Shown here: piece after piece, positions 1 through 38,960 of the stretch | Position numbering within the stretch: the first letter of the stretch is position 1 | Layout: each line of letters begins with the position of its first letter | Assembly: GCA_964440225.1 (NCBI GenBank) | Contig: CAYTRM010000002.1 | Span: 1-38,960 of the forward strand | Origin: an uncultured Thermoleophilia bacterium | GTDB lineage: Bacteria; Actinomycetota; Thermoleophilia; UBA2241 | Reading direction: 5' to 3' | DNA: 38,960 bases | The notes under the pieces: model-generated | What the model saw: only the letters and a program-made list of their open reading frames with translations | Told to the model about the DNA's origin: nothing | The model's database searches: none | Translations under genes and position numbers: made by a program

Positions 1-1
1 G

Positions 2-622
2 CTCAGCGTCGGCGGCGCCACGCAGGTGCCCGCCGCCCTCTTCTACGACTTCGACTACACGGCCCTCGGTCACCTGCACCGCCCGCAGCGCTGCGGGCGC
101 GACACCGTCCGCTACTCCGGCTCGCTGCTCAAGTACTCGTTCGCCGAGCATGCCCACGCGAAGTCGGTGACCGTCCTGGACATCGGCGCGCCCGGCAGCG
201 CCGCCGGCGCCGCGGGCGCCGCCGGCCGCGCGCGCGTCGAGGTGGAAGCCGTGCCGCTCACGCCCCGGCGTGACGTGCGCCGGCTCGAGGGCGCCCTCGC
301 CGACCTCGTCGCCCAGGGGTCCGCCGACCCGCACCGCGACGACTACGTCCAGGCGGCCCTGCTCGACCGCGGCGCCCTGCTCGACCCCATCGGACGACTG
401 CGCGCCGCCTACCCGAACACCCTCTCGATCGAGCGGCCGCTCTACGAGGCGGCCGAGGCCGGCGGCGGGCGGCGGCCACGTCCGGGCAGCGTCGGCGACC
501 TCGAGCTGTTCGGCGCGTTCTTCGACTACGCCACCGGCGAGGCGCTCGACGCGCCGCAGCGCGAGGCGCTGGCGGCCGTGGTCGACAGGCTCGAGCTTCG
601 CCGGCGCGAGGCTCCCGGATGA
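2..622 (+). CDS. sbcD: SbcCD nuclease subunit SbcD, C-terminal part (5' end outside window)
   Basis: The frame is open from the window edge. The translation ...FDYTALGHLHRPQ... carries the last Mre11/SbcD phosphoesterase motif (GHLH). Stop TGA 620-622 overlaps the ATG of the downstream SbcC-like gene (ATGA coupling). Confidence 0.8.
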   Translation, partial: LSVGGATQVPAALFYDFDYTALGHLHRPQRCGRDTVRYSGSLLKYSFAEHAHAKSVTVLDIGAPGSAAGAAGAAGRARVEVEAVPLTPRRDVRRLEGALADLVAQGSADPHRDDYVQAALLDRGALLDPIGRLRAAYPNTLSIERPLYEAAEAGGGRRPRPGSVGDLELFGAFFDYATGEALDAPQREALAAVVDRLELRRREAPG

Positions 623-3246
623 GGCCTCTCGCCGTCACCATGCAGGCCTTCGGCCCCTACGCGGACGTCCAGACGCTGGACTTCGCCGACCTGCGTGGCG
701 CCCGCTTCTTCCTCATCACCGGCCCCACCGGTTCGGGCAAGACCACCGTCCTCGACGCCATGTCGTTCGCCCTCTACGGCGACACCAGCGGCGGCCCGGA
801 GCGCGAGGGAGGCCGCACCGGGGCGGCGATGCGCAGCCACCACGCGGACCCCGGCGCTCTCACGCTCGTCCGCTTCGACTTCTCCATCGGGGGCGACCTC
901 TACCGCGTGGAGCGCATCCCGGAGCAGGAGCGTCCGAGCCATCGGGGCTCCGGGACGACGACACAGAAGCAGGAGGCCACCCTCTGGGCCCTGCGTCCCG
1001 GCCCGGACGGCGCCCGTGACGTCGACGGCGCTCCCCTGGCGACCGGCTGGACCAAGGTGAGCGCGAAGGCCGAGGACGTCCTCGGGTTCCGCGGCGAGCA
1101 GTTCCGGCAGGTCGTGATGCTCCCGCAGGGACGCTTCCAGCAGCTGCTCGAGGCGGACTCAGCCCAGCGAGAGCAGATCCTCCGCGCTCTGTTCGACACG
1201 GGCCACTACGCGGCCATCGAGCTGGCCCTCAAGGACGAAGCCGCCACCCTGCGGCGGGCGGCCGAGAAGGTCGTCACGAGGCGCGACGAGATCCTCCGCC
1301 AGGCGGAGACCGAGAGCGCCGACGACCTGAGCGAGCGCTGCGCCCGTCTCAGCGTGGAGGCCGGCGACGCGGCGCGGCACGCCCTCGTCACCGAGAGCGA
1401 GCGCGACGCGACGCAGAAGGCCCTCGGCGAGGGCCTCGACGCCGCCGCCAGACTGCGCGAGCGCGACGCCGCCCGAGCCCTCCTCAGCGAGCTTGCGGAG
1501 CAGGAGGGCACGATCGAGGAGCGCCGCGCCGAGCTCGACGCGGCGCGGCGGGCCACGACCGTGGCGGATGTCGCGCGCCAGGCGGCGGAGGCGGGGGCGG
1601 CGCTCACGGCTGCTCGCCTTGCCGCGGAGGCCGCGGCGGCGGCTGCCGGCGAGGCGGCCGCCACGCGCGCCGCGGCCGCGGCGGCTCTCGACGTCGAGGT
1701 CTCCCGGACCGGGACTCGAGAACACGCCGCCGCGGAGGTCGCCCGTCTCGAGGCCTTCGTCGCCGGAGCGGCAGCGCTCGCGGAGGCGCGAAGCGCGGTC
1801 ACGGAGGCGACGGCCGTCGCCACCGCGCGCCGTCGCGACGCCGCGGCGGCGGACGCCGCCTGGGCCGCGGCCCGTGACCGGCTCGCGGCGCTCGACGCCC
1901 GATGGCGCGATGCCCAGGCCGGGCTGCTCGCCTCCGGCCTCGCCGACGGCAGTCCTTGCCCCGTCTGCGGGTCACCGGACCATCCCGCGCCGGCCACGCT
2001 TCCCGACTCGGCGCCGTCCGGCGACGAGATCGACGCGGCCCGTGCCGCCCTCGAAGCAGCCACGGGCGCACGCGAGTCGGCCGGGACTGCCGCGTCGCAG
2101 GCGGACGCCGCGCTCGCCCGCGCGGAGGCGCTCGCCACTGCGCGAGCGGAGGGACTCCCGGAGGACCTGTCCGAGCCCACCGCGCTGGCGGCCGCGCTGA
2201 CGTCCGCCGAACGTCACAGCGTTGGACTGCGCGAGGCGTACGAGCGTGCGCAGGCGGCCGAGCGCGACGCCGAGATCGCCGTCTCGCGCCGTGAGGCGGA
2301 GCACGCCGCCGCGGCGGCGACACTCGCCGCCGCCCTCGAGACGTCCGCCGCGGCGGCGACGAGGCTCCGCGAGCGCCTCGACGCCGCCGGCTTCGCCGCC
2401 GAAGCGGATCTCCACGCAGCGCGGCGCGACGCCGTGCTCATCGACCAGTTGGCGCAGCTCGTCGACGGACACGAACGGGCCGCCATCAAGGCCGGAGAGC
2501 GTCTTCGCCTCGCGGAAGAGGCCGCCACCGGCCTGCTGCCGCCGGACGTCCCCGCGCTGGAAGCGGCGGCGACGGCTGCCACCGCCGCCGCACGCGACGC
2601 CCGCGACGCAGCGGCAGCGCTCCAGGCGAGCGCCGAGACGGCCGAACGCCAGTCGGACCGCCTCGGCCAGCTTGCCGACGAGGCGGCCGTCCTCGAGGAG
2701 CGGTACGCCGTCGCCGGCCGCCTCGCCGACGTCGCCAACCGCCGCAACCCCCTCGGCCTGTCGTTCCAGAGCTACGTCCTCGGCGCCTTCCTCGACGACG
2801 TCCTGGTCGCCGCCTCGGAGCGCCTGCGGGAGATGACCAAGAGCCGCTACAGCCTCGAGCGCACCGAGCAGCGCAGCGGCCGCAAGCAGGCGGCCGGACT
2901 CGGACTGCTCGCCTACGACGCCTGGACGGGAGTCTCCAGAGCCGTGACCACCCTCTCGGGAGGCGAGAAGTTCATGGCGGCCCTGGCCCTGGCGCTCGGA
3001 CTCGCCGAGGTCGTCCAGGCGCACGCCGGCGGCATCCGCCTCGAGACGGTGTTCGTCGACGAGGGCTTCGGCTCGCTCGACGACGAGTCGCTGGATCTCG
3101 CGATCGACTCACTGATGAGCCTCAACGAAGGCGGCAGGCTCGTCGGCATCATCTCTCACGTGAGCGAGCTCAGGGAGCGCGTCGACGCGCGCCTCGAGGT
3201 GACCGCCGGCAAGCGCGGCAGCAGCGCGTGCTTCGTCGCGCCCTGA
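619..3246 (+). CDS. sbcC: SbcC/Rad50-family DNA repair ATPase (875 aa)
   Basis: N-terminal Walker A (GPTGSGKTT). Long Ala/Glu/Arg-rich coiled coil with a central zinc-hook CPVCG (SPCPVCGSPDHP). C-terminal ABC signature LSGGEKF and Walker B (FVDEGFGSLD). Translationally coupled to sbcD. Confidence 0.92.
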   Translation: MRPLAVTMQAFGPYADVQTLDFADLRGARFFLITGPTGSGKTTVLDAMSFALYGDTSGGPEREGGRTGAAMRSHHADPGALTLVRFDFSIGGDLYRVERIPEQERPSHRGSGTTTQKQEATLWALRPGPDGARDVDGAPLATGWTKVSAKAEDVLGFRGEQFRQVVMLPQGRFQQLLEADSAQREQILRALFDTGHYAAIELALKDEAATLRRAAEKVVTRRDEILRQAETESADDLSERCARLSVEAGDAARHALVTESERDATQKALGEGLDAAARLRERDAARALLSELAEQEGTIEERRAELDAARRATTVADVARQAAEAGAALTAARLAAEAAAAAAGEAAATRAAAAAALDVEVSRTGTREHAAAEVARLEAFVAGAAALAEARSAVTEATAVATARRRDAAAADAAWAAARDRLAALDARWRDAQAGLLASGLADGSPCPVCGSPDHPAPATLPDSAPSGDEIDAARAALEAATGARESAGTAASQADAALARAEALATARAEGLPEDLSEPTALAAALTSAERHSVGLREAYERAQAAERDAEIAVSRREAEHAAAAATLAAALETSAAAATRLRERLDAAGFAAEADLHAARRDAVLIDQLAQLVDGHERAAIKAGERLRLAEEAATGLLPPDVPALEAAATAATAAARDARDAAAALQASAETAERQSDRLGQLADEAAVLEERYAVAGRLADVANRRNPLGLSFQSYVLGAFLDDVLVAASERLREMTKSRYSLERTEQRSGRKQAAGLGLLAYDAWTGVSRAVTTLSGGEKFMAALALALGLAEVVQAHAGGIRLETVFVDEGFGSLDDESLDLAIDSLMSLNEGGRLVGIISHVSELRERVDARLEVTAGKRGSSACFVAP

Positions 3247-3265
3247 CCGGGGGGATACTGGGACC

Positions 3266-3430
3266 ATGTACGCGCAGCGCAGGAGAATGGCCGTGATCCT
3301 CTTCGTCGTCGCCGTCGTGGCTGTGGCGGCGTTCGCGTTCGGCATCACGCTGTGCATCGACTGGGGCGGCGCGAGCAGCCCGCCGCACTTCTACGACCGG
3401 CCGGCGGCGCTCGCGCTCTCACTTCACTAG
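3266..3430 (+). CDS. Possible small single-pass membrane protein (54 aa)
   Basis: ATG at 3266 and TAG at 3428-3430. The translation MYAQRRRMAVILFVVAVVAVAAFAFGITLCIDWGG... has a basic N-terminus followed by one hydrophobic helix. It is below the ORF-track length cutoff and I recognise no homology. Confidence 0.3.
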   Translation: MYAQRRRMAVILFVVAVVAVAAFAFGITLCIDWGGASSPPHFYDRPAALALSLH

Positions 3431-3806
3431 ACGGCGGGCTCCGGCGCACGCAGCCGATCGGCGCCATCACACGCACCTGGGAGGTCCCGGGAGCACACCC
3501 GTCCAGCCCGACCCGGCCAGGCTGATCGCCGCGCTCGACCTCAGCGTCCCGCCGACCGGCGTCTACGACGCCCCGGACCCCACGGCGTTCGCGCCCCTCG
3601 TCACGCCCGACCCGGAGCAAGGCCACGGCGCCTGCGTCTTCGGGTACTACAGCCACTGGCTCGAGGGCCGGACACTGCTCCTCACCGCCGGCGACTTCGG
3701 CTGCGGCGGCTGCGGCCGCGCCTTCTTCGGCGCGCGGACGCGCTCGCGAGACGCCTACATCGACTTCCTCTGGCGGGATGAAGGCCTCCGCGCGACCCGC
3801 GAGCTC

Positions 3807-4232
3807 ATGGCCGATTGGCTCGACAACGCGCCGACGTACCGGCCCGAGCACGGCAACGTGCTCGTCGGGCCGTTGCGGCCGGAACAGGCCGGGTACCTCA
3901 AGACGGTGACGTTCTGGGTCAACCCCGACCAGCTCAGCGTGCTGCAGCACGGCGCCTACCACCACCACGCCTGGGGCACGCCCGACCCCGTGACCGTCCC
4001 CTTCGGCTCAGGCTGCTCCGAGCTCATCGTGCCCTTCCGCGACCTCTCACTCCCGGAGGCGGTCATCGGGGGGACCGACGTCGCCATGCGCGGCGACATC
4101 CCCGCCGGCCTCCTCGCGTTCACGGTCACGGTCCCGATGTTCGCGCAGCTGTGCGCGCTCGACGCACAGAGCTTCCTCGGCAAAGGCTTTCTGGCTCAGC
4201 TGCGCGAGGCCCGCAGCGGATCCCTCGCCTGA
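3807..4232 (+). CDS. DUF169-like protein; the listed ORF is probably only the C-terminal part of a longer gene (see finding)
   Basis: The ORF-track frame continues open upstream to 3297 and reads protein-like (...GACVFGYYSHWLEGRTLLLTAGDFGCGGCGRAFFG...ELMADWL...). There is no in-frame ATG/GTG/TTG between 3297 and 3806. A GGAGG lies at 3480-3484. The DUF169 assignment comes from overall sequence character and is moderate. Confidence 0.6.
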   Translation: MADWLDNAPTYRPEHGNVLVGPLRPEQAGYLKTVTFWVNPDQLSVLQHGAYHHHAWGTPDPVTVPFGSGCSELIVPFRDLSLPEAVIGGTDVAMRGDIPAGLLAFTVTVPMFAQLCALDAQSFLGKGFLAQLREARSGSLA

Positions 4233-4259
4233 CGCCCGGCGCTCCGCCGGTGCGGGCCA

Positions 4260-5105
4260 CTACTCCGCCGGCGACACCACCCAGGCGGTCGCCGCGTCGA
4301 CGACCCGAAAGCCGTGACGCAGGTACAGCGGCCGGCCGGCTTCGCTCGCCGTGAGGTAGAAGACGCGGGCACCGTCGCCGTGCGCGCGAAGCACGTGCTC
4401 CAGCAGCCGCCCTCCCACCCCCTTGCCCTGCAACTCAGGCAGCGTGGCCATCCCCGAGACGCCGATGACGCCGTCGTCGTCGACGACGCAGACGCAGCCG
4501 ACTGCGGCGCCGTCGAGCCGCACGAGGTACGCGATCAGCGCCGGGTCGCCCAGCAGATCGCGGGTGATGACCCGTCCGTACAGATCGCGAGGAAGGTCGA
4601 AGGCCGCCTCGCTCACGGCGAGGAACTCGGCGAGCCCGACCTCCGTCGTGACCGGCTCGACCCGGCACGAACGGGCGCGGCTGGTCCCATCCGGGGAGAG
4701 CAGTGTCGCGAGCCCCTCGTGCGCCGCCGGCGCAGACTGCGCCGCGTCCCCGCCGGACGACCTCGCCATCAGAGGGATCGGGGGCAACGGCTCCAGGCCG
4801 AGATGGCGAGCCAGAGGCTCGAGCTCGGCCTGGACCCCCTCGCTGAGACACACGTAGCCGCCCACACCCCGGGCGACGATGCGCGCGACGAACTCGCGCA
4901 GGCGCGCCTCGGCCGAATCTTCACCCCCCGGCAGGTCGCCGAAGACCACACCGCAGTTGAGGAAGACGCTGTCGAGACCGCTGCACCCGAGGATGGCGTG
5001 CGAGGCGATCACGCAGTCGGCTCCGGGCGTACGCCCGTAGAACCGGACGATCATCCGGCCCATGCTGCGGTACAGATCATCGACGGAAGGCACGGCCTCG
5101 TGCAC
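4260..5105 (-). CDS. GNAT family N-acetyltransferase (two-lobed, 281 aa)
   Basis: C-terminal acetyl-CoA binding motif ...MATLPELQGKGVGGRLLEHVL...YLTASEAGRPLYLRHGF (Q/RxxGxG/A). Codon usage is consistent with coding. Confidence 0.8.
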   Translation of the reverse strand: MHEAVPSVDDLYRSMGRMIVRFYGRTPGADCVIASHAILGCSGLDSVFLNCGVVFGDLPGGEDSAEARLREFVARIVARGVGGYVCLSEGVQAELEPLARHLGLEPLPPIPLMARSSGGDAAQSAPAAHEGLATLLSPDGTSRARSCRVEPVTTEVGLAEFLAVSEAAFDLPRDLYGRVITRDLLGDPALIAYLVRLDGAAVGCVCVVDDDGVIGVSGMATLPELQGKGVGGRLLEHVLRAHGDGARVFYLTASEAGRPLYLRHGFRVVDAATAWVVSPAE

Positions 5106-5415
5106 GGCGACCCCCTCGGACGCGTGTCGGAAGAGCAGGCCCTTGCTGGTATCATCGGCACCACGAGCGCGGTGAACGAGCCCCCGGGCCGAGCCACACG
5201 TGCGACGCGATGAGCGCCTCGAGCGACCATGGTACTCCGAGCGCCGGCGCGCAGCACGGCGCGCTCGACCGGAGCACCGAGGGAGATGCGATCATGACCA
5301 CACGACCACCGATCCACTGCCCGGCCGCCGGCGAAGAGGCCGTGCATCTCTCCGGCGGCGCCCTGCCGGCGCGCGGAGGCCTTGAGTCGATGTCGATCCC
5401 CGTGCGCCCGTAGCC

Positions 5416-5712
5416 GTGACCTCACGCGAGGCGCTCCGCCGGCTCAACCGCAATCGCGAGAAGCTCCGCACGCACCACGTGCGGCACATCGCGGTGTTCG
5501 GGTCCACGGCCCGCGACCAGGCGACGGCGCAGAGCGACGTCGACCTCCTCGTCGAGTTCGCTCCCGAGGCGCGCGTCGGCCTGTTCGGCTACGTGCGCCT
5601 GCTCGACTTCCTCGGCGACGTCATGGACACGCGCATCGACCTGGCCACGCCCGCCGCGCTGCGCCCCGAGATGCGCGAGCAGATCCTGGCGGAGGCCGTC
5701 CGTGCCTTCTGA
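5416..5712 (+). CDS. mntA: MNT-type nucleotidyltransferase, antitoxin of a HepT/MntA (type VII) TA pair
   Basis: Minimal nucleotidyltransferase motif VFGSTARDQATAQSDVDLLVEF (GSxxR...DxD). It overlaps the downstream DUF86 gene by 11 nt. Confidence 0.85.
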   Translation: MTSREALRRLNRNREKLRTHHVRHIAVFGSTARDQATAQSDVDLLVEFAPEARVGLFGYVRLLDFLGDVMDTRIDLATPAALRPEMREQILAEAVRAF

Positions 5713-6085
5713 ACGGTCGGCCGCGTATCTGGAGCGCCAGGCCAAGCTGCGCTTTCGCGACTGGCGCTTCCGCGTCCGGGACATCCTCGCCGCCCTGGCG
5801 TCGATCGAGACGTACACGGAGGGCATGGACCGCGGCGCCTTCGTCGCCGACCGCCGCACCCGCGACGCGGTCCTCCACAACCTCATGCTGGCCGGGGAGT
5901 CGGTCCGCTGGATCCCGGACGTCATCCTCGAGGCTCACCCGGAGGTGCCCTGGCGCCTCCTGCGAGGTGTGCGCAACGTCGTCGTGCACGAGTACTTCGG
6001 CATCGACGACGCGATCCTGTGGGTCACGGTGCGCGACGACCTGCCGCCCCTCGTCGGAGATCTGGAGGCGATCCTCCGGTCGTGA
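5702..6085 (+). CDS. hepT: HepT-like (DUF86/HEPN) RNase toxin
   Basis: HEPN Rx4HxY motif RNVVVHEYFGIDDAILW. Size and overlap with the upstream MNT gene are typical of this pair. Confidence 0.85.
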   Translation: MPSERSAAYLERQAKLRFRDWRFRVRDILAALASIETYTEGMDRGAFVADRRTRDAVLHNLMLAGESVRWIPDVILEAHPEVPWRLLRGVRNVVVHEYFGIDDAILWVTVRDDLPPLVGDLEAILRS

Positions 6086-6092
6086 CCACGCC

Positions 6093-6132
6093 GAGGGCGG
6101 CGGCGGGCGCTTTCGCGCCCGCCGCCGCCCTC
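6093..6132. terminator. Bidirectional intrinsic-terminator-like hairpin between convergent genes
   Basis: Perfect 18-bp stem GAGGGCGGCGGCGGGCGC / GCGCCCGCCGCCGCCCTC around a TTTC loop. It sits between the hepT stop (6085) and the stop of the minus-strand gene at 6155. Confidence 0.6.
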
Positions 6133-6154
6133 GCCACGCCCTCTGCCACGTTCC

Positions 6155-6769
6155 TCAGTAGAGGATGGGCAGCAGGTCCGTGGAGAAGATCACCTTGGTC
6201 ATGTCGAGGCTCTCGCCGATGACCGACAGGATGGCGTCGTGACCGGCCTGCGTCAGCTTGAACTGCAGGCCGTCGATCTTGTACGCCTTGCCCTTGTGCG
6301 TGATCTTGGGTGCGTGCGTCGACTCCGCCAGCGCGACGCGCAGGTACGGACCTGCGAGCGTCTTGTAGGCGACCGACATCTGGTACTTGGTCTTGCTCAG
6401 AGCGAGGATGCGGATGCCCTCGGCCCGGAAGATCTTGTGACCCGTCTCCGACGCCTCGACGAAGCGTATGGACCCGCGATGCATGAAGGTGCCCTTGCCG
6501 CTCTTGGGAGCGTACGTCCCGCCGCTCTTCATCGGCACGCGGAACCACCAGTACATGTTGCCGGACTTGTTCCACAGCGCCTTCTGCGTGGCCGGCGCGA
6601 ACGCGGCCAGTGTCACGTGCTTGGCGCCGAGCTCGGTGACGTACGCGGCCCCGACCGTGATGTGGGTGCTCCCCTTCTGGACTCCGGCGGCCTGCGCCGG
6701 CACCGCCATCACCAGGACGGCCAGAAGAACGGCCAGACCGGCCAGCGCGAGACGACTCCTCGTTCCCAT
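6155..6769 (-). CDS. Secreted hypothetical protein (204 aa)
   Basis: Signal peptide MGTRSRLALAGLAVLLAVLVMAVPAQA. The mature part is Lys/Thr/Tyr-rich and beta-rich, unlike the Arg/Ala-rich shadow ORFs. I recognise no family. Confidence 0.7.
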   Translation of the reverse strand: MGTRSRLALAGLAVLLAVLVMAVPAQAAGVQKGSTHITVGAAYVTELGAKHVTLAAFAPATQKALWNKSGNMYWWFRVPMKSGGTYAPKSGKGTFMHRGSIRFVEASETGHKIFRAEGIRILALSKTKYQMSVAYKTLAGPYLRVALAESTHAPKITHKGKAYKIDGLQFKLTQAGHDAILSVIGESLDMTKVIFSTDLLPILY

Positions 6770-6901
6770 GTACTGCCTCCCATCGAGTGCCGGCGACCGC
6801 CGACCGGCCGCGAGCTGTTGACTCGTTCACACGACGTGTATCGACACCTGCGCGCGCAGACTGGAGCGCCATACCTGGGTTCGCGTGTACAATCGGCGCT
6901 C

Positions 6902-7903
6902 ATGCAGCAGGCGCGCCCCCAGGAAGAGATCCGGTACGCCGGCCTCGGCGTGCGCTTCGCCGCCGTCCTGGTCGACACGCTCGTGCTCTTCGGCCTGCTG
7001 ATCCTCGCCGCCATGGTGTACATCCTCGTGCTGACGGCGCGAGGCACGATCGACCTCAACGACCCTGCCGCGGTGCAGGCGCTCAGCGCCGACTTCCAGG
7101 TGTCGGACTGGGTGGCGAACGTCGTCGTCTTCGGCGGGCTCTTCGTCTACTACACGGTACTGGAGGCGCTCTTCGGCGCCAGCGTCGGCAAGCTCGTCTT
7201 CCGCATGCGCGTGACCATGGTCGACGGCACCCGGCCCAGCGGCGGCGCCGTGGTCATGCGGAATCTGGTGCGCATCCCCGAGGCGTGGCTTCTGTACGCG
7301 CCGGCCGCCGTCTCCTGCCTCATAGGCCACAAGTGCCAGCGGCTCGGCGACCACGCCGCGCGCACGGTCGTCGTGCGCCGGGCGCCCGTCCGCGCGCACG
7401 GCGCACCGGTCGCTCCCGGCGGCGCCCCACAGCCCGGCCCCGCGCCGGGCGGCGCGATGCCGCTCCCACCGGAGCCGCCTGCGGCGGCGCCAGACGCACG
7501 CACGCCCGCTCCGGCGTCCGGGACCCAACTCGACCTCGCGGACGCCCTGGCCGGCCTCAAGACGGCGGCGCTGGCCACACGAGGCGCGCACGCCAACTAC
7601 CTGCACTTCTCCGAGCGGGAGCTCGAGGCGTCCTCGTCCGGCGCGCCCGACGGCGAGTACGCGCCCGAATACGTCGGCGCCTGGTACACCCTGGCCGACG
7701 CGGTCGAGGAATTGCGGAGAGCCCGCGCGGTCGCGGCTGCCGTCGCGTCGCAGGCCGGCGTCACGCCCGAGAGCGCCGCCGCCGACCGCCCCGACCTCCT
7801 GCACCTGCTCCGCGAGCTCGAGCCGTACGTGACGGCGATCGGCGACGAACAGATCCACGAGGCGTATCTGCTCGTCGCTCGCGGCGGCGGCGCGCAGGCC
7901 TGA
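6902..7903 (+). CDS. RDD family membrane protein with a long Pro/Ala-rich linker and C-terminal soluble domain
   Basis: The internal ATG at 6902 gives MQQARPQEEIRYAGLGVRFAAVLVDTLVLFGLL... (RDD-domain signature) followed by transmembrane helices. The upstream part of ORF 6239..7903 is antisense to the 6155-6769 gene and does not read protein-like. Confidence 0.75.
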   Translation: MQQARPQEEIRYAGLGVRFAAVLVDTLVLFGLLILAAMVYILVLTARGTIDLNDPAAVQALSADFQVSDWVANVVVFGGLFVYYTVLEALFGASVGKLVFRMRVTMVDGTRPSGGAVVMRNLVRIPEAWLLYAPAAVSCLIGHKCQRLGDHAARTVVVRRAPVRAHGAPVAPGGAPQPGPAPGGAMPLPPEPPAAAPDARTPAPASGTQLDLADALAGLKTAALATRGAHANYLHFSERELEASSSGAPDGEYAPEYVGAWYTLADAVEELRRARAVAAAVASQAGVTPESAAADRPDLLHLLRELEPYVTAIGDEQIHEAYLLVARGGGAQA

Positions 7904-7989
7904 CGCGGCGATGGGCGACGCCGTGAGGCGCCGCCCATCCACCAGGGGGGCTTTGTGCACGAGGCCGACCCGCCTCGCCGTCGAGTTGT

Positions 7990-8652
7990 CTACCGCACGA
8001 CCAGGGCCCGCGACACACGTGTCTGCTGCGCCCAGCCGGCCAGGTCCGTGGCCTCCACCGACCACCGGTACGAGCCCGGCCGCAGACGCAACTCGACGCG
8101 GGCGACGTGCCTGCCGGTGCGCACGACGCCGAGGCGCACGCACTTGGTCACGCCTCGCCCGCGGATCACGAGTCGCGCCCTCACCCGCGGCGACTGTGCG
8201 TCCCTGACCTCGTAGCGGAAGCTCGCGACGCTCCCGGAGCGAACGCGCACGCCACGCAGGGCCGCAGTGCTCGGGCCGGCGGCATCGACCGTGATGCCGG
8301 CCCAGACGACGTCGCTGGCGCTGCCGTCGGCGGCGAGGAACCGTACCGCCAGAGCCGTGCGTCCGGAAGCTCCCGAGAGCACCCAGTCCTGAGCCAGACC
8401 GGTGTAGGGCATCGAGTACCACGACGTGCCGTCATCGGAGAACTCGACGGCCGTCACGGTGGCGGAGTCGTTCACGGCATGGTTTGCGACGCGGACGTTG
8501 AGCAGTGGCACGTACCCGAAGCCGGCGCGGTCGATGATGCGCGCCTCCGCGTGCGTCCACGCTGCGTGAGCGCTCGAGGGAGCGAGCAGCAGGAGCGCGC
8601 CGGCGAGGAGCGCAACCATGACACCCGACCCTGCGCCGCGCTTCGTGAGCAT
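7990..8652 (-). CDS. Secreted hypothetical protein, likely two beta-sandwich (Ig-like) domains
   Basis: The internal ATG (cat at 8650-8652) is preceded by GGGAGG. It gives MLTKRGAGSGVMVALLAGALLLLAPSSAHA (signal peptide). The upstream 73 codons of ORF 7990..8871 are Arg-rich and do not read protein-like. Confidence 0.6.
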   Translation of the reverse strand: MLTKRGAGSGVMVALLAGALLLLAPSSAHAAWTHAEARIIDRAGFGYVPLLNVRVANHAVNDSATVTAVEFSDDGTSWYSMPYTGLAQDWVLSGASGRTALAVRFLAADGSASDVVWAGITVDAAGPSTAALRGVRVRSGSVASFRYEVRDAQSPRVRARLVIRGRGVTKCVRLGVVRTGRHVARVELRLRPGSYRWSVEATDLAGWAQQTRVSRALVVR

Positions 8653-8900
8653 CGTCGTGGCCTCCCTGGTGTGCCCGCCTTCGTTCACTGGCATCGGCAG
8701 CGCAGGTTCGGCCACGATGAGGCGTCTTCCTCGTCGAGGCTCGCTCGCACCCCCTTTGCAGAGAGCGTCCCGCCCCATGCGTCCAGGGCGAGCGCCCCGG
8801 CGTTTCTGGGTACTCCGCCGCGAAGGCGCGTCGCAGACGCCTCGCCGGGACCGTTTCCGGGTACGATGCATACAGTCGGGGGCGACCGAGGGGGAAGACG

Positions 8901-9980
8901 ATGATCGGCAGGGTTTCGTTCACAGCGGCGCGCGCGCTGCTCGCGCTCGTCCTCGGCACGGTCGCAGCGGCCGGGGCGGTGGCGGGCCTGGCGCCTGCCG
9001 AAACGGCGGAGGCGGCGGCGCCGAGGCCCTTCCCCATCTGCATCGTCATGGGCGGGCAGGCGGGCCCCGAGATCGCCGGCAGCACGGTCGTCTGGACGGA
9101 CAACCGCAACGGCAACCTCGACATCTACGGTCGCAACCTGAGCACGGGAGCGACCTTCGCGGTCTGCCGGAACGCTGCCCAGCAGGACAACCCGTCCGTC
9201 ACTCGCTACGTGACGGCGAGCGGCAAGGTCCGCTACCTCGCCGTGTGGGTCGACCGGCGCGATCACAAGAACGACGGCGCCGGCGACATCTACGGTCGCG
9301 ACATCACCCGCAAACGCACCTTCGTCGTGTCGCGCAGCGCCAGCGTCAAGTGGTTCCCGGAGATCGTCGACCGCTGGGCGCTCTGGATCGAGGCCGACGA
9401 CTCCGCCGGCCCATACCGCATTAAGGCCCGTGACCTGGACGCCGGCAAGAGCTACCTCCTCGCCACCAGCACGATCCTCAGCCCTGTCGGCCTCGACCGC
9501 CGGACCGTCGCCGGCAAGCGCGTGTACACCGCGGTGTACGCGTCCGGCAAGGGAGACATCAGCGGCCGCGACCTCCCCGACGGCGACCCGTTCAGCGTCT
9601 CGCAGACGTCGAAGTTCGAGTGGATGCCCGACATCAGCGGCAACCGCGTCGTCTGGTGGGAGTCCGGGGGCCGCATCATGCTCAGGAACCTGAAGACCGG
9701 CAAGAGGACCTTCGTGCACGCCGGCTCGCGGCCGCGCATCGACGGCGAGCTCGTCGTGTGGGACGGTGGCGGCCGCGGCGGCTCCTACTCCATCACCTAC
9801 GCGAAGGGGGCGCGGATCTACGTGCGCAACGTCGCGCGGAGCAGCGCCGTGACGGCGATCGCGCAGAGGAACCTCACCTGCCTGTTCCCGGCGGTGAGCG
9901 GACGGCGCGTGGTCTGGGAGTCCGGGCCGACCGCCCGGGTCCTCGGTCACATCCACGTTTACGGCGCGCGCCTCCGCTGA
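8901..9980 (+). CDS. Secreted beta-propeller repeat protein (about seven VVW...DIYGRDL-type repeats)
   Basis: Signal peptide MIGRVSFTAARALLALVLGTVAAAGAVAGLAPAETAEA. Repeats include GSTVVWTDNRNGNLDIYGRNL, YLAVWVDRRDHKNDGAGDIYGRDI, GNRVVWWESGGRIMLRNL, GELVVWDGGG and GRRVVWESGP. Confidence 0.75.
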   Translation: MIGRVSFTAARALLALVLGTVAAAGAVAGLAPAETAEAAAPRPFPICIVMGGQAGPEIAGSTVVWTDNRNGNLDIYGRNLSTGATFAVCRNAAQQDNPSVTRYVTASGKVRYLAVWVDRRDHKNDGAGDIYGRDITRKRTFVVSRSASVKWFPEIVDRWALWIEADDSAGPYRIKARDLDAGKSYLLATSTILSPVGLDRRTVAGKRVYTAVYASGKGDISGRDLPDGDPFSVSQTSKFEWMPDISGNRVVWWESGGRIMLRNLKTGKRTFVHAGSRPRIDGELVVWDGGGRGGSYSITYAKGARIYVRNVARSSAVTAIAQRNLTCLFPAVSGRRVVWESGPTARVLGHIHVYGARLR

Positions 9981-10037
9981 CGAGCGTTCGTCCGCCGCGA
10001 CGGACGTGACGGCATCCCCGCCGCGCTCCTCGTGCGC

Positions 10038-12995
10038 TCAGGAGACGAACTCGAACCCCTGACCCTCCACGACCTCGATACACGCCGCGGCGACCTCGCC
10101 GTCGTAGCGCGACCCAGCGCCCTCGCGGACTTCTTCGAGCGCGGCATGCATGCCCATCGCCGGCCGGTAAGGCCGGTGTGACGACATCGCCTCGACCACG
10201 TCGGCCACGCTCAGGATCCGCGCCTCCTGGAGGAACTCCTCACCCGAGAGGCCCCGTGGGTATCCCGAACCGTCGAGCCGCTCGTGATGCTGCAGCACGA
10301 TCTCGGCGACAGGTCGCCCGAAGTCGATCGGGGCGAGGATGTCGTACCCCGCCTGCACGTGCTGCTTGATCAGGTTGAACTCGACCTCGCTGAGGCGGCC
10401 CGGCTTCGCCAGGATCTCCGCCGGCACCGAGATCTTGCCGATGTCGTGGATGAGCGCCGCGAGACGCAGCCCCTCGAGCGCGTCGGCGCCCAGACCCATC
10501 TCGCGTCCGATCGCCGTGGCCAGCTCCGAGACCCGCCGCTCGTGCCCGGCGGTGTAGGGGTCGCGGGTCTCGACCACCTGGCTCATCGCGAGAACCGCAC
10601 CTTCGAGGGTGCGCCGCAACTGCTCCGCACTGCGGCGCACCTCTTCCTCGGCCTCGACCTGATCGGTGACGTCGAGCGAGAGGCCGCCGATCAGCGGGGC
10701 GGCGTTCCCGCGCGGGATGGGAAAGTAGATACTGTGCAGGTACTCCTGACGGCCGGACCTCGACCACGGCTGCACCACGTCGACGACCTCTCCGTCACGC
10801 GCGCGCCGAAGCCGCTCGTCCCCGACCGCGATCTCGTCGCCCTCCCAAAGGTCGGACGGCGCGCGGCCGAGCCACTCCCCGCGACGCAGGTCGCCGTCCT
10901 GCTCTTCGCGCCGGTTCACAAACACGTACCGCAGGTCTGCGTCGTGCATGAAGAAGTAGCCCGGGAAGTGCTCGGCGAACTGCTCGAACCGCTCCTCGCT
11001 CTCGCGTAGCGCGGCCTCCGCCTGCACCTGTTCGGTGACGTCCAGAGTCAGGCCACCGACAAGGGGAGGCCCGCCCTCGCAGGGTATCGGGAAGTGCAAG
11101 GCGTGGAAGTGCCGCTCCTCGGCGCCGTGCTTCCAGGTGACGACTTCGTCGACCACGTCGCCGGCGAGCGCACGCCCCGCGACCGCGTCGATGTGCCCCG
11201 CGTCCTCGGCCGACCACAGCTCACCCGGCCGCTTGCCCTGCCACAGATCATCCGACGCCTCGAGGTCGTCGCGATCGAACAGCCTGCTCAGGTAGAGATA
11301 CCGGTGCTCGGCGTCCTTGATGGAGACGAATCCCGGTATGCGCTCGGCGAAGCGCTTGAAGCGCTCCTCGCTCTCGCGCAGCGCGCTCTCCGCCTGCTTC
11401 GCCTGGGTGATGTCGTCCAAGGCCACGGTGATGTGTGGAGCGCCGCTCAGGGCAAGCGGTTCGGCGCCCATGCGCAGCCACACAGTCTCGTCTTCGCCGT
11501 CACGCCTGAGTTGCAGCGCCAGTTCCACACCGCGCAACGAGGTCCCACCGCAGAGCACGGCCTCTATCCCGTTGCGCAGCGGACAGAGGGGACAGTCGGG
11601 CGTGTCGCCACACCCGCGAGGGTCATCACCGCAGTGGGCGCAGCCCAGAGCCTCGCCGCACTGTACCGTGCTGCCGGGCTCGTGATCGAGCAGGTCGCCC
11701 ACGTCGCCCCGCGCAAGGGCAAGCGCCGCCCGGTTCACGCGCACGACGTTGAGGCGCTCATCGAAGACGAGCATCGCCACCGGTGAGGCCTCGAAGATCG
11801 CCGCCAGATTCGCGCGCTCCGCCCTGAGGGCATCATCGGCCCTCTTGCGCTCGGTGATGTCGGAGCACACCGTGAAGGCCCCCGCGTACGTGCCCGAGGC
11901 GTCGGAATCGGCCACCGAGTTCACGGCCAGCCAGACAGGGCTGCCGTCCCTGGCCCGGAAGCGAGCGTCGTAACGACCCGGCTCCAACCGCATCCGCGCC
12001 TGCCGCCGCGCCTCAAGAAGCGCGGCGTCGTCGTCGTAGGTGAAGTCGCGGTCCGGACGACCCAGCATCTCCTCCACCTCGTAGCCGAGCATGTGCGCCA
12101 TCTGCGGATTGGCGAACACCACCCGGTTGGCGGCGTCGAACACCCAGATGCCTTCGGCGGCCATGTCGACGATGCGCCGGTAGAGGGCGTCGCTCTCCCG
12201 GGCCCGCTCCTCGGCGACGACGTGGCCCGTGACGTCGCGTCCGTAGGCGATGACGGCGGCGGCGCCCTCGAGGTAGTTCATGGTGACGTCCATCACCAGA
12301 CGCTCCCCGCTCCTGCGCGCGCGGTCGATCCGGACTTCACGGACCCCGTCGGCCAAGACGTGGGCCCAGCCCCTCGACCACTCCTCGGACGTGACCCAAC
12401 CGACGACCTCCCACAGCTTCGATCCGATGACCACCTCTCGCTCCGCCTCGGCGACCCGGCAGGCGGCACCGTTGACATAGACGATGGTGCCGTCCTCGGC
12501 GATCGTGAGGATGGCCTGCGAGGCGTGGTCGACGGCGAAGAGGGCGAGACGCGCAGCCTCCGCGGAGTGGCGATGAGCCCGCCGCAGCACCGCGGCGTCG
12601 ATGGCGCGCCGCACCGCGGGAGCCAGGCGCGTGAGGTTGTCCTTGAGCACGTACTCCACGGCGCCCGCGGACATGGTCGCCACGGCGGTGTCCTCGTCGA
12701 TGCTCCCCGATACCGTGATCGCCGGCAGGTCGGGCGACAGCTCGGCGATCAGACGGAGCGCCTCGAGACCGCTGAAGCCGGGGATGTTGTAGTCGACGAG
12801 GGCGATCTCCCAGGCCTCGTCCGCGAGCGCCGCGCGCAGCGCGTCCTCCGTCTGCACTCTGTCCCACTGCGGCTCGAGGCCGGCCTCTCGCAAGCGGCGG
12901 AGCTGGAGCTCGACGTCGTCCTGGCTGTCTTCGACGAACAGTACGCGCACACCCACGGAGGCCCCTTTCGGCAGCACCGGTCCTGGGCGCAGCAT
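10038..12995 (-). CDS. Response-regulator receiver + multiple PAS domains + HD-GYP domain protein (putative c-di-GMP phosphodiesterase)
   Basis: N-terminal REC domain (VRVLFVEDSQDD...VDYNIPGFSGLE). Repeated PAS/S-box units are separated by ...ALRESEERF... linkers. C-terminal HD-GYP domain ([23 protein letters not shown]). The start is taken at ATG 12995; a GTG about 50 nt downstream is also possible. The longer ORF to 13811 would overlap the aldo/keto reductase gene. Confidence 0.85.
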   Translation of the reverse strand: MLRPGPVLPKGASVGVRVLFVEDSQDDVELQLRRLREAGLEPQWDRVQTEDALRAALADEAWEIALVDYNIPGFSGLEALRLIAELSPDLPAITVSGSIDEDTAVATMSAGAVEYVLKDNLTRLAPAVRRAIDAAVLRRAHRHSAEAARLALFAVDHASQAILTIAEDGTIVYVNGAACRVAEAEREVVIGSKLWEVVGWVTSEEWSRGWAHVLADGVREVRIDRARRSGERLVMDVTMNYLEGAAAVIAYGRDVTGHVVAEERARESDALYRRIVDMAAEGIWVFDAANRVVFANPQMAHMLGYEVEEMLGRPDRDFTYDDDAALLEARRQARMRLEPGRYDARFRARDGSPVWLAVNSVADSDASGTYAGAFTVCSDITERKRADDALRAERANLAAIFEASPVAMLVFDERLNVVRVNRAALALARGDVGDLLDHEPGSTVQCGEALGCAHCGDDPRGCGDTPDCPLCPLRNGIEAVLCGGTSLRGVELALQLRRDGEDETVWLRMGAEPLALSGAPHITVALDDITQAKQAESALRESEERFKRFAERIPGFVSIKDAEHRYLYLSRLFDRDDLEASDDLWQGKRPGELWSAEDAGHIDAVAGRALAGDVVDEVVTWKHGAEERHFHALHFPIPCEGGPPLVGGLTLDVTEQVQAEAALRESEERFEQFAEHFPGYFFMHDADLRYVFVNRREEQDGDLRRGEWLGRAPSDLWEGDEIAVGDERLRRARDGEVVDVVQPWSRSGRQEYLHSIYFPIPRGNAAPLIGGLSLDVTDQVEAEEEVRRSAEQLRRTLEGAVLAMSQVVETRDPYTAGHERRVSELATAIGREMGLGADALEGLRLAALIHDIGKISVPAEILAKPGRLSEVEFNLIKQHVQAGYDILAPIDFGRPVAEIVLQHHERLDGSGYPRGLSGEEFLQEARILSVADVVEAMSSHRPYRPAMGMHAALEEVREGAGSRYDGEVAAACIEVVEGQGFEFVS

Positions 12996-13042
12996 ACCGT
13001 CCGAGTCCACCCTCGTCGACGACGAGCCGCCGCCGTGCGCCG

Positions 13043-14206
13043 TCAGTCGGGCGGAGCCACGCCGAGCAGAGCTTGAGCCTTCTCCATCCAGCCGGCGACG
13101 GCGATACCCTGTGGGCAGGCGCTCTCGCACTCCCCGCAAGCGGTGCAGGAGTCGGCGCGCGCGCCCTCGTCGATCCAGCTGTAGTAGACCCGCTGGCGAG
13201 GCAGGTCGCCGAACATGTGGGCGTCGTTGTAGAGCCGGAGGACCTCGGGGATGTCGACGCCCTGCGGGCAGGGCATGCAGTAGCGACAAGCCGTGCATGG
13301 TATGGGACTGAGCTCGCGATAGACGTCGCGCACGCGCGCGACCAGCTCGAGCTCCTCGGTGGTGAGCAGCCCCGGACGGGAGCGCCCGGCGGCGACGAGA
13401 TTCTCCTCGACCTGCTCCATGGTGGTCATGCCGCTGAGGACGAAGGAGACCTCGGGCACGCTCCAGACCCACTGCAGCGCCCACTCGGCGGGGGACCGCC
13501 CGACGGCCGCCCCCTCCCACAGCTCCTCGACCCGCGGCGGCAGGTTGCGCGCCAGCATGCCGCCGCGTATCGGCTCCATGACGATGACCCCGAGGCCGCG
13601 GCCGGCCGCCAGGTCGAGGCCGCGGCGCCCCGCCTGCTCCTCCTCGTCCATGTAGTTGAACTGGAGCTGGCAGAACTCCCAGAGGTCGGTGGCGGCGAGC
13701 ACCTCCTCGAAGAGGTCGTAGGTGCCGTGGAAGCTGAAGCCGAGGTGCGCGATCCTGCCGTCGGCGAGCGCCCTCTCCGCCGAGGCGAGCTGGCCCTGCT
13801 CCAGTACGCACTTCCAGTGCGCGTCGTCGAGGCTGTGGAGCAGGTAGAAGTCGATGGCGTCCTCGCCCAGGCGCTCGAGTTGCGTCTCGAGGATGCGGTC
13901 GAAGTCGCCGGGCTCCTTGACGTCCCAGACGGGCATCTTGGTGGCGATCTTGACGCGCTCGCGATAGCCGCCCTTGAGCGCTTCGCGAAGCCAGCCCTCG
14001 CTGTGCTCCTCGTGGTACACCCAGGCCGTGTCGACGTAGTTGACGCCGCCGTCGATCGCCCGGTGGAGCATCGCCGTGGCCTCGTCCGTGTCGATGCGCG
14101 CGAAGTCCGGCTTGCCGTCGTCGCCGGCGAGTACGGGCAGCCGCATGGCGCCGAAACCCAGCGCCGAGGGCTTGAACTCGAGCTGTCCGAAGGTGCGGTA
14201 CTCCAT
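13043..14206 (-). CDS. Aldo/keto reductase with C-terminal 4Fe-4S ferredoxin-type Cys motifs
   Basis: From the internal ATG (cat 14204-14206): MEYRTFGQLEFKPSALGFGAMRLP...GVNYVDTAWVYH (AKR signature). C-terminal CTACRYCMPCPQGVDIP and CTACGECESACPQGI motifs. Confidence 0.85.
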   Translation of the reverse strand: MEYRTFGQLEFKPSALGFGAMRLPVLAGDDGKPDFARIDTDEATAMLHRAIDGGVNYVDTAWVYHEEHSEGWLREALKGGYRERVKIATKMPVWDVKEPGDFDRILETQLERLGEDAIDFYLLHSLDDAHWKCVLEQGQLASAERALADGRIAHLGFSFHGTYDLFEEVLAATDLWEFCQLQFNYMDEEEQAGRRGLDLAAGRGLGVIVMEPIRGGMLARNLPPRVEELWEGAAVGRSPAEWALQWVWSVPEVSFVLSGMTTMEQVEENLVAAGRSRPGLLTTEELELVARVRDVYRELSPIPCTACRYCMPCPQGVDIPEVLRLYNDAHMFGDLPRQRVYYSWIDEGARADSCTACGECESACPQGIAVAGWMEKAQALLGVAPPD

Positions 14207-14290
14207 GACGGCATCGTATCGCCCCGGCGCGCGGGGCGCGAGCGCGCCGGCCGCGATAGACTCTGCGCCAGTCGTCCGAGGAGCCGCCCC

Positions 14291-15214
14291 ATGCCGCACA
14301 TCACCCAGCATCCCGAGATCCTCATCCAGGCACGTCGAGGCGCGACGGTCGAGAGCCTTCACCGCGCCGTCGCCGCGCTCGCGGGCCCCGACGGCGAGAT
14401 CGTCGAGCGCTGGGGCGACCCGGACATGGTCACGTTCTGGCGCTCGTCGGCGAAGCCTCTGCAGGCGCAGGCGTGGCTCGCCGACGGCACCGTGAGCCAC
14501 TTCGGATGGGGCGCCGAGGAGCTTGCCATCATGAGCGCGTCACACGAGGGGCTGGACTTCCAGGCGGACCTTGTACGGCGCATGTTGACCGACCTCGGCC
14601 TCGCCGAGCAGGACCTGCGCTGCGACGCCACGCTCAAGGCGCGCCACAACTGCTCGGGCAACCACACCGGGTTCCTCGCCGCCTGCGTCCACCACGGCTG
14701 GGACATCCCCACCTATCAGCGGCCGGATCACCCGGCGCAGCAAGCCGCGCTCGAGGCGTTCGCGGCGCTCACGGGCACGGACCCGAGGGGGCTCGCCACG
14801 GGCGTCGACGGCTGCGGCATCGTCTGCTACGCCACCTCCGTGACCGTCGCCGCGGCCACCTTCGCCCTGCTCCCGGAGCTCCTGCCCGAGATCGGCGCCG
14901 CCATGCGCGCCCACCCGGAACTCGTGGAGGGCCCCGGATTCATCGACACCGAGGTCATGCGCGCCGTACCCGGCGCCACCAGCAAGTGCGGCGCCGAGGG
15001 CCTCAGCTGCTTCTCGCTGCCGGATGGGCGCGGCCTCGCCGTCAAGGTGGTCGACGGCGCCGACCGCGCCCACGAGCCGGCCGGCCTCGCGGCGCTCGAG
15101 GCCGTGCTCGGGCCGGACGCCATGAGCGACGAGTTGCGCCGGCTCGCCCGCCCGCCCATCACGAACGACGCCGGCGACGTCGTCGGCGAGCTGCTCGCCG
15201 TCGCTCCCGGCTGA
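14291..15214 (+). CDS. Asparaginase II family protein
   Basis: The ATG at 14291 gives MPHITQHPEILIQARRGATVESLHRA...FWRSSAKPLQAQAW...SASHEG...GVDGCGI, characteristic of the L-asparaginase II (PF06089-type) family. Confidence 0.8.
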   Translation: MPHITQHPEILIQARRGATVESLHRAVAALAGPDGEIVERWGDPDMVTFWRSSAKPLQAQAWLADGTVSHFGWGAEELAIMSASHEGLDFQADLVRRMLTDLGLAEQDLRCDATLKARHNCSGNHTGFLAACVHHGWDIPTYQRPDHPAQQAALEAFAALTGTDPRGLATGVDGCGIVCYATSVTVAAATFALLPELLPEIGAAMRAHPELVEGPGFIDTEVMRAVPGATSKCGAEGLSCFSLPDGRGLAVKVVDGADRAHEPAGLAALEAVLGPDAMSDELRRLARPPITNDAGDVVGELLAVAPG

Positions 15215-15312
15215 CGCCTCCGGCTGCACCAGGGACACACCGACGCCTCCGGCCGGCGCCCACGTCTCCGTGTCCCCACGCCGGGCGAGCCGTCAAACGA
15301 CCGCGAACGCAC

Positions 15313-15348
15313 GAGGGGACGGGGCGCCCGCGGGCGCCCCGTCCCCTC
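15313..15348. terminator. Bidirectional terminator-like hairpin between convergent genes
   Basis: Near-perfect palindrome GAGGGGACGGGGCGCC-CGCG-GGCGCCCCGTCCCCTC. It lies between the asparaginase stop (15214) and the SBP stop (15406). A second stem (GGCTGAGC...GCTCAGCC) follows at about 15357-15389. Confidence 0.6.
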
Positions 15349-15405
15349 GCCGCATCGGCTGAGCCCGCCGCAGCGGCCCCCGCTCAGCCCGCCTTGCGTC
15401 CGCGA

Positions 15406-17244
15406 TCAGCCTTCTTCGGCGCTCGGCTTGCGCCGCAGCAGAAGGAGGACGACGGCGGCGGCGATCACGGCGGCGACGACGATCACGATGATCAGCGTCG
15501 TATTCGAGCCGCCGGAGCTCTCCGTCTCGGCGACCTTGGGTCCGACGTTGTAGTAGTTGCTCACGTTGTCGCTGATGTACGCGACCGCCCCGGTACCCTG
15601 GGGGATGCGCTTCCAGCCCTCCCACCTGTCCGTGTTCCACGCCTGCAGCGTCTTCGGATACGTCAGGTTGATATACGGCGACTCCTCGTAGAACAGCTCC
15701 TGCATCCGGTGCGCGATCTCCTTGCGCTTCTGCGGGTCGAGCTCCTGCGACTGCTGTTGCCAGAGGTCGTCGTACTCCTCGCTGGACCAGCAGGCGTCGT
15801 TCTGGTTCTCGATCTGCTCGGTGCGGAAGTAGCCCAGGCGACGGCCCGGGTCGGAGCCGCTGGGCTGCCACTGCCAGATGTAGATGTCGTAGTCGGGCTT
15901 GTAGGTGTCGCCGGCGTAGTTGTAGCCGCCGTCGATGAGCGTGCCGTTGTCCTCGACGGAGTACTCGATGTCGAGGCCGAGATCCTCCCACCAGCCGGTG
16001 ATGAGCTTGCCCATCACCTGGCTCTGCGGCGACTCGACGCGCGACCAGAGCCGCAGCTCGATGTTCTTGCCGCCGTTCCGGGGGTCGTTGAGGACGCCGT
16101 CGCCGTCGGTGTCTTCGTACCCCGCGGCGGCGAGGAGCTCCCCGGCCTTTGCCGGATCGAACGTGTACTCGACGTCCGCGGGCGGCTGCCAGTGCCAGTC
16201 GAGCTCCGGGTCGTAGAAGTCGACCTCGAAGATCGAGGTCGCCGGGTCGGCGTACCCCTGGTAGGCGAGGTCGGCCATCTTCTGCTTGTCGATGCCCCAG
16301 TTGAGCGCCTGGCGGAACTTGACGTCCTTCAGCACCGGATTGCCCAGCGACGGGCCTTCGTAGCAGTTGAACGACAGGTAGTCGAAGGCCTTCTGCGAGC
16401 ACGCCTCGGCCTCGATCCCGGGCTCCTTCTGCAGCGCGGCGATCTGGGCCGGCGGGATGTTGATCGCCAGGTCGATGGTGCCCAGCTTGAGGTCCTGGGC
16501 CAGCGTGTCCTGATTCTTGTAGACTTGGAAGATGATCTCGTCGACCTTGGGCGTACCGCCCCAGTACTCCTTGTTGGCGACGCAGCGGATGAACTTGCCC
16601 TTCTGCCACTCGACGACCTGGAACGGCCCGGAGCCGACGATCGGCGGCCGGTTCAGGTATTTGTTGATCTGCTCGTAGCTCGTGAACTTGCCCCAAACGT
16701 GCTCGGGGATGATGGGCGCCCACATGGCGAGGACGTCGGCCTTGGGCCGCTCGCACTCGATGACCAGCGTGGTGTCGTCCGGAGCCGTGGCCTCCTTGAT
16801 GCCGTCGAGCGCCGAGAGAAACGCGCCGAGCTCGTACTCCTTCTGGAAGTTGTAGGTGAAGGCGATGTCGCTCGCCGTCAGCGGCTCGCCGTCCGACCAC
16901 TTGACGCCCTCACGGATCTTGAAGGTCCAGGTGAGGCCGTCTTCGCTCGTGGTCCAACTCTCGGCGAGCCCCGGCTCCGTCTGCAGGTACTCGTCGCCGT
17001 AGTTCGTGAGGAAGTCGTAGCTCACGTGGTAGAGCTCGTAGGACGACTGCTCGATGCCGACGAACGGGTTGAGGTTGTCGGGGTCGGTCGTCCAGCCGAC
17101 CTTGAGCGTGACCGGCCCGCTGCCGGGCGAGGCGCTCGGGTCGGAGGCGGCCGCCGCGGCGAGCCCCCAGACAAGACCGGCGGCGAGCACCGCCACGATG
17201 GAGAGCACGAGCAGTCTCGAGATCAAGTGTGAACGCGCAGCCAT
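15406..17244 (-). CDS. ABC-transporter family-5 (peptide/nickel type) solute-binding protein with an extra C-terminal membrane anchor
   Basis: N-terminal signal/anchor MAARSHLISRLLVLSIVAVLAAGLVWGLAAAAAS. Family-5 SBP body (VGWTTDPDNLNPFVG..., WSDGEPLTA.DI.FT). C-terminus ...ETESSGGSNTTLIIVIVVAAVIAAAVVLLLLRRKPSAEEG. Confidence 0.85.
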   Translation of the reverse strand: MAARSHLISRLLVLSIVAVLAAGLVWGLAAAAASDPSASPGSGPVTLKVGWTTDPDNLNPFVGIEQSSYELYHVSYDFLTNYGDEYLQTEPGLAESWTTSEDGLTWTFKIREGVKWSDGEPLTASDIAFTYNFQKEYELGAFLSALDGIKEATAPDDTTLVIECERPKADVLAMWAPIIPEHVWGKFTSYEQINKYLNRPPIVGSGPFQVVEWQKGKFIRCVANKEYWGGTPKVDEIIFQVYKNQDTLAQDLKLGTIDLAINIPPAQIAALQKEPGIEAEACSQKAFDYLSFNCYEGPSLGNPVLKDVKFRQALNWGIDKQKMADLAYQGYADPATSIFEVDFYDPELDWHWQPPADVEYTFDPAKAGELLAAAGYEDTDGDGVLNDPRNGGKNIELRLWSRVESPQSQVMGKLITGWWEDLGLDIEYSVEDNGTLIDGGYNYAGDTYKPDYDIYIWQWQPSGSDPGRRLGYFRTEQIENQNDACWSSEEYDDLWQQQSQELDPQKRKEIAHRMQELFYEESPYINLTYPKTLQAWNTDRWEGWKRIPQGTGAVAYISDNVSNYYNVGPKVAETESSGGSNTTLIIVIVVAAVIAAAVVLLLLRRKPSAEEG

Positions 17245-17299
17245 AGGACCTACCTTTCTGCGCAGGACCGGTGAGCCTACGGCCCGGTCCGGGAGAGTC

Positions 17300-17323
17300 G
17301 CGCGGCGCTCCCCGGCGCCGCGC
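17300..17323 (-). terminator. Possible terminator hairpin downstream of the 17423-19726 gene
   Basis: 9-bp GC stem GCGCGGCGC / GCGCCGCGC with a 6-nt loop, about 100 nt beyond the stop. There is no clear U-tract. Confidence 0.35.
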
Positions 17324-17422
17324 TGAAAGAGTAGCCAATCTTGCGGTCGCGGCGCAAGAGGCCGGCCAAGGCGGTCGATGCGATCCGCGCCTACGCCGAT
17401 GCCGGCCCCGTGCCCGCCGGCG

Positions 17423-19726
17423 TCAGTCGCTGAAGGCGAACCCGGCCGCGAAGACGCGCTCGCAGGCGGCCGTCACCTCGGCGTCGTACAGCCGTCCGGC
17501 GCCGCTGCGCACCTCGCCGAGCGCCGCCTCCACGCCGAGCGCCGGCCGGTACGGCCGGTGCGAGGCCATCGCCTCGACCACGTCGGCGACGGCGAGGATG
17601 CGCGCCTCCAGTGGTATCTCGTCGCCGGTCAGCCCGTCCGGATAGCCGGATCCGTCGAGCCGCTCGTGATGCCAGCGCACGATGTCCGCGACCGGAGCGC
17701 CGAAGTCCACCGGCGCGAGGATGTCCGCGCCGGCCACCGGGTGCACCTTGATGATGGCGAACTCGGTCGGCGTGAGGCGGCCCGGCTTGGTGAGGATCTC
17801 GGCCGGTACCGCCACCTTGCCGATGTCGTGGACTTCGCCGGCGAGGCTCAGGGTCTCGAGGGCCTCGCCGTCGATGCCGAGCTCCACCGCGAGCGCCACG
17901 GCGAGCTGCGTCACGCGGCGTTCGTGCCCGGCCGTGTAGGGGTCACGCGTCTCGACCAGCGCGCCCATGGCGGCCACGGCGCCCTCGACCGTCTTCCGCA
18001 GTCGGGCGGCCGCGTCGACTGCCTCTCGCTCAGCGGCGCGCAGGCTCGTGATGTCCTGCAGCGCGCCGGCGACGCGCACCGCGCCGCCGTCGTCGCCGAG
18101 CACCAGCTCCGCGCGCGAGTGCACGAAGCGGATCTCACCGTCGCTCGCCCGCTCGATCGCGAACTCCTCGTCGTACTCTTCGCCCTTCTCGACGAGCCGT
18201 CGCAAGGCCTCGTCAAGAGACGCGCGGTACTCCGGCACCACACTCGCCTGCGCCGCCTCGAGCGGCAGCCAGGGTGTCCAGCGCTCGATCCCGTAGAGCC
18301 GAAACGCCTCTTCGGAAGCCCACATCCGGCGCTCCCGGAGGTCGATCTCCCAGTTCCCCACCTGCGCGATGCTCTGCGCCCGGCGCAGGCGCTCTTCACT
18401 CTCGCGCAGTGACTTCTCCGCCTGCGCACGCTCGGTGACGTCGAGGACCAGCGCGAGGATCGAGGTGAGCCGGCCGGATGGGTCGATGAGCGCCGAGTTG
18501 TACCACTCGCAGACGATCACCGCCCCATCCTTGCGGTAGTTGCGATTCGTGATGCGGGTGCTGGCTCGCCGGCCGGACGTCATCTCCGCCACAGTCGTGG
18601 TGACGCGGGCGGCGTCATCCTCATGGATCCACGGCACGTCCCAGACCGGCTTGCCGATCACCTCCCCGGCGCTCCACCCGAACATCCGCTCGGCCCGTCC
18701 CGACCAGCCGGTGATGCGCACGTCCTGGTCGAACTCCATGACGGCGAAGGGTGAGTTCTCGACGTGGAACTGCAGACGATGCAGGGCGTCGCGCAGGTCC
18801 TCATCAGCGCGCTTGCGCTCGGTGATGTCACGTACCGTCTCGATGACACCAATGACCCGACCGTCCGCATCCCGCAGCGGCGCCATGGCGTCTGAGACCC
18901 ATCCCGAACCATTCTTCCCGGGAAGCACGAACGGGATCTCGCGCGGGCCGCTGGCTTCGCCCGCGAGAGCCGCCCGGAACGTGGCGATGGGGCCAGCCGC
19001 CTGCATGAACGGAAACACATCGGTGCCGACACGCCCTACGACGTCGCCCGCGGCCACGCCGCTCAGCCTCTCCATGTATGGATTCCACTCCAGGACCGCC
19101 ATGTCGGGGCCGTGGACGACGATGCCCTCCTGGGCGCCGGCGACGACCTGGCGGCTGAACTCGGCCCGCTCCGCCGCCGCGTCAGAGGCCTCGCGCTGCC
19201 TGATCACTTCCAGAGCCATCCCGCCGAGCGTCTCGGCGAAGCGGCGCAGGACGGTGAGACACCGGTCCAGATGCTCGCGCGTGAGGATCGGCACGCGAGC
19301 GACGGCATCCAGATACGCCGCCTCGTCGAAGCCGAATCGGGCGGCCTGCTCGCGGAAGAACCCGAGATCCGGAGCCTCCAGAAAGAGCTGCCCCATGAAG
19401 ACGTTGCCGAGATGCTCGCCGCCGACGATGATCGGCGTGGCCGCTTCGACCAGGCCGCGTGGGCAGTGATACACGACGGCGGGATCGGCCTCATCGAGAT
19501 GCCGTTCGAGGTTGCGGTCGCTCTCGCGGCACTGCGCCTCGCTCTCCGGGTGGACGCGATGGAACCGCGTGCACACGTCCTGCCACGCCGTGGCCGTCAG
19601 GATGTCGCCGTTGCAGTCGATGACCGCCGACGGGAACGAGAAGGCGTCGTTCAGGCTGTCGAACAGATCCTGGAGCTTGGGAACGTCCAGCAGGTCCCCG
19701 AGCGTGTAGCTTGACGGTTCGGTCAT
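17423..19726 (-). CDS. PocR sensory domain + PAS domains + HD-GYP domain protein (paralog of 10038-12995)
   Basis: The internal ATG (cat 19724-19726) gives [45 protein letters not shown]...CTRFHR...QCRESD (PocR-type). This is followed by PAS units and the HD-GYP domain ([23 protein letters not shown]). Confidence 0.85.
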
Positions 19727-19992
19727 CACCCCTCGCCGACCATGATGTCGCCTCTCTCGATCCCGCTGCCCCCCCGGGGACCGCCAGCCCAGCGGCAGTC
19801 CCGTGGGCGTCACCCGGACGTGACGCTTGCACGGAAGGACTATCGGCAGGTCCAGCCACGGACTTCACTTCGCACCGTTCGCCCCCCGGCGCCCCGAAGC
19901 GATGCCGGAGTATCATCCCTGAGGTAGACTCGCCTCCGCACCAGACTCCGCGCACAGGGCGCGGCGCTCGCGCACACCGGAAGGAGGGCGAC

Positions 19993-20862
19993 ATGACACT
20001 CAAGCTCGGTCTACCCAAGGGGAGTCTCGAACATGCGACCATCGACCTCTTCCGCCGCGCCGGCTTTCTCATCACCGTCGCCGAACGGTCCTACTTCCCG
20101 GCCATCGACGACCCGGACATCGAGTGCATGCTCGTGCGCGCCCAGGAGATGGCGCGCTACATCGAGGACGGCGCCCTCGACTGCGGCCTGACCGGCCGCG
20201 ACTGGGTGGTCGAGAACGAGGCGACCGTGCACACCGTGAGCGACCTCGTGTACGCCAAGCAGAGCTTCGGCCGCGTCCGCTGGGTGCTGGCCGTCCCCGA
20301 CGCATCCCCCATCCGGAACGCCGCCGACCTCGAAGGCAAGATCGTCGCCACCGAGCTCGTCGGCGTCACCAGGCGCTGGTTCGCCGAGCGTGACGTGCAC
20401 GCCAAGATCGAGTTCAGCTGGGGCGCCACCGAGGCCAAGCTGCCCGAGCTTGCCGACGCGATCGTCGAAGTCACCGAGACCGGCAGCTCGCTGCGCGCCA
20501 ACAAGCTGCGCGTCGTCGAGACGGTGCTCGAGAGCACGACGCAGCTCATCGCCAACGAGACCGCCTGGCAGGACGCGGGCAAGCGCCGCAAGATCGAGGA
20601 CGTCGCCATGCTCCTGCAGGGCGCGATCGCCGCCCTCGACAAGGTCGGGCTGATGCTGAACGTGCAGGCCGGCGACCTCGACAGAGTGCTCGCCGTCCTC
20701 CCCGCGCTCCGCAACCCGACCATCTCGCACCTCAGCGACGAGGGCTGGCTCGCCGTGAACACGATCCTCGAGGAGAGCGTCGTGCGCACGATCATCCCGC
20801 GCCTCAAGGAGGCCGGCGCCGAGGGCATCGTCGAGTTCCCCCTCAACAAGATCGTGCTGTAG
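19993..20862 (+). CDS. hisG: ATP phosphoribosyltransferase, long form
   Basis: AAGGAGGG RBS then ATG at 19993. [25 protein letters not shown]...[25 protein letters not shown]...[11 protein letters not shown] is typical of HisG. The upstream part of ORF 19711..20862 does not read as coding. Confidence 0.9.
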
Positions 20863-20880
20863 CCGCCACCCCCGGAGCCC

Positions 20881-21642
20881 TCAGGCGCGAGTGACCCGGC
20901 GGGCCGCCGCGAGCGCCTCGCGCTCGTTCAGCCGGCCGTAGGTCGGCGCCAGCTCGTGCGCCGTCACCGGCAGCCAGATGAACCCGTCGCGCTCGTCGCC
21001 CACCGGCGTACCCAGCCCCTGTGCGAAGCGCCACGCGGTGAACGCCGCGGCCAGCGCGTCGAGCGAGTCGTGGTCGAAGTAGTCGTCCCAGACGAGGCCC
21101 GCCGCGCGCAGCGCGGCGACGCGCACGTGCAGGCCGGCGCGACAGGTCTTGGGCGGCGGGGTACCGCCGAGCAGGGTCACGAAGGTGGCGTGCGGGTACA
21201 CCTCGAGGGCGGCCGGCGCCTGCCCGAGCGCCGCCGGCAGGGCGCCGGGGGCCGGCGGCTCGTAGCCGTGCCGGCCCAGCTCCCTGAAGTAGTCCCAGCC
21301 GGTCTGCATCCACCCGTAGCGCGCGCCGGCCGCGGCGGCCGCGGCGCGCGTCGGCACCTGGTAGATGGAGATGCGCCGCCCGGCAAGATCGGCGTCGCAG
21401 GCGCGCGGGCGCGGAGCGCCTGCGGCGCGCGCCCGCCGCGGCCTCTGCGGCGCGTCGACGCCCACCGCGACCGCCCCGAGACCGTCGAGCCACTCCAGCA
21501 GACGACCCCGGTCGCCGCCGATGCGCTCGTCCGACTCCCGCCAGCTCTCGGCCTCGAGCGTACGGCCGCAGCGCAGGGCAACGGCCACGCACGGCCGGCT
21601 GGCGGCGATGTCGATCCCGACGACGACCTGCCCCGTATCCAT
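20881..21642 (-). CDS. DUF429-like (predicted RNase H-fold) protein
   Basis: N-terminus MDTGQVVVGIDIAASRPCVAVAL resembles the GIDxA... start of DUF429/RNase H-like proteins. Codon usage is coding-like. Family assignment is moderate. Confidence 0.55.
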   Translation of the reverse strand: MDTGQVVVGIDIAASRPCVAVALRCGRTLEAESWRESDERIGGDRGRLLEWLDGLGAVAVGVDAPQRPRRARAAGAPRPRACDADLAGRRISIYQVPTRAAAAAAGARYGWMQTGWDYFRELGRHGYEPPAPGALPAALGQAPAALEVYPHATFVTLLGGTPPPKTCRAGLHVRVAALRAAGLVWDDYFDHDSLDALAAAFTAWRFAQGLGTPVGDERDGFIWLPVTAHELAPTYGRLNEREALAAARRVTRA

Positions 21643-21695
21643 ACGGGCAGACTAGCAGACCCGGGAGCGGGGGCGAAGAGCCGGCGGCGTCTCAG

Positions 21696-21718
21696 GCCGG
21701 CCGGGCAACCCGGCCGGC
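21696..21718 (-). terminator. Terminator-like hairpin downstream of the 21757-23064 gene
   Basis: 10-bp stem GCCGGCCGGG-CAA-CCCGGCCGGC about 40 nt past the stop codon on the minus strand. Confidence 0.5.
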
Positions 21719-21756
21719 GCCGGGTCGCCCCGGCCGAGCGGCCCGCCCGGGACGGC

Positions 21757-23064
21757 TCAGGGCGCCGTCAGCGTGACGTCGCGGACACCCCACGTCGACC
21801 AGTTCCCGTACGTCCCGCGCGCGACGAACCCGATCACGTTGCGGCTCTTCGCCTTGAGCGCGCTCGCCGGGATCGTCACCTCACGGAACGGGCTCCACTT
21901 CTTGGCGGCGCCCGCGGGAAGCTTGCCCATGTCCTGCCAGTTCACGACGAGGCGCACCTCGCTCGCCTGGACGTCGTAGAGCCTGAAGCGCAGGACGCGC
22001 TCACCCGCCTGGCCGGAGGTCTGGTAGAAGACCTCCTTCGGGTGCGTGCGGTCGGCGGCGCAGTAGCCGAGACGCGCCGCGTACGGCAGGTCGCGTGGCA
22101 ACACCGGACGCTGCCGGGGGTTCACGCGGACGTTGCGAAGCGCGGCCCAACTGACCGCGTTGGTGGTCGCCCAGTCGTACATGCTGCCGCCCAGAGCGCC
22201 GTTCTCGCGGAGGGCGCGCACGTACGCCTTCGTCTCGGTACCCGACGACTTGGCGGCGTCGCCGGCGATCACGTGGATGGGGACCGACGGGCGACCGGAC
22301 TTCTCGCGGATGATGCGGATGTTGTCGCGCGTGTCGCGGTACGCGTTGGTGTACCCGTTGCCGTGGTACGTGTAGTACCCCATCGGCACGAACACGTTGT
22401 AGATGCCGGCCAGCGTCTTGTACGGGAAGTTCGGCCAGTAGGCCGTGTGCATGGCCATGCCGGCCGGCGACGGGATGATGGCTCCCAGAGTGTACTTCGA
22501 GCCGACGGCGGCGCGGATGCGTTTGGACAGCGTGTGCAGCCGGCTGTTGCGCACCTTCACGTCCTTGACGATGCTCGCCTCGATGTCGAGAGCGAACGAG
22601 TCGAACCTCTGCCCGTCGGAGGTGCGAAAGCGGATCGCCGCCATGCTGCGCTTGTAGTCCTTGGCCGGATCCTTGAAGCCCGGCAGATACCAGGCGACGA
22701 CCTTGATGCCACGAGCGTGACATTGCTGGATGAGCGCCGCGACCGCGTCGCGCCGGAAGATCGTGTCGGCGTTCTCGGGCTTGTGGTAGTTCGCCGTCTC
22801 GAGATACAGGGTGCGGACGCCCTGCGCCTGCATGTGCTTCGCCGCCGCGGCCGGGTTGTTCAACGCCTTGGCGTCGTACATGTCTACCCAGGTGCCGAGC
22901 CCGCGGTAGGCGTTGATCGAGACGCCGGCGGCCGCCTGCGGCAGGGCCGCGGCCGCGAGCGCGGCGAGGATGACGAGCGCCGCGAGCGACGCCACGAGGC
23001 CCCCGCGGACGCGATACACGCGGCGGCGGTTCAGATGAAGGGACGGAAGGACGGTCACGAGCAC
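21757..23064 (-). CDS. Membrane-anchored/secreted TIM-barrel glycoside-hydrolase-like protein with C-terminal beta-sandwich domain
   Basis: Signal anchor ...GGLVASLAALVILAALAAAALPQAAAG, then GLGTWVDMYD...GVRTLYLETANYH...GIKVVAWYLPGF...FDSFALDIE (GH-like TIM-barrel pattern). The likely GTG start at 23064 follows a G-rich RBS and its exact position is uncertain. The ORF upstream of that overlaps the divergent promoter. Confidence 0.65.
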   Translation of the reverse strand: MLVTVLPSLHLNRRRVYRVRGGLVASLAALVILAALAAAALPQAAAGVSINAYRGLGTWVDMYDAKALNNPAAAAKHMQAQGVRTLYLETANYHKPENADTIFRRDAVAALIQQCHARGIKVVAWYLPGFKDPAKDYKRSMAAIRFRTSDGQRFDSFALDIEASIVKDVKVRNSRLHTLSKRIRAAVGSKYTLGAIIPSPAGMAMHTAYWPNFPYKTLAGIYNVFVPMGYYTYHGNGYTNAYRDTRDNIRIIREKSGRPSVPIHVIAGDAAKSSGTETKAYVRALRENGALGGSMYDWATTNAVSWAALRNVRVNPRQRPVLPRDLPYAARLGYCAADRTHPKEVFYQTSGQAGERVLRFRLYDVQASEVRLVVNWQDMGKLPAGAAKKWSPFREVTIPASALKAKSRNVIGFVARGTYGNWSTWGVRDVTLTAP

Positions 23065-23181
23065 ACCCCCACGGTGGCTGTCGGTGCGAGTGTAAGTATA
23101 CGACGCTGAGCGCCGGCGGGCCTGCGGCGGCCGGCCCCGGCCGTGGTACTGTGCACCCGACACCGCGACGAAGGAGGGTCC

Positions 23182-23700
23182 GTGAGCATCGAGTACGTCC
23201 TGCAGCAGCTCGGCGCCACCGAGAAGATCCGCTACACCGAGCGCCATCACTGGATCTTCTTCGTTGCCGAGATGCTCCGCTGGATCCTCTTCGCGGCCGC
23301 CGTCCTCGCGCTCATCATCGTGCTCCGCGTCTGGTGGCTCCCGGACGCCGGGTGGGTGTGGTGGCTGCTGCTGATCTTCGTGGTGCCGGCCGGGCGCATC
23401 GCCTGGGGGTTCCTCTCCTGGCGCATGAACGTGTACGTGCTCACCAACCGCCGCGTGGTCGAGTCGACGGGAGTCCTGAGCAAACGCGTCTCCGACTCGT
23501 CGCTCGAGAAGCTCACCGACATCGTCCTCAAGCAGTCGATCCTCGGCCGCATGCTGGGCTACGGAGACATCGTCGTCCTCACGGCGGCGGCCGGGGCCGG
23601 CATCAACAACCTCAAGCAGATCCGCGATCCCATGGAGTTCAAGACCCAGATGCTCGACGCCAAGGAAGAGCTCGAGCGCGAGGTCGGCCGGAGCGACTGA
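23182..23700 (+). CDS. Bacterial PH-domain (bPH_2, YdbS/YdbT-like) membrane protein
   Basis: GAAGGAGGG RBS then GTG at 23182. Two transmembrane helices are followed by NVYVLTNRRVVESTGVLSKRVSDSSLEKLTDIVLKQSILGRMLGYGDIVV, the classic bPH_2 pattern. Confidence 0.75.
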   Translation: MSIEYVLQQLGATEKIRYTERHHWIFFVAEMLRWILFAAAVLALIIVLRVWWLPDAGWVWWLLLIFVVPAGRIAWGFLSWRMNVYVLTNRRVVESTGVLSKRVSDSSLEKLTDIVLKQSILGRMLGYGDIVVLTAAAGAGINNLKQIRDPMEFKTQMLDAKEELEREVGRSD

Positions 23701-23709
23701 CGCCGCGAC

Positions 23710-23800
23710 CGCCGGCCGCCCCGGCCGCTCCGCGACGCCGGCCGCTCCCCCACGCCGGCCGCCCCGCCGCGCCGGCCGCTCCGCGACGCCGGCCGCCCGA
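23710..23800. repeat. Imperfect GC-rich direct repeat (two copies)
   Basis: The exact 25-mer CCGGCCGCTCCGCGACGCCGGCCGC occurs at 23721-23745 and 23772-23796. GCCGGCCGCCCC precedes both copies. The repeat lies in the intergenic region after the PH-domain gene. Confidence 0.5.
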
Positions 23801-23866
23801 GCTCACCGTCCGCTAACACGCTCGCTCTATCGTTCGAGGGTCAGCCTCAGCGCAGCGACCTCACGG

Positions 23867-24295
23867 ATGGTGACCATGAACAAGGCCAAGGTGCTCTTCA
23901 TCTGCACCGGCAACTCCGCGCGCAGCCAGATGGCCGAGGGCCTGCTGCGCGAGAAGGCCGGCGACCGCTTCGAAGCGTTCAGCGCCGGCCTCGAGCCCGA
24001 GCCGGTCAAGCCTCAGGCGGTAGCGGCCATGGCCGAGATCGGCATCGACATCAGCGGCCAGCAGGCCAAGGACATCGCCGCCTATCTGGGGCAGGTGCAC
24101 TTCGGCTACCTGATCACGGTGTGCGACCGGGCGAACGCGAACTGCCCCATCTTCCCGGGAGTGAGCCAGCGGCTGCACTGGTCGCTCGACGACCCCGCCG
24201 CCGCCGAGGGCGCGGAGGCCGAGCGGCTGGATGTGTTCAGGCGCGTGCGCGACGAGCTCACGGTGCTGATCGACGAGTTCACGGCGACTCACTGA
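23867..24295 (+). CDS. arsC: Arsenate reductase, thioredoxin-coupled LMW-PTP type
   Basis: P-loop CTGNSARS (CX5R) in VLFICTGNSARSQMAEG, plus the two downstream redox cysteines (ITVCDRANANCP). This is the pI258/Bacillus-type Cys triad. Confidence 0.9.
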   Translation: MVTMNKAKVLFICTGNSARSQMAEGLLREKAGDRFEAFSAGLEPEPVKPQAVAAMAEIGIDISGQQAKDIAAYLGQVHFGYLITVCDRANANCPIFPGVSQRLHWSLDDPAAAEGAEAERLDVFRRVRDELTVLIDEFTATH

Positions 24296-24374
24296 GCGAG
24301 GGCCAGACGCGCCGTCGATACGCCGGCAGTGGCGTCTCCAGGCGCTGCGGATCGTCGTCGCTCAGGGCATCGGC

Positions 24375-25481
24375 TCAGGCGCAGCGCACCACGCCCCGCG
24401 CCCAGAGACAATCGCCGCAGGTCGGGTGCGGGTTGCCGAGGCAGTCCTCCTCGTTGGTCTCCGCAAGCTCGCAGGCGCAGTCGGTGCAGGGCGGGAAGTC
24501 GAAGCGACGCACGCGGTCGCGAAACGCCGTGTAGTCGGGCTTGGCCCAGACGGCGGCGAGCGTCTCGTCAGGAAGGCGGCCCGCCTCCCAGCGCAGCATC
24601 CGCTTCGCCCGCCCGCGCACGAAGCACGTGTAGGTGTGGAGCAGCGGCGGGCACGGGCTGACTCCACCGTGCCAGGCAACGGCGCACGCATCGGCCTCGA
24701 CGAAGGGACAGTGACTGCGCGTCGCCTCCGGGTCGGCGCCGAAGAAGGAGACCGGCCCCGAACGCGTGAGCGCCTCACCGAGCGCCGCGCCGACCTGCCG
24801 GTCCCAGTCGAACGCCGGCAGCCGCCAGCGCGGCGCGGCGGTCGTCACCGCGCCGCTGAGCGAACTCGCGTGGTGGTCGTAGAGCGTCTCGGCGAGCAGG
24901 TCGGGCGTGTACGCCAACACGTTGCTGACGATGATGAAGGTCGCGCCGAGCTGGGCGGCGAGCCGGCCGAGACCGGGGAGCTCGCCGATGTTCGAGCGCA
25001 TCGCGACGAACTCGACGCCGATGCGTATCGAAGGGCCGTAGTTCGGCCCCTTGGCATCGTGCACCCGCTGCACGTTCTCAATCACCTGCTCCAGCGACGC
25101 TCCCGAGCGCACGCGTCCGAAGGCCTCGGCGTTCGCGCCGTCGATGCTGACCACGAGCTGGTCGAGGCCGGCGCCCAGGAGCCCGGCGGCCATGGCGTCG
25201 TCCAGAAGGAGGGCGTTGGTGGTGACCTCTGTCCGCAGGCCGCGCTCCTTGGCGAGCCGCACCATGTCGAGAAAGCGCGGATGGAGGAGCGGCTCGCCGA
25301 GCCCCATGAAGGCCACGGTCCCGCCTGCGCCAAGACCGTCGACGACCGCCTCGTACGTCGGCCACGACATGAAGCCCTCGGGCTCGTCCCACGAGTGGCG
25401 GACGCACGTGGCGCAGGCCAGGTTGCAGGCGTTGGTCGGCTCGACGTAGACCTTGGCCGGACGATCGTCGTCTGTCGTCAT
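24375..25481 (-). CDS. Radical SAM enzyme with C-terminal SPASM-like Cys-rich domain
   Basis: VEPTNACNLACATCVRH (CX3CX2C radical SAM cluster). GLGEPLL glycine-rich SAM motif. About eleven Cys in the last roughly 120 aa (...SHCPFVEADAC...SPCPP...YTCF...PPCTDCACE...DCLGNPHPTCGDCLWARGVVRC). Confidence 0.85.
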   Translation of the reverse strand: MTTDDDRPAKVYVEPTNACNLACATCVRHSWDEPEGFMSWPTYEAVVDGLGAGGTVAFMGLGEPLLHPRFLDMVRLAKERGLRTEVTTNALLLDDAMAAGLLGAGLDQLVVSIDGANAEAFGRVRSGASLEQVIENVQRVHDAKGPNYGPSIRIGVEFVAMRSNIGELPGLGRLAAQLGATFIIVSNVLAYTPDLLAETLYDHHASSLSGAVTTAAPRWRLPAFDWDRQVGAALGEALTRSGPVSFFGADPEATRSHCPFVEADACAVAWHGGVSPCPPLLHTYTCFVRGRAKRMLRWEAGRLPDETLAAVWAKPDYTAFRDRVRRFDFPPCTDCACELAETNEEDCLGNPHPTCGDCLWARGVVRCA

Positions 25482-25490
25482 CCGGGCCTC

Positions 25491-25739
25491 TCAGTCCTTC
25501 CGCTTCGCGGCCCGGAGCTCACCGAGCGTCGGGAACGTCAGGGCTTCGGCCTCGCACATCGAGGCGCAGTGCGAGCAGCCCTCCATGCAGGAGTCCTTGG
25601 CTACGACGCGTACGTGATCGTCCACCAGGCCGTACACGCCCTGCCGGCAGAACTCGAGGCAGACCCTGCAGTCGGTGCAGGCACGTTCGTCAAGGGTCGG
25701 CCCCCACCGGAACCCGTCGTCGCCTTCACCTCGTGTCAT
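25491..25739 (-). CDS. Small 2x[4Fe-4S]-type ferredoxin, co-transcribed with the radical SAM gene
   Basis: The internal ATG (cat 25737-25739) follows GGAGG. Motifs CTDCRVCLEFC (CX2CX2CX3C) and CMEGCSHCASMC. The stop is 9 nt before the radical SAM start. Confidence 0.7.
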   Translation of the reverse strand: MTRGEGDDGFRWGPTLDERACTDCRVCLEFCRQGVYGLVDDHVRVVAKDSCMEGCSHCASMCEAEALTFPTLGELRAAKRKD

Positions 25740-25998
25740 CGCCACCGTCCGACCTCCGGTCAAGAACCACACTCGCTCAGGGCGCTTGACGCCAGTGTAC
25801 GCGGGCGGGCCCGAGAGCGCAGCCGCACTGAAGAGGCACTGCTCGGCTTCCGGACTCCGCGTCGGCGGCCGCGACGGCCGGCCGGCCGGCGCAACGGAGT
25901 CCGGATCCGCGCCAAAGCCATGACGCCGGTGCGCGGGTCACCGGCGCCGCGCATCGCTCGGCGTGCGGACACTCGACAGTTACGTTAGGGTAGGGTAC

Positions 25999-26442
25999 AT
26001 GAGCAGCGAACGAGTCCCCGCACCCGAGCGAACCAAGACGACGGACCGCGTGCAGATAGGCGATGTGGCCGAACAGACGGGCCTGTCGCTCCGCACCATC
26101 CGCTACTACGAGGAGGCGGGTCTCGTCGCGCCGTCGCAGCGCACGACGGGCGGCTTTCGCCTCTACACCGACGCCGACATCGAGCGCCTCGAGCTCATCA
26201 CGCAGATGAAGCCGCTAGGATTCAGCCTGGACGAGATGCGAGCTGTCCTCGTGGCACTCGACACGCTCAAGCGGCCGGCCGGCGACGCGGAGCTCGATGC
26301 GGCCCGGGCCGAGGTACGACGCTTCGCCGAGGCGGCCGACACGCGTTGCGAACGCTTGCGCGCGCAACTGCATCACGCCGCATCGCTCTCCACGGCCCTG
26401 CGCCGGCGCTCCGCCGCGTCACGCGAGGCCGTCCGCGACTGA
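25999..26442 (+). CDS. MerR family transcriptional regulator (no obvious metal-binding Cys cluster)
   Basis: HTH IGDVAEQTGLSLRTIRYYEEAGLV...GGFRLY, then a coiled-coil dimerisation helix. ATG at 25999. Stop TGA 26440-26442 overlaps the prfC ATG. Confidence 0.8.
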   Translation: MSSERVPAPERTKTTDRVQIGDVAEQTGLSLRTIRYYEEAGLVAPSQRTTGGFRLYTDADIERLELITQMKPLGFSLDEMRAVLVALDTLKRPAGDAELDAARAEVRRFAEAADTRCERLRAQLHHAASLSTALRRRSAASREAVRD

Positions 26443-28049
26443 TGGTCACCTGCACCGCCTCCGGCGGCGCGTCGCTGCTCGAGGAGGCGCGGCGACGCCG
26501 CACCTTCGCCGTCATCAGCCACCCGGACGCCGGCAAGTCCACACTCACCGAGGCCCTGGCTCTCCACGCCCGGGTGATCAGCGAGGCCGGAGCCGTGCAC
26601 GGCAAGGCCGGCCGCAGGGGCGTCGTCAGCGACTGGATGGCCATGGAGCAGCAGCGCGGCATCTCGGTCACCTCCGCGGCCCTGCAGTTCGTCTACAGGG
26701 ACGCCGTCCTGAACCTGGTCGACACCCCCGGCCACGCCGACTTCTCGGAGGACACCTACCGCGTGCTCGCCGCGGTCGACTGTGCCGTGATGCTGCTCGA
26801 CGCCGCCAAAGGCCTTGAGCCGCAGACGCTCAAACTGTTCGACGTCTGCCGGCATCGCGCACTTCCCGTCCTCACGTTCATCAACAAGTGGGACCGTCCC
26901 GGCCGTGACGCCCTCGGTCTGATCGACGAGATCGAGCAGCGACTGGGGCTCGACGCGACGCCGATCACCTGGCCGGTCGGGGAGGCCGGGTTCATGCAGG
27001 GCCTCGTCGATCGCCGCGACCCAGGCCGACTGATCCGCTTCACCCGCGCCGCCGGCGGGATCGAAGCCGCCACCGAACAGCGCGTTTCCACAGGCGCCCT
27101 CGAGCAGGTCGAGGCGCCCGCCTGGTCCGAAGCCGCGGAAGAGCTCGAGCTGCTGGACCACACGCACATGGGACTCGATCGGGACGCCTTCCTCGCCGGC
27201 CTCGCGACACCCGTCTTCTTCGGAGCCGCGGCGTCCACCATCGGCGTACGGCTGCTGCTCGACGCGCTCATCGACCTCGCTCCTTCGCCGGGGCCGCGGA
27301 GCACGCAGAGTGGAGACCCCGTGCCGATGGATGGGGCGTTCTCCGGCGTCGTGTTCAAGGTCCAGGCCAACATGGACCCTTCGCACCGCGACCGCATCGC
27401 CTTCGTGCGTGTCGCCTCCGGGGTCTTCGAGCGCGGCATGGTACTGCGCCACGCCGCGACCGGCCGGCCGTTCACGACCAAGTACGCTCACGCCATGTTC
27501 GGTCGCGACCGCAGCACGGTCGCCCGCGCGTACCCCGGAGACATCGTCGGCCTGGTCAACGCCGGGGCGCTGCGGCCCGGCGACACGCTGTACGCCGAGG
27601 AGCCGGTCATGTACCCGCCCATGCCGGCCTTCTCCCCGGAACACTTCTCCGCGATCCGCACGACCGACCCGGGCCGCGCCAAGCAGTTCCGTCGCGGCAT
27701 CTCCCAGCTCGGCAGCGAAGGCGTCATCCAGGTGCTGGTGTCGGACCGGCGGGGCAGTCAGGCGCCTGTGCTTGCCGCCGTCGGGCCCATGCAGTTCGAC
27801 GTCGTCGCCCATCGTCTCGAGCACGAATTCGGCGTGCCGACCATCATCGAGCCTCTGCCCTACCGGGTGGCCCGCCGTACGGACCAGGCCGGCCGGGGCC
27901 CCCTTGAGCGCCGCAGTGGCCTCGAGGTGCTCACGCGCCTTGAGGATGACGAACTGCTCGTGCTCTTCCCCGACAACTGGAGCCTGCACGTCACCCGGCG
28001 CGACCTGCCCGACGTCAGGCTCGACCCCCTCATCGCCGCCGGCGAGTGA
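26442..28049 (+). CDS. prfC: Peptide chain release factor 3 (translational GTPase)
   Basis: RRTFAVISHPDAGKSTLTE (G1), DWMAMEQQRGISVTS, LVDTPGHADFSEDTYR (G3), FINKWDR (G4 NKxD). Length and C-terminus are typical of RF3. The start at ATG 26442 is in a TGATG overlap with merR. Confidence 0.9.
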   Translation: MVTCTASGGASLLEEARRRRTFAVISHPDAGKSTLTEALALHARVISEAGAVHGKAGRRGVVSDWMAMEQQRGISVTSAALQFVYRDAVLNLVDTPGHADFSEDTYRVLAAVDCAVMLLDAAKGLEPQTLKLFDVCRHRALPVLTFINKWDRPGRDALGLIDEIEQRLGLDATPITWPVGEAGFMQGLVDRRDPGRLIRFTRAAGGIEAATEQRVSTGALEQVEAPAWSEAAEELELLDHTHMGLDRDAFLAGLATPVFFGAAASTIGVRLLLDALIDLAPSPGPRSTQSGDPVPMDGAFSGVVFKVQANMDPSHRDRIAFVRVASGVFERGMVLRHAATGRPFTTKYAHAMFGRDRSTVARAYPGDIVGLVNAGALRPGDTLYAEEPVMYPPMPAFSPEHFSAIRTTDPGRAKQFRRGISQLGSEGVIQVLVSDRRGSQAPVLAAVGPMQFDVVAHRLEHEFGVPTIIEPLPYRVARRTDQAGRGPLERRSGLEVLTRLEDDELLVLFPDNWSLHVTRRDLPDVRLDPLIAAGE

Positions 28050-28082
28050 CGACCCACCCACCATCCGAGAGGAGCGCCACCA

Positions 28083-28769
28083 GTGAGCACCCGGCTTCTG
28101 GGATTGGAGTGCAGTCCCCGCGACAACAGCAACAGCGGCGTCATGCTGCGCTCGGCGTTCGAGAGACTTGACGAGAAGTACCCGGGCGAGTGCGAGCACG
28201 AGGTGGTCAGCCTGCGCGACCTGCATATGGAGCCGTGCAAGGCGTGCAATGTGTGTGGCAAGCGCAAAGATACAGGCGCGTACATCCCCTGCGTGCGCGC
28301 CGAGGAGGACGACGTGCAGTCGGTGATCGACAAGATGATCGCCGCCGACGGACTGCTGGTGGCCACGCCGGTCTACTTCGGCCTGCCGTCCGACCTGTTC
28401 AGCAAGTTCATCATGCGCACTCGCACCCCCCGCCACCAGGACTTCAAGCTCGCCAACAAGCCGGTCGGAGTGCTGGCGCCGGCCGGCCGCCGTTCGGGCG
28501 GCGCCGAGACGGCGATCATCGCCACCTGGCTGCCGTTCGTGCGCAACGGGTGCCTTGTGGTGGGTAACGGCGACGGCACCTGCCAGTTCGGCGCCTACGG
28601 CTGGGCCGGCGCGCGCGGCCACATCGTCAGCGACGAGTGGGGCCTCGAGCAGTCCTTCCAGACGGCCGAGCGTGTGTATACACTCGCCGCAGTCTTCCAG
28701 GCCGGGGTCGAGGCCTCCGGCTTCGTCAGCCCGATGGTGTTCTCATACGGTCAGGGGACGCGAGCGTAG
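28083..28769 (+). CDS. Flavodoxin-fold NADPH-dependent FMN reductase family protein with iron-sulfur-flavoprotein-like Cys motif
   Basis: LLGLECSPRDNSNSG (FMN phosphate loop-like). Compact Cys motif EPCKACNVCGKRKDTGAYIPC (CX2CX2CX11C). LLVATPVYFG. Starts 33 nt after prfC. Confidence 0.75.
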   Translation: MSTRLLGLECSPRDNSNSGVMLRSAFERLDEKYPGECEHEVVSLRDLHMEPCKACNVCGKRKDTGAYIPCVRAEEDDVQSVIDKMIAADGLLVATPVYFGLPSDLFSKFIMRTRTPRHQDFKLANKPVGVLAPAGRRSGGAETAIIATWLPFVRNGCLVVGNGDGTCQFGAYGWAGARGHIVSDEWGLEQSFQTAERVYTLAAVFQAGVEASGFVSPMVFSYGQGTRA

Positions 28770-28807
28770 TGCACGCGCCGCACGCCTGACGCGGCGAGAC
28801 GAGACGA

Positions 28808-28829
28808 CCCGCCGCGAGCGTGCGGCGGG
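28808..28829. terminator. Hairpin between convergent genes
   Basis: CCCGCCGC-GAGCGT-GCGGCGGG (8-bp stem), between the flavoprotein stop (28769) and the arsR-like stop (28834). Confidence 0.4.
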
Positions 28830-28833
28830 CGGG

Positions 28834-29262
28834 CTACACCCGCATGAGCTCCCTGAACGCGTCGAGGGCGCGCGCCGCCGCATCGCCGTCGATGGAGTGA
28901 AAGGTCCACTTGCCGCGGGCCTCCTCGCGTACGAGGCCCGCCTCACGCAGCACGCGCAGGTGATACGACACCTTGGACTGCGCAAGGCCGAAGTGCTCCT
29001 GGAAGTCGCAGCCGCAGACGCCCGCGGGATCGCCTCCGCCCGGCACGCCGCGCTGCGACGGCTCCGGCAGTCGGCAGCAGGACCTGCCCTGGGCCATCAC
29101 GTCCAGCATGCCGAGCCGGATGGGGTCGCTGAGCGCCTTGGCGACCCGCGTGAGTTGCTCGACCTCCGCGGGCGCAGGGGCAGGGCAGCAGCGCTCACCG
29201 GGCAGCGCCTGCGCCTCGCAGCACCGGCCCATCGTCTCGCCCGCGTTCCGCGACGACGTCAT
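28834..29262 (-). CDS. arsR: ArsR/SmtB family regulator with unusual N-terminal and internal Cys-pair motifs
   Basis: Winged-helix core ALSDPIRLGMLDVM...LAQSKVSYHLRVLREAGLV. N-terminal extension MGRCCEAQALPGERCCP. Insertion GRSCCRLPEPSQRGVPGGGDPAGVCGCDF at the usual metal-site position. Divergent from arsM. Confidence 0.8.
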   Translation of the reverse strand: MTSSRNAGETMGRCCEAQALPGERCCPAPAPAEVEQLTRVAKALSDPIRLGMLDVMAQGRSCCRLPEPSQRGVPGGGDPAGVCGCDFQEHFGLAQSKVSYHLRVLREAGLVREEARGKWTFHSIDGDAAARALDAFRELMRV

Positions 29263-29308
29263 CCTTCACCTCCTCGCTCCGTGGCCACTTCCGCGACACG
29301 GAGTTGAC

Positions 29309-29323
29309 ATCAACGATCTTGAT
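29309..29323. promoter_or_regulatory. Perfect palindrome ATCAAcgatcTTGAT in the AT-rich arsR/arsM divergent promoter region; candidate ArsR operator
   Basis: Read directly from the sequence. A third ATCAA half-site lies at 29330-29334. A near-identical ATCAACGTATCTTGA occurs at 35317-35331 in the other ars promoter region. Confidence 0.45.
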
Positions 29324-29372
29324 TGTATCATCAAATCGACTTCTTTTGTTGTGACGATGAACGGAGAGCACC

Positions 29373-30230
29373 GTGAGCCAGATCCCCGACGACGCCGACC
29401 TCAAGACCCGCATCCGCGACCACTACGCCGAGCGCGCCGTGGCGGCGAGCCAGTCCAAGCCGTGCGGCTGCGGCTGCAGCTGCGGGCCGGCCGCGGTCGA
29501 GCCTCTCGACGACGTCGCCCGCGGGCTCTACGCCGTCGACGAGACCAGCGACCTCCCCGCCGAGGCCGTCCTCGCCAGCCTCGGCTGCGGCAACCCGACG
29601 GCGCTGGCCGACCTGCAGCCCGGCGACGTGGTGCTCGACCTGGGGAGCGGCGGCGGCATCGACGTACTGCTCAGCGCCCGCCGCGTCGGCCCCACCGGCA
29701 AGGCCTACGGCCTCGACATGACCGACGAGATGCTGGCCCTGGCCCGCGAGAACCAGCGCAAGGCCGGCGTGACCAACGTGGAGTTCCTCAAGGGCGAGCT
29801 CGAGGCGATCCCCCTGCCGGACGCCAGCGTCGACGTCATCATCAGCAACTGCGTCGTCAACCTCTCGACCGACAAGGACGCGGCGCTGGCCGAGGCGCTC
29901 CGGGTGCTCAAGCCCGGCGGGCGGCTGGCGATCAGCGACATCGTGTTCCAGGGAGACATGAGCCTGATCCCCCGGGAGCTGCTGGAGGACGCCGACGCGT
30001 GGTCGGCGTGCATCTCCGGCGCGCTCGAGGAGCGCGACTTCCTCGCCCGGCTGAGTCGCGCCGGCTTCGCCGATGCATCGATCGAGGTGACCAACGTCTA
30101 CGACGGCTCCGCCGAGAACAACATGTGCGGCGCGCCGCCGCTGCCGGCCGGCGTGCAGCTCGCAAGCGGCTTCGTGCGCGCCGTCAAGCCGGCGCCGGCC
30201 TCCTGCTGCTCGCCGGGGTGCTGCTGCTGA
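29373..30230 (+). CDS. arsM: Arsenite S-adenosylmethionine methyltransferase
   Basis: SAM motif [12 protein letters not shown]. The conserved ArsM cysteines are in context: N-terminal CGCGCSCG cluster, [14 protein letters not shown] and WSACISGA. Cys-rich tail [12 protein letters not shown] start at 29373. Confidence 0.9.
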
Positions 30231-30377
30231 CCCCGGGCGGCCGCAGCCGCCGCAACTGAGCCCCCGCGGCCCGTTCTCTGCGTCACCGGCCTGAGATAGA
30301 CTTCTGGCCGTGAGAAGTCGTGCTGACACCAGGCCCGCCGTTCGCGACCATGAGCTTGTGGGCCACCGAGGCCTGCC

Positions 30378-30677
30378 GTGAGCCTACGCATCGAGATCGA
30401 CCACCAGCGGATCGCGGAGTTCTGTCGCCGCAATCGAATCGCCCGGCTCTCGTTCTTCGGCTCCGTCCTGCGTGACGACTTCGGCCCCGAGAGCGACGTA
30501 GACGTACTCGTCCAGTTCGAGCCCGGCTGCATTCCGAGCCTGTTCGGGCTGGCCCGCATGCAGCGCGAACTCACAGAGATCCTCGGTCGCCAGGTCGACT
30601 TCAAGACGCCGGGGTTCCTGAGCCGGTACATCAGAGATCGCATACTGGCGGAGGCACAGGAAGAGTATGTCGCATAG
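30378..30677 (+). CDS. mntA: MNT-type nucleotidyltransferase antitoxin (second HepT/MntA pair)
   Basis: FFGSVLRDDFGPESDVDVLVQF motif. GTG start at 30378. Overlaps the downstream DUF86 gene by 11 nt. Confidence 0.85.
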   Translation: MSLRIEIDHQRIAEFCRRNRIARLSFFGSVLRDDFGPESDVDVLVQFEPGCIPSLFGLARMQRELTEILGRQVDFKTPGFLSRYIRDRILAEAQEEYVA

Positions 30678-31020
30678 CGACGACATCACCCGACTCCGGC
30701 ACATCCTCGACGGGTCCAAGAGGGCGATACGCATCTTGAACGGTCGTTCATTGGCGGAGCTGGCCGCCGACGAGAGTGACGATCTCGCTCTGGAGCGGTG
30801 CCTGGAGATCGTCGGCGAGGCCGCGAACCGCGTGGGTCCATCGACAATGGCGCAACTCGACGACCTGCCTTGGCGCGACATGATCGACATGCGAAACGTC
30901 ATCATCCACGCCTATCCAGACGTAGAGCTCGAGACGGTGTGGCGAACGGTGGTCGAGGATCTCCCGCCCCTCGTGGCGGTCCTGGAGCGCTTCTTTGGCG
31001 CCCGGGATCCCGCAAAGTAG
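30667..31020 (+). CDS. hepT: HepT-like (DUF86/HEPN) RNase toxin (second pair)
   Basis: Rx4HxY motif RNVIIHAYPDVELETVW. Typical size and coupling to the MNT gene. Confidence 0.85.
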   Translation: MSHSDDITRLRHILDGSKRAIRILNGRSLAELAADESDDLALERCLEIVGEAANRVGPSTMAQLDDLPWRDMIDMRNVIIHAYPDVELETVWRTVVEDLPPLVAVLERFFGARDPAK

Positions 31021-31048
31021 TGCCACAGCTCCGGCCTTGTGGCGGCGA

Positions 31049-31402
31049 CTACGAAGTCCGGTCGCCGTCCTCCACGGGTGACATCGCGAGGGTCATCGAA
31101 TCGGCCAGGCTGAGGCCGGCGGCGACCTGCATGGCCTTGAGCATGCCCAGCGGCACCGGGCACCAGGGATAGGGTCCCTTGAGGCTCTCCCTGCAGAGGG
31201 CGTGCAGGGGACTCTCCTTGCGTGTGTCCATCTCCGCGTACACATCCAACGGACCGTGCTCGGCGAGCGCGGCGACGAGCGCCGCCACGTGGTCGCACCT
31301 GGATCCGCTGGTGAAGCGGGCCTTCCGCCCTCCCCCGACGGCTGCGGCCACCGTCGCGGTGAACCCGCAGACACCGGGGTCGATCACCGTCCGCGCCCGC
31401 AC
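31049..31402 (-). CDS. Small (117 aa) four-cysteine protein of unknown function, last gene of the six-gene operon
   Basis: AAAGGAGG RBS then GTG at 31402. MRARTVIDPGVCGFTATV...GSRCDHV...LHALCRESLKGPYPWCPVPLGMLKAM. The composition is protein-like. I recognise no family with confidence. Confidence 0.55.
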   Translation of the reverse strand: MRARTVIDPGVCGFTATVAAAVGGGRKARFTSGSRCDHVAALVAALAEHGPLDVYAEMDTRKESPLHALCRESLKGPYPWCPVPLGMLKAMQVAAGLSLADSMTLAMSPVEDGDRTS

Positions 31403-31460
31403 TGCGCCTCCTTTGTCCCCGTGAGGTTCCGCAGGACTCCTGTCGTGTCGGCTCGTCCCG

Positions 31461-32207
31461 TCACGCCACCAGTCTCCAGGCCATCGTCGCGGCGATGAAG
31501 AAGAGGAGCACGCCGATCGAGGTCTTCACCTGCGCCGCCTGGAGCTTTCGGTGCATGAGCCAGGAGCCGATCAGGGCGCCGATGATCGAGGCCCCGGCGG
31601 TCCAGACGAGCAGCGTGAGGTCGATGCCGGCCACGGAGGCCTGGCCGAGGAAGCCCGTGAACGACGCGAACACGACGACGAAGGCGGTGGTGCCGGCGGC
31701 GCGCTTGGCGTCCAGCCCGAGCCACACGAGCGCAGGGACCACGAAGTTGCCTCCCCCGACGCCGAGCATCCCACCGAGGAAGCCGGCCGCGCCGCCAACG
31801 CCGGCGCCGACTCCCAGGAGTTCGCGGCGGCCGGCCAGTTCGTGCGGCTTCGGCCTGTACCAGAGCATCATGGCGCCGGCGAAGACCAGAAAGGCGACGA
31901 ACATCCACTTCAGCGTCGTCACCGGAACGAAGGAGCTCGTGTAGGCCCCGAGCGGCGAAAGAATCGTCGCAACGATCACGATCGGTACGGCGATGCGGAA
32001 GTCGACCAGCTTGGCCGGGATGTAGCGCACGCAGGCGAAGGCCATGGCGATGGCGTTGAGCAGCAGCGCCGTGGCCTGCGCCGAGTGCATCTCCACCCCC
32101 AGTACAAGGTAGACGGGAACGAGAATGAACGCCGCGCCCAACCCGGCGACCGTGAGGACGATCGTGAAGACCAGCGTGACCAGCGCCGCGATGATGTAGA
32201 GAGTCAT
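31461..32207 (-). CDS. TauE/SafE (TSUP) family anion-exporter-like membrane protein
   Basis: About eight hydrophobic helices. Characteristic internal repeats ...VAGLGAAFILVP... and ...GMLGVGGGNFVVPAL... Confidence 0.85.
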   Translation of the reverse strand: MTLYIIAALVTLVFTIVLTVAGLGAAFILVPVYLVLGVEMHSAQATALLLNAIAMAFACVRYIPAKLVDFRIAVPIVIVATILSPLGAYTSSFVPVTTLKWMFVAFLVFAGAMMLWYRPKPHELAGRRELLGVGAGVGGAAGFLGGMLGVGGGNFVVPALVWLGLDAKRAAGTTAFVVVFASFTGFLGQASVAGIDLTLLVWTAGASIIGALIGSWLMHRKLQAAQVKTSIGVLLFFIAATMAWRLVA

Positions 32208-32237
32208 GTGCCCGCCTCTCGCTTCAGCCGAGAGTCG

Positions 32238-32609
32238 TCAGACCGCCGGAGAAGCCGCGCCGTCGACCGCCGCCAGCACGCTCTCCACGAGATCGGGCAG
32301 GCGGGTCTCGTCGGTGAGATCGCCGTTCTTCTCGTAGCAGATCGCATCGGTGACCAGGAGGCTCGTCTCGGGCTCGACGTCGACGCTCTGCAGCGCCTTG
32401 GTCGCGCAAGCCACGTTGCAGCCGTTGACGGCGATGTGGTGGTCGTAGTTCTCGTGCGCCTTCTTGACGATGCCGGGGATCTGCAGAGGCAGGCCCAGAG
32501 CGCAGACGAAGCCGATCTTGCCGGGTCGCCGGCCGATCGCCTCGACGACCGCCTTGGTCGACATCTGGCCGACGTTGCAAGCGCCGGAGCAGGGCATGAC
32601 ACCGATCAT
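32238..32609 (-). CDS. DGC-domain putative zinc/metal-binding protein
   Basis: GGGAGGGG RBS then the internal ATG (cat 32607-32609). MIGVMPCSGACNVGQMS...IAVNGCNVACATKAL match the conserved PCSGxCNxG and (D/N)GC motifs of the DGC family. Confidence 0.75.
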   Translation of the reverse strand: MIGVMPCSGACNVGQMSTKAVVEAIGRRPGKIGFVCALGLPLQIPGIVKKAHENYDHHIAVNGCNVACATKALQSVDVEPETSLLVTDAICYEKNGDLTDETRLPDLVESVLAAVDGAASPAV

Positions 32610-32622
32610 GACAACCCCTCCC

Positions 32623-33240
32623 TCACGTCCGCTGCGGCGCCGGCTCGTAGCCTGCGCATGGGATGCACATCGGCGCACCGTCCTTCATGCGCACGTAGCG
32701 GTCGAACACGTACTCGCCGCAGCTTGAGCACATGGTCTTGTTGAACGAACCCTTGACCGGCGTGTAGGTGAAGTCCGGCAGATCCTCGACGATGAACATG
32801 TCGGCGTCGGACTGCTTGTACGTCCAGTCGATGACCTCGTCGGTGACGTCTGCCGGTATCTGCGAGGGCTCGACGCCGCGCTTGCGATAGGCGAAGAACT
32901 CGAAGGCCCCGAAGCCGTCCACAAACGACGGCTTGAGCGCGTACCGCACGGCGCCTTTGTCGGGGTGGTAGAAGACGGCGGCCAGCTTGCCGTAGTACGT
33001 CTTCTTCATGACGGTCTTGCCGTAGGTGGCGCCGGTCGCGGCCTGGAGCCCGTCCGCCATGCACGTCTGCGGGTGCCCCTCGCCGATCTCCGGGAAGACG
33101 AAGAAGCCGTGGTCCTGCTCTCGCTCCACTCCCAGGCGCTGCATGGCGAGCAGGCCCATGCGATAGCCGAGCGGCATGAACGGGCAGCGGTGGCCGTGGA
33201 ACTCGAAGGCCCACTCGGGGGGTGTGAGTGATGTGGTCAT
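32623..33240 (-). CDS. FmdE/FwdE-domain protein with C-terminal zinc ribbon
   Basis: AAGGAGGAA RBS. FHGHRCPFMPLGYRMG (FmdE signature). C-terminal CSSCGEYV...x...CIPCAG (CxxC...CxxC). Confidence 0.8.
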   Translation of the reverse strand: MTTSLTPPEWAFEFHGHRCPFMPLGYRMGLLAMQRLGVEREQDHGFFVFPEIGEGHPQTCMADGLQAATGATYGKTVMKKTYYGKLAAVFYHPDKGAVRYALKPSFVDGFGAFEFFAYRKRGVEPSQIPADVTDEVIDWTYKQSDADMFIVEDLPDFTYTPVKGSFNKTMCSSCGEYVFDRYVRMKDGAPMCIPCAGYEPAPQRT

Positions 33241-33300
33241 GATTCCTCCTTGTCAGGTGCCGTACGCGGGTGGGACGCCCAGCCCGATCCTCCCGGCGGC

Positions 33301-34521
33301 TCAGCCAAGGACGGCGTTGAACAGGAAGCCGACGAGCATGATGCCGGCGCCGACCACGCCGAGGAAGGTGAAGATGAGCGGCCACTTGAGGACCTTCTTG
33401 AGGATGATCGTCTCCGGCAGTGAGAGCGCGATGACGGCCATCATGAAGGCGAGCACGGTGCCGAGCGCGGCTCCCTTGCCGAGCAGCGCCTCCACGATGG
33501 GGATGATGCCGGCGGCGTTGGAGTACATGGGGATGCCGAAGAGCACGGCGAGCGGCACGCTCCACCAGGCGTCGGCGCCCATGATGCCGGCGATGAAGTC
33601 CTCCGGCACGTACCCGTGGATGACGGCGCCGACGGCGATGCCGGCGATCACGTAGAGCCACACCTTGCCGACGATGTCCTTGACCGCCTGCCAGGCGTAG
33701 GCCACGCGCCCGTCCCAGTCCAGCTCCTGCACGTCCTCCCCGTCGCCCATGCGGATCTCGCGCACCCAGTCCTCGACGTAGCGGTCCATGCCCAGACGGC
33801 CGATGATCCACCCCGCGACGATGGCGATGGTGAGGCCGGTGACGAGGTACAGGCCGGCCACCCTCCAGCCGAAGAGGCCGTAGAGCAGCACCAGCGCGAT
33901 CTCGTTGACCATGGGCGCGGCGATGAGGAAGGAGAACGTGACGCCCAGCGGGATGCCGGCCTCGACGAAGCCGATGAACAGCGGAACGGCCGAGCAACTG
34001 CAGAACGGGGTGACGGTGCCCAGTCCGGCCGCCATGACGTTGCCCGTGGTCTCGCGCCGCCCGCGCAGCAGCGCGCGCGTGCGCTGCGGGCTGAAGAACG
34101 AGCGCACCATGCCGACGCCGAACACGACGATCGTGAGCAGCAGCAGCACCTTGACGGTGTCGTAGACGAAGAACTCGAGCGCGGAGGCGAAGCGCCCCGT
34201 GGTGAGCCCGAGCACGTCGACGAAGAGCCAGGTGACGATGGGCAGCCAGTAGTGGTACACGACTGCCCAGAGCGCGACCCCGAGGGTGACGCGCGCCCAC
34301 CAAGGCAGGCGGCCGAAGGCGCGTGCGGCGGCCCGGAACGGCGCGCGCGGGCCGCCGCTCGACTTCTCGGGCGGAGCGCCCGCGGACGCCGTCGCCGGCG
34401 TGCCGCACTCGCAGGCCGGGACGACGCGCTGCGGATCGGCCGGCGGGTCGGTCACGACGGCGGCCGTCTCCTCCGCCGCGGCCGGCCCGGCGATGTCCTC
34501 ATGCACCGTGCCGGACGCCAC
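33301..34521 (-). CDS. PF03773-type permease (family that includes the organoarsenical exporter ArsP) with a roughly 70-aa Ala/Pro-rich N-terminal extension
   Basis: Signature GTVTPFCSCSAVPLF plus multiple transmembrane helices. The proposed GTG start (cac 34519-34521) is 1 nt after the upstream stop and follows GGGGAGG. The start is uncertain, and the longer ORF to 34701 would overlap the upstream gene. Confidence 0.8.
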   Translation of the reverse strand: MASGTVHEDIAGPAAAEETAAVVTDPPADPQRVVPACECGTPATASAGAPPEKSSGGPRAPFRAAARAFGRLPWWARVTLGVALWAVVYHYWLPIVTWLFVDVLGLTTGRFASALEFFVYDTVKVLLLLTIVVFGVGMVRSFFSPQRTRALLRGRRETTGNVMAAGLGTVTPFCSCSAVPLFIGFVEAGIPLGVTFSFLIAAPMVNEIALVLLYGLFGWRVAGLYLVTGLTIAIVAGWIIGRLGMDRYVEDWVREIRMGDGEDVQELDWDGRVAYAWQAVKDIVGKVWLYVIAGIAVGAVIHGYVPEDFIAGIMGADAWWSVPLAVLFGIPMYSNAAGIIPIVEALLGKGAALGTVLAFMMAVIALSLPETIILKKVLKWPLIFTFLGVVGAGIMLVGFLFNAVLG

Positions 34522-34522
34522 G

Positions 34523-35260
34523 TCAGACCTCCCCAGGCCCGGCGAACCCCGTGATGAGCGTGGTCTCGGCGAGCTGGCGCTGGAGCCGCTCCCAGTCGTA
34601 GGGCACGCGCGCGAACTCGACGAACTCCGGCGTGCCGAGCCGCGCCGGATCGACGATCGCGTAGCAGACGCGCCAGTCGCCGTCCTTGGGACGGCCTCCA
34701 CTCCCCACGTTCACGAACGTCGTATCGCCGACGGGGCGAGCGTACGGCACGTGCGTGTGTCCGAAGAGGATGGCGGGATGCGGGTACTCCTCGGCCATGC
34801 GGGCCATGGCCTTCTCCGGCCGGTCCTCGAACAGGTACTCGTTGATGCGCCGCGGGCTGCCGTGCACGGCGAGGATGTCGCCGCCGGGGGTCGCGAGCGT
34901 GAAGTGGTCTTCGAGCGTGCGCAGGTACTCCTTGACCTCAGCGGACGCGGCCTCCTGCGTCCAGGCGAGCGAGGCCGCGCCCTCGGCGCGTTGCTCGTCG
35001 GTCTTGTAGACGCAGCCGCAGTCGCCGGTCTCGAAGCCGATGCCCTGGTCGTAGTTGCCCATGAGGCTGGGGATGCCGCGGTCGCGCACGAGCAGGGCGA
35101 CCTCGTTCGGCCGGGGCCCGTAGCCGACCAGGTCGCCGAGAGAGAGCGTCAGACCCAGTTGACGGGCCTCAACGTCCGCCAGGATAGCCTCGAGGCCCGG
35201 CAGATTGCCGTGCACGTCGGAGAAGACGGCGAACGGCTCGGCTGTGCGGATGGTCTTCAC
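34523..35260 (-). CDS. Calcineurin-like metallophosphoesterase (YfcE/MJ0936-like)
   Basis: GAGGGAGG RBS then GTG (cac 35258-35260). Motifs FSDVHGN, GDLVGYG, GNYD, AVHGSP, GHTH, plus a GDCGC element. Confidence 0.8.
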   Translation of the reverse strand: MKTIRTAEPFAVFSDVHGNLPGLEAILADVEARQLGLTLSLGDLVGYGPRPNEVALLVRDRGIPSLMGNYDQGIGFETGDCGCVYKTDEQRAEGAASLAWTQEAASAEVKEYLRTLEDHFTLATPGGDILAVHGSPRRINEYLFEDRPEKAMARMAEEYPHPAILFGHTHVPYARPVGDTTFVNVGSGGRPKDGDWRVCYAIVDPARLGTPEFVEFARVPYDWERLQRQLAETTLITGFAGPGEV

Positions 35261-35316
35261 GCGGTGGTGCCTCCCTCGGACTCTGGGCACGAGCGATATC
35301 ATGCTGTACACTTTAT

Positions 35317-35348
35317 ATCAACGTATCTTGACCATAAACGATTGTCAA
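35317..35348. promoter_or_regulatory. Operator-like elements in the AT-rich divergent promoter between the six-gene operon and acr3
   Basis: ATCAACGTATCTTGA (35317-35331) matches the palindrome at 29309-29323 apart from one inserted base. An overlapping inverted repeat TTGAC-N11-GTCAA lies at 35328-35348. This is the most AT-rich stretch locally. Confidence 0.4.
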
Positions 35349-35397
35349 TGTACGGTGCTCGGCGTCAGCCCACGCCGTCACCAAGGAGACGACCTCC

Positions 35398-36513
35398 ATG
35401 CCCCAGAGTACGATCAAGCGGCTCTCGTTCCTCGACCGGTACCTCACCGGCTGGATCTTCCTCGCCATGGCCGTCGGCGTGTTCCTCGGTTGGGCCTTCA
35501 CCGGTGTCCCCGACTTCATCAACCAGTTCAACGTCGGCACGACGAACATCCCCATCGCCATCGGGCTCATCGTGATGATGTATCCGCCGCTCGCCAGGGT
35601 GAAGTACGAGGAGCTGGGCGACGTCTTCCGCGACTACAAGATCCTGGGCCTGTCGCTGGTGCAGAACTGGCTCATCGGCCCCTTCCTCATGTTCTTCCTG
35701 GCCATCGCCTTCCTGAGCGACTACCCCGAGTACATGGTGGGGCTCATCATGATCGGCCTCGCGCGCTGCATCGCCATGGTCATCGTCTGGAACCAGCTCG
35801 CCAAGGGCGACACCGAGTACGCCGCCGGCCTGGTCGCCTTCAACAGCGTCTTCCAGGTGCTCTTCTACAGCCTCTTCGCCTGGATCTTCGTGACCAAGCT
35901 GCCGCCGCTCTTCGGCCTCGAGGGCGTCGCCGTCGACGTGACCATCGGGCAGATCGCCCAGAGCGTCGCCATCTACCTCGGCATCCCGTTCGTCGCCGGC
36001 ATGCTCACGCGCTACGTCGGCATCAAGTACAAGGGCCGCGAGTGGTACGAGCAGAAGTTCATCCCGCGCATCAGCCCGCTCACGCTCATCGCGCTGCTGT
36101 TCACCATCCTCGTGATGTTCAGCCTCAAGGGCGACCTCATCGTCGAGTTGCCGCTCGACGTCGTGCGCATCGCCGTGCCGCTGCTCATCTACTTCGTCGT
36201 CATGTTCTTCGTGAGCTTCTTCATGGGGCGCAAGATCGGCGCCGACTACTCCAAGACCGCGACCCTGTCGTTCACCGCCGCCAGCAACAACTTCGAGCTC
36301 GCGATCGCCGTGAGCGTCGCCGTGTTCGGGATCGGCTCGGGCGTGGCGTTCGCCGCCGTCATCGGGCCGCTCGTGGAGGTGCCCGTCCTGATCGGCCTCG
36401 TCAACGTGTCCCTCTGGCTGGGGCGCAAGTACTGGGGCATGACCGACGAACCCGTACCAGCGGCCGTAGCCGCCGGCGCCGACGAGGTCGCCTGCGACCC
36501 ACCGAGGAGCTGA
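35398..36513 (+). CDS. acr3: ACR3-family arsenite efflux permease
   Basis: [24 protein letters not shown]...[14 protein letters not shown]...[13 protein letters not shown] (conserved ACR3 Cys) ...[14 protein letters not shown]. Confidence 0.92.
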
Positions 36514-36514
36514 C

Positions 36515-36901
36515 ATGGACATCGCCAAGGACCCGGCGGGCCCCGGGAGCATCACGGATTTCGTCCCGTTCTTCAAGGCCATCGGCAACCCGACGCGCGC
36601 CCAGATCATCGAGTTCCTGCTGCGCGGCGAGCGCTGCGTCTGCGAGATGACCGGCCCGCTCGACCTGAGCCAGCCGCTGGTCTCGCACCACCTCGCCCTG
36701 CTCCGCGACGCCGGGCTGGTGCGCATGCGCAGCGAGGGCGCGCGCACGTACTACTCGCTCGAGTGGGAGAGGTTCGACGACGACCTCAAGGCCTTCGCCG
36801 GCCACGTGGAGCGCCTGCACGCCGCCCCACCTATCCCCAGCAACGCCGACGAGGTGTGCGCTACGGCCGCGACGAAGCCGGCGCGCCGCAACGCTTCGTG
36901 A
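36515..36901 (+). CDS. arsR: ArsR family arsenite-responsive repressor (canonical CVC site)
   Basis: FKAIGNPTRAQIIEFLLRGERCVCEMTGPLDLSQPLVSHHLALLRDAGLV, with the CVC metal site in the position of the classic ELCVCDL motif. Starts 1 nt after the acr3 stop. Confidence 0.9.
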   Translation: MDIAKDPAGPGSITDFVPFFKAIGNPTRAQIIEFLLRGERCVCEMTGPLDLSQPLVSHHLALLRDAGLVRMRSEGARTYYSLEWERFDDDLKAFAGHVERLHAAPPIPSNADEVCATAATKPARRNAS

Positions 36902-36953
36902 CCCGCACCGACTCGTGACCGCAACCACTGATGACCAAACGAAGGAGACACCC

Positions 36954-37208
36954 GTGAAGCTCGAGATCCTCGGTTCCGGCTGCGCCAACTGCCAGAAGCT
37001 GATGGCCCTCACCGAAGAGGTCGTGCGCGAGCTCGGCGTCGCCGACGCCGAGCTCGTCAAGGTGGAGGACTTCCCCACCATCATGGCCTACGGCGTGATG
37101 GCGACGCCCGCCCTCGCGATCGACGGCAAGCTCGTCATGAGCGGCAAGGTGCCGTCGAAGGCCGAGGTCACCGGTCTCGTCACCACTGCTCTGGCCGCAC
37201 AGGGATGA
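36954..37208 (+). CDS. Small thioredoxin-fold protein (Thioredoxin_3 / redox-active disulfide protein 2 type)
   Basis: GAAGGAGA RBS then GTG at 36954. VKLEILGSGCANCQKL...ATPALAIDGKLV. The family is often found with ArsR and PF03773 permeases. Confidence 0.8.
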   Translation: MKLEILGSGCANCQKLMALTEEVVRELGVADAELVKVEDFPTIMAYGVMATPALAIDGKLVMSGKVPSKAEVTGLVTTALAAQG

Positions 37209-37657
37209 CGAGAGTCCGCGACTTCGGCAGGCGCGCCGCGCTCCTGCCGGCCGGCGCGCTGCTCGCCGCTCTGGTCGTCGGCGCCCTCGCGCTCGCCGGG
37301 TGTGGCGGATCCGCCGGCGAAGCGGGCCCCTCCGCCACGCCCGCCCAGGCGCACAGCCCGGGCGCCTCCGCCAGCGTCACGTTCGTCGAGCTGGGCTCGG
37401 ACAAGTGCATCCCATGCAAGGAGATGCGGCCCGTCATGGACGCCGTCCAGGCCACCTTCGGCGACCAGCTCGAGATCGTCTTCTACGACGTCTGGGAGGA
37501 TGCCGCACCGGCCGAGGAGTACGGCATCCAGATGATCCCGACCCAGGTGTTTCTCGACGAGAACGGCGAGGAGTTCCATCGCCACGTGGGCTTCTACCCG
37601 CAGGCTGACATCGAGGCGCTCCTCATCGAGCAGGGCCTCACGAAACTCACTCCGTAA
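37205..37657 (+). CDS. Thioredoxin-like lipoprotein (TlpA/ResA-like, CIPC active site)
   Basis: ATGA overlap with the upstream gene. Lipobox LALAGC after a signal peptide. VELGSDKCIPCKEMRP (CxxC) and a thioredoxin fold (IPTQVFLDENGEE). Confidence 0.8.
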   Translation: MTRVRDFGRRAALLPAGALLAALVVGALALAGCGGSAGEAGPSATPAQAHSPGASASVTFVELGSDKCIPCKEMRPVMDAVQATFGDQLEIVFYDVWEDAAPAEEYGIQMIPTQVFLDENGEEFHRHVGFYPQADIEALLIEQGLTKLTP

Positions 37658-37669
37658 CCGGCGCCCGCA

Positions 37670-38365
37670 GTGCTCGAACAGATTCTGAGCTCCCTCAGCA
37701 CCTGGCTCGGCCAGTCGCTCGGCTGGGCGCTCCTGGCCGCCTTCGCCTGGGGCGTCGTCAGCATCGTCTTCAGCCCGTGTCACCTCGCCAGCGTGCCGCT
37801 GGTCGTCGGCTTCATCTCGACGCAGGAGGGCGCCACCACACGGCGCGCCTTCCGGCTCTCGCTGGTCTTCTCCCTGGGCGTCCTCGTCTCCATCGCGCTC
37901 ATCGGTGTGGTGACCGCCTCACTCGGCCGCCTTCTCGGCGACCTCGGCTCCATCGGCAACGTGGCGGTGGCCATCGTCTTCTTCGTCTTCGGCCTGTACC
38001 TGATGGACCTGCTCCCGCTGAACTGGGCTTCCCGCCTGCCGGCCACCACGCGGCTTCGCGGGATGCCCGCGGCCCTGGGCCTCGGCCTGGTGTTCGGCGT
38101 CGGCCTCGGCCCCTGCTCCTTCGCGTTTCTCGCACCGCTGCTCATGGTCGTGTTGGGCCAGGCAGAGACCGACTACACCCTCGCGGTCGGCCTTCTCGCC
38201 GCATTCGCCCTCGGGCACTGCGGCGTGATCGCGCTTGCCGGCACGGCGGCACATGGCGTCCAGAAGCTCGTGTCGTGGGGCAGCGGGTCCCGGGTGGCGC
38301 GCTGGATCCGCCGTGCCTGCGGGGCGCTGGTCTTCCTGGCTGGACTGTATCTCCTCTTCGGATAG
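37670..38365 (+). CDS. ccdA: CcdA/DsbD-family transmembrane thiol-disulfide electron transporter
   Basis: Six predicted transmembrane helices. Two conserved membrane-embedded Cys motifs: FSPCHLASVP and GLGPCSFAFLAP. Confidence 0.85.
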   Translation: MLEQILSSLSTWLGQSLGWALLAAFAWGVVSIVFSPCHLASVPLVVGFISTQEGATTRRAFRLSLVFSLGVLVSIALIGVVTASLGRLLGDLGSIGNVAVAIVFFVFGLYLMDLLPLNWASRLPATTRLRGMPAALGLGLVFGVGLGPCSFAFLAPLLMVVLGQAETDYTLAVGLLAAFALGHCGVIALAGTAAHGVQKLVSWGSGSRVARWIRRACGALVFLAGLYLLFG

Positions 38366-38379
38366 GCGTCCGGGCCGAC

Positions 38380-38396
38380 GGCAGGGATCCCCTGCC
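38380..38396 (+). terminator. Hairpin after ccdA
   Basis: GGCAGGG-GAT-CCCTGCC-type stem (GGCAGGGATCCCCTGCC) 15 nt after the stop codon. Confidence 0.45.
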
Positions 38397-38563
38397 CTGA
38401 CCGCTGCGTCGCCAACGTCGACAACGCTGAGGTTCCCTATTCCCGTACCCGATACGGGCCTCAGACGTACGACCTAGACAAAACACCCAGTCAAAGGCCG
38501 CGCAGTCAAGGGCAGGGTAGGTCTGACGGCGGGCGGTCGTCAGCCGAGCGACGAGAGGACGGG

Positions 38564-38960
38564 ATGAGCGGCACGAGGGTCCGGCAACGCGGCTTCACAC
38601 TGATCGAGATCCTTGTCGTGATCATCATCATCGGGATCCTGGCGGCCATCGCCTTCCCCGTCTACTCCGCGCAGCGCGACAAGGCCAAGGAGGCCGTGCT
38701 CACGAAGAACGCCCGCGACGTGGACATCGCCGCGCTCACCTACGTGCTCGCCGGGCTGAACACCACGTACCGCAGGAGCGATGACGGCGGCGCGGCCGCG
38801 GCAGCCAACGCCGCCACCTACGTCAGCAACGCCCTTGAGGTCGGCGTCGAGCAGGGAGTGCCCGGCGACAACGCCGACCACTACATCAACCCGTACTCCG
38901 GTCACAAGTCCATCGTCAACTGGAGCAGCGTCATCACGACGCAAGCCCTGTACTCCACAC
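38564..38960 (+). CDS. Type IV pilin-like protein with prepilin N-terminal cleavage/methylation domain (3' end outside window)
   Basis: Not in the ORF track because there is no stop in the window. ATG at 38564 after GAGAGGA. MSGTRVRQRGFTLIEILVVIIIIGILAAIAFPVY is the class III signal (G|FTLIE) plus hydrophobic helix. The frame is open to the window end. Confidence 0.8.
   Translation, partial: MSGTRVRQRGFTLIEILVVIIIIGILAAIAFPVYSAQRDKAKEAVLTKNARDVDIAALTYVLAGLNTTYRRSDDGGAAAAANAATYVSNALEVGVEQGVPGDNADHYINPYSGHKSIVNWSSVITTQALYST

Follow-up and report, generated by a model that had tools for sequence, protein, structure and literature searches.

The six-gene, cysteine-rich operon described here is located in a soil actinobacterial arsenic-resistance island, and on balance, by a narrow preference, we read it as an ArsR-controlled accessory arsenic-detoxification operon, which would have been built in Thermoleophilia-type genomes from cassettes that travel separately elsewhere. 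Within the window (the whole stretch of DNA analysed, 38,960 nucleotides), the operon occupies 31049-35260 on the minus strand. An earlier note on this DNA had described six co-directional genes separated by 1-60 nt, and an ORF check agreed: all six are intact, and the gaps, from the metallophosphoesterase (MPE) gene to the DUF6951 gene, are 1, 60, 13, 30 and 58 nt. GGAGG-type ribosome-binding sites, which had been claimed for most of the genes, precede five of the six, the TSUP gene having a weaker site, and a search for an internal terminator within the operon gave no convincing one. The domains named for all six proteins were recovered by Pfam profile search, each match exceeding the curated cut-off. 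The named cysteine motifs (GDCGC, FCSCS, an N-terminal CEC, HGHRCP, CSSC...CIPC, PCSGAC and NGCNVAC) are likewise all present, as are the four cysteines of the 117-aa protein. In order of transcription, the genes are as follows.

34523..35260, minus strand: MPE of ars-operon type, candidate Car1-like arsenate reductase (PF12850/PF00149, and homologues in ars operons)
33301..34521, minus strand: ArsP-family (PF03773) permease, cluster-2 type (Pfam ArsP_1, 2.5e-75, and motif)
32623..33240, minus strand: FmdE-like metal-binding protein (Pfam FmdE, 5.9e-23, and zf-dskA_traR; match to 2GVI)
32238..32609, minus strand: DGC-domain protein (PF08859, 5.2e-19)
31461..32207, minus strand: TauE/SafE (TSUP) membrane transporter, the usual FmdE partner (PF01925, 1.4e-39)
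31049..31402, minus strand: DUF6951 subfamily-i protein, 117 aa (PF22263, 4.3e-18)

The operon diverges, as had been proposed, from acr3-arsR, with 137 nt between the two operons, and an arsM gene lies on its other side. The flanking features are listed below.

28834..29262, minus strand: second ArsR-family regulator, Cys-rich, divergent from arsM (Pfam HTH_5, NCBIfam)
29373..30230, plus strand: ArsM arsenite methyltransferase (NF008823 at 314 bits, cut-off 263)
35312..35352, no strand: conserved block that may hold overlapping promoters and an ArsR operator (identical across five related loci)
35398..36513, plus strand: acr3, encoding an arsenite efflux permease and transcribed away from the six genes (TIGR00832 at 456 bits, cut-off 283; Pfam SBF)
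36515..36901, plus strand: ArsR/SmtB repressor with an ERCVCEM (CVC) site (Pfam HTH_5, NCBIfam)
36915..37208, plus strand: MTH895/ArsE-family thioredoxin-like protein with CANC (TIGR00412 at 95.7 bits, cut-off 62; PF13192)
37205..37657, plus strand: thioredoxin-like protein with an N-terminal signal and a lipobox-like LAGC (Pfam Thioredoxin_2), probably extracytoplasmic to judge from its N-terminus
37670..38365, plus strand: CcdA/DsbD-type membrane thiol-disulfide electron transporter (Pfam DsbD_TM)

The 41-bp block between the two operons is invariant in the five related loci while its flanks diverge, and in one of these loci the upstream gene is arsD-CMD, not acr3. A TTGAC-N11-GTCAA repeat lies inside the block at 35328-35348; since 0.35 such repeats are expected by chance, it is the conservation, not the repeat, that makes the block a candidate regulatory element. 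Across three sets of loci, the CVC thiolate site was found in 62 of 66, 34 of 50 (FmdE loci) and 26 of 33 co-located ArsR proteins. This site is also common to sensors of Cd, Pb and Zn, such as CadC.

The MPE (Metallophos_2, 1.4e-17) carries a CGC pair at residues 81/83, and GNYD replaces GNHD/E in its sequence. It shares 36-49% identity with MPEs whose genes lie in ars operons of Hymenobacter, Rubrobacter and Paraclostridium plasmids, in arsR-MPE-acr3-arsM and similar arrangements, and homologues adjoin acr3 in Thermoplasmatota loci as well. The CGC pair is invariant among the aligned ars-operon MPEs and corresponds to residues 74/76 of the proteins from Hymenobacter and Paraclostridium. PMC12124457 cites Car1 of Rufibacter tibetensis (Shen et al. 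2024) as an MPE-type arsenate reductase from ars operons, in which Cys74 and Cys76 are reported to be essential. The earlier note's view of the permease family as the only one with a known part in arsenic resistance is outdated, because MPEs of this type have been published as arsenate reductases and the MPE of the window has the pair. Through its homologues and this citing paper, the protein becomes a candidate Car1-like arsenate reductase. It resembles Car1 and Orf1 of the Paraclostridium arsR-orf1-acr3-arsM operon in its calcineurin-like fold, its ars-island location, the aligned CxC pair and the GNYD substitution; the genes of that type adjoin acr3 or arsM, whereas the present one heads an operon with ArsP and four genes of unknown function. 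An LMW-PTP ArsC-like gene is also present at 23867-24295, 7 kb from the operon, and therefore the MPE need not be the sole reductase.

The permease belongs to the same Pfam family, PF03773, as Campylobacter jejuni ArsP, which effluxes methylarsenite and roxarsone(III) (TCDB ArsP family), a likeness set by family and motif, not by direct sequence comparison. A membrane-segment C(S/T)C is universal in the ArsP family, and a preceding tPF marks cluster 2 (PMC4435449); with TPF-CSC inside a transmembrane segment, the permease is, as judged by this motif, a cluster-2 protein. Its scores against the NCBIfam equivalogs SaoE and SO_0444 fall short of their cut-offs. Its Pfam match begins at residue 171 of the 466-aa ORF, and the N-terminal extension of about 150 residues, missing from shorter homologues, bears PACEC; among the homologues compared, both CSC and the N-terminal PACxC are conserved.

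The DGC-domain protein has five cysteines conserved in the homologue alignment (C7, C11, C36, C64 and C68) and a predicted flavodoxin-like fold (AF2 model, pLDDT 94), and a PDB search with it gave no match at E <= 1e-3. In 27 archaeal and Firmicute DGC loci, ArsP was found in 85% and the ArsE-type thioredoxin Trx3 in 89%, and 18 of the 27 contain Acr3, ArsM, ArsD or ArsC. In the literature search, DGC came up in one preprint only, as a member of an arsenic-induced operon: in RNA-seq of Pseudodesulfovibrio mercurii ND132, both As(III) and As(V) induced an arsR-arsP-arsE-DGC operon (bioRxiv 10.1101/2022.10.17.512643). The ArsR, ArsP, PF13192 thioredoxin and PF08859 DGC protein of this "operon C" (arsR5-arsP-arsE-DGC), an arrangement that recurs in the 27 loci, all have counterparts in the window, but here the thioredoxin gene sits in the divergent acr3 operon and the DGC gene lies between those for FmdE and TSUP; FmdE, TSUP and DUF6951 are not reported in operon C.

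The FmdE-like protein has a His2Cys2 site (H15, H17, C19 and C60), whose ligand residues are invariant in the homologue alignment, and a four-Cys C-terminal zinc ribbon. It matches Ta1109 of Thermoplasma acidophilum (PDB 2GVI) at E = 8.5e-54 with the metal ligands aligned; the site of two His and two Cys is conserved, as is a treble-clef zinc finger at the C-terminus (PMC2954224), although the fourth ligand of the finger is Cys here and Asp in Ta1109. No formylmethanofuran dehydrogenase genes are near the FmdE gene of the window. More than 1000 homologues were found; the best among the matches listed share 70% identity or more and come both from genomes labelled Bacteria and from genomes labelled Archaea. 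FmdE and TSUP form a near-obligate pair, with a TSUP gene in 93% of 76 FmdE loci, adjacent and on the same strand in 63 of them. ArsP or Trx3 is nearby in 52 of the 76 loci (68%) and Acr3 in 29 (38%).

In the strongest alternative, unlikely in our judgement, the accessory genes are not specific to arsenic but serve a general defence against soft metals and thiophilic cations (Zn, Cd, Pb, Hg, Cu, Sb). FmdE would then be a Zn-, Ni- or Cd-binding partner of a TSUP exporter of metals or metal-thiolates, ArsP-Trx3-DGC would handle several thiophilic species, and the ars-island location would reflect co-selection in metal-resistance islands. In crystal structures of FmdE proteins, Zn or Ni occupies the His2Cys2 site, and metal-ion transporter genes adjoin most genes of PF02663 (PMC2954224). 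Near FmdE-TSUP, CDF genes occur in 22 loci, and genes like those for P-type ATPases, RND and chromate transporters are also frequent (labels assigned by reading representative sequences); arsM is near in just 5% of loci, and the pair stands without the other cassettes between IS elements on enterobacterial plasmids. Therefore its substrate may not be arsenic. A Cu/Zn efflux equivalog is among the relatives of PF03773, and CVC is found in only 34 of the 50 ArsR proteins noted above for FmdE loci. Against this, Acr3, ArsM, ArsD and ArsC outnumber all other resistance genes that could be identified around DUF6951-i and DGC, the ND132 operon responds to arsenic, and in the window all genes flanking the operon that have a curated family call (acr3 and arsM) are arsenic-related. 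The thio- or methyl-arsenical substrate that had been suggested is pure inference, and a broader soft-metal role may apply.

In the DUF6951 protein, three cysteines (C12, C36 and C81) are invariant in an alignment of 110 family representatives. Sequence and profile searches linked it to no solved or characterised protein, and a literature search found no paper assigning an arsenic role to FmdE, TSUP or DUF6951. Acr3 or ArsM occurs in 55 of 76 subfamily-i loci (72%) from many phyla, including PVC phyla, Hydrogenedentes, Latescibacteria, Armatimonadota and others. ArsM directly adjoins the DUF6951-i gene in 30 loci, nearly all genes being co-directional, and LMW-PTP ArsC is found in 24 of these loci. 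As a negative control, the sister subfamily had ars-type genes in 2 of 42 loci.

The predicted structure (AF2, pLDDT 78) gives weak fold matches (E about 1e-3, TM 0.45-0.5), the best being IscU/SufU scaffolds and SufE/CsdE sulfur acceptors. In a second alternative, the FmdE-DGC-TSUP-DUF6951 part would handle sulfur species and not the metalloid itself, by exporting sulfite, sulfide-derived or sulfonate anions or by carrying persulfide. The need would arise where anoxic, sulfidic conditions prevail and arsenic upsets the metabolism of thiols and sulfur. The fold matches of DUF6951 speak for it. TauE/SafE is named after sulfite and sulfoacetate export (Pfam), and the TSUP protein matches this family over its full length; a Rubrobacter ars plasmid has TauE beside genes for a sulfur-transferase-domain protein and an MBL-fold hydrolase, and thioredoxin and CcdA genes co-occur with the accessory genes. 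We consider this improbable, since the fold matches come without sequence-profile support, the window has no genes of sulfonate, taurine or sulfite metabolism, and the FmdE-partner TSUPs lack any conserved cysteine, their substrate not being readable from sequence. The known exporters belong to sulfonate catabolism, whereas this TSUP stands with an FmdE-like partner in a metal(loid)-resistance context.

The weakly IscU-like fold with three cysteines could also suggest, with slightly lower probability still, that the Cys-rich proteins protect or rebuild metal centres damaged by arsenite (Fe-S, Zn, Mo/W cofactors), which is maintenance and not detoxification. Among the relatives of the module are Fe-S proteins of PF04060, small Fer4 proteins, a Nitro_FeMo-Co protein and DUF169, and FmdE is historically tied to a Mo/W enzyme operon (PMC2954224). 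However, Fe-S assembly genes (SufBCD, IscS) were not seen in the surveyed loci, and transport accounts better than cofactor repair for the tight, specific pairing of FmdE with TSUP and of DGC with ArsP, both membrane transporters.

The functional reading in the earlier note is therefore kept in part. The linkage of the parts to ars genes holds: the idea that the module is usually away from ars genes elsewhere was checked, and all four function-unknown families adjoin ars-type genes in other genomes, with the sister-subfamily control and the mostly CVC-type ArsR proteins agreeing. The six genes as a single conserved system, like the permease as the only part with an arsenic role, did not hold. 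Outside Thermoleophilia-type loci, MPE, ArsP-Trx3-DGC, FmdE-TSUP and DUF6951 recur as separate cassettes. The six-gene concatenation was seen in Thermoleophilia-type loci only, and order and content vary even there; in one relative (L001) no match to FmdE, DGC or TSUP was seen, and further genes found in others are PF04060, DUF169, a second FmdE and CMD genes.

In the accessory arsenic-detoxification operon that we favour, homology to described proteins suggests that the MPE would reduce arsenate to arsenite through its CxC pair, as in Car1, that the ArsP-type permease would use the CSC pair in its membrane segment to export trivalent arsenicals, probably methylated ones, and that Acr3 and ArsM of the flanking operons would export or methylate arsenite. 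From neighbourhoods, conserved cysteines and predicted folds, we infer that FmdE, TSUP, DGC and DUF6951 may be thiol-based partners of these membrane and enzyme components. DGC would partner ArsP and the ArsE-type thioredoxin, and the FmdE-like His2Cys2 protein would load or regulate TSUP, which may form a second export route for soft metalloid species. DUF6951, with its three invariant cysteines, would capture As(III) or MAs(III) and hand it to ArsM or Acr3. For this last step we propose a functional analogy only with the metallochaperone ArsD: each is small and soluble, has three conserved cysteines and is encoded beside an arsenite-handling partner, which is ArsA for ArsD and would be ArsM, Acr3 or ArsP for DUF6951, but they have no sequence or fold relationship (no PF06953 match, and a different predicted fold).

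The operon thus joins a reductase and an exporter, both of types for which arsenic roles have been published, to four proteins of unknown function. Since these Cys-rich or membrane proteins are found beside arsenic genes in dozens of unrelated microbes, they are good candidates for undescribed arsenic-handling parts.

The six genes of the operon were found intact on the minus strand at 31049-35260, as in the earlier note, which had proposed them as a cysteine-rich system for handling metalloids or thiols. The window is a contig of about 70% GC, and its nearest relatives are Thermoleophilia MAGs. Pfam agreed with every family that had been given for the six proteins, the small protein of 117 aa being DUF6951 (PF22263), and all the quoted cysteine motifs occur in the translated proteins. 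Ribosome-binding sites of the GGAGG type precede five of the six genes, and the spacing is indeed short, the gaps being 1, 60, 13, 30 and 58 nt once the starts had been refined against homologues.

Genes of the operon, in order
34523-35260, minus strand, metallophosphoesterase (MPE)
33301-34521, minus strand, PF03773 permease (ArsP)
32623-33240, minus strand, FmdE-like protein
32238-32609, minus strand, DGC-domain protein
31461-32207, minus strand, TauE/SafE transporter (TSUP)
31049-31402, minus strand, DUF6951 protein

The operon is divergent from acr3-arsR, as had been described, and the rightward order obtained with Pfam and NCBIfam is acr3-arsR-Trx3 (ArsE family)-thioredoxin lipoprotein-CcdA. 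On the opposite flank are a HepT/MNT toxin-antitoxin pair, arsM, a second arsR and an FMN_red gene, and the remainder of the window is ordinary chromosome with prfC, hisG, a solute-binding protein and a PocR/HD-domain sensor protein. Within the divergent intergenic region of 137 nt, a block of 41 bp (35312-35352) is invariant in five related loci while its flanks diverge. A TTGAC-N11-GTCAA inverted repeat falls within this block and a CVC-type ArsR gene adjoins; the repeat taken by itself is not significant. The block is a candidate for overlapping promoters and an operator, and scans of this high-GC sequence for sigma-70 promoters and intrinsic terminators gave nothing usable.

Several other genes of the window are recorded here. 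The MNT-type nucleotidyltransferase and HepT-like RNase pair (30378-31020, plus strand) lies between the end of the operon and arsM, and a related pair is found about 6 kb from the module in two relatives (L005 and L176). ArsM (29373-30230) has an unusually cysteine-dense C-terminal tail besides its N-terminal CGCGCSC stretch. An LMW-PTP gene (23867-24295, plus strand), about 4 kb beyond the ars island with prfC and a radical SAM gene between, matches the ArsC-type proteins of DUF6951 loci (8.7e-37) and may be a second arsenate reductase. At 24375-25937 on the minus strand, a radical SAM/SPASM gene is followed by an ORF of 148 aa, which matches (1.9e-13) a small Fer4 protein recurring beside DGC and FmdE in other genomes.

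Homologous loci were surveyed in collections with one genome per species, in which six-frame ORFs were scored by phmmer with the window proteins and a few relatives as queries. The expectation that FmdE, DGC, TSUP and DUF6951 belong with ars genes held in that all four families recur in ars-type clusters; outside Thermoleophilia-type loci, however, the six genes split into separate cassettes, and one conserved system of all six is ruled out. TSUP was present in 93% of the 76 FmdE loci, 7% of the DUF6951 loci and 4% of the DGC loci, and ArsM in 54% of the DUF6951 loci and only 5% of the FmdE loci. Because these frequencies contrast between the three surveys, the associations are specific pairings and not merely the result of a common island. 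The CVC thiolate site was found in 62 of 66 co-located ArsR proteins for the DUF6951 set, 34 of 50 for the FmdE set and 26 of 33 for the DGC set.

Gene order and content vary even among the closest relatives: one (L001) has no match to FmdE, DGC or TSUP, and another (L176) has TSUP-FmdE-DGC-DUF6951. The six-gene unit is for this reason regarded as a local assembly and not as the architecture that defines these families. A fuller module in another Thermoleophilia UBA2241 genome (L004, 3100-10754) adds an ArsD-CMD fusion, a PF04060 "putative Fe-S cluster" protein, DUF169, a CMD-family protein and a second FmdE paralogue (38% identical). In several loci from long-read MAGs (L006/L015, L178 and L205), module genes are split over more than one frame, with MPE in four to five pieces and ArsM and Acr3 fragmented, which has the look of indel errors in the assemblies and not of true pseudogenes.

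The MPE has a calcineurin-like fold (PF12850, 1.4e-17; PF00149, 4.6e-12; PDB 3RQZ, 5e-22) and is 36-49% identical to MPEs encoded within ars operons on three plasmids.

Plasmid ars operons containing MPE homologues
Hymenobacter plasmid: arsR-DUF6428-MPE-GNAT-acr3
Rubrobacter plasmid: arsM-arsR-MPE-arsC-arsC-MIP
Paraclostridium plasmid: arsR-MPE-acr3-arsM

Location in an ars operon or island is shared by the window gene and its homologues. According to a 2025 paper on the Paraclostridium operon, Car1 of Rufibacter tibetensis is an arsenate reductase of the metallophosphoesterase type in which Cys74 and Cys76 are essential for activity, and the Paraclostridium operon MPE is about 40% identical to it (PMC12124457). 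In our alignment a CGC pair is invariant; the Hymenobacter and Paraclostridium proteins have it at residues 74/76, the window protein at 81/83. The window MPE and its plasmid homologues have GNYD where the standard MPE 3RQZ has GNHD; all ars-linked MPEs examined (34523-35260 of the window and those of L092, L093 and L094) have GNYD, and canonical MPEs GNH(D/E). Judged from these alignments, the catalytic histidine is lost in the ars-linked MPEs together with the gain of the CxC pair. By its fold, CxC pair and ars location, the window MPE is probably of the Car1 type, the likeness being drawn through its homologues and the citing paper's description. Since a Car1-type MPE has already been published as an arsenate reductase and the window MPE shares the aligned CGC pair, the earlier view that the phosphoesterase has no assigned role in arsenic resistance is out of date.

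The permease belongs to PF03773 (ArsP_1), with 253.8 bits against a cut-off of 32.3, and carries the motif VTPFCSCS, in which C174 and C176 are invariant. A universal C(S/T)C in a transmembrane segment preceded by tPF characterizes ArsP cluster 2 (PMC4435449), and by its tPF-CSC the window permease is assignable to this cluster. Its scores for the NCBIfam SaoE and SO_0444 equivalogs, 124 and 89 bits, were below the cut-offs of 325 and 300 bits, respectively. The PACxC of its N-terminal extension is kept among relatives down to 66% identity.

The permease is also a frequent neighbor of DGC. The window DGC protein matches PF08859 (68.7 bits against a cut-off of 27), and C7, C11, C36, C64 and C68 are invariant. 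Among 27 archaeal and Firmicute DGC loci, Trx3 was found in 89%, ArsP in 85%, Acr3 in 41%, ArsD in 33%, ArsC in 22% and MPE in 19%; a search among plasmids gave no match to DGC. In one metagenome contig (L008/L009), an arsR<>MPE-ArsP-Trx3-DGC cluster has two nitroreductase genes (3348-5008) directly upstream, an arrangement reminiscent of the ArsEFG pathway for nitro-aromatic arsenicals. Near a Halanaerobium cluster of the order ArsR-ArsP-Trx3-...-DGC-DUF169 (L007), there is a CC_Se_fam (PF28096) gene of 96 aa at 2856-3146; the Trx3 and DGC genes of this cluster are separated by Usp, Nitro_FeMo-Co and Fer4 genes. As(III) and As(V) both induce an arsR-arsP-arsE-DGC operon of P. mercurii ND132 (bioRxiv 10.1101/2022.10.17.512643). 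The predicted model of DGC (pLDDT 94) has a flavodoxin-like alpha/beta fold, in which the conserved cysteines would, as we read the secondary structure, follow strands 1-3. A structure search returned only generic flavodoxin-like folds and no specific solved homologue, the LMW-PTP matches having high rmsd, and a resemblance of PCSGAC to the position of the LMW-PTP P-loop may serve as a lead only.

DUF6951 is a small family, with 336 representative clusters among 1.84 billion proteins, three invariant cysteines and two subfamilies, into which it was split because the full-family alignment was too diverse for a locus scan. The window protein fits subfamily i by its Pfam match, the three invariant cysteines (C12, C36 and C81) and a C-terminal helix of the FKAMQVAAG type; of the usual GCCxGC motif, the CC has been lost. 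The survey of this subfamily comprised 76 loci, Thermoleophilia-type relatives being left out, from Planctomycetota, Verrucomicrobiota, Kiritimatiellia, Lentisphaerae, Hydrogenedentes, Latescibacteria, Armatimonadota, KSB1 and others. Acr3 or ArsM was present in 55 of these loci (72%), many of the contigs being truncated; ArsM was directly adjacent in 30, and an LMW-PTP ArsC cluster was found in 24. The usual co-directional order is ArsR-ArsP-Trx3-(DGC)-Trx-CcdA-DUF6951-ArsM-Acr3. As a negative control, the sister subfamily ii (HxxCPVP type) had ars-type genes in no more than 2 of the 42 loci that were 4 kb or longer, which rules out an ars link for the entire family. The context of subfamily ii (loci L210-L289) is heterogeneous, a few neighbors in three to five loci looking by eye like MttB-type methyltransferases or RACo-type corrinoid activases.

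The predicted model of the DUF6951 protein is of moderate quality (pLDDT 78). All of the best PDB matches by Foldseek are to IscU/SufU scaffolds or SufE/CsdE sulfur acceptors, and these are weak (best E = 1.2e-3, TM 0.45-0.5). Sequence-profile tests were negative, hmmsearch against PDB giving nothing and hhalign against E. coli IscU a probability of 0.2%, and membership as a diverged IscU/SufU was rejected on both grounds. A three-cysteine site on a scaffold-like fold may be kept as a lead only. Domain fusions in longer members were uninformative, containing only DUF6951 or, in one case, a partial Fer4. None of the six operon proteins matched PF06953 (ArsD), and ArsD occurs as a separate gene in one relative's locus.

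The name of the FmdE family derives from its association with formylmethanofuran dehydrogenase genes; fmd/fwd genes were absent from the annotated genes of the window and from the recurrent neighbor clusters of the surveyed loci. The window protein matches PF02663 and, at 8.5e-54, PDB 2GVI (Ta1109), with which it shares the His2Cys2 ligands and the zinc ribbon; the ligands, C19 and C60 among them, are invariant in the homologue alignment A5. The structural study of this family reported Zn or Ni at the His2Cys2 site with an unidentified adduct on the second cysteine, and noted that its genes frequently adjoin metal-transporter genes (PMC2954224). More than 1000 homologues were found at E <= 1e-5, and the best 120 are all at least 70% identical, with labels including Saccharicenans, Aminicenantales, Deltaproteobacteria, Azonexus, KSB1, Micrarchaeia, Nanoarchaeia and Bathyarchaeia; Chloroflexi and further Betaproteobacteria are represented among the genome loci retrieved. 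The FmdE-like gene (32623-33240; loci L096-L175) matched 400 genome loci, and the identity of at least 70% extends to MAGs labelled Chloroflexi, Betaproteobacteria and Aminicenantes; for its TSUP partner the identity is only about 50%. Such a pattern suggests very wide horizontal transfer, strong constraint, or both.

The TSUP protein is a full-length match to PF01925 (1.4e-39, profile positions 2-237 of 237), and its gene is adjacent to FmdE on the same strand in 63 of the 76 FmdE loci. These loci also contain Trx3 (63%), ArsP (57%), ArsR (51%) and Acr3 (38%). Since further recurrent neighbors resemble CDF, P-type ATPase, RND and chromate transporters, the FmdE loci are read as metal-resistance islands. 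Cultivated organisms that carry the FmdE-TSUP cluster include Zoogloea oleivorans Buc (L110), Anaerolinea thermolimosa IMO-1 (L125) and Thermanaerothrix daxensis GNS-1 (L119). A sulfonate-catabolic context for TSUP was not seen in the window or the 76 FmdE loci, where the surroundings are of ars or metal-resistance type. The FmdE-TauE pair also stands alone among IS elements on 23 large enterobacterial plasmids (Citrobacter, Klebsiella, Enterobacter and Kosakonia). In this plasmid pair (7983-9356 of L095, Kosakonia plasmid NZ_CP018017.1, and 22 other plasmids) the two genes are 10 nt apart and surrounded by IS110, IS26 and Tn3 remnants, with a LysR fragment and another TauE gene upstream.

We lean slightly towards the interpretation of the operon as an accessory one for arsenic, under the control of ArsR and working as follows. 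By homology to described proteins, the Car1-type reductase would make As(III), which Acr3 would export or ArsM methylate, and ArsP would export the trivalent organoarsenical. From the specific adjacencies and conserved thiols, each transporter or enzyme would be paired with a dedicated small cysteine protein: DGC and the ArsE-type thioredoxin would work with ArsP, FmdE with TSUP would form a second exporter route, and DUF6951 would be an ArsD-like carrier of As(III)/MAs(III) for ArsM or Acr3. This mechanism is weakest where the substrate of FmdE-TSUP is concerned; the neighboring genes appear to favor a broad role for soft metals as much as one for arsenic, and a thio-arsenical substrate is speculation. 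A more far-reaching reading, which we put forward tentatively and consider rather unlikely, is that FmdE-TSUP, DGC and subfamily i of DUF6951 are three unrecognized classes of As/Sb resistance, each a small cysteine-containing metalloid binder with its own partner (TSUP, ArsP and ArsM/Acr3, respectively). FmdE-TSUP would then be a horizontally mobile exporter module, the identity of FmdE across genomes with bacterial and archaeal labels being 70% or more, and would move a metalloid anion, thiolated or modified in some other way, of a kind typical of anoxic and sulfidic habitats.

Few detoxification systems have been catalogued as well as the arsenic resistance islands. A full-text literature search found no paper with DUF6951 and none tying FmdE or TauE to arsenic resistance, and DGC had one mention in the literature searched, as a protein of unknown function in the ND132 operon. 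The named ars genes in a 2022 paper, with arsA to arsW-type letters, do not include FmdE-like, TSUP, DGC or DUF6951 (PMC9144182). What is new here is an ars island with undescribed, recurrent accessory cassettes. The four families recur in ars-type clusters of well over 100 species-level genomes, mostly of uncultured anaerobes, from PVC phyla, Chloroflexi, Deltaproteobacteria, Thermoplasmatota and Firmicutes. If they act on arsenic, some of the machinery, notably the portion working where methylated and thiolated arsenicals form, escapes the current gene surveys that follow the arsenic cycle in paddy soils, sediments and digesters, and four Pfam families of unknown function gain a concrete, testable hypothesis together with likely partners.
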